Assembly (NCBI RefSeq): GCF_000970085.1 | Contig: NZ_CP009506.1 | Coordinates: 2,315,186-2,347,185, forward strand | DNA length: 32,000 bases | Direction of reading: 5' to 3' | From: Methanosarcina siciliae T4/M | GTDB taxonomy: Archaea; Halobacteriota; Methanosarcinia; Methanosarcinales; Methanosarcinaceae | Shown here: positions 1-32,000 of the stretch, in pieces | How the letters are laid out: every line of letters begins with the position of its first letter | Position numbering within the stretch: the first letter of the stretch is position 1 | Notes under the pieces: model-generated | Told to the model about the DNA's origin: nothing | Databases searched by the model: none | What the model saw: the letters and a program-made list of their open reading frames with translations, nothing else | Program-made: the position numbers and the translations under genes

Positions 1-4
1 GAGC

Positions 5-1342
5 TTAATCTGATGTCTGCTGAGCTATGGCAAAGCCGACAGTGACTTCAACTTCCTTGCCAGTGACTTCTTTCAGTCGTTCTTCAGCTGTGCTGGCAAT
101 ATCAGGAGGAATTTCTTCCCCGGCTTGATACCCCACGACAAAATTCACAATGACCGGTTTTTTCTGCAGGGGTACTGTGGGTATGAGGTCGACGATCATT
201 TCCAGCAGGATGTCTTCGGGTTTATAGTCTATATTTATGATCCCGCTCAGTATAAATCCTGCTTCTGCATATTCGGGTTCTTCAAACATTATCTCAAGTT
301 CCTGGTTAACCTGCTGTTCAACAAGGGCGGCCTGGAAGGATGTGTAAGTAACAAGAGCGAGGATTATGGAGAGGAAGGCGATTGCAATAGCAAGAACTGC
401 TGCACGCGAGATCACCTCGGCGCGTGCACGACCAACAGCTTTTTCCTCAGCCGGACGAAAGCCTGAAATCCAGAACAGGATGAGGGCAGATACGTTGATG
501 GCAAGCAGGTTCACGAGCACCAGTACAGCCGCTGTCAGCGCAATATCATAGAATCCCCAGGCAAACCCGAGCCCCGATGTTGCAGCCGGAGGAACGAGGG
601 CAACGGCAATTGCCACCCCCACAAGGGTCGAACCTGAGCCCCGCATAATGCTTATGGCGCCGGCAAGCCCTGAGCCCAGCGCAAGGAAGAGGGACAGGAA
701 GTTAGGGCTGGTACGCTCAGCAATCTGGCCTATGTCGCGGATATCGAGACCAGGAGGCAAAAGCAGTGTTCCTTTCACGATTGCGCCTATCGCAGCAGCG
801 ACCAGGATTGCAAGCAGGAGCCCTCCTACCTGTAGTTTTATACCACGGGTGGTAAGTTTTCTCTCATCGATGACTGTCCCGACGCTGGCTGAGATTGCCG
901 GGCCCATGAGCGGGGCAACCACCATTGCCCCTATGATTGTTGCAGCAGAGTCAAGTAGCAGCCCTCCTGTAGCGATAATAGTGCTCAGGACAAGAAAAGC
1001 ACAAAAAGTGGAAGTTGCGGGTGCGAGGTCTTCCGCACGTGCGATGAGTTCTTCCCTGGAAATGCGAAGTCCGGAATAACGTTTCTTCAACGCTTCCAGG
1101 CGTGAGGAAACAACCGTCTCGGGTGACAGGACGATTGTGTATGCATTTTCGCGGATTCCCGCTTCACGCAGCTTTTCGAGCACAGGCTCGACCCCGATAG
1201 GAGGTATGGGGAACTGTACCAGGGCTTCGAACTCCCCTCTCCCTGTTTCGTCCCAGACCGCATAGTCGATCTTCTCGTTGTCAAGCACGGCCAGGACCGG
1301 CTCTCGTTTCCCCACCGGAATAAGTACCTGGACAATACGCAT
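5..1342 (-). CDS. TIGR00341/DUF389-family integral membrane protein
   Basis: The 445-aa ORF has a soluble N-terminal domain (MRIVQVLIPVGKREPVLAVLDNEKIDYAVW...). It is followed by multiple Gly/Ala/Leu-rich hydrophobic helices and a soluble C-terminal domain. This layout is typical of the DUF389 family. Confidence 0.7.
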   Translation of the reverse strand: MRIVQVLIPVGKREPVLAVLDNEKIDYAVWDETGRGEFEALVQFPIPPIGVEPVLEKLREAGIRENAYTIVLSPETVVSSRLEALKKRYSGLRISREELIARAEDLAPATSTFCAFLVLSTIIATGGLLLDSAATIIGAMVVAPLMGPAISASVGTVIDERKLTTRGIKLQVGGLLLAILVAAAIGAIVKGTLLLPPGLDIRDIGQIAERTSPNFLSLFLALGSGLAGAISIMRGSGSTLVGVAIAVALVPPAATSGLGFAWGFYDIALTAAVLVLVNLLAINVSALILFWISGFRPAEEKAVGRARAEVISRAAVLAIAIAFLSIILALVTYTSFQAALVEQQVNQELEIMFEEPEYAEAGFILSGIINIDYKPEDILLEMIVDLIPTVPLQKKPVIVNFVVGYQAGEEIPPDIASTAEERLKEVTGKEVEVTVGFAIAQQTSD

Positions 1343-1759
1343 AATATTATTATGGTATTTTAATATATAATATATATTATCAATATTGGGATATAATGGA
1401 AAGTTTTATAATATTTTTAGTCAAACTTATCTAAATATATTATATCGGTAACTGAAACAGAAATACGTTATCTGTCGGTCTTTTTAACCGGGGAATGTCT
1501 ATTTGCATTTTAATTATATCAGCAGGTTTTTTTCCATGTGAAAAGATTATCCATTCGTATCAGTTATTTCATAACAGTCATTTTGGCTTTTCCGAAACTT
1601 CGAGGAGGTTATTTCTCGTCTCCGGAGATATAATAAGTTCACAGGATCAGTTTGAAATAAGAGAACGGACTTTGAAATAAGATTTCTCGGAGAATTTGCC
1701 GCCCGCAGGGGAGGTTGGGTGTGTACCTAATTCTCATGCAAAAAAAGAATCACTCTATC

Positions 1760-1812
1760 AAATCACTCTAAACCGAATTACACGGAAAATCACTCTAAAC
1801 CGAATTACACGG
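1760..1812 (+). repeat. Two tandem copies of a ~26-bp unit directly upstream of the TPR gene start
   Basis: AAATCACTCTAAACCGAATTACACGG occurs twice back-to-back (1760-1785 and 1786-1812). A partial GAATCACTCTA lies at 1747-1757. The repeat ends 10 bp before the ATG at 1823. Confidence 0.8.
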
Positions 1813-1822
1813 GACCGATACT

Positions 1823-3157
1823 ATGGCAACTGATTTTAAAAAAAATCCAGGCAGGACAGGCAAGGAAGGCAGGCCAGACAGAGCAGGCAAAACAGGAAAA
1901 AAAGGCGCAGGCAAGAAAGGCAGAACCCCTAGGACCGGTGCGGGCAGGGCAGACAAATCCAGTGAAACAGCATATGACCGCCTGAAAAAAGCCCTTGAGC
2001 CTTATCAAAAAACCCTGGAGACAAACCCTGAGAATGCAGCCGCCTGGGCAGGTAAAGGCTCGGTTTTTCTGAGGCACAGGATGTATAAGGATTCCCTGAA
2101 AGCCTATGAAAAAGCCCTTGAGATCGAACCTGAAAATCCCGCCTACCTCTACGAAAAAGGTTTCGTGCTCCTTCAGCTCAACAGGGAAGAAGATGCCCTG
2201 CAGACGTTTGACAGGCTGCTTGAGATAAAGCAGGATCATGACAAGGCCTGGAACCTGAAAACCTCCGTCCTCTGCAGGCTCGGACAGCATGAAAAAGCCC
2301 TTGCAGCCTCTGAAAATGCCCTTGCTTCAAACCCCAAACTGGCTGGCGCCTGGCATGCAAAGGGCACTGTCCTTTCTGACCTGGGCAGATATGAGGAGGC
2401 CATAACAGCCTATGATGCCGCTCTTAAAATAAACCCTAACCTCGCCCGCGCCTGGGAAGGGAAAGCCTTTGCTCTCTACAGCCTGGACCGTCCGGTTGAA
2501 GCTGCAATAGCTTACGATTCCGCCCTCAAGATAAACCCGGACAATGCAAAGACCCGGGTCGGGAAAGCAATGGTCCACCTCAAGCTCGGTAAATATAAAA
2601 AAGCACTTGAGCCCTGCAATAAAGCTATCTCAATCAAACCAGATTTAGCCGAAGCCTGGTACTGCAAGGGTATGATTCTTGCCGGTCTTGAAAAAGACGA
2701 CGAAGCCCTCGGAGCCTTTGAAAGAGCCCTCCGGATCCGGCCGGACTATCCCGATGCCCGACAGGCAAGAAACTCCATAAGTTCCAAACTCGGAATCGAC
2801 TTCGATGAAGAGGAAGACGAAGAGGAAACGGAAGAAGAAAAGCCGAGAGCCAGGAGGAGCTTCTGGACAAGAAAAGAGCCCACAAGCGAGATAGTGAAGA
2901 GAAGCCGGGGACAGGAAAGAGAGCAGAGAGGAGGAGCTAAAAGAGGAGAAGGGACAAGAAAGGGGCCAAAAGGAGAAGGAGCTAAAAAAAGCGGATGGGA
3001 AAGGAAAGAGCCGAAAGGAGAGGGAACTAAGAAGAGCGGATGGGCAAGGCAAGAACCAAAAGGTGAGGGAACTGATAAAAGCAGGGGCCAGGAAAAAAGG
3101 CAAAGAAGAAAAGTTGTCAGGAAAAATCTTGGAAAAGGAGGAGAGAAAAAGAAGTAA
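1823..3157 (+). CDS. TPR-repeat protein with Lys/Gly/Arg-rich N-terminus and Lys/Glu/Gly-rich repetitive C-terminal tail
   Basis: The 444-aa ORF carries about 8 consecutive 34-aa TPR units (e.g. AAAWAGKGSVFLRHRMYKDSLKAYEKALEIEPEN, ARAWEGKAFALYSLDRPVEAAIAYDSALKINPDN). The C-terminus holds repeated KEPKGEGTKKSGW-type units. Confidence 0.85.
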   Translation: MATDFKKNPGRTGKEGRPDRAGKTGKKGAGKKGRTPRTGAGRADKSSETAYDRLKKALEPYQKTLETNPENAAAWAGKGSVFLRHRMYKDSLKAYEKALEIEPENPAYLYEKGFVLLQLNREEDALQTFDRLLEIKQDHDKAWNLKTSVLCRLGQHEKALAASENALASNPKLAGAWHAKGTVLSDLGRYEEAITAYDAALKINPNLARAWEGKAFALYSLDRPVEAAIAYDSALKINPDNAKTRVGKAMVHLKLGKYKKALEPCNKAISIKPDLAEAWYCKGMILAGLEKDDEALGAFERALRIRPDYPDARQARNSISSKLGIDFDEEEDEEETEEEKPRARRSFWTRKEPTSEIVKRSRGQEREQRGGAKRGEGTRKGPKGEGAKKSGWERKEPKGEGTKKSGWARQEPKGEGTDKSRGQEKRQRRKVVRKNLGKGGEKKK

Positions 3158-3176
3158 CTTTCCTTTTTTCCGGGCT

Positions 3177-3278
3177 GGTCAGGTGTTTAACCATTTATTT
3201 ACAAATGGTTGGTCAGGTGCTTAACCACTCACTTATAAACGGCTGGTCGGATGTTTATCTCCCTGCTCATATTGTGAT
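3177..3278 (+). repeat. Cluster A of ~34-bp tandem repeats (3 copies, third degenerate)
   Basis: The units are GGTCAGGTGTTTAACCATTTATTTACAAATGGTT, GGTCAGGTGCTTAACCACTCACTTATAAACGGCT and GGTCGGATGTTTATCTCCCTGCTCATATTGTGAT, starting at 3177, 3211 and 3245. This is the same family as cluster B at 5400-5533. Confidence 0.75.
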
Positions 3279-3377
3279 CAGTTTGCTTTCAAGAGCTAAA
3301 AAGTAGTATTCTTTAAAAGTAAATTCCCTCTTCGGGAATAAATTCTAATTTTCTCCGGATGGATTTTTATATATTGA

Positions 3378-3785
3378 GTGCACTTCGTAGCAGAAAACTT
3401 GTCCAATATTATAAACCTGAAAGAATTTATCTGTGACCAGAAAGGTGATCTTACGCTTCAATATGTGACTCAAGTGTATGATGTGTACCGCTCAACGGGA
3501 AATCATTCAAGGTATTGCCGGGATGTTTTGTCGAACGTTTTGAACGAGATGGAATTTAAGAAGCCGCTTTATTGTTTTACCCTGCCAGGTCTCCTTCTTG
3601 TTTCAGGTGGGCTGTATGTGACCCTGAATTTTTTACAGACACCTTACCCCGGAGAGATCCCTGGTTTAGGGCTGACTATTTTACTTCTGTTGCTACTGAT
3701 TTTCTTCGGAATCTGTATGGCTTTTGCCGGATTTCTGCTGCATTCGATTACCGGTTTTATCCGATATAAAAAGAGCAACGCCTGA
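3378..3785 (+). CDS. Hypothetical small membrane protein (GTG start; uncertain)
   Basis: The 135-aa ORF has two C-terminal hydrophobic helices (LPGLLLVSGGLYVTLNFL and LGLTILLLLLLIFFGICMAFAGFLL). I recognise no family. The start codon is non-ATG. Confidence 0.3.
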   Translation: MHFVAENLSNIINLKEFICDQKGDLTLQYVTQVYDVYRSTGNHSRYCRDVLSNVLNEMEFKKPLYCFTLPGLLLVSGGLYVTLNFLQTPYPGEIPGLGLTILLLLLLIFFGICMAFAGFLLHSITGFIRYKKSNA

Positions 3786-3880
3786 AAGTTTGCAATATCG
3801 GTTTTTATGGTGAGCTTCGTCCGCTCAGGAGGGAGATGCTCTGTTAATATTTTTGTTCTCAGGAAGCTGGGGAAAAGAAG

Positions 3881-5362
3881 TTACAGCAGAAGCAGGAAGA
3901 TGGAAGCTGGTAATGTAACATATTTTCCGCTGAGATCAAATCTGTCTTTTGAAACAAGGATTCCTCTTTCAAATACAGTCAGGCCCCGATAATCGCTGCT
4001 GTTTATCCGGTTCTGGTATTTCAGTTCTATTCCGAGAAGAATGCTTCCCTTTTCTTTCAGGACAAAATCAACTTCTTTTTTGCCGCCGCCTGTTTTCAAA
4101 TAGAAGACGCGGTCATGAGGGGAGAAGACGTCGCTCGGATATTTTTCATATATGAAACGCAGCAAATGGGAATGAAAAACGGATTCTACCAGTTTGCTTC
4201 TGGTTTCGGGGCTGCTGAGATAGAGATTTGCAGATTCAAAGTAGTCAGTAAGGCCTGAAGCCCAGGCGTGCAGGGCATGGAAGATGAAAGGGTCCCGGAA
4301 GTAGATTTTTTTCGCTTTTTTGAAGTTTGCAGTCTTTTTTGGAAGGTCAAGGGGATAGAGCACGTTAAGGACAAAAGAGTCTTCAAGGGCAGTGACATAT
4401 TTCCGGACTGTTACGTGAGCTCCGATATCGGTTTCATCTGTGATACTCCTCCAGCTAACGGGTGTTGTAAGCTTTCCGGCTATGCTTCTGAGAGCCTGTT
4501 TTACCGGCATCTCCGGAATGTTCCAGCGGGCCAGGTCGCCTATGAGGGACTGTATATAGATTTCATAGGTGCTGCCATCGATTTTGTTTTTTGAGAAAAA
4601 CTCGTTAACAGCTCTCGGGATCCCTCCGGTGAGCAGATACTGGTCAAAGAGCCTATCAAGTTCGGGCTGGTAGAGGAGGAGCATGTTCAAGAGAGGGTCA
4701 GCTCTGCCTTCGGACAGGTTTGAAAGGATTTCCTTCCTTTTTTCGGCTTCAACGAGCCTGTTTGCTTCCATGAACTGCTTCAGGTCGGAGTTAAGGGTCT
4801 CCGCATATTCGGAAAACTTCATCGGAAAAAAGATCTTATCCAGAGTCCCTTCTCCTTCCCCCCTCCTCCCCGGAAGCCTTTCGATGCTGCTCTTTATATC
4901 GATCGAGTGAGACCCTGTCAGGACTACGGTTGTATTATTCAGGGCTCCGGTATCAACAAGGTACTTCAGTCCCTTTTCCCAGTCCCGGACCGAAGAAATT
5001 TCATCCAGGAAAATATATTTTCTCTCCAGCCGGAAAGCTGCCGCCCACTTAAGGTAGAGATCCAGACCCTCAAAAAGCTCTTTTTCATCAGCCACAAGGT
5101 CACAGGTAAAGTAAAAAACGCTCTGGAAATACTCGATTTTTTCAAGCAGCTCCCGAATTATGAGCTTGACCAGCGTAGTCTTTCCAACCTGCCTCGGCCC
5201 CCTCAAAGTGTAAATCCTGTCCCTGTCAAACTTCAGCTCCGAAAGAAGCCCCGGACTCCACTTCATGAGCGATTCATCCAGTTTTTTCAGTTTGGCATCA
5301 TCCCGGATAGCAGCAGGATTCCTCCACCAGGGGTTCTGAGCCGAGAGTTGCATCAAATCCAT
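3881..5362 (-). CDS. AAA-type ATPase with DUF4143-like C-terminal domain (COG1373-like)
   Basis: The 493-aa ORF starts NPWW..., has Walker A RGPRQVGKTTL and Walker B YIFLDEIS. The C-terminal part (EVDFVL ... GIELKYQ) resembles the restriction-endonuclease-like DUF4143 module of this family. Confidence 0.85.
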   Translation of the reverse strand: MDLMQLSAQNPWWRNPAAIRDDAKLKKLDESLMKWSPGLLSELKFDRDRIYTLRGPRQVGKTTLVKLIIRELLEKIEYFQSVFYFTCDLVADEKELFEGLDLYLKWAAAFRLERKYIFLDEISSVRDWEKGLKYLVDTGALNNTTVVLTGSHSIDIKSSIERLPGRRGEGEGTLDKIFFPMKFSEYAETLNSDLKQFMEANRLVEAEKRKEILSNLSEGRADPLLNMLLLYQPELDRLFDQYLLTGGIPRAVNEFFSKNKIDGSTYEIYIQSLIGDLARWNIPEMPVKQALRSIAGKLTTPVSWRSITDETDIGAHVTVRKYVTALEDSFVLNVLYPLDLPKKTANFKKAKKIYFRDPFIFHALHAWASGLTDYFESANLYLSSPETRSKLVESVFHSHLLRFIYEKYPSDVFSPHDRVFYLKTGGGKKEVDFVLKEKGSILLGIELKYQNRINSSDYRGLTVFERGILVSKDRFDLSGKYVTLPASIFLLLL

Positions 5363-5399
5363 ATGGTTTATTCTATGTCCTTTGTGGTTTATATAATTT

Positions 5400-5533
5400 G
5401 GTTAGATAATTAACCACTTATTTATATGTAGCTGGTTAGATGTTTAACCACATTATTATAAGCAACTGGTTAGGTACTTTCCCCAGGTTTATATATAACT
5501 GGTTAGATACTGATCTCTCTATATTCTAGAAGA
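5400..5533 (+). repeat. Cluster B of ~34-bp tandem repeats (4 copies) upstream of the ATPase gene start
   Basis: The units start at 5400, 5434, 5468 and 5501: GGTTAGATAATTAACCACTTATTTATATGTAGCT, GGTTAGATGTTTAACCACATTATTATAAGCAACT, GGTTAGGTACTTTCCCCAGGTTTATATATAACT and GGTTAGATACTGATCTCTCTATATTCTAGAAGA. Each unit has a GGTTA-N6-TAACC inverted half-site followed by a TATA-like box. Confidence 0.8.
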
Positions 5534-5758
5534 AGATTCCAAAAGAGAATAAACCAGCTTTCCAGAGCTGGAAATTAAATCTTTCCTTCTCAGGAAAAAA
5601 TTCTGTTTGCCGGCATTCCAACTCTTTTTTAATATATTTTTTCTGCCACCGGCCAGAAGAAGAAAGATCCCGGATCAAAATTTCCGCTCAAGTAACTATA
5701 AACTCTATAAACTCAACTATCAGCCTGTATACTCAAACCGCCGCTATTCTAACTCGAT

Positions 5759-6241
5759 TTATTGGACTTCTGCAATAATCACAACATAATTCTTCCCGTA
5801 TTTTTCGGCACAGGCCGGACAGGTGGTATACCACATATACCATTTCTTAATTTCAAGCCCCTGCCCTTTTGCATACCCTTCAAAGTCCGCACACCATTCC
5901 CCTGTTTTTTCAAAATCTCCCTCGTAGACTTTGCTCAAAAACTTCCCGCTCAGGGTCAGGTTTTCAGCTCCCTCGACCTCTCTATCAACAGCCAGATAGA
6001 GGTCCATATTGCTTTCTGATGTGTGGTCCGACAGGCAGAGCCAGTCAGGAATTTCAGCCCCTGCCCTGGCAACTTTTTCGTTCATCCTCATAACTACTTC
6101 CCCGAAGTTCAGGGGCATGTAATTCTGAGTGGTCACGGAATCTTTGATGAACTTTTTATTCTTCCATTCAAAGAGTTTGCCGTCCCAGGGGGCGGGGTCA
6201 AACGGAGGACAACATTCCGGAGTTTCGGTTTCGCTGGTCAT
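5759..6241 (-). CDS. Conserved hypothetical protein (acidic, C-terminal CPAC motif)
   Basis: The 160-aa ORF has no better competing frame. It begins with a CC pair (PECCPPFDP) and ends WYMWYTTCPACAEKYGKNYVV. No function can be assigned from sequence alone. Confidence 0.55.
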   Translation of the reverse strand: MTSETETPECCPPFDPAPWDGKLFEWKNKKFIKDSVTTQNYMPLNFGEVVMRMNEKVARAGAEIPDWLCLSDHTSESNMDLYLAVDREVEGAENLTLSGKFLSKVYEGDFEKTGEWCADFEGYAKGQGLEIKKWYMWYTTCPACAEKYGKNYVVIIAEVQ

Positions 6242-6455
6242 GACTATTCTCCCATTTAGAGAATTACTCCGGGAGTTATTTTAGGCTTTGGGTTCCGGTG
6301 AGTTTGGGGGTAAAATTAGTTTTAGAATCTGTCCGAAAAGTCAGTAATGCATGTTGAAAAGTTACAATGCGTCTATAATATCAAAGTATCTGCTACGGGT
6401 TTGCATATCAGAGGTTGTAAAAGTTACAGCAGGTAACTACTTTTCTGATAGGCTC

Positions 6456-6728
6456 TTAGCCCACCCTAAAAAATGAAGAGCCATCTTCTTTGTTTATGTC
6501 CCCAACGTACTCACGATATATTACGTACTTGCCATTTGCTTTTTTCATGCACCTTACCCCAAGTCCACTCTTCTTCAACATCGCTTTTCTCTTCCCGGCA
6601 TCGGATTTATCCAGTCCGAAATAACTGAGCTCATCGAGCATGTAGGTTTTACCATTAAATTTCCTAAAAGTTTTATGCATAGCGACCCCGAAGCTATTTA
6701 GTTTTGAATAGAGAGTAAAGGCTGTCAC
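6456..6728 (-). CDS. Hypothetical small basic protein (GTG start overlapping upstream stop)
   Basis: The 90-aa ORF has its GTG start overlapping the TGA of the upstream 82-aa ORF (GTGA). This suggests translational coupling. The protein is Lys-rich and I recognise no family. Confidence 0.4.
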   Translation of the reverse strand: MTAFTLYSKLNSFGVAMHKTFRKFNGKTYMLDELSYFGLDKSDAGKRKAMLKKSGLGVRCMKKANGKYVIYREYVGDINKEDGSSFFRVG

Positions 6729-6973
6729 TGACTTTCTTTAACCTGATATACAATCTCGCTTCCATCTTCCCCTGTTTTCCGAATACCCTCACTACTTATG
6801 ATATAATCATCAGTTTCAGAAATGTCAGAAGCGTGATCCTGTATCGCTCTAATTGCCTCACCAATTGTAACAGGTTCATCTGCATTATCCGGAATATGAA
6901 TCGGTTCATCTATTCCTTTTTTTGCGATTAATGCAAGTTTTTCCAGTGCTTCGATCAGAGTCATTTCTGTCAT
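6725..6973 (-). CDS. Hypothetical small acidic protein, first gene of a two-gene cassette
   Basis: The 82-aa ORF is acidic (many D/E). A GGAGG-like motif precedes its ATG (ggaggaataaaatccATG on the minus strand). It has a 4-bp overlap with the downstream ORF. Confidence 0.45.
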   Translation of the reverse strand: MTEMTLIEALEKLALIAKKGIDEPIHIPDNADEPVTIGEAIRAIQDHASDISETDDYIISSEGIRKTGEDGSEIVYQVKESQ

Positions 6974-7158
6974 GGATTTTATTCCTCCTTCCAGAAGTTC
7001 TTTTCTTATTCTGCCCTAATATAGTTTGGGTCTCTTCTTCTATGTCTTTTATCTTCACAATATCTTTTTTTCAGTCCAGGAAAATCCCCGGCAGCCTGCT
7101 TAGAAGATGAAAATAATTTCCGAAAACCGCTGTTAAACTGAAGTTTCAAAGAAACGTG

Positions 7159-9069
7159 ATTTTAACCTCACTTTTCTCTAAAAAACAGTATCAGCTGACC
7201 TTTTGCAAATTTTTTATTTGTAGATCCTAAGTTTTAAATTCACTTTAAAAAGTCTATTAGTATTGTTTATTTCAAAAATTTATTTATATAGGTAGATCAT
7301 AATTAATACTATGGTATTTTTAAGAAAGAAACTCGTCAATGGGAAACCTTACTGGTATATAGTAGAATCTGCCAGAGTTGATGGAAAGGTAAAAACCATT
7401 TTTCAGGTTTATCTGGGTAGCGCAGAAAAAATACTTGAGATGAAAAGGCAATGTGAATCATTGCCCTATGATAAACTTAGATCCTTTGATTACGGCAAGC
7501 TTGCCGCACTTCTTCATGTGAATGAAGAACTTGGATTCATTGACATAGTTAACAAGCATACTGACAAAAAATTAATAGATGGATTGAGTGTTGGAGAATA
7601 CCTCTTACTTGATGTAATCGGAAAAAGTCACGGCGTTTTAAGTGAAAACGGGATTGAAGAGTGGTTCAAAAAATCCCCTTTAGCTTTCATGTGGAAATTC
7701 CCGCACAAGTTAAATTGTCAGAATTTTTTGAACCAAATGAATTATGTCGACTTAGATACTATGAAAAAGATTGTAGACGATCTCTGCAGAGTTCTTGTAG
7801 GAAAGGGATTAACTCCATCAATAATGTTTGTGGATGAATCAAACTGGTTTACATATGCTAACAATTATGATGACGAGAGCGAACTGCTTCATAAAGGATA
7901 TAACAAAAAGCATAGGAAAGACAAAAATCAAATATGTGTTTCGCTAGCTGTAAACGAGGATAACATACCTTTTATTCATGAAACATATCCTGGAAATGTT
8001 CATGACTCTGAAGAATTTTCAGGCATAGTAGATAAAATCATAAACAGACTGACTGAATTAAATATCTGTTCTGAAGATCTTGTTCTTGTTTTCGATAAGG
8101 GTAACAACTCAAAAGATAACATTGAAAAGGTAACCTCAAAAATGAGTTTTGTAGGATCTGCAAAAACAAATCAAGCCGAGGAGCTTCTCGATGTTCCGCT
8201 TTCCAAATATGAGTGTTTATACAAGAATTCGAAAGGTAACAAAATTTTTGGATACAGAACAAAACACCAGTTTTACGGAGCAGAATATACAACCGTAATA
8301 ACCTACAACGAAGGAACTTACAAGCTTCAAAAGAGCACTTATGAAACAAACAAATCAAGAATAATTGATAGTTTGGAGGATCTCCAGAGAAGATTAGAAA
8401 GCAGTAAAGGAAAAGAAAGAAACAGGAGCAGCGTAGAACGTGAGGTTGCAGGAATTATTCTGAAAAAATGCAATAGCGTTATAAAATATGAAATAATTGA
8501 TGCTCTGGAAGGGAAGAATTTTCCTCAGTTAAAGTTCTGGATTGATGAAGAAAACGAAAAAAAGTGCGAAAAGACGTTTGGGAAGAACGTCCTATTTACG
8601 GATAAGCAAAAGTGGCAAACTAAAAAGATAGTGAAAACATATAACAGTAAGAATCTTGTTGAAGATGATTTTAAACTGTTGAATGATCACTTGCTTGTTC
8701 CTGTAGGACCAGTATATCATCACAAGGATGAAAACATTAGAGTTCATGTGTTTTTGGCTATGGCTGGCCTACTTTTCTACAGATACCTGGCATGGGAGAC
8801 CAAAATGTACGGTTTCTCTTTGAAAAAGCTCATTGAAAAACTGTCTGAGATCAAGATTGCGGTAGTTCAGGAAAAAGAGTCCAAAAAAAGCAAAATTATT
8901 GTGGAAGAAATGGACACAAAACAAGCATCGTTATTTTCTTTTCTAAACATGGAAAAATACCTGCCATATTAACAAAATCGTTATTGGCAGGATTATTCTT
9001 TTATTAGGCATACACAAACAAAGCCAGAGGATAACGGAAAATCACTCATCTTTGAAAGGTGAGTTAAAT
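7159..9069 (+). mobile_element. IS1634-family (IS4-related) insertion sequence; boundaries tentative
   Basis: A single transposase ORF is flanked by imperfect inverted termini. ATTTTAACCTCACTTTTC lies at 7159-7176. The reverse complement of 9054-9069 is ATTTAACTCACCTTTC. These match at 15 of 16 positions with 2 indels. I could not identify a target-site duplication. Confidence 0.5.
7311..8972 (+). CDS. IS1634-family DDE transposase
   Basis: The 553-aa ORF has the N-terminus MVFLRKKLVNGKPYWYIVESARVDGKVKTI typical of IS1634 transposases. Candidate DDE residues lie in MFVDESNW, LVFDKGNNS and NLVEDDFKLLN. Confidence 0.85.
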   Translation: MVFLRKKLVNGKPYWYIVESARVDGKVKTIFQVYLGSAEKILEMKRQCESLPYDKLRSFDYGKLAALLHVNEELGFIDIVNKHTDKKLIDGLSVGEYLLLDVIGKSHGVLSENGIEEWFKKSPLAFMWKFPHKLNCQNFLNQMNYVDLDTMKKIVDDLCRVLVGKGLTPSIMFVDESNWFTYANNYDDESELLHKGYNKKHRKDKNQICVSLAVNEDNIPFIHETYPGNVHDSEEFSGIVDKIINRLTELNICSEDLVLVFDKGNNSKDNIEKVTSKMSFVGSAKTNQAEELLDVPLSKYECLYKNSKGNKIFGYRTKHQFYGAEYTTVITYNEGTYKLQKSTYETNKSRIIDSLEDLQRRLESSKGKERNRSSVEREVAGIILKKCNSVIKYEIIDALEGKNFPQLKFWIDEENEKKCEKTFGKNVLFTDKQKWQTKKIVKTYNSKNLVEDDFKLLNDHLLVPVGPVYHHKDENIRVHVFLAMAGLLFYRYLAWETKMYGFSLKKLIEKLSEIKIAVVQEKESKKSKIIVEEMDTKQASLFSFLNMEKYLPY

Positions 9070-9261
9070 AACCGATTGCTGACCGTAAAAAAAGTTTTTA
9101 CAAAACTTTCTGTATGCTTTGCTCCGATTTCCAGCTTCCAGGACCAAGATAATAAGCTGCAAATCCCTAACAGCAAGCAGTACCCGATATTCTCCAACTT
9201 TCAAAGAATAAACTGGAGTGTTAGCAGGAGTTTTAAGCTTCCTGGAAAAATCAAACCCGCA

Positions 9262-10637
9262 GTTTTAATCCTTGTTTTGGTGGCTGTTGCTGTTTTAGCT
9301 TGACATACTTTCTCTAGAGGAAAAGTTGAGAGTATGTTTCAATCCTTGTTTTAGTGGCTGTTGCTGTTTTAGTACTGTCCATACTTCCTTTTATTAAAGA
9401 AATAAATAAGTTTCAATCCTTGTTTTAGTGGTTGTTGCTGTTTTAGTCCGGAAAACGTAACATTGGTCGAAGACGACCAAAATAGTTTCAATCCTTGTTT
9501 TAGTGGCTGTTGCTGTTTTAGTGTCGGAAGCCGTATCCAGGTTCCCTGGAAATGAAGCAGGTTTCAATCCTTGTTTTAGTGGCTGTTGCTGTTTTAGTGG
9601 TAAGCCTCAGCTTGACACGGGAAGAATTTTGAAGTTTCAATCCTTGTTTTAGTGGCTGTTGCTGTTTTAGCTGTCCAGCATGTAAGGGTTCAGGATCAAT
9701 CAGGCAATGTTTCAATCCTTGTTTTAGTGGCTGTTACCGTTTTTCCTGGAAGTAGGAATAGGATTGTATCGTAATACAAAGGGTTTCAATCCTTGTTTTA
9801 GTGGCTGTTACCGTTTTTCATGGAGATGAATTAATGAAAGATGCAGTCAATTTTATGTTTCAATCCTTGTTTTAGTGGCTGTTACCGTTTTTCTCTGTCT
9901 TATAGGTATAATGGATATTTTAGAACATAGTCGTTTCAATCCTTGTTTTAGTGGCTGTTACCGTTTTTCAAAAGGAGAGGAGAGGCAAAATGATTATAGA
10001 TTATTGGTTTCAATCCTTGTTTTAGTGGCTGTTACCGTTTTTCAATATAAAAGGAGTGAAAGAATGTCAGGGGAAGAATTTGTGGTTTCAATCCTTGTTT
10101 TAGTGGCTGTTACCGTTTTTCCAGAATGAAATTGTTGCTTGCCGTGTTTCTTATCAGTTTCAATCCTTGTTTTAGTGGCTGTTACCGTTTTTCAAAAAAT
10201 ACATAGAGATCAGGTTAGAGAAAGAGAATGTTTCAATCCTTGTTTTAGTGGCTGTTGCTGTTTTAGAAGGATACAATAGAGGTAGCCTTGAGTTTTATAG
10301 AAGTTTCAATCCTTGTTTTAGTGGCTGTTGCTGTTTTAGATAATGTTGGATAACATACAAACCTGCAAGATTGAAGAGAGTTTCAATCCTTGTTTTAGTG
10401 GCTGTTGCTGTTTTAGCGGAACATTCCACATTCCTGCCCCGTGGTTCAATGGGTTTCAATCCTTGTTTTAGTGGCTGTTGCTGTTTTAGCGTGAATCCGA
10501 AATCGTATTTGAAGAACAAATGCGAAGGTTTCAATCCTTGTTTTAGTGGCTGTTGCTGTTTTAGATGTCAAAGCTTATTTCTTCCCAAGAAGAAATGATC
10601 GTTTCAATCCTTGTTTTAGTGGCTGTTGCTGTTTTAG
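9262..10637 (-). CRISPR. CRISPR array 1: 19 repeats of 37 bp, 18 spacers of 35-41 bp
   Basis: The plus-strand repeat is GTTTCAATCCTTGTTTTAGTGGCTGTTGCTGTTTTAG. Repeats start at 9262 (degenerate: GTTTTAATCCTTGTTTTGGTGG...), 9336, 9410, 9485, 9561, 9634, 9709, 9783, 9857, 9933, 10007, 10085, 10157, 10230, 10303, 10380, 10453, 10528 and 10601. The seven repeats from 9709 to 10157 are a variant ending ...GTTACCGTTTTTC. The degenerate repeat at the left end and the conserved leader at the right end place transcription on the minus strand. The crRNA-sense repeat ends ...GGATTGAAAC. Confidence 0.97.
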
Positions 10638-10890
10638 AGGGTCGTTTTCCCTTATTTTCAGCAAATTATTAAGTAATCTCAAATCTTAAAACCAGTATCA
10701 AACAGCTTATTTTTTACTTTAACTGTCTAATCTTTGGAATTTACCTGTTTTTGTTTTGGTCAACAAAATTTGCTGGTCGACAAATAACTGGATAGTATAT
10801 AAGGAGCAGCAAGTTATAAACTTTTTCATTTTACACTGCCCGATATTGATATTAGTTTTTTGGTAGTGAACATACATGTACTTTGGAATG
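10638..10890 (-). promoter_or_regulatory. CRISPR leader of array 1 with candidate TATA box
   Basis: About 250 bp here are homologous to the sequence flanking array 2 (25478-25730). The shared start is AGGGTCGTTTTCCCTTATTT-CAGCAAATTATTAA. A shared GTATATAAGGA (TATATAA at 10796-10802) sits exactly 159 bp from the first repeat in both leaders. Confidence 0.7.
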
Positions 10891-10935
10891 AAATTCTTTA
10901 GGAACTTGGGGGTGAGCAGCAAGTATCAAATTTGA

Positions 10936-11013
10936 TTTTCAGCAAATTATTAAATAATTTCGAATATGAAAATCAAAATCAAACAAATAATATTTTATGT
11001 GACTGTATGATAG
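10936..11013 (-). repeat. Orphan partial leader copy (third copy of the repeat-proximal leader segment) with no repeat attached
   Basis: TTTTCAGCAAATTATTAAATAATTTCGAATATGAAAATCAAAATCAAACAAATAATATTTTATG aligns to the first ~75 bp of both leaders. It is preceded by unrelated sequence rather than a CRISPR repeat. It abuts the stop codon of the 818-aa gene. Confidence 0.6.
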
Positions 11014-11024
11014 TTGGAATTCTA

Positions 11025-13481
11025 TTATAATTTTGATGATATTTTAGCGGCGTACTTTGCAGTTTTCTCATTATTGGATAATTGGGATAATATAATTGCA
11101 CGTGAATCTGCTGAAAGCTTTTCAAAATTCATTTCAATAGATTGTACAATGTACTTAGTATTCGGAGAATCGTCAAGACACTTATACAAAATGTTTTTTA
11201 GTTTATCGGATGTGTTGTCAAAATTTTTAATAATAGCTCTTGCAACAAATTTTTCACATTTTTCATCATTTGAAAGTTTTAATAAACTATATTCAAAGAC
11301 ATCAGTAGGAATATTTTGACATTTATCTGCAATTGCCTTTGCGATATGGGATCTATATTCTTCTTTTTCTAACATATTAAAGAGTACACACTTTAAGTGA
11401 TCAGGAAGAACTCTATAATTTTCAATGATAGCACGAGCTATGTCCTTGTCAAAGTTCTCTGTTTTGTAAATTTCAATTATTAAATTCTTTGCCTCATCTG
11501 AAAGATTATTGTAATTATCTGTCAAGGCTCGTGCCAGGTGGCCTGCAACTTTATTATCATGCGACATATCAAACAGTAATGTCTTCAATTCTTCGGGAAC
11601 GACATAAAAATAATCCGTTATAGCTCTTGCAATATCTTTTTTCAGTCCCTCTTCCATATATAAATCATGTAGTAGGGTCTGTGCTTCTTTTGGGAGATTT
11701 GAGTAATTATATACAAGAGTCCGAACTACAGATCTTTTTGCACTATCACTTTTTGCCAATGTGAAAAGTAAACCCTGAATTTCATTTGGAAGATTGCTGT
11801 AATTATCTGCTATAACCCTCGAAATATAACCTGCAGCATTTTCGTCTTCAGCTAATTTCCATAAAAACTTAGAATAGATTTCTGGAAAAATAGTTGTGGA
11901 ACATTCTTTTGCTGTAAGTAGATATTTTAAGGATTGAAGGTATGTTGGATGTGAAAATCTTATTCGGTCATTAAAAATCTCGATTTTATCGCCTCTAAAC
12001 CATTCAATAACCGAAGAGGAACTCAAAGCATCTTTGATTCCAAATTCTTGAACCATTTCAATATATTTTTCTTTAACGAACTCCAGTTTAAAGGAACCCG
12101 ATGTAAAAGGAAACGACAAAAATAAGATTTTATCTTCTGAAAGAGTGCTAATTTCATCCGCAAAACTTACAGCTGCATCTCTTGACTTTTCAATTATCTT
12201 TTCATGCAAAATTGCAGAGTCTGTGATATTGCGACTTGTAACGCAAAAATCTCTAATCCGGAGGGGAGTTGGCAGACTGATAGGTAATTTTAGTTGCTCC
12301 AAGATGTAAGTTTTAAGTTCTACATCAGATAGCCATATGCATCTATTTTTTTTCGCCCACATGAGAAGAAGCTTTTCTCTTTCATTATAATCTTGAAAGT
12401 TACTTTTCGCATTGAGCTTTTGCACAACCTTTCCGAAATCAATAGAGTAGTTGTGAGAATTGAACTCTTGAAAAACCTCACTTCTAGAAGTTATTATTAA
12501 ATATATGTTCTCAAATTCACGAATTTTATCTATTATTGCTTTAATCTCTTTTTCCAGTAATTCTATTTTTTCGTACTTATTTTCTCCAAAGGGATCTTCA
12601 AAATAAAATATCTGTTTTTCCTTTAGATCAGAGTCGATTTTTTCAAACCCTTTTTTCTTTTCATGTAATGAGTTCTCTGCCCTTTTCCATACAGGCTGAT
12701 ACTCTTTTAAGTAATATTCCCATAAAAGCCTGACAGCAGTAAACGTTTTGCCAGATTCGGGATTTCCAGTAATAACGACAACTTTATTGTTTTCTAGGAT
12801 TTTCTTTATTTCATCATATTCTTTGGGAATAACGAAAAGTCTGTCTATTCCCTCATATATTGAGCCTTTAGGAATCCCGAGTGTATTTAAGAAGTTAAGA
12901 CTTTTTGCCCATCTTTTGAAGCTCACGGTGTCAACATAATATAAATATTTCTTTTTATATTCTTGTGGATTAAAGATTTCCTGGTCACAGTAGTCCAATT
13001 TTTGGTATAAATTCTCTGTGAATAAAATAAAAGTAGTCCTAGTTGATTCGTTATGAGTGGCTTTATAAAATTTGCTGTATTCACCAATAATATTATTTTT
13101 TAAAAAATAAATGGTAGAGTCTTCGTCAATAAAGGAGTCACTATTAAAATCTGTATTTTCTTGATAACTTACACTGCCCAGAGCGATTTCAAAAGGAAAA
13201 TCTTGTTGTAGTTCTATAATTTCAGAAATAGAAATAAGCAATTTCTGAAAATCTTCCGAAACTATTAACCAATCATCGCGCCCCGTACTTATTCCAATAA
13301 AAGATTTCCTCTTTTTAAGATCTTCTACTTTATTTTTTAGAAGTTGTCTTAATTTATGTCTTATATGGCTGGGCTCTATATTTTGATCATGTAGATCATA
13401 TGTATCTACGATTCCTTTAGCACGATTTTCGAATCCTAATATGTCAATGTAACAAAGATAATACTCTTTTGTATCCACCAT
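11025..13481 (-). CDS. Tripartite CRISPR-linked protein: palm/cyclase-like N-domain (tentative), P-loop NTPase (STAND-like), C-terminal HEAT/ARM-like repeats
   Basis: The 818-aa ORF has Walker A VVVITGNPESGKT (res 234-246) and Walker B IFYFEDPFG (res 291-299), followed by LIITSR. Residues ~548-818 form about 8.5 tandem ~32-aa two-helix repeats with the pattern (A/V)ARAIxxNYxxLPxExxxLL. The N-terminal ~190 aa carry YLCYIDILGFEN, STGRDDWLIVSE and FEIALGSVSY, in the order and spacing of GGDEF/Cas10-palm/class III cyclase motifs. The gene lies 69 bp downstream of cmr3 on the same strand. Confidence 0.85.
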   Translation of the reverse strand: MVDTKEYYLCYIDILGFENRAKGIVDTYDLHDQNIEPSHIRHKLRQLLKNKVEDLKKRKSFIGISTGRDDWLIVSEDFQKLLISISEIIELQQDFPFEIALGSVSYQENTDFNSDSFIDEDSTIYFLKNNIIGEYSKFYKATHNESTRTTFILFTENLYQKLDYCDQEIFNPQEYKKKYLYYVDTVSFKRWAKSLNFLNTLGIPKGSIYEGIDRLFVIPKEYDEIKKILENNKVVVITGNPESGKTFTAVRLLWEYYLKEYQPVWKRAENSLHEKKKGFEKIDSDLKEKQIFYFEDPFGENKYEKIELLEKEIKAIIDKIREFENIYLIITSRSEVFQEFNSHNYSIDFGKVVQKLNAKSNFQDYNEREKLLLMWAKKNRCIWLSDVELKTYILEQLKLPISLPTPLRIRDFCVTSRNITDSAILHEKIIEKSRDAAVSFADEISTLSEDKILFLSFPFTSGSFKLEFVKEKYIEMVQEFGIKDALSSSSVIEWFRGDKIEIFNDRIRFSHPTYLQSLKYLLTAKECSTTIFPEIYSKFLWKLAEDENAAGYISRVIADNYSNLPNEIQGLLFTLAKSDSAKRSVVRTLVYNYSNLPKEAQTLLHDLYMEEGLKKDIARAITDYFYVVPEELKTLLFDMSHDNKVAGHLARALTDNYNNLSDEAKNLIIEIYKTENFDKDIARAIIENYRVLPDHLKCVLFNMLEKEEYRSHIAKAIADKCQNIPTDVFEYSLLKLSNDEKCEKFVARAIIKNFDNTSDKLKNILYKCLDDSPNTKYIVQSIEMNFEKLSADSRAIILSQLSNNEKTAKYAAKISSKL

Positions 13482-13550
13482 TTTAGAGCCTCTTTAAAAA
13501 TGGGATATTAATTCAGAAACAATTTCATATAATTTTTAAAATTGAATGTG

Positions 13551-14555
13551 TCACTCTAAATTCGCAAATTTAAGCAGCCCAAAGGAACCAAGTTCAATCT
13601 TGTTAATTTTTTCTTCAAAGCAAGTACCCGGAACAAACGCAACCCCATTTGAACTCAAATACCTTCCAAAACCCTTTTTCAGATCGTACATTCTTCCTAC
13701 AAGTGGCTCAAGCTCACCTCTATATTTTATAGATTTCTCAGAGTCCAGTAACAGATGGCCGAATATAGGAACTCCTTTATTACCATTATCTTTGTTGAAA
13801 ATCAAACGATCTTCAGCGCTTTCAAGAAACCAGTCAAAAACAGGGGTACGCTCAATCTTTTTCACTTCAGTTATTCTCAATTCCAATTTCCCGAATCCAT
13901 ATCTAAGATCTCCCCCAACATGGATTTCATTTAAAGCTTCAAACAACTTTATTGAGGTATTCTCATACCCAAGTTCTATCTCTTCAAATTTTTCGCTGTT
14001 TTTTACAGAACATTTTTCAGAAATGTCTTCTTTCACAAAAAGATACCCTTTCCAATAAACCTGCATAACTCCACAATTTATTTTATCCAAAGTTTTGCAA
14101 TTTACCTTGTTCAAGATATATTCGGTCTCATGCAAACTTTCATCCATTGCCGAGTTCCTGTTTCCTACTGTTGCTGTGGAAACAAAAGAGCTAATGAAAG
14201 TGGATTCAAATTCTCTTTCGGAACACTTGCCATATTTTAAGCCTTCTTGCGTAAAGATTGGATTAAATGTATGTTGAATGTTCCCATTTTCTTGGTCTGT
14301 AATCTCTGGAAAGAAATACGTATTTTTTACATATCTTTCAATACATTTCCCAACCTCTTCGTAAACTTTGGGATTGTATTTTATTCCTTCGTCAATTAAT
14401 TTTCTTGCCGCGTTTGCGGTTAGAGCGCCCCACATTGTTTTACCAGGGATATACCTCCGGGCTTGCTGAATAAATCCTATTTTTCGACTGCCGATGAAGA
14501 TAGGAGATTTTGCTTTAAATCTTATCTCAAAGCATGTATAACCCATAGTTCTCAC
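13551..14555 (-). CDS. cmr3: Type III RAMP subunit Cmr3 (Cas5 group)
   Basis: The 334-aa ORF is the last effector gene and overlaps the cmr5 stop by 4 bp. It has a RAMP-like N-terminus (FEIRFKAKSPIFIGS...IPGKTMWGALTANAARKL) and a C-terminal glycine loop (HVGGDLRYGFGKLEL). Its position matches cmr3 in the III-C gene order. Confidence 0.65.
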   Translation of the reverse strand: MRTMGYTCFEIRFKAKSPIFIGSRKIGFIQQARRYIPGKTMWGALTANAARKLIDEGIKYNPKVYEEVGKCIERYVKNTYFFPEITDQENGNIQHTFNPIFTQEGLKYGKCSEREFESTFISSFVSTATVGNRNSAMDESLHETEYILNKVNCKTLDKINCGVMQVYWKGYLFVKEDISEKCSVKNSEKFEEIELGYENTSIKLFEALNEIHVGGDLRYGFGKLELRITEVKKIERTPVFDWFLESAEDRLIFNKDNGNKGVPIFGHLLLDSEKSIKYRGELEPLVGRMYDLKKGFGRYLSSNGVAFVPGTCFEEKINKIELGSFGLLKFANLE

Positions 14556-14998
14556 TCTCTCTTTTCCTCATCAGCATTTTCTTCCTCTTCCGAATTCCCT
14601 CTTTCTCCTGCATTTAGAGATTTTGCACGATAACGTGCATAAATAAAGGTTTGTTCAAGAACTTGCTTTGCGAAAAGCAATTTTCTTATATCAGTTGAAA
14701 GATTGATGATTTTTCCTTCTTCACTTCCCCCAACGCCGGATTCAATTTCTATATTACACTCTTCCAGAATCTTCACTACATCGATTCTGTTATTTCGATT
14801 CCCGTTTTTGTTTGAAGCTTTTAAATATAACCATAGAGCGTACACCCCATTTGATGACAGAACTCCTAATGATTTATTTATGAAAGATTCTATCTCTTTA
14901 GGTTTCATCCCTTCCTTTGAACCTTCAGGTTTCATTAATTTATCAACAATATCGAAACCGCTTTTTGCAGCGATAAAATCAATATTATTTTGAGCCAT
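14552..14998 (-). CDS. cmr5: Type III small subunit Cmr5 (Cas11 group)
   Basis: A ~149-aa protein is predicted from the internal ATG (MAQNNIDFIAAKSG...). The longer ORF to 15094 would overlap cmr4 extensively. The sequence looks all-helical (LGVLSSNGVYALWLYLKA) with an acidic tail. It sits between cmr4 and cmr3. Confidence 0.6.
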   Translation of the reverse strand: MAQNNIDFIAAKSGFDIVDKLMKPEGSKEGMKPKEIESFINKSLGVLSSNGVYALWLYLKASNKNGNRNNRIDVVKILEECNIEIESGVGGSEEGKIINLSTDIRKLLFAKQVLEQTFIYARYRAKSLNAGERGNSEEEENADEEKRE

Positions 14999-15983
14999 TT
15001 TCTCCCACTTCCTCAATCGTAACTCTTCCGAAACCTCTTGTGACCATCCCACCGATACCAAGAGTCTCAAAGTAGCAGAACCCACCTTTAACAATTGATT
15101 TTACATCGAGAAGCGAGATCAGGGTGTTACTTTTCCCTTCCTTTGAGCTGTTCTCACTCTTTTTGCCATATCCAAAATAATCAGGATCGTTTATACCCAG
15201 TTCAAACCAGAGTATAGTGCTCCTCGGGATGGCTTCACTGGTAAAAAGGGCACCATCCTTTCCTGCACCAGTTACTGGATCAATAGATACTGAAGTTCTT
15301 ACCTCAAGGTTAGAATTTATAATCTGGGAGATTAATGAATCAGGTACGATTACAATTCTGCTGGAGAGCAATTTATTTTTCTTTGAACCGAGGGATGCAA
15401 GATGATCAAATGATGGCAATTCTTTTTCATCTTCAATTGGAAGATTGAGCCACCCAAGATTCAGGCTTGATTCCCCTGAGAACTCAGAGCCAACCACTAT
15501 AAAGCTATTCGAAGGCTTGTTTTTTGTCTCTAATTGAATTCCAAAATCTTCTAAAATCATGGGAGAAGTTATCCATGCAGGCCCAATCCTTGTACTAACT
15601 GGGAATAAAAGGATGTGAGCGTCGCTAAAGTAAACAAGCCCCTGTGAGCTTCCTCTATCATCATTCTTTGAGAAACCAAAGGATCTACAGATAATGCATT
15701 TTCCACAGTGACCTTTTTTATTATTTCCAGGTGATACATCATTGTCTTGTCCTGCACAAGTAATTTTTACCTTATATTCTTGATCTTCTTTCTGATCCTC
15801 TATTTCTTTATATGTAGCATAAGTCCTTGCAGTCCCTGCAATGCTGCTTCCGGGAATTTTTGGAAGATTGGTTGCTGGCTCTCTCACTATAGTATTATCT
15901 ACACGGCCTATCTGGTAGCCCCCGGTGCCGATGTGTATCGGATCAAGCGTAAACATAAAGTATTTACTCATTTTTATCACCAT
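14985..15983 (-). CDS. cmr4: Type III backbone RAMP subunit Cmr4 (Cas7 group)
   Basis: The N-terminus FTLDPIHIGTGGYQIGRVDNTIVREPATNLPKIPGSSIAGTARTY carries the Cmr4/Csm3 signature, including the candidate catalytic Asp. Also present are HCGKCIICRSFG, VYFSDAHILLFPV and a C-terminal GIGGMVTRGFG loop. The start could be the second Met (MSKYF, 15971). Confidence 0.85.
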   Translation of the reverse strand: MVIKMSKYFMFTLDPIHIGTGGYQIGRVDNTIVREPATNLPKIPGSSIAGTARTYATYKEIEDQKEDQEYKVKITCAGQDNDVSPGNNKKGHCGKCIICRSFGFSKNDDRGSSQGLVYFSDAHILLFPVSTRIGPAWITSPMILEDFGIQLETKNKPSNSFIVVGSEFSGESSLNLGWLNLPIEDEKELPSFDHLASLGSKKNKLLSSRIVIVPDSLISQIINSNLEVRTSVSIDPVTGAGKDGALFTSEAIPRSTILWFELGINDPDYFGYGKKSENSSKEGKSNTLISLLDVKSIVKGGFCYFETLGIGGMVTRGFGRVTIEEVGENGSK

Positions 15984-18900
15984 TTGGCTTCAATTTTAGT
16001 ATAGAGTTGTAAAACTCCAGAATATCAAAAATCGTTTTGTCGAGACAAACCTTCTTAAGCAGCTCTTTTCCCTCTTTATCTAAAGAATTCCACCACTTAC
16101 GAGTTCCAACATTTATCAAAATGTTTTCAATTTGTTTTTCGAGAGTTTCATAGTATTCAGTTTTATTTTTCTCTTTACAGTCTTTCCAATCCATATGGAG
16201 TTTCACAAGGTTTTCTTGTATGTTTTTCAGTTGTGAAGTTGTCATGTATTGTGTATTGAACAAGTTCCATACCTTTTCAAAGACTGACGAGAACTCTTCA
16301 AGAAGGTAAGGCTTTGAACCTTTAAGCGAACTTTTATCAATTCTCTTATGATCACTATCATAACTAATTTCCAATCTTCGGGCCGTGGTATCTAAAAATT
16401 CGAAATCGAAATAATTGGGATAAAGCTTTACACAATCTCCCTGGTCTAAATCGGACCCGTTGATTAGAAATTCCTTTTCATTCTCTATAAATGTTTTAAA
16501 AAAGCTCTTTTTTTTCTGTGCTTTATCTTCAGAGGTCTTAAGAAGGAAGTTAAAATAATATTTTGCCTGCTCATCTAAGCATTTATTCAATTGAATTTCT
16601 TTCTTCCTAATTCCCTGGTTATCAACTTCCAGATTGTCAACTTCCAGATTAACTATAGGAGAGTCTTTTGAAAAATTACTTACTGAAAAATCCATAAATT
16701 CAACGTCTTCAAAACCGTTAAGCATTCTTCTAGATGCATTTACAGCGGCATAAAGAGCTGTTTTTGAATCAAAAAAGACAACACCTAAGTTTAGAGGTAG
16801 TCTCCCTGCAACATTTCCCATTTCTAATGAATATTTTGCGTGAATTTCAGATATTATTTTTGGAACACTGTTTGCAGGCACTATAAATTGAAACGTAACT
16901 GGAGATAACAAAACTTCAAGGAAAGGATTGTAATAACTCCCATAAAAAACATCATTGATTATATATCTTTCAAATTTATCTGGTTTTGTTCCTTCAAGTT
17001 CGATTTCAATTTCATCCCCAATATATTTTTTTAACTTGTCTGTCGTATCATCAAACAAGCCCTTTAATTCAGGTATGTCTAAATTTTGGGTAGTGATGAA
17101 TTTTTCTCCATCGAAATACATTACAATGCTCAATTTCTTGAATTTTGCTACGTATGTGCCACGTAATAGACCTTTTGTATCTTTTAAAGTGATATTTAGG
17201 CGCTTAAATCGAATCTTCGATGAGGTTTCAATATCTTTGTAATCATGGGCAGTGGGTATGTAAATGTAGTAATTTTCATTATTCTTTAAAAAGTCACTGG
17301 TTTCCTTCCAGAAGGTTTCAGTAGATGTCCAAATCCGCCTCAATCTTGAAGGAGATGGATGTTTCCTGAAAATAGTTAGTAACAGACGTTCTGTCGCTTT
17401 TTCACAACTGGAACCATCCTTCCAATTGTTTATTTTAGCATCCCAAAGTGGATTTCTATCTACCACTAAATTTTCATAGAACTGGTGGGAATTCATTTCA
17501 CGTTGGTAAGACTCTCCAGCAATCTCTTCTAAACATTTTGGCTTTCCTTTATTTATTTTCAGTTCTTGCCTCAAGCAGTCACTCAACGAGTTCCAATTAT
17601 CGTATGATTCTAAGTTTTGAGTTGTCTGGGAAAAAACAGTATTTAGGAGTTCTCCATTAAGCCACTTACTTAGATTGAACCTTCCTGTTACGATTGCTAC
17701 TTTTCCATTTGAATCTGCAATTTCATTAATCCAAATTGTGGGGTACTTTTTATCGGAGAAATTATTAGGTAACCAATCTTTTATTCGGCTTTCTCCCCTA
17801 TTCAAACAACACTTACAAACTTCCTGATGTTCACATTTCGGATGAACTTTACATACAGGGCAAATATCAACCTGATATTCTTTATTGCCTCCCCCAGCTA
17901 TACATTCATGATATCTTGTACAGGTATTTTTGCAAAAACTACGTTTTATTCTTCCATTATTAATACATTGATCATTACTCTTGCAAACATCACAAGAACT
18001 TTTTGAAACCTGGGCATCTTGAACATCGATGGTCAAAACTTGATCCCATTTTTCTTTCCATTCAGGGACTTCTTCGTGAAGCTGAAAATTACCTCTTGCT
18101 TCGGTTAAAAGATTTGTAAGTAAGACTAGAGAACGAGAAGATTCACTTATGGATATATATGGTATAACTTCCCCATCAGACTTTTTATTTACTCTACACA
18201 GTATTTCTTCTTTTATCAATTTCTCTAGAGAATCCCGGCCTATATCAGGACCAACAAAATAGATACCACTTTCATCTCTGTAGATTTCATTTCCAATTGG
18301 AAATTCTTCTTCTATATACGTTTTTATTTCTTGATCAATATCCTCAGTTAGTTTTCTGTATGCTACAATATCAACCAACTTGTGTGCCTTTTCTACCAGA
18401 CCAAGTTTATCGTATTGCACCCCTATAATAACCCACTTTAAATCTTTTAGATTAGTCCATTCCCCATTATGTATCATATTTGCAATGGCTGATTTGTAAA
18501 GACTTGCAACAGAATAAGAATGATCCCATAGAGTAACATCATTTCCACTTCGCCTGGTATCTCCAAGGGCTTTTAGGAATTCTTTTTTCAACAGTTCAAT
18601 TATTTTTTTTCTCTGCATCACTATATTATCTGGTTTTTCAGAAATTTCTTCTAAGTAGGTAGACAATTCATTGCAAAGATTTTCTCTGCTCGGCTTTAAA
18701 TCTTCAATGTTAATTTTCTTTTCATGCCCAAAAGAAGTAGATATTTTTGTACACTCAATTGATTGCTTTCCAATATTTTGAAGAATACCTTTGTCTACTC
18801 CAGAATCAAGACGATCAATATTTTTTAATAACTCGATAAGTCTTTTATCAGTTTTTTTTCCATGATGTTCTGAAATTATTTCTTTAGGCCCCGCCAATTT

Positions 18901-19266
18901 TTCGGAGAATATAGGTTTAATTGTGTTAGTCCTAATATTTTTATTTATAATGTCCTTGAATACTTCTTTAGAAATTATTTCTTTAAAACTTGAACTCAAA
19001 AATTCACTATAATCAAATTTATCGTTGTTTTCGCTAAAAATATTATAATGCTTAAATTTGCAATAGATACTGTAATTTTTTTTTGAATCGAAGCATTCTT
19101 TACTTTGTTCAACTATGAACTCTTTACTTAATTTCCCTAAATCGTGCAACAGAGAGTAAATTTCAGACAGAAGAATGAAATCGGCATTTTCTTTAATGCG
19201 CTCTTGTCCATTCATTAATACGCCCCTGTTCTCTTCAAGAACATTCAAATTCCGGTCTTTGTTCAC
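15964..19266 (-). CDS. cas10: Cas10 (Cmr2-like) large subunit: HD motif present, canonical GGDD cyclase motif absent
   Basis: The 1100-aa ORF has an HD region LLHDLGK (res 39-45), with EHHGK and RLDSGVDK downstream. TLWDHSYSVASLY is present, as is a Cys-rich Zn cluster at res 425-487. HPSPSRLRRIW precedes the second palm domain. Where GGDD is expected the sequence reads LLSPVTFQFIVPANS (res 786-800), followed by the conserved RLPLNLGVVFFDSKTALYAAVNASRRML. No GGDD, GGDE or SGDD occurs anywhere in the ORF. Confidence 0.9.
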   Translation of the reverse strand: MNKDRNLNVLEENRGVLMNGQERIKENADFILLSEIYSLLHDLGKLSKEFIVEQSKECFDSKKNYSIYCKFKHYNIFSENNDKFDYSEFLSSSFKEIISKEVFKDIINKNIRTNTIKPIFSEKLAGPKEIISEHHGKKTDKRLIELLKNIDRLDSGVDKGILQNIGKQSIECTKISTSFGHEKKINIEDLKPSRENLCNELSTYLEEISEKPDNIVMQRKKIIELLKKEFLKALGDTRRSGNDVTLWDHSYSVASLYKSAIANMIHNGEWTNLKDLKWVIIGVQYDKLGLVEKAHKLVDIVAYRKLTEDIDQEIKTYIEEEFPIGNEIYRDESGIYFVGPDIGRDSLEKLIKEEILCRVNKKSDGEVIPYISISESSRSLVLLTNLLTEARGNFQLHEEVPEWKEKWDQVLTIDVQDAQVSKSSCDVCKSNDQCINNGRIKRSFCKNTCTRYHECIAGGGNKEYQVDICPVCKVHPKCEHQEVCKCCLNRGESRIKDWLPNNFSDKKYPTIWINEIADSNGKVAIVTGRFNLSKWLNGELLNTVFSQTTQNLESYDNWNSLSDCLRQELKINKGKPKCLEEIAGESYQREMNSHQFYENLVVDRNPLWDAKINNWKDGSSCEKATERLLLTIFRKHPSPSRLRRIWTSTETFWKETSDFLKNNENYYIYIPTAHDYKDIETSSKIRFKRLNITLKDTKGLLRGTYVAKFKKLSIVMYFDGEKFITTQNLDIPELKGLFDDTTDKLKKYIGDEIEIELEGTKPDKFERYIINDVFYGSYYNPFLEVLLSPVTFQFIVPANSVPKIISEIHAKYSLEMGNVAGRLPLNLGVVFFDSKTALYAAVNASRRMLNGFEDVEFMDFSVSNFSKDSPIVNLEVDNLEVDNQGIRKKEIQLNKCLDEQAKYYFNFLLKTSEDKAQKKKSFFKTFIENEKEFLINGSDLDQGDCVKLYPNYFDFEFLDTTARRLEISYDSDHKRIDKSSLKGSKPYLLEEFSSVFEKVWNLFNTQYMTTSQLKNIQENLVKLHMDWKDCKEKNKTEYYETLEKQIENILINVGTRKWWNSLDKEGKELLKKVCLDKTIFDILEFYNSILKLKPNGDKNE

Positions 19267-20447
19267 TCCCTCACCTTCTTGGAATCCTGCAGTCTTTGGC
19301 TGATATGTTTAGCAATATCAGTTAGTTCTTCAAAAGTGCTAAAAGACCAAGTTGGCCATTCAATAGAGGTTTTAGCTTCAGACTGAAGATGTTTCTGCCA
19401 GCCAGATGCATGGAATTTATACCATCGTTTGAACATTTTAAACTCTTTTAGAGGCCCTCCGCCACTTTGAGCTAATTTTTCACCCGTAATATTAGTTATC
19501 GGTTTACCCTCTGCACCTTTAAACGAATCTTTTAGAGTTCCATCTTCATTAAGATATTTTAAAAATATCTTTTCTGGTGGCTTCATATCTTCATGTATAG
19601 AAACAGTAACACATTTTGTTTTCAGGGTAATTTTCCCGTCCATGAGTTTATCTTCGACAATCCCAAATCCACTTGCCGTTTTGGCACCGAAACCATGGAC
19701 CAAGAACATATCTTTAAGTCCTTTAGAAATGAGGTATATATCGAAGGCAACGTTATCATTAGCATGTGATTTTTCTTCATCAGAAACACAAAAAGGAACA
19801 TAAAGCAAACTGAATGAGCCGGTACTTTTGGCAGGTACAACTTCATAATAAATAGGATTTATACCTGCTTTTCTTTCTCTATCATGTGGATTTATGACTT
19901 CAAGTTTGATATTGTCAAAATATGTAGGAAATAGAATTAAAAATCCTTTTTTGTTATCATTCTCTTTGTCAGATACGTATCCAAATAACCGGTCAATAGA
20001 TCGAGACTTTAATTCGTCATGCTTTTCTTCATCATTACTTTTAACGATAGCATTTCTTAAGGTGCCAGCCCATCCGCTTGGGCGCACCATGGGAATCTTA
20101 AAAATGGATTCTTTACATATAGGATTGTCAATAATATAGAACTGTTCATCATCTTTACTGTAAAACGGTTTCTTAAGTTTGAATTTAAATTGGACAAAAA
20201 AGGAATTAACAGGAAGAATACTAATATTAATCATTGGCTGGCATAAATTTAAGTCATGCAACAACTGGATTGCACTTTTCAACCTCAAATTACTATTGTC
20301 AATTTCATTTTTATAATCTTCTAATTTTTCTTTTTTATCCAATGAATATAGCTGAATTTTTGAATAATAATCTGATATATCATTTATTTCTGATGAATCT
20401 GAAAAATAGCTATAAAAATCATACGAATGCGTATTAGACATCCCCAT
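19263..20447 (-). CDS. cmr6: Type III RAMP subunit Cmr6 (Cas7 group)
   Basis: The 394-aa ORF contains RPSGWAGTLRNAI, DRLFGYVSD...KGFLILFPTYF, INPHDRE and a C-terminal HGFGAKTASGFG loop. It has a 4-bp overlap with cas10. Confidence 0.75.
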   Translation of the reverse strand: MGMSNTHSYDFYSYFSDSSEINDISDYYSKIQLYSLDKKEKLEDYKNEIDNSNLRLKSAIQLLHDLNLCQPMINISILPVNSFFVQFKFKLKKPFYSKDDEQFYIIDNPICKESIFKIPMVRPSGWAGTLRNAIVKSNDEEKHDELKSRSIDRLFGYVSDKENDNKKGFLILFPTYFDNIKLEVINPHDRERKAGINPIYYEVVPAKSTGSFSLLYVPFCVSDEEKSHANDNVAFDIYLISKGLKDMFLVHGFGAKTASGFGIVEDKLMDGKITLKTKCVTVSIHEDMKPPEKIFLKYLNEDGTLKDSFKGAEGKPITNITGEKLAQSGGGPLKEFKMFKRWYKFHASGWQKHLQSEAKTSIEWPTWSFSTFEELTDIAKHISQRLQDSKKVRE

Positions 20448-21417
20448 TCCTCCCGTTTTGAATATTTAGAAGAATGTCTTTTCCTGTAATTATATTGTTA
20501 ATATCCTGCTTAATTCTGGTTTGTAACTTTCTTTTGATAATATCAAGTTCTTGTTCATTTCGCACGTAACCAAAAACTTTATTTCCGATCTTAAACGAAA
20601 ATATTTTTTTACTCGAACCTGGTATCATACTTGAAGCACGATTTCCTCGAAGAAATTCTAAAAATTCGTCTCCATAAATAGAAACATTTCCTTTATTGTC
20701 CAATCCAAATATTTCATTTATCTTCAACCGATCCAAGTATTCCCCTTTTATTATCCAGTAATACCTAAAATCAAACCAGTTTTTATTGTTAATTTTTCCA
20801 CAATTTTCTGTAATAGTCTTAATCCATTTTTGAGTTTTATTATAATCAGATTTGCTTGCCCAATCAGTATTTACTAAATTGACTTCGATTAAACCGTAAT
20901 CCTTCCCAACTGGACTTCCCTGAGGCTTACGAGTTGTTCTACCACCGAATGCTCCGTAATTTTCAATTATTTGCAATGTTTGAAATAATAGCCACTTCTC
21001 GCTATCTGAAATCTTAAAAATCTCATAAAATTCAATTTCTAAAATCCCACTATAGCCATCATCATTCATTCTTTGACTAAAAGTACCCCCTAAATCGTTT
21101 GCTACAATCTTAAATCGCCGTTTCCACCCGGTACATCCAAATAACCTGCAGGCAGGGCAAACGTTTTTAAGTCCAATTTCCAGTGCTTCATCTACATTTT
21201 GTCCTTTTTCCAATGCTTTCTCATAGTCCTTTGTGTTGAACTCACATCCCCCATTTGAAGGATCACAAGCATATCCTCCCATACCTCTCACTATTGCTTC
21301 ATACCACCACCGCATGCTCCCGATGATGCTGGTCTCTTTTATTGTTGTACATTTTTGATTTGCATCTCCGGTCCAGATGGGAGTCAAAGTCTTAAATTTG
21401 ATTTCAGTTTTAACCAT
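20434..21417 (-). CDS. cmr1: Type III RAMP subunit Cmr1 (Cas7 group)
   Basis: The 327-aa ORF contains LTPIWTGD, GSMRWWYEAIVRG, CPACRLFGCTGWKRRFKI and GAFGGRTTRKPQG, which are hallmarks of Cmr1-type RAMPs. Confidence 0.8.
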   Translation of the reverse strand: MVKTEIKFKTLTPIWTGDANQKCTTIKETSIIGSMRWWYEAIVRGMGGYACDPSNGGCEFNTKDYEKALEKGQNVDEALEIGLKNVCPACRLFGCTGWKRRFKIVANDLGGTFSQRMNDDGYSGILEIEFYEIFKISDSEKWLLFQTLQIIENYGAFGGRTTRKPQGSPVGKDYGLIEVNLVNTDWASKSDYNKTQKWIKTITENCGKINNKNWFDFRYYWIIKGEYLDRLKINEIFGLDNKGNVSIYGDEFLEFLRGNRASSMIPGSSKKIFSFKIGNKVFGYVRNEQELDIIKRKLQTRIKQDINNIITGKDILLNIQNGRNGDV

Positions 21418-21438
21418 GTATTATTCCCTTGTACAAGC

Positions 21439-22182
21439 TTAATTACGAGATAATGTATTGGCATTCCAAACAGTACTTTTTAGAAAATCAGAGGATTTTT
21501 GGCAATTATACCCCCTTATTTTCCTCACAGTCCCAAACCCCTTCGCAACCCCTTTTCCTATTCCCATAAAATCCGGAATCAAAAAATTAGCTATAAAACC
21601 GCCTGTAAAAGAAGTAAAATCCATATTTTTGTACTTTGAACGCCTGAGTTCCACATCGACATCACATTTTATGGTATCGGGAACCGTATATCCAAAAGTC
21701 TTTGACATCGAGAGTAAATTTCCTGCCAGGGTCCTTCTTAGCATTTCCTTTTGCTCTTCGGGGTTTTTGGTCTCAAGAAATTTCTCCTCATTTTCTTTAT
21801 TAAGGGCCATCCAGGGAGTTAGAAATTCATAAAAGTAAATGCTTTTTGTAAGCCCAAAGTCCTGTTTTTTAAGCCTCAAAGAGCGTTCCGTGATCTCAAA
21901 GTCTTCGTGAGGAAGGGTTACCGTATCAAATTTATCAAATAAACCTTTCAAGATTTCTGCGCCTTCGTTTACCCCAACTACCAGAGGTGTCCTGTCAAGA
22001 ACTTTGTACTGCACTAAAGGGTAGCGGTAGTAAAACCTGTCAGTATTATGGTTGTGGAGAAGGTCATATTCATTGAATTTTGATGCAAAAAACCCACGGA
22101 TCTGATTTGCATCTCCCCTGAACTCCTCTTCGCCTTCAAAAGTCATTTCAAGGGTTTTGAGCTTAATGTTCCCAGGATTCAT
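21439..22182 (-). CDS. cas6: Cas6 CRISPR repeat endoribonuclease
   Basis: The 247-aa ORF contains RYPLVQYK and a C-terminal glycine-rich loop, GIGKGVAKGFGTV. It is the first gene of the effector string. Confidence 0.75.
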   Translation of the reverse strand: MNPGNIKLKTLEMTFEGEEEFRGDANQIRGFFASKFNEYDLLHNHNTDRFYYRYPLVQYKVLDRTPLVVGVNEGAEILKGLFDKFDTVTLPHEDFEITERSLRLKKQDFGLTKSIYFYEFLTPWMALNKENEEKFLETKNPEEQKEMLRRTLAGNLLSMSKTFGYTVPDTIKCDVDVELRRSKYKNMDFTSFTGGFIANFLIPDFMGIGKGVAKGFGTVRKIRGYNCQKSSDFLKSTVWNANTLSRN

Positions 22183-22304
22183 AATATCTATAAAGAATTT
22201 TTTACAAATACATTTTTTAAATTTTATTGATTTTTGTTATAAGATAAATAACTTATCATATTAATCAGATAACATTTCTAAATAATTATAAACATGATAT
22301 ATAT

Positions 22305-23519
22305 TTAAATAAAATCTTGAATTTTTTTATTAAAACATTGTTCAATTCTTTCAAGCCCGGAAGCATAATCCGTGTGCCTGTAGTAATTTACCCAAGGGTC
22401 TACGACATTATAAATATTTTTTATTACAATATTAAGAGCCTGATACTCGTTTTCAGAGTCAAATTTGTTCTTTTTTCCTTTAAATTCAATATCTATGCTC
22501 TCAATACTCTCTATTATCTTCTCAATTGACCCATCGGTGGGTAATACATTTATTCTGTTTCCCAAGCCGTTTTCATCCAGAATTTCCTGAAAATAGAACC
22601 CCACGAATTCAAACCCATTAGCTGCTGCCCCCACATAGGTTTTTTCTCTGTTTAATTCGAGCCCAAGTTCAGCCATAATAGTCTCAGCCCTCTCAGGCTT
22701 AATCCACTCCTTTGAAAGGACTACAAAATCATCTGCAAAACGTACGAGGTGTTCAATTGATTCCCCTTCAACATTCTTGAGCCCGATTTCTGCCCAGTGG
22801 TTGTCGAACTGGTCCAGGTAGAAGTTTACAAGAAGCGGAGAGATTATCCCGCCTTGGAGCAACCCTTTATTTGAGTTTTTTCCGGAACCGCTTCCAAAAG
22901 AACCTTTTTTGAGCCAGCTCTCGACCAGGGAAAGGATCAGCTCATCTCCAATCCTTGTTTTAATGATCTTCATGAGCTTATCATGGGGGATGTTGTCAAA
23001 ACAGCCCTCGATATCCCCCTTCAGGTAATGGGTGTTTCCGGCTTCGAGCCATTTGTAGACTTCAAGACTGGCAAGTTTTGCAGACCTGTACGCCCGGTAG
23101 CCGTAGGAACAATTTTCAAAATCAGCTTCAAAAATAGGTTCAAGGACGAGTTTTACAGCTCCCTGGACAAGCCGGTCTCTCAGAGTCAGGATTCCAAGCT
23201 GTCTTGTTTCTCCGTTTCGTTTTGGAATCTCAACCCTTTTTACTGCATCGGCAATATATTTGCCATCTTCAAGCTCTTTCTTTACGACACGGATGAATTT
23301 GTCGACCCCGGAAGCTTCTACCTGCTGGACAGTTAGAGAGTCAAAACCAGTGCCTTTTGTGTTCTTGTTCAGGTTTTTCCAGGCTGTATAGAGGATCTCG
23401 TCTTTCAAAAGCAGTTTTTTAAGCTTCCGGAACCGTTTTTGCGGGTTCCTCTTCGCTTTGTTATACAGTTTCAGTTGAATTTCGGCTAGAGTCTGGTTCT
23501 GTATATCAGGTACCTCCAT
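22305..23519 (-). CDS. Standalone group-II-intron-like reverse transcriptase (RT plus maturase/thumb-like X region), CRISPR-associated
   Basis: The 404-aa ORF shows RT motifs in order: RVEIPKRNGETRQLGILTLRDRLVQ (RT1-2), YGYR (RT3), KGDIEGCFDNIPH (RT4), LLQGGIISPLL, and VRFADDFVV (RT5 catalytic FADD). The C-terminal DPWVNYYRH resembles the maturase X-domain motif. There is no endonuclease domain and no Cas1 fusion. Confidence 0.9.
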   Translation of the reverse strand: MEVPDIQNQTLAEIQLKLYNKAKRNPQKRFRKLKKLLLKDEILYTAWKNLNKNTKGTGFDSLTVQQVEASGVDKFIRVVKKELEDGKYIADAVKRVEIPKRNGETRQLGILTLRDRLVQGAVKLVLEPIFEADFENCSYGYRAYRSAKLASLEVYKWLEAGNTHYLKGDIEGCFDNIPHDKLMKIIKTRIGDELILSLVESWLKKGSFGSGSGKNSNKGLLQGGIISPLLVNFYLDQFDNHWAEIGLKNVEGESIEHLVRFADDFVVLSKEWIKPERAETIMAELGLELNREKTYVGAAANGFEFVGFYFQEILDENGLGNRINVLPTDGSIEKIIESIESIDIEFKGKKNKFDSENEYQALNIVIKNIYNVVDPWVNYYRHTDYASGLERIEQCFNKKIQDFI

Positions 23520-23566
23520 AAATGGTTCTTAATTTCCAGTCGTCTACAGAGCCTGATATACTTAGC

Positions 23567-23594
23567 CGCGAAGAATTCGGGTTTTTTCCGAATT
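23567..23594 (-). promoter_or_regulatory. Palindrome-containing 5' module upstream of the RT gene (shared with cas1)
   Basis: Read on the minus strand, the region is AATTCGG-AAAAAAC-CCGAATTCTTCGCG. The ATG follows 47 nt after CGCG, with TCTGTAG at +17..23. The cas1 upstream region has the same arrangement. Confidence 0.6.
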
Positions 23595-23658
23595 AAAGGA
23601 CTCGATACTTTTTCGTGATTTCAGTTTTTATCCACGGAGGTGGAGTTTATGGATATTA

Positions 23659-25477
23659 GTTTCAATCCTTGTTTTAGTGGCTGTTACCGTTTTTCATCAG
23701 GGTACCAAAAGGAGAGATTCCCAGAAATGGGGGTTTCAATCCTTGTTTTAGTGGCTGTTACCGTTTTTCTGACATCACGAAACTTGGATCACTGCTCAAA
23801 ATTTATAAAAAGCTGTACAAAAAGGATGTATTCGTTTCAATCCTTGTTTTAGTGGCTGTTGCTGTTTTAGTGAAGAGTGCATAAATTCTATAATTATTGT
23901 GAAAGTTTCAATCCTTGTTTTAGTGGCTGTTGCTGTTTTAGTTGAATGAACAGTTGAGGATAATAGCGATGTTTATAAGTTTCAATCCTTGTTTTAGTGG
24001 CTGTTGCTGTTTTAGCATTGAAGTATCAAGTGTTTGTGCATATTTTCTAGTTTCAATCCTTGTTTTAGTGGCTGTTGCTGTTTTAGTTGAGGTTGAAGAT
24101 CTGACTGTGAAGGAGGGCTATATGTTTCAATCCTTGTTTTAGTGGCTGTTGCTGTTTTAGTCGGAAACAAAATGGATTTAATTGGCCAAGAAGAGTTTCA
24201 ATCCTTGTTTTAGTGGCTGTTGCTGTTTTAGTTGTCATCAGAAAATCTTGATGAACAGCTTGATAGTTTCAATCCTTGTTTTAGTGGCTGTTGCTGTTTT
24301 AGCTGTAATAAAGATTTCTGCGAGAGAGATAGATACTGAGTTTCAATCCTTGTTTTAGTGGCTGTTGCTGTTTTAGATCGGTGATGGAAAGGATTGCTAG
24401 AATTGATAATAAGGTTTCAATCCTTGTTTTAGTGGCTGTTGCTGTTTTAGCTGGAAGATTGATCATCACCCAGAAGAATCGAGAGATGTTTCAATCCTTG
24501 TTTTAGTGGCTGTTGCTGTTTTAGTAAGGGGCACACGGTTGTTCCTGTCGAAGCAGAAAAACGTTTCAATCCTTGTTTTAGTGGCTGTTGCTGTTTTAGG
24601 AATAATTACGCAAGAAATGGAAGATGGTTACAAGAGTTTCAATCCTTGTTTTAGTGGCTGTTGCTGTTTTAGCGAGAGATTGAAACAAGCAGAGGAAGAC
24701 AATAAATTTGTTTCAATCCTTGTTTTAGTGGCTGTTGCTGTTTTAGAAATTATCTTCGGTTTTAAAGCTAAAAATAAATGAAGTTTCAATCCTTGTTTTA
24801 GTGGCTGTTGCTGTTTTAGCGTGTATATCTCAAGGAAGAAGGAATGGAAAACCCAGTTTCAATCCTTGTTTTAGTGGCTGTTGCTGTTTTAGTTTTGACC
24901 AAAGGACTAGCTCATGTAGTTATATTTAGTTTCAATCCTTGTTTTAGTGGCTGTTGCTGTTTTAGAATAAAAGTCTAACCGTGATTGATATCATTGATAA
25001 AGGTTTCAATCCTTGTTTTAGTGGCTGTTGCTGTTTTAGCAGAGACACTTGTGTCTAGGGGAATGAGAGTGTCAGGTTTCAATCCTTGTTTTAGTGGCTG
25101 TTGCTGTTTTAGGTAAAAACAAAAACGGAGTGCAAAAAATGGAAAAGTTTCAATCCTTGTTTTAGTGGCTGTTGCTGTTTTAGTGGCAGATATAGATCCC
25201 AAATTTTTCGAGAAAACAAGTTTCAATCCTTGTTTTAGTGGCTGTTGCTGTTTTAGAATCAAGAGATAAGAGGAATAACCGGATCTATACTGGTTTCAAT
25301 CCTTGTTTTAGTGGCTGTTGCTGTTTTAGGTGGAAAACACTGGTTTTTTAAAAAATACAAAAAGAGGTTTCAATCCTTGTTTTAGTGGCTGTTGCTGTTT
25401 TAGTCCCATATCTGGCACATGGAAAAGTTTTCCCAGAAGAGTTTCAATCCTTGTTTTAGTGGCTGTTGCTGTTTTAG
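23659..25477 (-). CRISPR. CRISPR array 2: 25 repeats of 37 bp, 24 spacers (34-38 bp plus one of 63 bp)
   Basis: The repeat is the same as in array 1. Repeats start at 23659, 23733 (both the ...ACCGTTTTTC variant), 23833, 23904, 23979, 24050, 24124, 24195, 24266, 24340, 24414, 24488, 24563, 24636, 24710, 24783, 24856, 24928, 25003, 25076, 25147, 25220, 25293, 25367 and 25441. The leader is on the right, so the array is transcribed on the minus strand. Confidence 0.97.
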
Positions 25478-25730
25478 AGGGTCGTTTTCCCTTATTTACA
25501 GCAAATTATTAAATAATTCCAAATCTAAAAAACAATAGCAAGCAAATTATTTTTTGCTTAAACTGTATAATATTTAAAATTTGCTTACTTCCATTTTTGT
25601 TAACTAAATTTGTCCATCGACAATTAGCTAAGGAGTATATAAGGATGGATACCATATAAACTTTTGTATTTTCGACTGCTTGGCAGCGAAATTATTTTTT
25701 TGACAATGTACATATCTGTACACTTCTTTA
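25478..25730 (-). promoter_or_regulatory. CRISPR leader of array 2 with candidate TATA box
   Basis: This region is homologous to 10638-10890. TATATAA at 25636-25642 lies 159 bp from the first repeat, the same distance as in leader 1. Confidence 0.7.
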
Positions 25731-25964
25731 AAATCATTTGTAAAGTAGGGTATCCGGGATACATTTATAATTCTAATACGAAGTTCATAGCGCCGCCTCA
25801 TGGTGGATTTTTCATCCGGGCTCCTCAGAAAAATCCAAATTTTCTTTAGAAATACTTCAAAATAGTTTTTTATGATGTTCTATGTAGATGTTGTTTTTTT
25901 GAAAATTCATGGGTCAAATTGAGAAAAAAGCGTGATTCTTCAGGAAAACGGGGATACAAACTTC

Positions 25965-25995
25965 AAGAATTCGGATAAAGACCGAATTCTTCGCG
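25965..25995 (+). promoter_or_regulatory. Perfect 10-bp-stem palindrome upstream of cas1 (candidate operator)
   Basis: AAGAATTCGG-ATAAAGA-CCGAATTCTT is followed by CGCG. The ATG of cas1 lies 49 nt after CGCG, with TCTGTAG at +17..23. The 14-mer CCGAATTCTTCGCG recurs as its reverse complement at 23567-23580, upstream of the RT gene. Confidence 0.65.
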
Positions 25996-26044
25996 AAATA
26001 ATACTTATAGATCTGTAGGCTTAAATGAAAAGTGAACTTCTATT

Positions 26045-27094
26045 ATGGTTTTCAAATTCAGGAGGGAATTCTGGATTAGGTTGATTGTTGACGAATACGG
26101 GACTTATATACATAAGAAGAGCAACCGGTTTATTTTCGTTGATAAGACTGAAAAGCTGCTCAAAAAAGGGTTTTCAGCGGATAAAGTGTCTCAGATCCTT
26201 ATTTACAAAGGAGCTGCAGTTACTGCTGATGCGATAGAGCTTGCGGTTAAAAAAGGAATAGACATAGTTTATTTTGACCGGCTGGGGAAGCCTTTTGCAA
26301 GGACTTATTCCTGCGAACAGGAAAACTCTGCAACCGTACAGCGCTACCAGGCAAGGGCTTATGATGACGGAAAAGGGATTTTTCTTATGGGCTCCATGAT
26401 CGGAGCTAAAATAAGGAACCAGGGATATCTGCTGAAAAGCCTGGCAAAAAAGAGAAATAATGAGCGCTTAGTGGGACAGGCGGAAAGGATCATGTCCCTG
26501 TCCGAAAAAATAAAGGAGCGGGCTGAAGAGTGGGGATATATTGAAGAAGCAAGGGAGAGCCTGTTCGGGATTGAAGGCGAGGCTTCAAGGATTTACTTTC
26601 AGGCCCTCTCAAATGTCCTTCCCGAAGCCGTGTACTCGGGGACGAGAACAAAAAGGCCGCCTGGAGACCTTTTTAATGCAATGCTCAGTTACGGGTACGG
26701 AATTCTCTATACCGAAGTGGAAAAAGCCTGCGTGCTCTCAGGCCTCAACCCCTACATGGGTTTCCAGCATACCGACCTTCCGGGAAAGCCGTCTCTTATC
26801 CTTGACCTGATTGAAGAATTCCGGCAGCCGGTTGTGGACAGGGCTGTGATAAGCCTTATCTCAAAAAAGCTTGTAACAGAAAAAGACCTCAAGTCGGTTG
26901 AAGGCGGTTTTTACCTGAACAGGGCCGGAAGGCGCAAAACTCTAGAAGCAGTCTCCGAAAGGCTTGCAAAAACTGTAAATTACAGGGGTTTCCGGCACTC
27001 ATTTTCCATCTTAATCCTGAAGCAGACAAGGGCGGTTGCAAAATTTCTTACCGGAGAGAGCAGCGGATATGCTCCTTTTGTATACTGGCGATAA
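26045..27094 (+). CDS. cas1: Cas1 integrase
   Basis: The 349-aa ORF contains GIDIVYFDRLGKPFARTY, EGEASRIYFQAL, PPGDLFNAMLSYGYGILY and GFQHTDLPGKPSLILDLIEEFRQPVVDR. These are canonical Cas1 motifs, including the His and Asp/Glu catalytic positions. Confidence 0.95.
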   Translation: MVFKFRREFWIRLIVDEYGTYIHKKSNRFIFVDKTEKLLKKGFSADKVSQILIYKGAAVTADAIELAVKKGIDIVYFDRLGKPFARTYSCEQENSATVQRYQARAYDDGKGIFLMGSMIGAKIRNQGYLLKSLAKKRNNERLVGQAERIMSLSEKIKERAEEWGYIEEARESLFGIEGEASRIYFQALSNVLPEAVYSGTRTKRPPGDLFNAMLSYGYGILYTEVEKACVLSGLNPYMGFQHTDLPGKPSLILDLIEEFRQPVVDRAVISLISKKLVTEKDLKSVEGGFYLNRAGRRKTLEAVSERLAKTVNYRGFRHSFSILILKQTRAVAKFLTGESSGYAPFVYWR

Positions 27095-27148
27095 TTTTGT
27101 GCTGGCGATACGATACCGGAAAAAGTTCCGGGTATTGAGGGATGAAAC

Positions 27149-27454
27149 ATGTTTTTGTGGCTCGTCTACGACATAACCGATAACAACCTACGGAACAGGG
27201 TCTCGGAAAAATGCCTGGACTTCGGGCTCAGCAGGTTCCAGAAAAGCGTTTTTTTCGGCGAGCTTGACCCTGAAAAGATGAACGGACTTGCAGACGAAAT
27301 CGAGCAGCTACTTGACCATGAAGAGAGGACTGAAGAAGATTCCGTGCTCCTGTCTCCGGTTTGCATGGCCTGCCTGGGAAAAAGGCTCGTAATCGGGAAG
27401 GACTTCAACCCTGAAACATACGCAGAAAAAGAATGCTTATTTATTGCTGAATGA
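27149..27454 (+). CDS. cas2: Cas2
   Basis: The 101-aa ORF starts MFLWLVYDITDNNLRNRVSEKCLDFGLSRFQKSVFFGEL, a ferredoxin-fold Cas2 signature with the conserved N-terminal Asp. It lies directly after cas1. Confidence 0.9.
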   Translation: MFLWLVYDITDNNLRNRVSEKCLDFGLSRFQKSVFFGELDPEKMNGLADEIEQLLDHEERTEEDSVLLSPVCMACLGKRLVIGKDFNPETYAEKECLFIAE

Positions 27455-27571
27455 CCTGAACTGTAAGAGAAAAAGTAACAGGACAATAACAGAAAAGGAA
27501 TTGAAAAATAACAGGAAAGAAAAAAGACAGAAAAAGGAATGAAATAAGAAAAGCAAGGCTCGGGAAAAAGC

Positions 27572-28342
27572 ATGGCAGTAATGATTGCAACCCTCGGAGG
27601 GTCGGGAGATATCGTAAAACTGGGAGTCCGCCTGATGGAAAACGTAGATGAGGTCCTGCTGGTTGCCGGAAAGCCTTTATCCGAGCTCTATCCGGAATCC
27701 GAGATAAAAGCAGGTGCGGAAATCGTGAATCCCCCGGAAAAAGCTTCTGAGCTGGAAAGTCTCCTTGGGGGTTTCGGGATCAGAGTCAAAACCTTCAAAG
27801 TAGACCCCTTTAATTTCAAAGAATGCCTCATAACGATAATCGAATTGATCAATGCCCAGCCCGAAGGAGTCGAAGTTGTTTTAAACGTTACAGGCGGCAC
27901 GAAAATCCTCTCACTTGCAGCCTTGAGTGCTGCAGGCATGTGCCGCTGCAAAGCCTTTGTAATCCAGGAAAAAGGAAACGGTAGCATCAAACTTGAACTC
28001 CCCATGCCTGATCCCGGTTATTTCGAAAAAATCGGAAAGCAGGGAAAAAAGACCCTCTCCTACCTGATGCAGGAAGAAAAGAAGCTAAAAGACCCGACCG
28101 AGCAGTGCAGCGATGAAAAACTCAGGCCCTTCATAAGCAAAAACATAGCAAACCACCTCGGAGTAACGCCTCAGACCCTTAATCCAATCCTCAAGTCCCT
28201 GGAATTTTCCGGGCTTCTCTCCGGCAGGAAAGGCTCGATAAAAAGAGGGGAGCCTGCAGGCGGAAAAAGTGGAGTGAAAATCTGGAGGCTGACCGACGAA
28301 GGAAAAATCTACGCTGCTTATTTCAGTAAAGAAAATCGGTAG
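27572..28342 (+). CDS. csa3: Csa3-like CRISPR-associated regulator (N-terminal CARF domain plus C-terminal winged HTH)
   Basis: The 256-aa ORF has a Rossmann-like N-terminus (VMIATLGGSGDIV) and the CARF signature LNVTGGTKILSLAA. The C-terminus looks like a wHTH (ISKNIANHLGVTPQTLNPILKSLEFSGLLSGRKG...WRLTDEGK). Confidence 0.8.
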   Translation: MAVMIATLGGSGDIVKLGVRLMENVDEVLLVAGKPLSELYPESEIKAGAEIVNPPEKASELESLLGGFGIRVKTFKVDPFNFKECLITIIELINAQPEGVEVVLNVTGGTKILSLAALSAAGMCRCKAFVIQEKGNGSIKLELPMPDPGYFEKIGKQGKKTLSYLMQEEKKLKDPTEQCSDEKLRPFISKNIANHLGVTPQTLNPILKSLEFSGLLSGRKGSIKRGEPAGGKSGVKIWRLTDEGKIYAAYFSKENR

Positions 28343-28509
28343 CCTTTAATTGGGTAGTCAATCGAACTCATCGAAAGTCAGTTGAGCTGAGAATTTCAAG
28401 AAAGGGATCGCAAAGCCCTAATATTTCAGATAACATCTGCTTTCTTCTTTCATCAGGAATAGTATTGTATATTTTTGGATGTATAAAAAACTTCGAAGTC
28501 CATTAAAAT

Positions 28510-28725
28510 TTATTCATGTTCACAAAGTTCTTTAATGTTTACAAATTCATCCTTATGCTCTCTGATAAGTTTTGCTCCGCGTTCACCTAATAGTCGCCTG
28601 TTATGCTCCTGTATTAGCTCCTGTAAAACTCTATTATAATTATTTCTTGTAGCTTCAGGAGCACGTAATTGTTTTTCAAGTGGTCTTGATACAGTTATTA
28701 AGACATTTGTTCCAGCTTCTGACAT
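28510..28725 (-). CDS. Hypothetical small protein (possible ribbon-helix-helix); weak call
   Basis: The 71-aa ORF has a short beta-like segment (VLITVS) followed by helical, basic sequence. It has no clear partner gene and no family I recognise. Confidence 0.25.
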   Translation of the reverse strand: MSEAGTNVLITVSRPLEKQLRAPEATRNNYNRVLQELIQEHNRRLLGERGAKLIREHKDEFVNIKELCEHE

Positions 28726-28893
28726 AACTGTGTTTATAGAAATTATGGTACTTAAAATAATTTTGTATATGAGGTTCTGTCAAATCTACGGGGGACGGAC
28801 AAATTATAAGTTCGATTGTAGTTTTTTGTTTTATCCTTATTTTGCCGGAAGTTGTTTTGCAACAGGAAAAATGCAGTAAGGAAATGGAGGATT

Positions 28894-28930
28894 GTTTCAA
28901 TCCTTGTTTTAGTTGATCTTGTTTTTGAAT
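28894..28930. repeat. Solitary degenerate CRISPR repeat (third sequence variant)
   Basis: GTTTCAATCCTTGTTTTAGTTGATCTTGTTTTTGAAT matches the array repeat over its first 20 nt and then diverges. There is no neighbouring repeat within normal spacer distance. Confidence 0.7.
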
Positions 28931-28995
28931 ACGGACTCGGAAACACACCAAAAGTGTGTATCAAATATATAGTCAAATTAAATTCGATCATAATT

Positions 28996-29224
28996 ATTTC
29001 TTGTAACCGAATATTTTGTCGTATTTTTTATGATCGGTTATGTCAATCACTATTATAAGAATTTTGACGCCTTGATTGCCATTTGTAATTGTGTAAAGCA
29101 TTCTCCAGAAACCGGGGAGTTCTACTCTAAACAGGTTCTTTACTCCATATTAGCTTTTATATTCAGAAGGAATTAATCTTTTACCAGGCGGATTTCCATA
29201 ATGAATATCTTTTAGGAAATTCAA
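28996..29224 (-). pseudogene. RelE/ParE-family toxin remnant with in-frame TAA stop
   Basis: My own minus-strand translation gives (TTG)NFLKDIHYGNPPGKRLIPSEYKS*YGVKNLFRVELPGFWRMLYTITNGNQGVKILIIVIDITDHKKYDKIFGYKK*. The C-terminal part fits the RelE pattern (RVxxxxYRxxYxI...V.ILxIxxHxxxY). The in-frame stop is at 29150-29152. There is no ATG start and no antitoxin gene upstream. Confidence 0.5.
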
Positions 29225-29310
29225 AAATAAAACCTGTATAAATAAATATATTCATTTACAATTAAAATCCAGCTTCTGAATACGTTTAAAAGGAAAAAAA
29301 GTGAGAAAGC

Positions 29311-29937
29311 TTGATCGAACAATCCCAATTACTTTATTTCATTGCAGCTTCTGCAGCCCTTACATTTCTTCCGGGCCCCGATATTCTTTTCGTGCTCACT
29401 CAGAGTATTTCACAGGGCAAAATGGCAGGAATTGCAACCGCAACGGGCCTGTGTACGGGCATACTCGTCCACACCAGTGCAGCTGCCTTAGGAATTTCCG
29501 CCCTTCTGTACAAATCGACCCTTGCCTTCGAAATCGTCAAATATGCCGGAGCAGCCTATTTGCTTTACCTTGCCTGGCAGGCTTTAAGAGAAAGCGGGGA
29601 ACTGGTATCTTCTGCCCCTGTTCGGGAAACAAATGCATTTGCCCTTTACAGGCGCGGGATTTTCATGAATGTCCTGAACCCTAAAGTCGCTCTCTTCTTC
29701 CTCGCATTCCTCCCCCAGTTTGTAAATCTGGAATCGGGAAGTATTCCGATGCAGATGATATTTCTGGGAATAGTGTTCCTTGTACAGGCCTGGCTGATTT
29801 TTTCCGTAATCTCGGTCTTTGCCGGGATAATCGGGGATAAAATCGTACGGAGACCGGGAATCGGGAAATATATTAACTGGGGGAAAGCAGGCATTTTTAC
29901 CGTAATCGGGGTAAAACTTGCGCTGTCCCATAAATGA
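29311..29937 (+). CDS. LysE/RhtB-family amino-acid exporter
   Basis: The 208-aa ORF is a six-helix membrane protein. Its N-terminal motif LTFLPGPDILFVLTQSISQG and the later NPKVALFFLAFLPQF are LysE-family signatures. Confidence 0.9.
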   Translation: MIEQSQLLYFIAASAALTFLPGPDILFVLTQSISQGKMAGIATATGLCTGILVHTSAAALGISALLYKSTLAFEIVKYAGAAYLLYLAWQALRESGELVSSAPVRETNAFALYRRGIFMNVLNPKVALFFLAFLPQFVNLESGSIPMQMIFLGIVFLVQAWLIFSVISVFAGIIGDKIVRRPGIGKYINWGKAGIFTVIGVKLALSHK

Positions 29938-29945
29938 GTCCGTAA

Positions 29946-30773
29946 ATGGGTTACAGATCAAGATCAAAGGTCAATCCACACGTTGATGATGTAACTGATC
30001 AAAAAAAGATAGAACAGATGTTAAAGGAAAATGAACAAAACCTGATCAATGCAAAAAATGGAGCTGAAGATGCAAATAAATCAAAAAGTGAATTTCTTGC
30101 AAAAATGAGTCATGAGTTAAGGACACCCTTAAACGCAGTTATCGGATTTTCTGACCTCTTACTCACCGAATCACCTGGAAAGCTGAATAAAAAGCAGGCT
30201 AGATATGTCAAAAATATAAGGTCTGGTGGAAAGTATTTGCTTGATCTGATAAATGACATTTTAGATCTATCAAAAATTGAAGCGGGAAAAATGGAGCTGC
30301 ATCTTGAATGTTTTGCAGTCCGTGAGACCATCTCCGAGGTACTGGAAACTGTTTCCCCCTTATCTACTGAAAAAAATATTTCCCTGGAGATTTTAATTAG
30401 TAAAGAAGTAGATTTGCTTTATGCTGACAAATCCATGTTTAAGCAAATATTGTATAATCTTGTCAGTAATGCCATTAAATTCACCCCCTCCAATGGGAAA
30501 GTATGTGTGAAAGCAGATATAATTAATGATGAATTATCAGTATCAGTAATAGACAATGGTATTGGGATCTCTTCAGAAAATCAAAAACTCCTGTTTGAAC
30601 CGTTCCAGCAAATAGCATCTTCTTTATCATGCGAATACAAAGGAACGGGTCTAGGCTTGGCAATTGTAAAAAAAGTTGTAAAAATACATGACGGAAATAT
30701 CAATGTTCAAAGTGAAATTGGGAAAGGAAGCACATTCATCTTTACTCTTCCGTTGGATAAGCTAAAGAAATAA
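29946..30773 (+). CDS. Histidine kinase core (HisKA plus HATPase_c) lacking any sensor domain
   Basis: The 275-aa ORF has the H-box [25 protein letters not shown], the N-box [13 protein letters not shown], the G1 box VIDNGIGI and the G2 box [11 protein letters not shown]. Its N-terminus ([12 protein letters not shown]) looks like the linker that normally follows a PAS domain. Confidence 0.85.
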
Positions 30774-30875
30774 ATCCTTTATATTTATCCTCAAGCCTTT
30801 CTCATTGATCCGGGCACTCTCTAACATGTGCAAGCGTAAAAGGTTTGTCTGCTTTCGCATTTACTCACTTCGAAT

Positions 30876-32000
30876 TTACTCACTGAACTCATCAAGGATG
30901 TTTCTCCTGACCCAGATCCTGAATACGTTGTCCAGGATACCGTACATTCCTTCTTCCGGTTTTTCAATTGTCATCGTGTTGTAAAGATCTCTCATCGAGG
31001 TTGTCAGCGAGGAGGCAGGCGTCTGCATATCTGATGAGATTTCGCTTAATCTGCGGTATTTCTCCCTTGACAGGAATTTCAGGATGGTTTTTTGCTGATC
31101 GCTGAATTTCCATTCGTACCTGGATTCAAATTCACTATCGAATTCGTTTAGCATGGAATTGAATGCATTTTCAACATCGACATCATCAATAGTATTTTTA
31201 TTTTTCAGAACTGAGTTCTGATAGAGAATAAATCCTATTTTCTGGAAATAGAAAGGAAAGCCTCCGGTACATGCATATATTCTTTCCAGCGCGCTGTCAG
31301 TAATCCGTATGTTCTGGGTCAGGAGACGGTCCCGTATATATTTTTTAACATGCTGTTCTTCTATGGGCTCAAGTTGAATTCTTGCAGTCATGAGGTACAG
31401 CGGAGAATCAGGTTTTAGAAATACTTCATGCAGCAGGGATACCGAAGACCCTGAGAAGATGTATCTGACCGAAGACTGGCTGTCCATCTGGCTCTTTAAT
31501 ATGTTGAAAATATATCCGTTAAATCTCCTTAATTCCTGAAACTCATCAAAAGCAAGAATTATCGGTTCTTTCTTTTCTCCTGAAAATCCCCTGATGAAAT
31601 CAAAAGTTTCAGCTACCAGTTCCTGTTCGTTAACGTCTTTTTCCCGGAACCTGAGATAAACATTCCCTATGTGTTCGATGCTGCCCCCGATCTCAGAAAG
31701 TGATTTATAGGCAGCCGTGATTTTTCCTCTAAATACCCGGGAATATTTCTGCACAAGCCCTTTAAGCTGGTGTTTTTCCTCGTATGCTGCAAGCAAAGCT
31801 CGCGTAACAACCCTGAAGAAGTCACTCAGACCTGTCATTTCTCTGCAATTTATGGTAACGAAGAGAACCTCGTCTTCAACACGTGTTTTAAGGTTCCTGA
31901 GCAGGGAAGTCTTCCCGATTCTGCGCGGCCCTATGATAACATTATTCTGTGCCAGGGTTTCTATGTCCAGCTTCATTTTTTCAATTTCATTTTCCCGTCC
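30876..32000 (-). CDS. Archaeal ATPase (Arch_ATPase/PF01637-like) with C-terminal wHTH; 5' end probably beyond the window
   Basis: Walker A is GPRRIGKTSLL and Walker B is ILAFDEFQEL. The reading frame stays open upstream of the annotated Met to the window edge (GRENEIEKMKLD...). That stretch matches the usual F-x-(G/D)-R-E-x-E-L N-terminal motif of this family. Confidence 0.8.
   Translation of the reverse strand, partial: GRENEIEKMKLDIETLAQNNVIIGPRRIGKTSLLRNLKTRVEDEVLFVTINCREMTGLSDFFRVVTRALLAAYEEKHQLKGLVQKYSRVFRGKITAAYKSLSEIGGSIEHIGNVYLRFREKDVNEQELVAETFDFIRGFSGEKKEPIILAFDEFQELRRFNGYIFNILKSQMDSQSSVRYIFSGSSVSLLHEVFLKPDSPLYLMTARIQLEPIEEQHVKKYIRDRLLTQNIRITDSALERIYACTGGFPFYFQKIGFILYQNSVLKNKNTIDDVDVENAFNSMLNEFDSEFESRYEWKFSDQQKTILKFLSREKYRRLSEISSDMQTPASSLTTSMRDLYNTMTIEKPEEGMYGILDNVFRIWVRRNILDEFSE

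Follow-up and report, generated by a model that had tools for sequence, protein, structure and literature searches.

The last gene of a type III-C CRISPR operon in Methanosarcina siciliae T4/M, MSSIT_1865, probably encodes an autonomous, single-polypeptide immune sensor of the NLR/Avs-like nSTAND3 kind that is now carried along as a stable passenger at the 3′ ends of Methanosarcina III-C operons. On our best reading of its structural model, the new element is an undescribed cyclase-fold domain that would serve as the effector head of the nSTAND3 sensor. Coupling of the protein to CRISPR is possible.

MSSIT_1865 is a genuine gene: the ORF is 100% identical to the database protein, and a word-index search returned 23 full-length or partial relatives. 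It closes the Csx11 (type III-C) operon of the window (the whole 32,000-nt stretch of DNA analyzed here), following a gene string in the order Cas6b-Cmr1-RAMP-Csx11-Cmr4-small subunit-RAMP, and array 1 starts 387 nt further on (Table 1). A preliminary description had placed this 818-aa gene 69 bp downstream of cmr3, on the same strand and directly upstream of the array 1 leader; coordinates and gap were confirmed, with the strand now to be given as minus. A Shine-Dalgarno-like AAGAGG lies 8–9 nt 5′ of the ATG and is conserved in an alignment of six orthologous spacers, and the low G+C of MSSIT_1865 (0.31–0.33) is the same as that of the III-C genes. On the minus strand, the array 1 repeats read ...ATTGAAAC, and the leaders of the two arrays are homologous. 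The reverse transcriptase at the head of the string belongs to the CRISPR-associated RT clade of the Methanosarcinaceae (PMC5541045). HD motifs are present in Csx11, and no GGDD/GGDEF string was found in it; the absence of GGDD from the Cas10 of this gene string, correctly noted before, is what had made a cyclase-like head in the same string of interest.

Table 1 Features of the MSSIT_1865 locus in the window.
Feature	Position	Strand	Details
MSSIT_1865, whole 818-aa gene	11025..13481	-	ATG-to-stop ORF, 100% identity to NCBI protein
N-terminal domain, residues 1-215	12837..13481	-	Predicted class III nucleotidyl-cyclase-like palm
Codon of D13	13443..13445	-	End of predicted beta1, motif YIDILGF; putative first metal-binding Asp
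Codon of D69	13275..13277	-	Turn of predicted beta2-beta3 hairpin (G-x-D-[DSN]-W); second of two putative metal-binding Asp
NOD module, residues 216-535	11877..12836	-	nSTAND3 P-loop NTPase plus helical/winged-helix-like regions
Walker A GNPESGKT, residues 239-246	12744-12767	-	
Walker B IFYFEDPFG, residues 291-299	12585-12611	-	
Sensor-1 IITSR, residues 329-333	12483-12497	-	
Eight 32-residue helix-turn-helix (HEAT/PBS-lyase-like) repeats, residues 548-805	11067..11840	-	Putative sensor
RAMP-to-STAND spacer, 69 nt	13482..13550	-	A/T-rich stretch plus AAGAGG; alignment of six orthologous spacers
Type III-C interference genes	13551..21417	-	Profile matches
Cas5/Cmr3-like RAMP	13551-14555	-	Nearest same-strand ORF 5′ of MSSIT_1865
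Small subunit candidate	14552-15094	-	Type III-C gene string
Cmr4	14985-15983	-	E 5.9e-38
Csx11/Cas10	15964-19266	-	TIGR02682 E 2e-137
RAMP	19263-20447	-	Type III-C gene string
Cmr1-like	20434-21417	-	Cmr1 E 1.3e-20
Cas6b	21439-22182	-	Head of gene string
Group-II-intron-like reverse transcriptase	22305-23519	-	Head of gene string
CRISPR array 1, 19 repeats of 37 nt	9262-10637	-	3′ of the leader that follows MSSIT_1865
Array 1 leader, 387 nt	10638-11024	-	Directly 3′ of STAND stop codon
CRISPR array 2, 25 repeats	23659..25477	-	
Adaptation and regulation genes	26045..28342	+	
Cas1	26045-27094	+	
Cas2	27149-27454	+	
Csa3-like regulator	27572-28342	+	CARF-type Rossmann plus HTH

The protein has the tripartite layout of a STAND/NLR-like receptor, with an N-terminal effector, a central NOD and a C-terminal repeat sensor, as first proposed. 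Residues 216–371 match the nSTAND3 model PF20720 in Pfam (E 3.6e-25; 88.9 bits versus a cut-off of 27.2). Walker A, Walker B and the TSR of sensor-1 are intact in sequence, and the GNPESGKT and FEDPFG motifs singled out in the preliminary description fall at residues 239–246 and within 291–299. G244, K245, T246, E295, D296, T331 and S332 are invariant among 16 homologues, at least 90% of which keep R333. The C-terminus shows a sharp 32-residue periodicity (lag 32 is the sole peak of the BLOSUM autocorrelation, with eight units in register) and is entirely helical in the AF2 model; Pfam HEAT matches are present in one homologue (P0018). The initial count of about 8.5 HEAT-like repeats thus agrees with the eight distinct units that span residues 548–805. 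Domain-model searches of MSSIT_1865 detected neither CARF nor SAVED, nor any other domain known to sense type III signals. Avs5 proteins, the nearest antiviral STANDs, are SIR2-nSTAND3-TPR; like them, MSSIT_1865 joins an N-terminal effector, a PF20720 NTPase and C-terminal helical repeats in one polypeptide, and by analogy its activation is presumed to proceed by ligand-induced oligomerization. It differs from Avs5 in its N-domain, a predicted, undescribed cyclase fold and not SIR2, in its repeats, which are 32-aa HEAT-like units and not TPR/Sel1, and in its family, which is mainly archaeal/anaerobic-bacterial; its defense role is a predicted one.

In 7/7 loci examined at ≥58% identity, a homologue is the final gene of the same III-C operon, on the same strand and 69–72 nt past the last RAMP gene (58–100% STAND identity), in keeping with the original statement that the gene is physically inside the CRISPR-cas unit. 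The position is kept even where the III-C module has diverged (Csx11 23% and Cmr4 40% identical versus 61–79% for the STAND), and in locus L003 the STAND is 52–66% identical versus 76–96% for the adjacent cas genes. A Methanosarcina lacustris homologue with 34% identity lies directly 5′ of a further RAMP/Cas6b cluster that adjoins an array of 73 repeats, and a Csa3-like regulator is encoded both there and in the window; in all, the STAND is embedded in CRISPR loci in 8 Methanosarcina-type cases. These regularities (the constant strand and spacing with the conserved Shine-Dalgarno-like element in 7 loci, retention when the III-C module is swapped or diverged, the M. lacustris arrangement, the recurring Csa3-like regulator), together with the shared G+C and the lack of a GGDD string in Csx11, speak for a functional III-C accessory. 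In that role MSSIT_1865 would either signal in trans through its cyclase-fold head or act as a STAND downstream of the Csx11 complex, linking target recognition by that complex to signaling or to an abortive response, with the Csa3-like CARF/HTH regulator as a possible reader. We consider this reading rather unlikely, for the reasons that follow.

Distant homologues outside Methanosarcina had cas genes or arrays within reach at 0/25 loci (22 with usable flanks, of 27 GTDB loci fetched, plus 3 metagenomic), and therefore the function of the family cannot depend on CRISPR. No conserved neighbor gene, whether receptor or effector, was found among these loci; raw counts over 102 neighbors at the 22 loci include N6_Mtase (three), Eco57I, integrase and PIN (two each), one DRT-like RT, one GajB-like and one type IV REase gene and many housekeeping genes, what looks like no more than a modest enrichment of defense genes. 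Conversely, a survey of other III-C (Csx11) loci, in which positive controls were detected, found the STAND gene in 0/80 metagenomic loci and in 0/42 of those with ≥3.5 kb of downstream flank, where the equivalent slot is filled by defense genes such as Type ISP RM, DUF1156, DUF499 and Cas3-like. Among the III-C loci covered, the STAND was present only in those of the Methanosarcina type. The preliminary description had proposed looking for homologues near III-C loci, and such a link holds for close homologues and fails both for the distant ones and for the other III-C loci. On these two counts, and with no CARF or SAVED domain found, the gene does not qualify as a recurrent III-C cas accessory.

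Further points weigh against an accessory role: the protein carries its own sensor-like repeats and switch NTPase, and needs no external activator; it has none of the known type III signal-sensing domains; and its head looks like a class III cyclase and not like a Cas10 palm. The Methanosarcina loci also share RT-Cas6b flanks, and therefore most of the 7 cases may derive from one ancestral insertion. Strict retention at the operon end nevertheless exceeds a loose defense-island association and could reflect real coupling. In one form of such coupling, which we regard as distinctly unlikely, the STAND head would make a messenger that the GGDD-less Csx11 cannot, or the Csx11 complex would activate the STAND, with the signal read by the Csa3-like CARF regulator or another receptor. 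If true, an NLR-like receptor and a CRISPR effector would be wired in one operon, giving type III-C an outsourced signaling arm and archaeal immunity a direct innate-adaptive link. We found no positive evidence for the earlier suggestion of a trans-acting signal generator serving a GGDD-less Cas10; the alternative offered in the same description, an independent sensor recruited to the III-C locus, fits better. Minimal type I-E loci carry CRISPR-linked STAND NTPases as well, as described by Shmakov et al. 2018 (bioRxiv 10.1101/270033); like these, MSSIT_1865 combines a STAND NTPase with helical repeats and is stable inside the CRISPR-cas locus of one lineage. Unlike those loci, which lack Cas1/2/3, its own is an apparently complete III-C system with adaptation genes, and it differs from the TPR-bearing I-E STANDs in STAND clade and repeats; no cyclase-fold head is described for them.

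The N-domain gave no match to Pfam, NCBIfam or PADLOC models (Pfam and PADLOC at E 10; Pfam run on residues 1–209). With the N-domain alone as query, exhaustive HMMER searches recovered a family of at least 194 representative clusters at E ≤ 1e-3, mostly archaeal or from anaerobic bacteria, with a patchy spread over very distantly related archaea and bacteria. The domain stands at the protein N-terminus in almost all members and is fused to nSTAND3 in 113/119 long ones, which show the tripartite layout of MSSIT_1865; in a single relative (P0068), the sole protein with an extra effector, an Mrr-type nuclease (Mrr_cat) precedes it. Truncated and frameshifted copies exist among homologues, and a literature search found no published experimental work on the N-domain/nSTAND3 family. 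The conserved polar set comprises D13, R41, D69, E98, K128 and Y135: D13 is invariant in all three homologue alignments, D69 is 98% conserved, both are kept in 149/152 domains spanning archaea and many bacterial phyla, and E98 and K128 are each at 92%. The N-terminal motifs reported earlier are all present in the order and spacing given (56 residues from D13 to D69, 29 from D69 to E98). As to the acidic residues named as key, D13 and D69 are near-invariant; position 70, however, is D in 57%, S in 25% and N in 11%. Because G67 is kept in only 65% of members, with position 68 variable (S/R/T...) and D70 unconserved, we reject the reading of GRDD as a GGDD/GGDEF turn.

An AF2 model of the N-domain (34-sequence alignment as input) reached pLDDT 91.1 and pTM 0.87 with the topology β1-α1-β2-β3-α2-β4, the strand at 4–14 ending at D13 and D69 lying between strands 63–66 and 70–75. 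In Foldseek searches of the PDB, the best 50 matches, among them the Pycsar cUMP synthase 7r65, were all class III adenylyl, guanylyl or uridylyl cyclases (E 6e-5 to 8e-4, probability 0.99–1.0, TM 0.38–0.50, ~200 aligned columns), with 10–15% identity over the structural match; GGDEF, Cas10 palm and mCpol structures were not within these 50. A viral-structure library yielded cyclase, GGDEF and RT palm proteins, GGDEF only at E 8e-3 to 0.2. The structural check suggested in the preliminary description thus turned up no unrelated fold, and the N-domain is predicted to adopt a palm-type nucleotide-cyclase fold nearest to class III, with two putative metal-binding Asp at canonical palm positions, D13 at the end of β1 and D69 in the β2-β3 hairpin. 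The modeled likeness to cyclases is moderate.

The companion profile check went the other way, with no cyclase found at sequence level. The Pfam GGDEF, Guanylate_cyc, mCpol and Cas10 models gave no match even at E 10, and a profile search of PDB sequences returned no cyclase. In an hhalign comparison with six genuine adenylyl cyclase domains and a consensus, only the 19-column β1 motif aligned, at 4% probability, pairing YIDILGF with the cyclase metal-Asp motif FADIEGFT and placing D13 on the metal Asp. Of the palm-domain likeness originally claimed, the cyclase fold therefore stands, and membership of the GGDEF, Cas10 palm or mCpol families was rejected: no model matches, there is no GG[DE][DE](F) hairpin, and these structures are absent from the 50 best PDB matches. 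The N-domain shares with them the broad palm (RRM-like) superfold, and the MSSIT_1865 hairpin reads G-R-D-D, but the GGDD look is not family-wide, as positions 68 and 70 vary.

Like class III cyclases (PF00211, including the Pycsar PycC cCMP/cUMP synthases), the N-domain would have the same fold and strand order, an Asp ending β1 in D-I-x-G-F and a second Asp in the β2-β3 hairpin. Unlike them, it has no Pfam match or significant profile similarity, its helix α1 is expanded to ~40 residues, and the dimerization arm is apparently replaced by helices; unlike Pycsar, no effector gene adjoins the STAND gene. The conserved class III Asn/Arg transition-state pair (N-x-x-x-R helix) is not recognizable in the family: helices 121–143, placed by motif as the presumed Asn/Arg region, conserve K128, Y135 (89%) and Y139 but no Asn or Arg. 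Judged by its sequence, the head is not a canonical cyclase: this pair is not evident and no cyclase family matches. Its chemistry may therefore be of another kind, or its role limited to nucleotide binding. Elsewhere, cNMP cyclase domains are known signal/effector modules of NTPase-centered conflict systems (PMC7159879). Those described by Kaur, Burroughs, Iyer and Aravind (2020, PMC7159879; 2021, PMC8195603) are recognizable as cNMP cyclases and belong mainly to the vWA-MoxR/VMAP and iSTAND systems of multicellular bacteria. MSSIT_1865 resembles these predicted counter-invader systems in linking a predicted domain of cyclase type to a STAND/AAA+ switch, a link made there by fusion or association and sometimes combined with restriction-endonuclease domains (compare Mrr_cat plus N-domain in P0068); the available text of the two papers does not mention the divergent N-domain family, its nSTAND3 fusion or a CRISPR linkage.

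For MSSIT_1865 as an autonomous sensor, we infer trigger, enzymatic activity and phenotype as follows. The C-terminal solenoid would bind a trigger, for which, by analogy with Avs, a viral or plasmid-encoded protein is the likeliest candidate; binding would relieve autoinhibition and let the nSTAND3 P-loop module take ATP and oligomerize; oligomerization is proposed from STAND biology, and the intact Walker A/B and sensor-1 are observed. The oligomer would gather the N-domains and assemble a two-metal site on D13 and D69, alongside the other conserved polar residues E98, K128 and R41. Since class III cyclases work only as dimers, clustering of N-domains would build an active site, and this need for dimerization fits a STAND switch. 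The assembled head might then use NTPs to make a nucleotide that is cyclic or modified in another way, releasing pyrophosphate, perhaps ending in nucleotide depletion and growth arrest, or in a second messenger for a receptor encoded elsewhere. No conserved partner gene was found beside homologues to take up a messenger, if one is made.

It is improbable, in our view, that the N-domain is catalytically dead or binds nucleotide only, as an oligomerization, regulatory or adaptor module. The protein's output would then have another source, such as an added nuclease (compare the Mrr-fused relative) or simply the sequestration, driven by ATP, of the target it binds. The unrecognizable Asn/Arg residues, the non-significant profile similarity to active cyclases and the Mrr_cat fusion would suit such a module, and inactive cNMP-cyclase domains in conflict systems have been reported by Kaur et al. 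(PMC7159879). Without metal-dependent chemistry, however, it is difficult to account for the retention of D13 and D69 in nearly every member across archaea and many bacterial phyla; moreover, the N-terminal placement is the usual STAND effector position, and an extra effector occurs in only 1 protein. Very unlikely is a non-immune signaling STAND that would answer a cellular cue with cAMP-like signals and sit beside CRISPR incidentally: mycobacterial adenylyl cyclase-STAND-TPR regulators (Rv0386-type) do show such an architecture in housekeeping signaling, and distant homologues have many housekeeping neighbors, but the patchy distribution, faster divergence of the STAND than of adjacent cas genes in L003, truncated and frameshifted copies, RM, integrase, PIN and DRT-like neighbors in several loci and an NTPase shared with the proven defense protein Avs5 together indicate a conflict system.

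MSSIT_1865 of Methanosarcina siciliae T4/M, which is 100% identical to the 818-aa product of the STAND ORF in the window, is encoded by the last gene of a type III-C operon. Upstream of it on the same strand run, in order, a group-II-intron-like reverse transcriptase, Cas6b, a Cmr1-like RAMP, a second RAMP, Csx11, Cmr4, a 180-aa small-subunit candidate and a Cas5/Cmr3-like RAMP. Csx11 is the Cas10 of subtype III-C (TIGR02682, E 2e-137) and has HD motifs; a search for the exact motif string found no GGDD in it. The 69 nt between the last RAMP gene and the STAND gene hold an AAGAGG element, 8-9 nt 5' of the ATG, that is kept in six orthologous loci. Directly past the STAND stop codon come a 387-nt leader and CRISPR array 1; beyond the opposite end of the operon lie array 2 and the genes for Cas1, Cas2 and a Csa3-like regulator. 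G+C is 0.31-0.35 in the III-C genes and the STAND gene, or 0.31-0.39 once Cas6b is included, and 0.41-0.53 in most flanking genes. Among the latter, cas1-cas2-csa3 stands at about 0.46, a difference which points to the two halves of the locus having originated separately. A scan for sigma-70 promoters and intrinsic terminators was uninformative for this archaeal host.

Positions of the features discussed (window coordinates unless another locus is named)
Feature	Position	Remark
TPR-protein gene	1823-3157	
Three tandem 45-nt repeats	2807-3111	3' end of TPR-protein gene
Tandem 34-nt-spaced repeats, first pair	3175-3257	
AAA_14/DUF4143 ATPase gene	3881-5362	
Tandem 34-nt-spaced repeats, second pair	5398-5480	
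DDE transposase gene	7311-8972	
CRISPR array 1	9262-10637	
Rarer repeat variant, array 1	9709-10193	block of 7, mid-array
63-nt leader element, array 1 leader	10654-10716; 10935-10997	two copies
STAND gene (MSSIT_1865)	11025-13481	minus strand
Low-G+C half of locus	11025-23519	
Gap between last RAMP gene and STAND gene	13482-13550	69 nt
End of Cas5/Cmr3-like RAMP	13551	
Interference module	13551-21417	
Reverse transcriptase	22305-23519	
CRISPR array 2	23659-25477	
Rarer repeat variant, array 2	23659; 23733	two leader-distal repeats
63-nt leader element, array 2 leader	25494-25556	one copy
cas1-cas2-csa3	26045-28342	
Csa3-like regulator	27572-28342	
Interference module, M. siciliae C2J	2451-9840	locus L034
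Putative RAMP module, M. lacustris	12879-17706	locus L002

MSSIT_1865 is a self-contained STAND/NLR-like module: its solenoid is of a ligand-binding type, its switch NTPase is intact and its N-terminal head resembles an enzyme. The NTPase corresponds to Pfam nSTAND3 (residues 216-371; 88.9 bits, cut-off 27.2), and among 16 homologues of 28-89% identity no substitution occurs in its Walker A (GNPESGKT), Walker B (IFYFED) or sensor-1 TS residues, and R333 is kept in 90% or more. The C-terminal 270 residues give a single sharp autocorrelation peak at 32 residues and comprise eight helix-turn-helix units with the pattern ...VARAIxxNYxxLPxE..LLF.L; precomputed Pfam HEAT matches exist on one homologue. 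Every motif quoted in the preliminary description is present at the place given for it. Residues 1-215, the N-domain, match no model of Pfam, NCBIfam or PADLOC at a cut-off as lax as E 10, and no solved structure convincingly by sequence; a designed repeat protein and a marginal Tip-alpha returned by a PDB-sequence profile search were judged spurious.

A word-index search with the N-domain alone returned nothing although the identical protein is in the database, a limit of the index, and we used exhaustive HMMER instead. At the 50% identity level this gave 194 representative clusters at E<=1e-3 and 102 at E<=1e-10, with the domain at the extreme N-terminus in nearly all. An nSTAND3 NTPase stands behind it in 113 of the 119 proteins of at least 450 aa, and of the 103 proteins that reach 650 aa, 88 have repeats of the MSSIT_1865 type. 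Conserved positions across 159 domains include D13 (92%, the remainder mostly gaps), G16 (94%), R41 (81%), D69 (98%), E98 (92%), K128 (92%) and Y135 (89%); D13 and D69 occur together in 149 of the 152 domains spanning both, and at position 70, the last of 'GRDD', 57% have D, 25% S and 11% N. If this reading holds, their N-terminal part would be a domain family absent from Pfam, with at least 194 clusters spread over methanogens, ANME, Altiarchaeales, Chloroflexota and others. One metagenomic member of 1020 aa (P0068) keeps D13, D69, E98 and K128; in front of its cyclase-fold domain and nSTAND3 stands an added Mrr_cat restriction-endonuclease domain, echoing the combinations of REase and cNMP-cyclase domains described by Kaur et al. 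(PMC7159879).

The fold of the head was assessed from a single AlphaFold2 model of residues 1-215, built on a 34-sequence homologue alignment (mean pLDDT 91.1, pTM 0.87); a single-sequence model of the full protein had a pLDDT of 43 over residues 1-535 and was discarded there. The elements run b1 (4-14), an a1 region (17-57), b2 (63-66), b3 (70-75), a2 (78-91), b4 (97-107), helices at 115-143, b5 (151-154), a hairpin at 171-183 and a final helix, with D13 at the end of b1 and D69 in the b2-b3 turn. A Foldseek search against the PDB gave 59 matches at E<=1e-3, the best 50 of which are all catalytic domains of class III adenylyl, guanylyl or uridylyl cyclases (E 6e-5 to 8e-4, probability 0.99-1.0, TM 0.38-0.50, about 200 columns, 8-15% identity). 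Among the matches are rhodopsin-guanylyl cyclase 5oyh, the mycobacterial Rv1264 and Rv1625c, CyaC 1wc1, soluble guanylate cyclase, the Pycsar cUMP synthase 7r65, uridylate cyclase 8jsz and 5o5k, which we take to be a bacterial adenylyl cyclase. The best matches in viral structure predictions are also palm proteins (a cyclase-type 'response regulator', COG4252, GGDEF proteins and reverse transcriptases). We also aligned the N-domain by hhalign to a profile of six real mammalian adenylyl cyclase domains plus a cyclase consensus, which retrieves real cyclases at E 1e-72. The result was not significant (19 columns, 4% probability); the stretch places LiYiDILGFe opposite vlFADIeGFT, the first metal-binding Asp motif of cyclases. 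A PD-(D/E)xK or Toprim nuclease, considered for the D...D...E pattern, was rejected: the fold search leads to cyclases, and neither the element order nor the helix that separates the D69 and E98 strands suits such a nuclease. A Cas2-like ferredoxin fold was likewise set aside, the Foldseek alignments extending beyond the core across the cyclase domain.

The modelling thus upholds the earlier proposal that this STAND protein has a head of the palm, cyclase-like kind, and shifts its class: the predicted fold resembles class III cyclases and not a Cas10/GGDEF domain. We predict a nucleotide cyclase of a divergent, two-Asp type. Metal-dependent chemistry is favoured by the near-universal presence of D13 and D69; a textbook cNMP-messenger pathway is disfavoured, as no Asn/Arg pair is recognisable and homologues share no conserved partner gene. 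The head may deplete NTPs, make a signal or have lost catalysis. Class III cyclases function solely as dimers, with active sites at the interface, so ligand-driven STAND oligomerisation would be a natural on-switch for such a head and an obvious way to turn chemistry on. If this reading is true, the family would add a new effector head to the prokaryotic NLR-like proteins.

How closely the gene belongs to its CRISPR locus depends on the lineage. In all seven examined loci whose STAND protein is at least 58% identical (the window, M. barkeri 3, M. siciliae C2J, a MAG labelled Methanobacterium and three metagenomic contigs; the 89%-identical P0002 was left out), the STAND gene is the last of an RT-Cas6b-RAMP-RAMP-Csx11-RAMP-small-RAMP string and starts 69-160 nt past the last RAMP gene. 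At homologue locus L003, cas proteins are 76-96% identical to those of the window, but the STAND protein is just 52-66% identical across all its domains. The interference module of C2J differs sharply from that of T4/M (Csx11 23%, Cmr4 40%, Cmr1 31% identity), whereas its flanks do not (RT 89%, Cas6b 92%, STAND 61-79%), and it looks as though the module was replaced within this one species by recombination between conserved flanks. By these two comparisons, the STAND gene persists while the adjoining module is exchanged, and evolves faster than the cas genes inherited with it. The M. lacustris homologue (34% identity) lies between a 73-repeat array and a cluster encoding a 677-aa protein, a 349-aa protein, a RAMP and Cas6b, with cas1, cas2 and csa3 nearby. 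Directly 3' of it, this cluster is operon-like; the 677-aa and 349-aa proteins have no family match, the RAMP is Csx7-like with 270 aa, and the whole may be an undescribed minimal RAMP effector module.

Outside this lineage the association disappears. A scan of GTDB species genomes with the full-length STAND alignment yielded 27 loci from Methanophagales, Methanobacterium, Altiarchaeales, Hydrothermarchaeota, Bathyarchaeia, Argoarchaeum, Chloroflexota, Sumerlaeota, Zixibacteria, Bacteroidota, Eubacteriales and others, and none of the 27, of which 22 have usable flanks, has a homologue of the window's cas genes or a CRISPR array. K-mer 'CRISPR-like' signals in five (L010, L012, L019, L020, L022) lie inside the repeat-coding 3' part of the STAND genes themselves. 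No family is common to the 102 nearest neighbours at 22 loci: the most frequent are ParA-like ATPases (3), N6 methylases (3), Eco57I (2), integrases (2) and PIN (2), with single occurrences of a DRT-like RT, a GajB-like helicase and type IIG and type IV restriction, and many housekeeping genes. Three more metagenomic loci have a DpnII/caspase-TPR, an AAA_14/HsdR and a metabolic neighbourhood, respectively.

The converse search gave the same picture. A metagenome scan with a Csx11 alignment found 80 III-C loci (Csx11 identity 21-51%), most with Cmr1, Cmr4, small-subunit and RAMP homologues. HMMs of the N-domain, NTPase and repeats had no match in these 80, of which 42 extend at least 3.5 kb downstream of Csx11; positive-control loci were recovered in six of six cases at E<1e-57. 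Large ORFs downstream in the 42 encode a Type ISP restriction enzyme, DUF1156, DUF499, a DNA methylase, a DEAD helicase, a Cas3-like protein and one FtsK, several on the Csx11 strand and some 2-4 kb past it. Because seven loci (L065, L066, L070, L075, L081, L084, L115) carry assorted large defence-type ORFs there on the same strand, the region downstream of III-C operons often houses unrelated defence genes.

The CRISPR link is real but lineage-restricted, tight and persistent in Methanosarcina and absent from the rest of the family and of III-C. Because of this restriction we lean towards an autonomous sensor lodged in a III-C locus and rank it above an accessory of type III-C, which the Methanosarcina loci would suit but which we consider unlikely. 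The suggestion in the preliminary description that the protein complements a GGDD-less Cas10 in trans is unproven and disfavoured by the distribution. III-C is, to our knowledge, the least understood type III subtype, and its Csx11 probably lacks cyclase activity; a cyclase-fold NLR-like gene kept at the operon end despite interference-module replacement is a concrete candidate for the way in which III-C amplifies or signals. Should the link prove merely positional, the gene would still enlarge, if modestly, the known repertoire of STAND effector domains. If the proposed reading is true, the gene would offer an entry point to archaeal STAND immunity, on which we know of hardly any experimental work, in the genetically tractable Methanosarcina. 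Among the closest functional precedents is Avs5 (SIR2-nSTAND3-TPR), a proven antiviral STAND, and cNMP-cyclase signal or effector domains catalogued in NTPase-centred conflict systems provide precedent for the head (PMC7159879, PMC8195603). CRISPR-linked STANDs have so far been reported for minimal I-E loci (Shmakov et al. 2018, bioRxiv 10.1101/270033), and we saw the family named as a type III accessory in neither Shah et al. 2018 nor the III-C description of Vestergaard et al. 2014. What is new here is the effector-domain family on an Avs/NLR-like defence protein, together with its lineage-specific CRISPR association.

Several further features of the window were noted. The reverse transcriptase, which adjoins Cas6b and array 2, is a stand-alone protein (TIGR04416, 293 bits, just below the cut-off of 300) and fits the Methanosarcinaceae-only 'RT-CRISPR clade 1' of Toro et al. 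2017. Each array contains two versions of the repeat, distinct in their last 15 nt (plus strand); over both arrays, ...CTGTTGCTGTTTTAG has 33 copies and ...CTGTTACCGTTTTTC has 9, which suggests recombination between the arrays or two types of crRNA 3' handle. Their leaders are 82% identical across 205 nt and share a 63-nt element, the second copy of which in the array 1 leader starts 28 nt after the STAND stop codon. The DDE transposase gene lies between array 1 and a Bact_hydrolase gene; because the latter directly follows the STAND gene in C2J, where there is no array, array 1 and the transposase look like an insertion or difference specific to T4/M. The two pairs of tandem repeats (TGGTCAGGTG..TTAACCA...) flanking the AAA_14/DUF4143 ATPase gene may mark where a small mobile cassette ends, or may serve as binding sites for a regulator. 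Finally, the 45-nt repeats of the TPR-protein gene are purine-rich (AT skew 0.31) and encode a Glu/Lys/Gly-rich tail.

Follow-up and report, generated by a model that had tools for sequence, protein, structure and literature searches.

Positions 13551-22182 of the window (the whole 32,000-nucleotide stretch of Methanosarcina siciliae T4/M DNA that was analysed) hold, with a probability that we put at about 0.85, a complete and standard interference operon of CRISPR-Cas subtype III-C (Cmr-like) from Methanosarcina, which forms a complete CRISPR system with the RT-cas1-cas2 genes for adaptation and the two arrays that accompany it. Seven genes, all on the minus strand, encode Cas6b, Cmr1, Cmr6, a Csx11-type Cas10, Cmr4, Cmr5 and Cmr3. 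That immunity relies on the HD DNase and Cmr4 RNase and dispenses with cyclic oligoadenylates (cOA) is a reasonable reading of these sequences. Because this is the published description of III-C, the finding is already known: the large subunit of the subtype was described as an “inactivated Cas10 (Csx11 subfamily)” (Makarova 2011, PMC3150331), III-C is placed among the subtypes with inactivated cyclase (Makarova 2025, PMC12669027), and loss of the cyclase in an HD-bearing Cas10 has been a defining III-C trait since 2011 (PMC3150331, PMC11229360, PMC12669027).

Organization of the locus

Gene identities were assigned by Pfam, NCBIfam and PADLOC searches (Table 1). In the 2015 classification the III-C genes reportedly follow the order cmr1, cmr6, cas10, cmr4, cmr5, cmr3. 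The preliminary description of this DNA had proposed subtype III-C from the gene order, and both order and subtype are borne out by the PADLOC and NCBIfam assignments. It had also given overlaps of 4-14 bp between the genes, which is roughly right: this range covers cmr1/cmr6 (14 bp), cmr6/cas10 (4 bp, with the GTG start of cas10), cmr4/cmr5 (14 bp, taking the M33 start) and cmr5/cmr3 (4 bp), but not cas10/cmr4, which overlap by 20 bp (8 bp if the second Met is used), or cas6/cmr1, which are separated by a gap of 21 bp. The cmr5 ORF as called spans 14552-15094; the PADLOC III-C Cmr5 match begins at its residue 36, homologues in two other loci (L081 and L101) are 147 aa long, and M33 (nt 14998) is the likely start. 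The public record of Cas10 begins at M18 and comprises 1083 aa, compared with 1100 aa from the GTG at 19266, from which residue numbers of its motifs are counted here.

Table 1. Features of the III-C locus and its surroundings, in positions of the window
Feature	Position	Strand	Evidence or remark
CRISPR array 1, 19 repeats of 37 nt, two variants	9262-10640	-	minus-strand repeat end ATTGAAAC
Cyclase-like + nSTAND3 NTPase + HEAT-like repeats gene, 69 bp after cmr3	11025-13481	-	Pfam, AF2, Foldseek; putative link to module
cmr3/cas5, 334 aa	13551-14555	-	PADLOC Cmr3 2e-69
cmr5/cas11 small subunit, 148 aa from likely start M33	14552-14998	-	PADLOC III-C-specific Cmr5 model 1e-28
cmr4, 332 aa, backbone RNase subunit	14985-15983	-	TIGR02580 131 bits; PADLOC Cmr4 2e-46
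cas10/csx11, 1100 aa from GTG	15964-19266	-	TIGR02682 460 bits; PADLOC Cas10c 3e-156
SPVT, residues 788-791, at palm-2 hairpin turn where GGDD belongs	16894-16905	-	PfCmr2 anchor, spacing, AF2 model
Csx11-specific β-rich insertion inside palm-2, SPSR helix to hairpin	16930-17277	-	AF2 secondary structure; family alignment
Palm-2 strand β-1, VAIVTGRFN	17677-17703	-	AF2 model, family alignment, hhalign
Treble-clef Zn finger C469, C472, C484, C487	17806-17862	-	Cys invariant in 33-sequence alignment
Palm-1 hairpin GNEIYRDESG	18265-18294	-	family alignment (n = 65); hhalign vs canonical GGGN hairpin
HD nuclease motifs: HD 41-42, HH 134-135, DSGVD 154-158	18793-19152	-	motif reading; 65 homologues; PADLOC
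cmr6, 394 aa, Cas7-group RAMP	19263-20447	-	PADLOC Cmr6 8e-71
cmr1, 327 aa, Cas7-group RAMP	20434-21417	-	TIGR01894 1e-20; PADLOC Cmr1 III-B/III-C models
cas6b, 247 aa, pre-crRNA endonuclease	21439-22182	-	Pfam Cas6b_N + Cas6b_C; PADLOC Cas6b 2e-75
Stand-alone group-II-intron-type reverse transcriptase (RT), upstream of cas6b	22305-23519	-	RT-CRISPR clade 1 of Methanosarcinaceae, PMC5541045
CRISPR array 2, 25 repeats, same repeat as array 1	23659-25489	-	
cas1	26045-27094	+	
cas2	27149-27454	+	
Csa3-like CARF + wHTH regulator	27572-28342	+	

We also considered whether the RT belongs to a group II intron but rejected this: no intron RNA was matched in Rfam, and only ~120-140 nt flank the RT ORF before cas6b and the array. 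Pfam and PADLOC searches detected no CARF or SAVED nuclease effector in the window. A point against the standard reading is the CARF regulator downstream of cas2, for which no source of ligand is evident.

From the repeat end and the family assignment, Cas6b would cut the 37-nt repeats to leave an 8-nt 5' tag. By homology, Cmr1, Cmr6, several copies of Cmr4, Cmr5, Cmr3 and the Csx11-type Cas10 are expected to assemble on the crRNA, and the complex would bind complementary transcripts for cleavage by Cmr4, whose D29 (nt 15897-15899) aligns with the catalytic Asp of its P. furiosus counterpart (4w8w: GRVDNTIVRE vs GVVDQPIQRE). Target binding may then license the Cas10 HD domain for ssDNA cutting, as the biochemistry of III-A and III-B complexes suggests, while palm-2 is predicted to make no cOA.

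The Csx11-type Cas10

Assignment of Cas10 to the Csx11 subfamily rests on the TIGR02682 equivalog score, well above the cut-off of 248.95 bits, and on the PADLOC Cas10c match; its homologues carry the Csx11 name at NCBI and JGI. The protein is laid out as HD domain, palm-1, Zn finger, palm-2 with an insertion, and a helical C-terminal domain. The AF2 model (pLDDT 81, pTM 0.86) matches Csm1/Cmr2 chains in Foldseek with probability 1.00, and a profile-profile comparison by hhalign of Csx11 with six GGDD-bearing Cas10 proteins from the same archaeal family gave 97.7%; by these three approaches, the overall fold is that expected for a III-C large subunit. A single-sequence PDB search with Cas10 returned nothing useful, and P. 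furiosus Cmr2 (PfCmr2) was reached by the family profile only.

All three motifs of the N-terminal HD domain, LLHDLGK (39-45), EHHGK (133-137) and DSGVD, are present and intact, as had been noted before, and the PADLOC Cas3-HD model matches residues 16-184 (8.5e-6). HD is retained in 58 of the 65 Csx11 homologues, and HM or FN is found in five. An additional Cys-rich stretch of low confidence lies upstream of the Zn finger. In the palm-1 hairpin the Asp is invariant throughout the Csx11 family, as are the G and the N (65/65 sequences each), and the Y position holds Y in 63 and F in two.

Loss of the palm-2 cyclase site

In palm-2, SPVTFQ stands where GGDD belongs, as the preliminary description had it, at residues 788-793 (nt 16888-16905) and thus one residue off the ~787-792 (nt ~16891-16908) given there. 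P. furiosus Cmr2 and the Csx11 profile can be aligned from just past the GGDD hairpin turn through β-4 and the PLY helix, the distance from SPVT to β-4 is 37 aa (36-47 aa in canonical Cas10), and the AF2 model has a β-hairpin (766-770/774-780) with SPV at its turn. A motif scan for GGDD, GGDE, G[GAS]D[DE], xGDD and GGxD found none in the 1100 aa of Cas10, confirming that no GGDD-like tetrapeptide occurs in the protein. The canonical DxD metal-binding motif is likewise absent from palm-2 β-1, where R/N, or N/E in an alternative register, are found. Since both metal-binding motifs are gone, we infer that palm-2 of this Cas10 cannot make cOA; the predicted lack of cOA signalling checks out at the level of motifs. 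GGDD occurs at the palm-2 turn in 0/65 Csx11 homologues, and a Pro is invariant there (65/65). Judging from this alignment, the missing GGDD is a trait of the whole Csx11 family, not an oddity of this gene.

The blocks flanking the dead motif, HPSPSRLRRIW (636-646) and RLPLNLGVVFFDSKTALYAAVNASRR (822-847), are both retained as described, but conservation of the SPSR block is confined to Csx11 and not demonstrable by hhalign in canonical Cas10. The SPSR block and the hairpin are 141 aa apart, not ~110 aa as first stated, and this insertion, β-rich in the AF2 model, is family-wide. The search for a GGDD equivalent elsewhere in palm-2 yielded one candidate, YFDGEK (in VMYFDGEKF of the insertion), which hhalign pairs with GGDD at confidence digits of 0-4. 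It was rejected: it lies 110 aa from β-4 instead of 36-47, and its single Asp is not conserved in the Csx11 family. The claim of a missing cyclase motif stands.

The gene following cmr3

The protein encoded next to cmr3 has a class-III-cyclase-like domain at approximately residues 1-205, an nSTAND3 NTPase domain with Walker A and B motifs (PF20720, 88.9 bits, 4e-25; Walker A GKT 244-246 and D296 invariant) and HEAT-like repeats at the C-terminus. Its AF2 model (pLDDT 81, pTM 0.78) contains the cyclase-homology core β-α-β-β-α-β, and the top 50 Foldseek PDB matches of the N-terminal domain are all class III cyclases, with E values down to 1e-5 and TM of 0.4-0.6. D13, G16, F17 and D69, among them both metal-binding Asp residues (β-1 DIxGF; β-2/β-3 turn), are invariant in alignments of 18 and 10 sequences. 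E98, also invariant, is located where the conserved β-4 Arg of class III cyclases would be, according to our own motif reading. The domain has no Pfam match, Guanylate_cyc included, at E up to 10 and no sequence match in PDB; with E98 at the Arg position, we therefore consider it a fold-level resemblance to cyclases only. Neither membership of class III cyclases by sequence nor the transition-state Arg/Asn or base-specifying residues were found.

Alternative readings

A largely silent module or a non-defence remnant, used for instance in RNA binding or regulation only and with an HD domain not employed in DNA cleavage, is improbable. [quoted passage not shown] The seven genes are, however, intact and compactly spaced, the HD, Zn-finger and Cmr4 catalytic positions are conserved, and two long arrays (19 + 25 repeats), cas1, cas2 and RT are present, all of which is the expected result of purifying selection on a working system. 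Less probable still is that the Csx11 palm is not dead, and that palm-1 holds a different site of nucleotidyl-transferase type, built from the invariant hairpin Asp (GNEIYRDExG) and the β-1 Asp/Asn. No stretch of Csx11 is more conserved than the hairpin motif, in which mostly Glu follows the invariant Asp. In the hhalign alignment the motif faces the GGGN hairpin of canonical palm-1, which has no acidic residue, and the β-1 Asp of Csx11 faces the canonical palm-1 Asp. The β-1 residue is nevertheless Asn in roughly one third of the family, the D-E register is two positions ahead of the canonical catalytic pair, and contacts with Cmr3 or the crRNA tag would explain the conservation equally. We know of no precedent for a site of this kind in palm-1.

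Because a gene with a cyclase-like domain follows the operon, the locus, taken as a whole, may still involve nucleotide signalling. The product of this gene might work with the III-C complex and supply the nucleotide second messenger, or the NTP depletion, that the dead palm cannot; the receiver could be the Csa3-like CARF regulator or an unlinked effector. We regard such cooperation as unlikely. In Methanosarcina, GGDD-less type III modules (at least five III-C loci and one of III-F) are permanently linked with a single cyclase-fold/nSTAND3 clade. Equally doubtful is the wider proposal built on this, in which signalling has moved from Cas10 to a STAND-controlled cyclase that is triggered by, or cooperates with, the dead-palm complex, and the signal is read by the CARF regulator. 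The gene keeps its position and strand after cmr3, at gaps of 68-160 bp, in five loci with Csx11 proteins ~50-100% identical (this window, L081, L084, L101 of M. barkeri 3 and L102 of M. siciliae C2J), and the CRISPR-linked copies all group together in a single clade with 98/98 support. The predicted cyclase fold with both metal-binding Asp also favours signalling. So does the lack of any other Cas10 palm-2 in this genome (99.99% complete), which yet encodes a CARF protein; the same lack also supports the standard III-C reading. What CARF domains are known to bind, however, is cOA and not the cNMP products of class III cyclases. In M. lacustris, a homologue is the first gene of a type III-F module in which Cas10f reads ILDD instead of GGDD; III-F is likewise reported to be without cyclase motifs and effectors (PMC11229360), although it is not named among the inactivated subtypes in PMC12669027. 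Since the linked cases all belong to a single genus and a single clade, they are explained equally well by vertical inheritance of the neighbourhood, and more distant family members stand alone in defence islands without cas genes (L086-L089). A search of 80 other Csx11 loci from bacteria and archaea (tblastn, two HMMs) found no homologue, and a role as a general III-C accessory was rejected. The protein shares its effector-STAND-repeat architecture with Avs5 and other self-contained sensors of the Avs type. Co-transcription with cmr3 is not evident, because the 69-bp intergenic segment contains an A/T-rich TATA-like sequence and a T5 run.

Read as a complete III-C system, the locus adds nothing to the definition of the subtype, and it is useful as a clean and complete example that combines the effector module with Cas6b, RT, Cas1-Cas2, two arrays and a CARF regulator; genetic tools exist for the genus. 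As the searchable literature holds no biochemistry of a III-C complex, the locus is a reasonable choice for a first III-C reconstitution, and it could test whether HD and Cmr4 suffice as nucleases for type III immunity. The sole element that could change the view of signal-less type III systems is the cyclase-fold STAND gene next to the operon, through its putative link to the module.

Comparison with known systems

The III-C prototype (Methanothermobacter MTH326-like, Csx11/TIGR02682) shares with this locus a Cas10 with HD and inactivated palm-2, the gene set and order cmr1-cmr6-cas10-cmr4-cmr5-cmr3, and the absence of a CARF nuclease effector. Most III-C loci are without arrays or adaptation genes (PMC12669027), whereas two arrays, cas1, cas2, cas6b and RT are present here; Methanosarcinaceae III-C loci with arrays and adaptation genes have already been recorded as an exception (PMC5541045). 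In the description of M. mazei Go1 relayed from Nickel et al. 2013 by PMC7465815, genus, subtype and Cas6b-processed arrays are the same, and a Csa3-like CARF-wHTH regulator is located near the CRISPR loci, as here. Other Csx11 proteins in the sampled genomes of the genus and family are ~30% identical to this one.

III-B Cmr systems (P. furiosus, A. fulgidus, S. islandicus Cmr-β) have homologous subunits, the same Cas10 fold, the Cmr4 catalytic Asp and an N-terminal HD; their Cas10 has GGDD and DxD and makes cOA, while the Cas10 described here has neither motif and carries a palm-2 insertion of ~140 aa. The protein encoded beside cmr3 shares its nSTAND3 core (PF20720) and the effector-NTPase-repeat layout with Avs5 (SIR2-nSTAND3-repeat), and SIR2-nSTAND3 proteins are its distant outgroups. 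In place of the SIR2 effector of Avs5, it has a class-III-cyclase-like N-terminus, together with HEAT-like repeats, and, unlike Avs5, one clade of its family sits inside type III CRISPR operons.

Effector operon

The effector operon (13551-22182) comprises seven tightly packed ORFs, all on the minus strand; their profile matches are listed with the other features of the locus in the table. The gene overlaps, described in the preliminary description as 4-14 bp, are present, although with sensible starts they range from 4 to 20 bp, and cas6b and cmr1 are separated by a 21-bp gap. The start of csx11 is ambiguous: the ORF opens at a GTG, giving 1100 aa and a 4-bp overlap with cmr6, the publicly recorded protein begins at M18 (1083 aa), and a homologue with 87% identity is listed with 1099 aa. 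Cmr4 retains an Asp aligned with that of GVVDQPIQRE in P. furiosus Cmr4, the catalytic D26 of that protein. Cmr4 also carries a C-x17-C-x2-C-x2-C insertion (residues about 76-100), absent in the aligned P. furiosus Cmr4 and in the 9arw Cmr4; it is likely a Zn ribbon. Throughout the genome, a single 5.02-Mb contig, neither a second Cas10 palm-2 domain nor a further RAMP cluster was found, and the III-C module is therefore its sole type III system.

Features of the III-C locus and its surroundings
Feature	Position	Strand	Evidence or remark
ATPases (AAA_14/DUF4143 and ATPase_2) and DDE transposase	3881-5362; 7311-8972; 30876-31976	-; +; -	flanks
CRISPR array	9262-10640
cyclase-fold/nSTAND3 gene	11025-13481	-	818 aa
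Cas6b		-	Pfam Cas6b_N + Cas6b_C; PADLOC 2e-75
Cmr1		-	TIGR01894 1e-20
Cmr6		-	PADLOC 8e-71
Csx11-type Cas10	15964-19266	-	TIGR02682 equivalog, 460 bits vs cut-off 249; PADLOC Cas10c 3e-156
csx11 alternative starts	19215-19266	-
Csx11 palm-1 hairpin	18265-18294	-
Csx11 extra Cys cluster	17920-17992	-
Csx11 palm-2 insertion	16930-17277	-
Cmr4		-	TIGR02580 131 bits
Cmr4 Cys insertion	15684-15758	-
Cmr5		-	III-C-specific PADLOC model 1e-28
Cmr3		-	PADLOC 2e-69
group-II-intron-type RT, stand-alone	22305-23519	-	between second array and cas6b
CRISPR array	23659-25489
cas1, cas2, Csa3-like CARF-wHTH gene	26045-28342
Csa3-like CARF + wHTH regulator	27572-28342	+	PADLOC CARF3 4e-109
lone CRISPR repeat	28894-28930	-	Rfam CRISPR-DR7, 43.5 bits

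Predicted inactive palm-2 and retained HD motifs in Csx11

All Cas10 motifs quoted previously were located where stated, within one residue, and no GGDD-like tetrad exists anywhere in the protein. The position equivalent to GGDD was placed by four independent lines: family alignment, predicted structure, structure profile and canonical Cas10. Alignments of 33 diverse and then 65 homologues define the palm-2 hairpin as x-P-x-x-F with an invariant Pro, and neither GGDD nor GGDE occupies it in any of the 65. The HD motif is retained in 58 of these homologues, and in the present protein the HD region is also matched by a Cas3-HD model. An AlphaFold2 model built on the homologue alignment is confident (pLDDT 81, pTM 0.86) and places a beta-hairpin at 766-770/774-780 (counted on the 1083-aa protein) whose turn carries S-P-V; a helix, a strand and a second helix come next, as in the palm topology. 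In Foldseek the model hits Csm1 and Cmr2 chains at a probability of 1.00. The Csx11 profile aligns to P. furiosus Cmr2 from FQFLVPA/VLAILPV through beta-4 and the PLY-helix block, where VLAILP is directly preceded by GGDD. Canonical Cas10 proteins of the same archaeal family carry GGDD in 8/8 cases, and hhalign of Csx11 against six full-length ones gave 97.7% probability. In canonical Cas10 the distance from GGDD to the beta-4 anchor is 36-47 aa; in Csx11 the anchor follows SPVT (residues 788-791, 1100-aa numbering) by 37 aa. The DxD on palm-2 beta-1, the first metal-binding motif, is absent in Csx11 as well, its positions being R/N or, in the other register, N/E.

A search for a functional GGDD equivalent elsewhere in palm-2 yielded a single candidate, and the claim of an inactive cyclase site survives it. 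This candidate, YFDGEK in the Csx11-specific insertion, was rejected: hhalign paired it with GGDD at near-zero confidence, the spacing is wrong, and its Asp is not conserved.

Further features of Csx11 were also observed. The best-conserved motif of the family is the palm-1 hairpin GNEIYRDExG (residues 325-334), with G, N and D identical in 65/65 homologues; its counterpart in the alignment with canonical Cas10 palm-1 is the GGGN hairpin, which lacks acidic residues. Palm-2 contains a beta-rich, family-wide insertion of roughly 140 aa (residues about 664-779), which separates the conserved PSPxRLRRIW helix from the dead hairpin. An extra cluster of five Cys (residues about 425-449), with a sixth at 455, precedes the canonical four-Cys Zn finger; it may be a second metal site and lies in a low-confidence stretch mostly gapped in more distant homologues.

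CRISPR arrays and surrounding genes

The module is flanked by two CRISPR arrays with 37-nt repeats, 19 in one and 25 in the other; in minus-strand reading the repeat ends with ATTGAAAC. Each array mixes two repeat variants that differ solely in the last 10 plus-strand nt (...GTTGCTGTTTTAG vs ...GTTACCGTTTTTC); in the transcribed, minus-strand orientation this is the repeat's 5' end, opposite to the end with the ATTGAAAC tag. The lone repeat has no adjacent copies.

The RT is consistent with RT-CRISPR clade 1, described in the literature for Methanosarcinaceae. A group II intron around it was considered and rejected, as space is insufficient for the intron RNA domains and Rfam gave no intron match. 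The search of the genome (99.99% completeness) with PF22335, the Cas10 palm-2 cyclase model, was negative; without such a detectable cyclase, the source of a ligand for the CARF regulator, if it has one, is not obvious. The far side of the locus is syntenic with CP009508.1 of M. siciliae C2J, and close homologues are present in M. barkeri 3. The flanking ATPases and transposase are of the kind that characterizes defence or mobile-element islands, here surrounding the CRISPR locus.

The cyclase-fold gene downstream of cmr3

The less ordinary element of the locus is the gene that follows cmr3 at a distance of 69 bp. Pfam detects the nSTAND3 NTPase alone in its product, in which HEAT-like repeats are also present. 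The first ~205 residues contain invariant D13-x-x-G-F, D69 and E98, are modelled confidently (pLDDT 81), and have class III adenylyl, guanylyl or uridylyl cyclases as all of their best 50 PDB matches. The position after cmr3 is kept in four other Methanosarcina-type III-C loci (L081/L082, L084, and those of M. barkeri 3 and M. siciliae C2J). In M. lacustris Z-7289 (CP009515.1, locus L085:10001-17706) a homologue opens a type III-F operon, in which PADLOC recognizes Cas10f, a Cas5-Cas11f fusion, Cas7 of III-F and Cas6b; this Cas10f has ILDD at the expected GGDD site, with HD and DxD (KIDLD) present. The cyclase-fold STAND gene is thus linked to two GGDD-less type III subtypes.

Such linkage might suggest that the neighbour protein supplies the signalling of which the Cas10 palm is predicted to be incapable, yet we consider this improbable: no homologue accompanies any of 80 other Csx11 loci, linked cases are confined to one genus, and stand-alone relatives occur in ordinary defence islands. 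All CRISPR-linked copies form one clade (support 98/98) nested among stand-alone members. More likely, the protein is a self-contained Avs5-like sensor inherited beside a CRISPR hot spot.

Comparison with known III-C systems

The searchable literature yielded no biochemical work on any III-C complex. Published work already covers III-C in Methanosarcina (M. mazei; PMC7465815) as well as the CRISPR-linked, unfused RT found in Methanosarcinaceae (PMC5541045). Inactivated Cas10 of the Csx11 subfamily, MTH326-like, appears in Makarova et al. (PMC3150331), Hoikkala et al. (PMC11229360) is among the accounts describing the trait, and the 2025 classification (PMC12669027) places III-C among the inactivated-cyclase subtypes. 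The finding of an HD-intact, GGDD-less Cas10 in M. siciliae is a correct re-derivation of the III-C subtype definition.

Follow-up and report, generated by a model that had tools for sequence, protein, structure and literature searches.

Does a CRISPR-associated reverse transcriptase (RT) need to be fused to Cas1 in order to record RNA? To our knowledge, the RT-Cas1 and Cas6-RT-Cas1 fusions (Marinomonas mediterranea MMB-1, type III-B; Vibrio vulnificus, type III-D; Thiomicrospira; PDB 7KFT) are the only CRISPR RTs with experimental RNA spacer capture. According to a review (PMC7694759), RNA-derived CRISPR memory has not been shown in archaea, no archaeal RNA virus is known, and the role of the RT in the archaeal clade is still hypothetical. 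The question is raised by a locus of Methanosarcina siciliae T4/M, in which an RT gene stands alone between a CRISPR array and cas6b. Loci of this type are a practical test bed for it, since Methanosarcina is genetically tractable, as the literature already notes. The features of the window, i.e. the whole stretch of 32,000 nucleotides that was analysed, are listed in Table 1.

Table 1. Features of the M. siciliae T4/M window (positions counted from its first nucleotide)
Feature	Position	Strand	Remarks
CRISPR array 1 and leader	9262-10860	-	array 9262-10637, leader 10638-10860
Type III-C effector operon	13551-21417	-	profiles, PADLOC
cmr3	13551-14555	-	III-C operon
cmr5	14552-15094	-	III-C operon
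cmr4	14985-15983	-	III-C operon
cas10c/csx11	15964-19266	-	HD motif at residue 41
cmr6	19263-20447	-	III-C operon
cmr1	20434-21417	-	III-C operon
cas6b	21439-22182	-	profiles, PADLOC
RT, stand-alone, group-II-intron-derived (MSSIT_1873)	22305-23519	-	404 aa, RT0-7 and diverged X/thumb domain
Conserved RT 5' region	23520-23600	-	palindrome, TATA-like box, CTGTAG
CRISPR array 2	23659-25477	-	transcribed on the minus strand
Leader of array 2	25478-25700	-	87% identical to the array 1 leader
cas1 5' region, same module	25968-26044	+	AATTCGG-N7-CCGAATTCTTCGCG, TATA-like box, CTGTAG
cas1, stand-alone	26045-27094	+	unfused to RT
cas2	27149-27454	+	
CARF and HTH regulator, Csa3-like type	27572-28342	+	candidate binder of the shared palindrome

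The RT ORF opens with an ATG on the minus strand and, as the initial annotation had described, carries an FADD motif (residues 261-264) and a maturase-like WVNYYRH motif (residues 376-382); its product is 100% identical to MSSIT_1873 of M. siciliae T4/M. In profile searches it matched Pfam RVT_1 (3.2e-30, residues 98-309), the group II RT/maturase family TIGR04416 group_II_RT_mat (2.4e-87, 293.3 bits for a cut-off of 300) and, weakly, Pfam GIIM (17.2 bits for a cut-off of 23). The CRISPR-RT profile PDLC01136 gave 1.2e-93, and the RT part of PADLOC Cas1_IIIb gave 8e-43, compared to the above value for TIGR04416. The closest solved relative is LtrA (2.7e-40), and Cas6-RT-Cas1 (PDB 7KFT) was matched with 1e-27. 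Neither a DNA-binding domain nor an endonuclease domain was identified by the profiles. As the ATG codon is conserved in M. siciliae only, four orthologues having AAG or ACG at that position, while the next 40 codons are under purifying selection, the true translation start may lie a few codons away from the annotated one and is uncertain to that extent.

The RT descends from a mobile group II intron, the ribozyme of which has been lost. Mobile group II introns, represented by LtrA of Ll.LtrB and by introns of Thermoplasmata and Nitrososphaerota (L005, L007/8, L092, L093), have RT0-7 plus X and a YADD-type active site and are the evolutionary source of the RT. However, true introns have D1-D4 and DV-DVI RNA around the ORF and are present in several copies, whereas the window RT has no ribozyme flanks and a weakened maturase signal. 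No match to the Rfam group II RNA families (Intron_gpII, group-II-D1D4) was obtained in the window at the gathering threshold, no intron RNA was found from 21300 to 26100 at E<=10, and the scan of eight related CRISPR-linked loci was likewise negative, whereas D1-D4 and/or DV-DVI were detected beside the non-CRISPR homologues L005, L007/8, L092 and L093/95, used as positive controls. The nearest non-CRISPR homologues of the RT are such true introns, with 35-39% identity. The flanks were remeasured and are as the initial annotation had given them: upstream, array 2 ends with a variant repeat at a distance of 139 bp, and downstream, 122 bp of AT-rich sequence precede cas6b. The RT clade, comprising 57 sequences of 42-100% identity, was separated from the 51 nearest intron RTs with an NJ bootstrap of 100/100. 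Its catalytic DD is invariant (57/57), and dN/dS of the RT is 0.12-0.20 over a dS of ~1, which indicates at the sequence level that an intact polymerase active site is kept under purifying selection. The precomputed Pfam GIIM match is absent in most members of the clade and present in nearly all intron RTs.

These results contradict the view that a mobile group II intron landed beside the array by chance and is either still active or has recently decayed to a non-functional remnant. Although the RT falls just under the equivalog cut-off for group II RTs/maturases (293 vs 300 bits) and its nearest outgroup sequences are true introns, the failure to find ribozyme domains where the positive controls were detected, the shortness of the flanks, the purifying selection, the clade-wide weakening of the maturase-domain signal and the retention of the orthologous position in several species and genera make such an intron extremely improbable. 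The covariance models and the phylogenetic placement, both proposed in the initial annotation as checks, thus agree with its reading: the lack of intron RNA, the monophyly of the clade, the purifying selection and the conserved array-to-RT synteny support a group-II-like RT that is domesticated, not fused and part of a type III-C locus, rather than a mobile intron. Domestication of this kind is also known from G2L4 and other G2L RTs, which are group II intron RTs that have lost the ribozyme and gained a host function; they are not known to be CRISPR-linked, and G2L4 acts in DNA repair.

The core of this finding, including the non-fused configuration, has been known since 2017, as the family was published in that year as RT-CRISPR clade 1 (Toro, Martinez-Abarca, Gonzalez-Delgado 2017, Sci Rep, PMC5541045) and the orthologue of strain C2J (AKB36824.1/MSSAC_2234), 89% identical to the RT, is among its listed members. 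Clade 1 corresponds to branch 11 of Silas et al. 2017 (mBio, PMC5513706) and was also named lineage 4 (PMC6013744). In the accessible part of Toro 2017 (PMC5541045), both the C2J orthologue and that of M. horonobensis (MSHOH_1962, 78% identity) are listed, and T4/M itself was not found in the accessible part of the supplement, which the 85%-identity cut-off of that paper could explain. The RTs of clade 1/branch 11 occur in Methanosarcinaceae and are close relatives of those of group II introns; they lack intron RNA, are encoded apart from Cas1 and lie beside CRISPR arrays and type III loci (Cmr or Csm). The window RT clusters with the published members, has no intron RNA and has the same locus order, with no essential difference. 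The 2017 publications (PMC5541045, PMC5513706) also include the remark that the RT may not need to be fused to Cas1. What is added here is a palindromic element common to the RT and cas1, the strand polarity of the spacers, and relatives of 42-50% identity in MAGs with III-A loci.

The genes follow each other in the order array 2, RT, cas6b and III-C operon, with cas1-cas2 diverging beyond array 2. The coordinates and strands thus agree with the initial annotation in placing the RT and cas1 as separate genes on opposite sides of the array and on opposite strands. The RT lies on the transcribed strand of array 2, directly past the array trailer. Array 2 is composed of 23 standard repeats (23834-25477), followed by a 64-nt gap and two variant repeats (23733-23769 and 23659-23695) at the trailer end beside the RT. 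Its polarity, with the leader facing cas1 and the trailer facing the RT, is deduced from the identity between the leaders of the two arrays. Array 1 has its repeats in standard, variant and again standard blocks, and none of the spacers in the window recurred in arrays of other strains. The effector module is of type III-C, as had been proposed at the outset: Cas10c/Csx11 was matched by TIGR02682 Csx11 (2e-137) and PADLOC Cas10c (3e-156), no GGDD-like motif was found in it by pattern search, Cmr5 was labelled 'CAS-III-C' by PADLOC, and Cmr1, 3, 4 and 6 were also identified. A nSTAND3 NTPase and further defence-type genes share the island with the RT.

The initial annotation had also claimed that the RT and cas1 have a 5' control module in common. 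Upstream of the RT, the palindrome AATTCGG-N7-CCGAATT (23594-23574) is followed by CTTCGCG, a TATA-like GTATAT (~23561-23556) and CTGTAG (23549-23544), and six Methanosarcina genomes share this region at ~90% identity despite a dS of ~1. The cas1 gene is preceded by the same module with the same spacing to the ATG (49 nt, vs 47 nt for the RT). A search for TTCGR-N7-YCGAA-N1-2-HTTCG (H = A/C/T) returned 14 matches in 436 kb of CRISPR-linked sequence from 12 related sources, all of them just upstream of the RT (8) or cas1 (6), vs none in 2.19 Mb of control loci, which extends the claim to the whole clade. Co-transcription of the RT by read-through from array 2, suggested at the same time, is possible in T4/M. 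However, since the RT has a conserved promoter-like region of its own, and T5-T7 tracts separate the array from this region in five of the six orthologous loci, independent and co-regulated transcription appears to be the better reading.

The RT and cas1-cas2 thus probably form one co-regulated adaptation unit, with the adjacent CARF-HTH (Csa3-like) protein as a candidate controller. A precedent is the Csa3a system of Sulfolobus islandicus, in which, according to the accessible part of the article (PMC4333418), a CARF-HTH regulator encoded beside the adaptation genes activates them via a binding site in their promoter, as proposed here for cas1 and the RT. That system differs from the Methanosarcina locus in being crenarchaeal, of type I-A and, as far as is known, without an RT.

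All inspected members of the RT clade with enough flanking sequence lie in type III loci. The array-to-RT arrangement with divergent cas1-cas2-CARF genes beyond the array is conserved, and the effector varies between III-C, III-D and III-A; cas1 is separate and divergent also in L001, L080, L081 and L085. The Cas1 and RT identities drop in parallel (98/89, 89/78, 85/74, 56/51 and 48/42%). An RT acting as an independent defence or repair enzyme (abortive-infection/DRT-like or G2L4-like), sharing the island without a mechanistic link to CRISPR, would be in line with its weak profile similarity to Drt3a, Drt2, AbiA and several UG-class RTs and with the presence of the nSTAND3 NTPase and other defence-type genes. 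It is nevertheless quite improbable, as the DRT/Abi matches lie 40-250 bits under their cut-offs, as opposed to 1.2e-93 for PDLC01136, the cis element is exclusive to the RT and cas1, and the same position relative to the array trailer and cas genes is kept in all sufficiently flanked loci over 50-100% RT identity and three effector subtypes, with three genes between the array and the RT in L087 (42% identity).

The conserved neighbourhood of cas6b has to be weighed separately. Together with the type III effector or Cas6b, the RT might serve expression or interference instead of adaptation, for instance by copying crRNA or target RNA into cDNA or by requiring a Cas6 partner, in which case it would lie close to cas1 only by coincidence. 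Mohr et al. reportedly found in 2018 that the Cas6 domain of Cas6-RT-Cas1 fusions is required for RT-dependent acquisition, which we count in favour of such a role. The RT adjoins cas6b in the window and in L001-L004, L018, L080, L082 and L089, and this adjacency persists in L082, in which only a 49-aa remnant of the neighbouring cas1 is left, and in L089, in which no cas1 was found within 10 kb; similarly, Methanosarcina RT loci were described as 'RT next to cas6, no cas1' (Silas 2017, PMC5513706). However, in L081, L085 and L087 the RT is followed by a gene other than cas6; cas6b lies at the distal end of the effector operon in the first two and was not detected in the examined part of the third. 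Moreover, neither cas6 nor the effector genes are preceded by the palindromic element common to the RT and cas1, and an exchange of the effector cassette does not separate the RT from the array and the cas1 module. We therefore regard a function restricted to expression or interference as rather unlikely.

Our preferred reading, which we hold with somewhat more confidence than doubt, is that of a domesticated archaeal CRISPR-associated RT of clade 1/branch 11 that is co-regulated with cas1-cas2 and captures RNA spacers in trans. We infer that the free RT most likely works in trans with Cas1-Cas2. Its templates for new DNA spacers would be RNA protospacers or RNA 3' ends that have been ligated into the repeat, the III-C effector would use the resulting crRNAs, antisense to transcripts, and the CARF-HTH (Csa3-like) regulator would control the RT and cas1-cas2 together. 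The RT-Cas1 fusions of bacteria, in which a group-II-like RT is likewise joined to a type III adaptation module, act in this way and are the model for this mechanism. Indirect hints of RNA capture at the Methanosarcina loci are the cis element common to the RT and cas1, the strand-polarised spacers and one rRNA-derived spacer in the C2J array. The RT described here differs from them in being a separate gene, across the array from cas1 and on the other strand, and in having no Cas1 domain, and by sequence, intron RTs are nearer to it than the fused ones are (see LtrA and 7KFT above). Clade 1 has an origin independent of the fused RTs in both 2017 phylogenies (PMC5541045, PMC5513706). The window Cas1 was also considered as a possible member of the RT-fused Cas1 lineage. 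This was rejected, as none of its best 120 relatives is fused to an RT, and it thus shows no sign of belonging to an RT-adapted lineage.

Finally, the composition of the spacers was compared. In crRNA sense, the RT-linked arrays contain 159 pyrimidine-rich vs 23 purine-rich spacers (~87%), whereas the I-B-like arrays of the same loci contain 78 and 72 (~50:50); this strand bias is a compositional proxy, and selection alone could produce it. A more specific, albeit unlikely, proposal is that the RT and cas1 form a regulon with a palindromic operator, conserved throughout the clade and read by the adjacent CARF-HTH protein, and that the RT confers directional RNA-templated spacer capture. Directional capture would explain why ~87% of the RT-linked spacers have crRNAs antisense to purine-rich (coding-like) strands, with no such bias in the I-B-like arrays of the same genomes. 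Should this hold, RT-dependent acquisition would be described for the first time in archaea, and also for the first time with an unfused RT. The strand would be chosen at acquisition, in contrast to M. mediterranea, whose system is blind to orientation: spacers of both orientations are acquired by MMB-1 (PMC5576922), whereas the RT-linked arrays described here look strongly polarised. In practical terms, the locus offers a defined, mutable cis element tying the RT to cas1, a candidate regulator gene next to cas2, and a compositional signature of strand-polarised spacers that could be checked against Methanosarcina viromes once these become available.

The array 2 spacers yielded no protospacer match in phages and plasmids (blastn, word size 11), nor did three of them in IMG/VR. 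Together with the loss of cas1 in L082/L089 and the unfused state of the Cas1 relatives, the lack of identified protospacers is a point against a role in adaptation. When 176 spacers of RT-linked arrays were concatenated and compared to phages, a single match was obtained, to 'ssRNA phage SRR7976300_9'. This candidate for an RNA-phage-targeting spacer was rejected, since the match falls in the 3' tail of the record (3263-4433), a fragment of archaeal 23S rRNA (LSU_rRNA_archaea, 637 bits), and the record is thus a chimeric assembly. The exact 37-mer of the spacer and a 22-mer taken from it were absent from metagenome contigs. The spacer itself comes from the C2J array, outside the window, and is rRNA-like, in the rRNA sense.

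The RT gene was found to encode a protein 100% identical to MSSIT_1873 of M. siciliae T4/M. Pfam searches identified an RVT_1 domain (3.2e-30, residues 98-309) and a weak GIIM maturase-domain match (17.2 bits for a cut-off of 23), and the NCBIfam equivalog for group II intron RT/maturases gave 293.3 bits, for a cut-off of 300. The FADD and WVNYYRH motifs reported in the initial annotation were located at residues 261-264 and 376-382, respectively, and the flanks towards array 2 and cas6b are as short as it had stated, so that its description of the ORF is accurate. The solved structures nearest by sequence are those of the intron RTs LtrA (2.7e-40) and GsI-IIC (1.5e-33), the Cas6-RT-Cas1 structure 7KFT being farther away (1e-27).

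The RT had been taken not to belong to a mobile intron, and the covariance-model search of its flanks for intron domains agrees with this. No group II intron RNA was found with Rfam in the whole window at gathering thresholds, nor between positions 21300 and 26100 even at E<=10, and the same scan found no ribozyme domains in eight CRISPR-linked loci of relatives (L001, L002, L080 of M. siciliae C2J, L081, L082, L085, L087 of Methanosalsum, and L089). The scan is sensitive enough, since D1-D4 and/or DV-DVI were detected beside the nearest homologues without a CRISPR link, namely in Thermoplasmata (L005, 37% RT identity), at two copies within one Nitrososphaerota genome (L007/L008, 35%), in L092 (39%) and in L093/L095 (37%), the latter with the same protein on 13 contigs. 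The boundary is sharp: RTs of at least 42% identity are CRISPR-linked and lack a ribozyme, whereas those of 39% or less belong to real introns.

Phylogenetic placement, also suggested as a check, was performed by neighbour-joining with bootstrap on the 108 best full-length RT homologues. The 57 homologues with at least 42% identity formed a monophyletic clade (bootstrap 100/100), whose members share an essentially invariant catalytic DD and RT4 motif (QGG..SP). A comparison of six orthologues from Methanosarcina gave dN/dS of 0.12-0.20 at dS of ~0.3-1.1. By these sequence criteria the RT family is functional and monophyletic; that the gene would be an intron remnant, whatever its likeness to intron RTs, is hardly credible.

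This family has been described before. Toro 2017 (PMC5541045) defined it as RT-CRISPR clade 1, found in Methanosarcinaceae hosts only, in which the RT is not joined to Cas1, lacks intron structure, branches off close to class F introns and is associated with effectors of the Cmr or Csm type; among its listed members are the orthologues from C2J and M. horonobensis. Independently, Silas 2017 (PMC5513706) arrived at this group as branch 11, 'mostly in Methanosarcina' and with the RT beside cas6, regarded its recruitment as independent and pointed out that Cas1 fusion may not be required. It was named lineage 4 by Toro 2018 (PMC6013744), and a 2020 review (PMC7694759) treated the RT function as hypothetical and proposed Methanosarcina as a model. 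The core finding is thus already known, the observation made in the initial annotation being confirmed and its interpretation supported. Our literature search found neither an experimental study of the clade nor a description of an RT/cas1 cis element, and the added value lies in a predicted, conserved RT/cas1 operator, in polarised spacers and in a clear experimental route.

The gene map places RT and cas1, as had been claimed, in separate genes on opposite strands and opposite sides of array 2. Downstream of the RT, on the minus strand, come cas6b, cmr1, cmr6, cas10c/csx11, cmr4, cmr5, cmr3, the nSTAND3 NTPase gene and array 1, and the plus strand past array 2 carries cas1, cas2 and a CARF-HTH (Csa3-like) gene. 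The effector is of type III-C (TIGR02682 Csx11, 2e-137; PADLOC Cas10c, 3e-156; Cmr5 labelled III-C); in its Cas10c the HD motif is located at residue 41, and a GGDD-like cyclase motif was not found. The repeats of arrays 1 and 2 end in ATTGAAAC on the minus strand, where the Rfam CRISPR-DR7 matches lie as well, the variant repeats are located at the low-coordinate end, and homologous leaders (87% identity over 223 nt) are found at the high-coordinate ends. These four observations show that both arrays are transcribed on the minus strand, and the RT therefore lies just past the array 2 trailer, on the transcribed strand.

Features of the RT locus and its surroundings in the window
Feature	Position	Strand	Remark
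AAA-ATPase gene	3881-5362		
DDE transposase gene	7311-8972	+	just past array 1 trailer
Array 1	9262-10637		
nSTAND3 NTPase gene	11025-13481	-	last gene of effector operon
cas6b	21439-22182	-	begins 122 AT-rich bp downstream of RT
RT ORF	22305-23519	-	404 aa
Array 2	23659-25477		
Last repeat of array 2, variant type	23659-23695		ends 139 bp upstream of RT ATG
Solitary CRISPR repeat ATTCAAAAACAAGATCAACTAAAACAAGGATTGAAAC	28894-28930	-	CRISPR-DR7, 43.5 bits

The two repeat variants, CTAAAACAGCAAC... and GAAAAACGGTAAC..., differ in their 5' 13 nt only (9262-10637 and 23659-23870). Array 1 is a mosaic, in which 6 standard repeats are followed by 7 of the variant type and again by 6 standard ones. 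Array 2 has at its RT-adjoining end a 64-nt gap and then a mini-array of two variant-type repeats, and in L002, too, the array repeats nearest the RT are of another type. The solitary repeat, downstream of the CARF-HTH gene and without neighbouring repeats, resembles the I-B-like repeat family of other Methanosarcina loci.

In the relatives' loci with enough flank, the RT directly follows an array that has the same orientation and repeats ending in GGATTGAAAC (L001, L002, L080, L081, L082, L085 and L089), the exception being L087 (42% RT identity), where three genes separate array and RT. Divergent cas1-cas2-CARF/HTH genes occupy the far side of the array in the window, L001, L080, L081 and L085; L082 retains only a 49-aa cas1 remnant, and cas1 was not found within 10 kb in L089. 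For Cas1 and RT, encoded on the same contigs, identity to the window declines in step (98/89, 89/78, 85/74, 56/51 and 48/42%), and the effector varies from III-C in the window to III-D with Csx19 (L081, L082 and L087) and III-A with Csm2 (L085). The RT hence travels with the array/adaptation module and not with any one effector. The main rival explanation, a role on the Cas6 or effector side, has the adjacent cas6b of the window in its favour and appears rather unlikely; the gene following the RT is not cas6 in L081, L085 and L087. Within M. siciliae, the C2J Cas10 is only 23% identical to that of the window, although it lies between a conserved cas6b and an nSTAND3 gene with 71% identity (L080 19669-21233), which suggests that the effector cassette has been exchanged between strains of this species.

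The 5' control module that the RT and cas1 were thought to share was recovered. Only two copies of the 14-mer CCGAATTCTTCGCG are present in the window, one upstream of the RT ATG at a distance of 47 nt and one upstream of the cas1 ATG at 49 nt. Each belongs to AATTCGG-N7-CCGAATT-CTTCGCG, after which come a TATA-like box and CTGTAG. The 80-nt stretch between the palindrome and the start of the RT is ~90% identical across six genomes, in which synonymous sites are near saturation and sequence further upstream diverges, and diverged modules of the same architecture precede RT and cas1 in L085 and RT in Methanosalsum (L087). A search with the degenerate pattern TTCGR-N7-YCGAA-N1-2-HTTCG (H = A, C or T) gave 14 matches in CRISPR-linked sequence (436 kb), always immediately upstream of RT (8) or cas1 (6), and none in unrelated loci (2.19 Mb). 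We read this module as a putative promoter with operator, placing both genes under common control. By analogy with Csa3a, which is reported to activate adaptation genes in Sulfolobus (PMC4333418), the CARF-HTH protein encoded beside cas2 is the obvious candidate regulator. The likeliest mechanism, which we favour with some reserve, would be that the RT acts in trans, assisting spacer capture, and is expressed under common control with cas1; an unrelated defence or repair enzyme, next to a module matched before RT and cas1 only, seems less probable still than a Cas6- or effector-side role.

Read-through from array 2 had been proposed for RT expression. It is possible in T4/M, and more plausible there than in the related loci, where no run of at least 4 T being found in T4/M between the last repeat and the RT module (23520-23658), but it is unlikely as the general mode, since a T5-T7 tract, an archaeal terminator-like signal, lies between the last repeat and the RT element in 5 of the 6 orthologous loci (L001, L002, L080, L081 and L082).

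Spacers of RT-adjacent arrays are pyrimidine-rich (T-rich) in crRNA orientation, with pyrimidine-rich to purine-rich ratios of 20:2 in array 2, 12:4 in array 1 and 159:23 in ten pooled RT-linked arrays (window, L001, L002, L080-L082, L085, L087 and L089; mean purine 0.395), compared to 78:72 (0.493) in I-B-like arrays of the same loci (repeat ATTCG.GAGCAAGATCC...; Fisher's exact test, 1e-12). In L002, where a single long array changes repeat type near the RT, the bias changes along with it (9:1 versus 65:49). As the sense strand of the window genes has a mean purine content of 0.555, the crRNAs look almost uniformly antisense to coding-like strands, and 0.395 is even below the 0.445 that spacers perfectly antisense to average host genes would have. 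This polarity, a purine proxy only, exceeds the published figure for type III arrays, a coding-strand average of 65% (PMC8482600). The bias could arise without any role of the RT, through selection for functional type III guides. No protospacers were found for array 2 among phages and plasmids (blastn), for three array 2 spacers in IMG/VR, or for the 176 RT-linked spacers among phages, for which the sole database match was an 'ssRNA phage' record.

This match, of a spacer from the RT-adjacent array of C2J (L080 9558-9594, outside the window), was rejected as an RNA-phage protospacer, the matched part being a chimeric archaeal 23S rRNA tail. The record (L097; NC_074146.1 / BK013716.1, 'ssRNA phage SRR7976300_9', Andihavirus) has a 3' tail (~3263-4433) that consists of a fragment of archaeal LSU rRNA (Rfam, 637 bits); it probably stems from chimeric assembly of a metatranscriptome and is able to give false host or spacer links. 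The spacer itself reproduces, in sense orientation, a conserved helix of archaeal 23S rRNA (LSU rRNA ~1500-1540), with 24 consecutive identical bases and 32/34 overall; it differs by an additional base and by a substitution that disrupts a helix pair, and its exact source was not found in metagenome contigs. A non-targeting spacer derived from rRNA is consistent with capture from abundant RNA, but a review describes a preference for rRNA and tRNA genes in type III systems without an RT as well (PMC9048733).

At the 5' end of the RT ORF (23502-23519, minus strand), the ATG is found in M. siciliae only. The matching codon is AAG or ACG in four orthologues (L001, L002, L081 and L082), which have in-frame stops 4-5 codons upstream of it, and the following 40 codons nevertheless show dN/dS of 0.05-0.2. 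An invariant Shine-Dalgarno-like GGAGGT lies directly 3' of this codon and 7 nt before a conserved Ile codon (ATA/ATC/ATT), an arrangement that could point to near-cognate initiation; the N-termini annotated for the orthologues vary, giving 352 to 412 aa. Elsewhere in the window, the AAA-ATPase gene lies between two tandem repeats of 34 nt whose units are related (...GGTTAGATAATTAACCACT...; 3173-3257 and 5399-5509).

Follow-up and report, generated by a model that had tools for sequence, protein, structure and literature searches.

CARF and winged-helix regulators of archaeal CRISPR loci

In Sulfolobus islandicus, the regulator Csa3a combines a CARF domain with a winged-helix (wHTH) domain and is encoded beside the adaptation genes (PMC4333418, PMC5587795). 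As an activator of adaptation genes, it binds an imperfect palindrome that directly precedes the BRE/TATA of csa1 (PMC4333418); this site, of about 24 bp (TTCNTAACTAAANANGGNNNGAAA), is not confined to a single CRISPR promoter. The window analyzed here, a stretch of 32,000 nucleotides from Methanosarcina siciliae T4/M, likewise encodes a CARF and winged-helix protein next to cas1 and cas2, and carries a candidate site that is present before two CRISPR operons and would, judging by its sequence context, adjoin a BRE/TATA there as well. Control of the Csa3a type is already known for adaptation genes, and the motif and regulator pair described in this work would add a new case that differs from Csa3a in several respects. 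The window regulator has only about 15% identity to Csa3a, fails the TIGR01884 model and belongs to PF19810; the half-sites are unlike those of Csa3a, with three TTCG units in forward-reverse-forward orientation; and the regulator gene lies within the cas1 operon, whereas csa3a is divergent from it. The host is a euryarchaeal methanogen, and, besides a group-II-intron-like RT, the candidate regulated genes probably include a type III-C effector operon.

A second point of reference is HFX_2341 of Haloferax mediterranei, the founder of PF19810, whose over-expression represses cas genes, possibly through an indirect effect (PMC11434293). This structurally Csa3a-like protein shares its N-terminal Pfam family with the window regulator and influences cas1, cas2, cas4 and effector cas transcripts, with no reported binding site (PMC11434293). 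Unlike the window regulator, it is a chromosomal global regulator located outside CRISPR loci, and it is not among the sequence homologues of the window regulator. Closer in host is MM_0565 of M. mazei, a dimeric CARF-wHTH protein encoded beside a type I-B locus that affects a cas1-type gene and binds within the conserved leader with micromolar affinity, no distinct motif having been found (PMC7465815). Genus and domain architecture are shared with the window regulator, itself a candidate for binding CRISPR-locus DNA; nonetheless MM_0565 is a distinct protein of smaller size (about 22 kDa) with no reported RT link, and orthology is not supported, as it is absent among the homologues of the window regulator. 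The RTs and Cas1s of RT-CRISPR clade 1, found in Methanosarcinaceae, were classified by Toro et al. 2017 (PMC5541045), and this clade has the same gene content as the window, namely a stand-alone group-II-like RT beside type III cas genes and a separate cas1. The text of that work contains neither 'Csa3' nor 'regulat', and thus describes no regulator or cis element.

Organization of the locus

The two operons of interest are divergent. On the plus strand, cas1 (26045-27094) and cas2 (27149-27454), both identified with Pfam and NCBIfam, are followed by the gene of the csa3-like regulator as the third member (27572..28342), and this gene order is kept in the window and in every related locus with an intact cas1. 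The RT-side operon occupies the minus strand (11025..23519), starting with RT (22305-23519) and continuing through cas6b and RAMP genes, further RAMPs and a small subunit, to nSTAND3 (11025-13481); co-transcription is predicted because the gene junctions are short or overlapping. The operon includes Csx11, the type III-C Cas10 (15964-19266). Related cassettes adjoin Cas10 proteins with a palm2 domain.

CRISPR array 2 (23659-25477, minus strand) lies between the operons and is read toward RT; the reverse complement of its repeat ends in ATTGAAAC, and degenerate repeats are found at the RT end. Its leader extends from 25478 to about 25960 on the same strand and is conserved beside cas1 in all relatives.

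A three-unit motif upstream of RT and cas1

Direct reading and pattern searches located the same element ahead of both genes, as the preliminary description had reported: AAGAATTCGG-ATAAAGA-CCGAATTCTT-CGCG upstream of cas1 (25965-25995, plus strand) and AATTCGG-AAAAAAC-CCGAATTCTT-CGCG upstream of RT (23567-23594, minus strand). The 14-mer CCGAATTCTTCGCG, described as identical in the two copies, indeed occurs at these two sites only within the window, even when two mismatches are allowed (mean of 0.15 matches in shuffled sequence). An estimated few pairs of identical 14-mers would arise by chance in 32 kb; the longer pattern AATTCGG-N7-CCGAATTCTTCGCG, with 21 specified bases at identical spacing, is expected in about 2e-4 pairs by chance and has exactly two matches in the window (25968-25995 on the plus strand ahead of cas1 and 23567-23594 on the minus strand ahead of RT).

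Comparison of more than 30 related loci reduces the element to a conserved core, TTCG-N9-CGAA-N3-TTCG. The cas1-side core (TTCGGATAAAGACCGAATTCTTCG, 25970..25993, plus strand) lies within a dyad with 10-bp arms (25965-25991), and the RT-side core (TTCGGAAAAAACCCGAATTCTTCG on the minus strand, 23569..23592) is associated with dyad arms at 23574-23580 and 23588-23594. The palindrome noted earlier is present in both copies, although the unit that is conserved consists of three half-sites rather than a single palindrome, spaced 14 and 6-7 bp centre to centre.

Conservation across related loci

Exact-sequence look-up of the window RT and Csa3-like proteins returned no record, and relatives were compared instead. 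About 30 loci, from Methanosarcina, Methanosalsum and ANME-2/Methanomarinus-like contigs, carry the core 40-54 nt ahead of the point where the N-terminus of RT and/or cas1 aligns, and across these loci identity falls to 42% for RT and 50% for the Csa3-like protein. An exact core at the matching cas1-relative position is found in L016, L021, L023, L039, L040, L053, L048, L061, L067 and L093, and 14 other loci, among them L089 of Methanosalsum, have an exact core 48-54 nt before the RT N-terminus. In the alignment of RT upstream regions, conservation sets in sharply at the motif. Six of the eight core positions are invariant in 26 of 26 aligned sites, at which the 7-9 nt separating units 1 and 2 vary freely while the cores stay fixed. 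This conservation across species is decisive, and the sharing of a motif by the RT and cas1 upstream regions is confirmed as a real observation.

Several loci depart from the common arrangement. Methanomarinus-like cas1 copies are devoid of unit 1, and the A-rich and T-rich spacers look flipped between some copies. In L041, cas1 is truncated, cas2 and the csa3-like gene are lost, and the cas1-side copy has a substitution adjoining unit 2. The Methanosalsum locus has retained the RT-side motif and shows no csa3-like gene within 7 kb; its regulator could be encoded elsewhere in that genome.

The position of the copies relative to the array is a less stable feature. In most relatives, as in the window, where the preliminary description had noted it, array 2 lies between the two copies, but this bracketing is incidental, as the two copies of L044 are separated by 55 bp and enclose no array. 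A CRISPR leader integration signal, such as an IHF site or leader-anchoring element, was rejected on the same ground, together with the distance of about 490 nt between the cas1-side copy and the first repeat and the location of the other copy at the trailer end.

The core is also specific. In about 0.7 Mb of fetched DNA, where roughly 0.1 matches are expected by chance, all exact cores lie in RT or cas1 promoters, except for one match within a bacterial ORF (L036). A scan of 185,579 species genomes for exact matches returned 38, of which 34 are bacterial, mostly from Alphaproteobacteria, with a gap of 5, 6 or 8 nt; these were assumed to be unrelated. The only bacterial match with a 7-nt gap is again L036, a locus that the scan pattern itself had selected, and its location within an ORF marks it as a chance match. 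Three Methanosarcina assemblies were matched, every exact copy in them, one or two per assembly, being at the CRISPR locus. The scan is an incomplete census, because it did not return M. siciliae and M. horonobensis, whose loci contain exact copies. A MITE end or dispersed intergenic repeat, the case singled out beforehand as refuting, was nonetheless rejected because the motif is essentially absent elsewhere in the fetched DNA, and the exact-match scan revealed nothing in its favor.

Predicted promoter architecture and start codons

Downstream of unit 3, both copies are followed by a predicted core promoter, based on sequence only. On the cas1 side (25994..26018, plus strand), an 8-nt spacer at the BRE position (CGAAATAA, 25994-26001) precedes a TA-rich octamer (TACTTATAG, 26002-26010) and the conserved TCTGTAG (26012-26018). 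The RT-side promoter (23544..23568, minus strand) has the same layout, with the spacer CGGCTAAG (23568-23561), TATATCAGG (23560-23552) and TCTGTAG (23550-23544). The A/T-rich, TATA-like stretch mentioned in the preliminary description is even more regular than stated there: in every copy, the dyad and third half-site end exactly 8 nt ahead of the TA-rich octamer, and TATATCAGG is found again at +8 before RT or cas1 in the distant lineages L048, L049, L067 and L093. From archaeal promoter architecture, we infer that the TA-rich element acts as the BRE/TATA. The RT-side copy would probably serve the whole RT-cas6-type III-C operon, extending beyond adaptation alone.

The spacing to the gene starts is conserved only in part. 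TCTGTAG begins 16 nt past CGCG in both window copies, and the first in-frame ATGs follow CGCG by 49 nt (cas1, 26045) and 47 nt (RT, 23519), so the distances reported earlier are correct for the window. These ATGs, however, are specific to M. siciliae, other species having ACG, AAG or an in-frame stop at these positions, and their equal spacing is therefore not a conserved feature. Start-codon analysis indicates that cas1 likely starts at the ATT at 26075-26077, behind the Shine-Dalgarno sequence AGGAGGG (26060-26066). Across genera, the claim that the element has the same position relative to both gene starts holds as a distance of 40-54 nt to the aligned N-termini of RT and Cas1, but not for the ATGs.

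The Csa3-like regulator

The regulator is a protein of 256 aa whose sequence matches the Pfam family HFX_2341_N (PF19810, 'DUF6293') with 33.9 bits against a cut-off of 30. Weak Pfam matches to Csa3_N, CARF_Card1 and HTH_Crp_2 were also obtained, the score for Csa3_N being below threshold (20.2 bits versus 27), as is that for the Csa3 family model TIGR01884 (22.2 bits versus a cut-off of 60.2). A sequence search of the PDB yielded no Csa3 and only a marginal match to a MarR-type HTH, and a homologue search delimited a narrow family of 31 clusters. The AF2 model (pLDDT 85.6) comprises a beta-alpha N-domain and an H-H-H-beta-beta C-domain, and its best Foldseek matches are the Csa3 structures 2wte, 6wxq and 6w11 (probability 1.0, E down to 8e-10), followed by other CARF proteins. 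The label Csa3-like thus fits the CARF and wHTH composition and the structural model, which is closest to Csa3, but not the family assignment, which is HFX_2341_N/DUF6293; on the basis of the model, the protein is Csa3-like in fold and probably also in function.

Analogous arrays in a distant branch

Distant homologues of the csa3-like gene, at 28-33% identity, are associated with a different array, TCTGA-N7-TCAGA-N2-TCTGA-N7-TCAGA, located about 15 nt before the TATA of the homologue's own gene. The array recurs before csa1-cas1-cas2-cas4 in L077, L072 and L070/71, and in L076 it occupies the shared divergent intergenic region. Judging by sequence, these arrays may follow the same logic with another half-site spelling.

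A proposed shared operator for the two operons

Sequence analysis supports the view that RT and cas1 share a positionally conserved cis element for which the Csa3-like protein is the candidate binder. We hold with moderate confidence that the motif is a shared operator, or upstream activating site, of this co-encoded protein and coordinates both operons. The operator would be double-stranded DNA with the half-sites (A)TTCG(R), N9, CGAA(T) in reverse orientation, N3 and TTCG, abutting the BRE/TATA and serving two divergent promoters, that of cas1-cas2-csa3-like and that of RT-cas6b plus the type III-C effector genes. The operator would most likely be bound by one or two dimers of the CARF and winged-helix protein encoded at 27572-28342, which would control both operons jointly, autoregulate its own operon, and have its activity modulated by a ligand of the CARF domain. 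With a site spanning about -62 to -39 relative to the predicted start and immediately preceding the BRE, activation is marginally favored over repression, by analogy with Sulfolobus Csa3a.

The substitution adjoining unit 2 in L041, where cas2 and the csa3-like gene are lost, was counted in favor of the operator, as were the precedents of Csa3a and HFX_2341 and the TCTGA arrays of the distant branch, which lend indirect support to binding. Against it stand the half-site spacing, which is unusual for a simple HTH dimer, and two features of the precedents: the only studied family member, HFX_2341, acts as a repressor, possibly indirectly, and MM_0565 has no distinct motif. The Methanosalsum motif without a nearby csa3-like gene and the Methanomarinus-like cas1 copies lacking unit 1 also count against it, as does the local Csx11, in which no GGDD/GGDE motif was found, making a locally produced cOA signal doubtful.

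Alternative explanations

The alternative that survives best accepts a promoter-proximal cis element but assigns it to another factor, either a transcription factor encoded elsewhere or a particular TBP/TFB paralogue reading an extended promoter signature. The fixed 8 nt to the TA-rich box and the conserved TATATCAGG-N-TC-N2-TA suggest that a whole promoter module has been kept, and the Methanosalsum locus retains the motif with no csa3-like gene close by. Moreover, because cas1 and the csa3-like gene always co-occur, their association with the motif fits a cas1 promoter element as well as an operator of the Csa3-like protein. We nevertheless consider another reader unlikely: the motif is confined to loci of the RT/cas1/csa3-like cassette, its dyad symmetry suits a dimeric wHTH protein, and the array at the own promoter of the distant csa3-like branch is hard to explain unless the family binds such arrays.

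The dyad could instead act as a hairpin or cruciform, for instance as an RNA stem-loop at the 3' end of pre-crRNA read-through, terminating, stabilizing or insulating transcription before RT. Array transcription does run toward the RT-side copy, and the window copies are foldable (-11.6 kcal/mol and z = -4.2 for the cas1 copy). Across the alignment, 84.6% of the cells are paired, an inner pair changes from G-C to A-T in 8 of 26 sequences, and the covariation score of 0.155, compared with 0.097 in shuffles, was exceeded in 2 of 500. Only that one pair covaries, however, the four core pairs showing neither flip nor wobble in 26 sequences, and in the cas1 copies of L048 and L061, where just 4-5 bp can pair, the hairpin is not the minimum-free-energy structure. 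A stem also leaves the invariant third unit unexplained, the strict spacing is to the TATA-like box rather than to the array end, and no sense transcription through the cas1-side copy is known. An intrinsic terminator or structured RNA was largely rejected, given the absence of a T-run after the stem, of an Rfam match at the motif and of the stem from the best fold of some copies; a nucleic-acid hairpin of any kind appears quite improbable.

Still less probable, to a degree that we regard as very slight, is that the inverted copies are recombination or integration sites, similar to TIRs and acted on by Cas1/RT or another recombinase, that delimit an array-plus-leader cassette, permit its inversion or exchange and are kept identical by gene conversion. 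Cas1 is descended from casposases, which bind terminal inverted repeats; array 2 lies between inverted copies in the window and most relatives, and the apparently flipped spacers of some copies would fit such a history. However, the distance to the array ends varies and the sequence there is unalignable, about 490 nt separate the cas1-side copy from the first repeat, the closely spaced copies of L044 enclose no array, no locus displays an inverted array, and the paired operators of the distant branch flank other genes. Finally, a chance similarity, a neutral leftover of promoter duplication or a MITE end is hardly credible and already largely refuted: although a repeated exact 14-mer can easily arise by chance in 32 kb, the 21 specified bases keep the same spacing, the core is invariant across genera while flanks and spacer have diverged, and the window holds two good copies, as the three Methanosarcina assemblies matched in the scan hold one or two exact copies, all at the CRISPR locus.

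Scope of the prediction and a third, degenerate copy

To our knowledge, the control that turns spacer acquisition from silent to on is poorly understood outside Sulfolobus, and we know of nothing on acquisition control in RT-using CRISPR systems. The shared operator favored here amounts to a precise 24-bp candidate, TTCG-N9-CGAA-N3-TTCG, with a named candidate regulator from the DUF6293/HFX_2341_N family, whose one studied member affects cas transcription and has no known site. Because conservation of the motif extends from Methanosarcina to ANME-2-like archaea and a distant branch appears to carry a re-spelled version of the design, the prediction spans many genomes, and genetically tractable Methanosarcina species would allow a direct test.

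A broader extension, tentative and on the whole rather doubtful, is that RT, cas1-cas2, the csa3-like gene and the twin operators form a self-regulating, portable adaptation cassette. Upon an infection signal, the CARF sensor would turn on RT-assisted acquisition of RNA-derived spacers together with the adjacent effector operon; non-AUG starts (AUU/AUA) on RT and cas1 would further throttle basal expression; and, within Methanosarcinales, the cassette would have passed between effector modules of types III-A, III-B/D and III-C. Were this true, RT-linked CRISPR adaptation would gain its first described transcriptional control circuit, and the DUF6293/HFX_2341 regulator family its first operator.

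A third, degenerate copy of the motif, TTgG-N9-CGAA-CTC-aTCG, is located directly 3' of the csa3-like stop codon (28350..28373, plus strand). It has two mismatches to the core and no TATA-like element at +8, and no copy was found at this position in other Methanosarcina loci. Probably a relic, this third copy matches the cas1-side copy of L062 at 18 of 19 nt.

The element shared by RT and cas1

The RT and cas1 genes are preceded by twin copies of one element, whose sequence and positions, as given in the preliminary description, were confirmed by direct reading and pattern searches: AAGAATTCGG-ATAAAGA-CCGAATTCTT-CGCG on the cas1 side (25965-25995, plus strand) and AATTCGG-AAAAAAC-CCGAATTCTT-CGCG on the RT side (23567-23594, minus strand). 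The shared 14-mer occurs at only these two sites in the window, even with up to two mismatches allowed (shuffle expectation 0.15), and the pattern search for the palindrome returned the same two copies as its only good matches. TCTGTAG, described as equally spaced, does lie 16 nt past CGCG in both copies, and the first in-frame ATG follows CGCG after 49 nt (cas1 side) or 47 nt (RT side).

Related loci (L-numbers) were fetched via homologues of RT and of the Csa3-like protein and scanned for the motif. Both copies were found in M. siciliae C2J, M. horonobensis, L016, L023, L053 and L041; in the last of these, cas1 is truncated, cas2 and the csa3-like gene are lost, and the cas1-side copy carries a substitution. 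Among Methanosarcina copies the arms of the dyad are invariant and the 7-nt spacer is free (AAAAAAC, AAAAACC, AAAAAAG, ATAAAGA, ATTTTTT, TTTTTTC and others). The core recurs in ANME-2/Methanomarinus-like contigs, a 1.9-Mb MAG contig and Methanosalsum, lineages in which identity is 50-59% for the Csa3-like protein and 42-58% for RT. Despite altered arms (GATTCGA...TCGAATC, ATTCGAT...ATCGAAT, GAGTTCT...GAACTC), these lineages keep TTCG-N9-CGAA-N3-TTCG, a core of three half-sites (units 1-3). Every copy is followed, after exactly 8 nt, by a TA-rich octamer, often TATATCAGG, and the core precedes the N-terminus of RT or cas1, as placed by alignment, by 40-54 nt, so that the common cis element proposed for the two genes keeps its place across genera. 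In the alignment of Methanosarcina RT upstream regions, similarity begins sharply at the motif, and the trailer side is unalignable.

Genomic setting and the candidate binder

The window was mapped with Pfam and NCBIfam; the relatives of its proteins place it in Methanosarcina, probably M. siciliae. RT (22305-23519, minus strand) is followed in its operon by cas6b, two RAMPs, the type III-C Cas10 homologue Csx11 (15964-19266, minus strand; TIGR02682, 460 bits), a Cmr4-like RAMP, a small ORF, a RAMP and, as the last gene of the type III-C operon, an 818-aa nSTAND3 NTPase (11025-13481, minus strand; Pfam). Since neighbouring genes overlap or are separated by short gaps, the RT-side motif probably stands at the head of the entire operon from RT to nSTAND3. 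The same layout at the operon end is seen in M. siciliae C2J, and the NTPase may be an accessory effector of the type III-C system. A pattern search of Csx11 found no GGDD/GGDE-type cyclase motif, and the locus may therefore not supply the adjacent CARF protein with cyclic oligoadenylate.

On the other side, cas1 (26045-27094, plus strand) is followed by cas2 and by the gene for the 256-aa Csa3-like protein (27572-28342, plus strand), which matches HFX_2341_N and, weakly, Csa3_N, CARF and HTH models. Between the two motif copies lies array 2 (23659-25477) with its leader. The array is read towards RT, since the reverse complement of its repeat has ATTGAAAC at its end, degenerate repeats occupy the RT end, and the conserved leader adjoins cas1. 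The copies do flank this array in the window, as first described, but the bracketing is a by-product of divergent gene order: in L044, the 1.9-Mb MAG contig, they stand back to back between RT and cas1 (6779-6880), with 55 bp but no array separating them. In that contig the cas1-side copy is parted from cas1 by an inserted IS element (DDE_Tnp_1, 6969-8597).

The csa3-like gene follows cas1-cas2 in all related loci with an intact cas1, while the neighbouring effector modules vary (Csx11 of type III-C, Csm of type III-A, Cmr2-palm/Csx19 types); RT, cas1-cas2-csa3-like and the two motifs thus behave as one cassette. The Csa3-like family is narrow, comprising 31 clusters labelled DUF6293 or HFX-2341-like. 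The window protein falls below the family thresholds of the Csa3 sequence models in Pfam and NCBIfam, and a PDB sequence search gave no match to solved Csa3 structures. In its AlphaFold model (pLDDT 85.6) a Rossmann-like N-domain precedes a winged-helix C-domain; structural comparison ranks S. solfataricus Csa3 first (2wte, 6wxq and 6w11; E 8e-10 to 1e-7, probability 1.0) and other CARF proteins next. Some metagenomic contigs carry two tandem csa3-like paralogues after cas2 (L055 447-2021, L062 1988-3337; 54% and 72-74% identical to the window protein).

Indirect evidence that members of the HFX_2341_N family may bind such arrays comes most strongly from a distant branch (L069-L085). There, the genes of HFX_2341_N + HTH homologues with 28-33% identity have an array of similar build immediately in front of them, TCTGA-N7-TCAGA-N2-TCTGA-N7-TCAGA, with an ATATATA box about 15 nt further on. 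In this branch the regulator gene is the first of a type III-A csm operon. The same dyad appears again before the csa1-cas1-cas2-cas4 operon in L077 (arrays at 5976-6011 and 7920-7955), L072 and L070/71, and in L076 (7690-7760) it lies within a shared divergent intergenic region. As in the window cassette, one operator array appears to be reused at the adaptation operon and the regulator's operon; the geometry is similar (direct-repeat units 19-20 bp apart), whereas the half-site differs. The tandem TCTGA-N7-TCAGA dyads make up a second candidate operator family.

Proposed mode of regulation

With a TATA box 8 nt past unit 3, transcription would be expected to begin some 34-40 nt beyond the core; the motif would then occupy about -62 to -39 and adjoin the BRE. 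Archaeal activator sites usually lie just there, upstream beside the BRE. The Csa3a site at the csa1 promoter has been described in just these terms (PMC4333418), and on this positional analogy we lean, only slightly, towards activation. Negative autoregulation fits equally well with a regulator encoded within its own target operon, and over-expression of HFX_2341, the only protein of the Pfam family to have been studied, represses cas genes (PMC11434293).

No account of the motif, or of any operator for the HFX_2341_N family, was found in the literature. The closest studied systems are Csa3a/Csa3b of Sulfolobus, HFX_2341, and MM_0565 of M. mazei, a distinct CARF-wHTH protein whose binding to the leader involves no defined motif (PMC7465815). 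The RT itself is a member of RT-CRISPR clade 1, known from Methanosarcinaceae (PMC5541045). At the level of comparative genomics, the shared-element reading is supported, with details corrected. A CRISPR-associated CARF-wHTH regulator with a palindromic candidate operator at adaptation-gene promoters is of a kind already known; what sets it apart is its extension, in methanogens and ANME archaea, to a type III cassette linked to an RT, together with the three-half-site design. The candidate operator is unsurprising in kind, yet precise, broadly conserved and directly testable.

Alternative readings of the motif

The window copies could also fold as RNA hairpins, the cas1 copy at -11.6 kcal/mol (z = -4.2), and across 26 sites 84.6% of dyad cells are paired, with four core pairs constant and an inner G-C (14) or A-T (8) pair. 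The outer pairs are often broken, however, the stem is not the best fold of the cas1 copies in L048 and L061, and neither an Rfam match nor a T-run was found at the motif. We favour recognition as double-stranded DNA by a symmetric protein, given the invariant unit 3, the fixed distance to the TA-rich box and the missing T-run; nor is any sense transcription known to run through the cas1-side copy.

A scattered intergenic repeat, which the preliminary description had named as an outcome that would overturn its claim, was rejected because Methanosarcina copies proved few and CRISPR-adjacent in an exact-match scan for AATTCGG-N5-9-CCGAATTCTTCGCG across 185,579 species genomes. The matches returned, which do not include the source genome, comprise three Methanosarcina assemblies with 1-2 copies each, all adjoining a CRISPR array and cas1 or RT, and 35 bacterial matches, of which 34 have a 5-, 6- or 8-nt gap and were treated as unrelated. 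The sole bacterial match with a 7-nt gap (L036) lies within an ORF and was dismissed as chance; in about 0.7 Mb of fetched DNA, all exact cores other than L036, itself picked by the scan pattern, stand at RT or cas1 promoters.

Start codons

The nearly equal ATG spacing holds in the window but is not conserved, as the ATGs at 23519 (RT) and 26045 (cas1) are specific to M. siciliae. Start regions were compared among the window, L016, L021, L023, L040, L041, L053, L048, L049 and L061. In the other Methanosarcina, ACG or AAG takes the place of the RT ATG; for cas1, most show an ATT that an in-frame stop precedes by 0-2 codons. This ATT aligns with the cas1 ATG of relatives outside the genus (I-RLIVD versus M-RLIID), and a Shine-Dalgarno sequence lies 8 nt upstream (window 26060-26077). 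For RT, no ATG, GTG or TTG is conserved across the lineages compared; in all of them GGAGG is followed 5-8 nt on by an in-frame ATA, ATT or ATC (window 23517-23502, minus strand). These alignments and ribosome-binding sequences make non-AUG starts likely for cas1 (window 26075) and RT (window 23504), which may act as a translational throttle on the adaptation proteins.

Additional features of the window

Two repeat variants, ...GGCTGTTGCTGTTTTAG and ...GGCTGTTACCGTTTTTC, are both present in the window. The latter forms a block in the middle of array 1 (9261-10638), which adjoins a DDE transposase gene (7311-8972), and is also found at the trailer end of array 2 (23659-23770). A second block, AAGCGTGATTC-N4-GGAAAACGG (25928-25951, plus strand), precedes the cas1-side motif by about 18 nt and includes a small TTC(C/T)-N3-GGAA dyad; it is kept in 7/7 Methanosarcina cas1 upstream regions and in none on the RT side, and may be a further binding site or part of the leader. 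A degenerate third copy of the core, TTgG-N9-CGAA-CTC-aTCG (28350-28373, plus strand), lies directly past the csa3-like stop codon and matches the cas1-side copy of L062 at 18/19 nt. Together with a lone degenerate CRISPR repeat about 520 nt beyond it (28894-28930; Rfam CRISPR-DR7, 43.5 bits), it looks like a relic of a lost second module.
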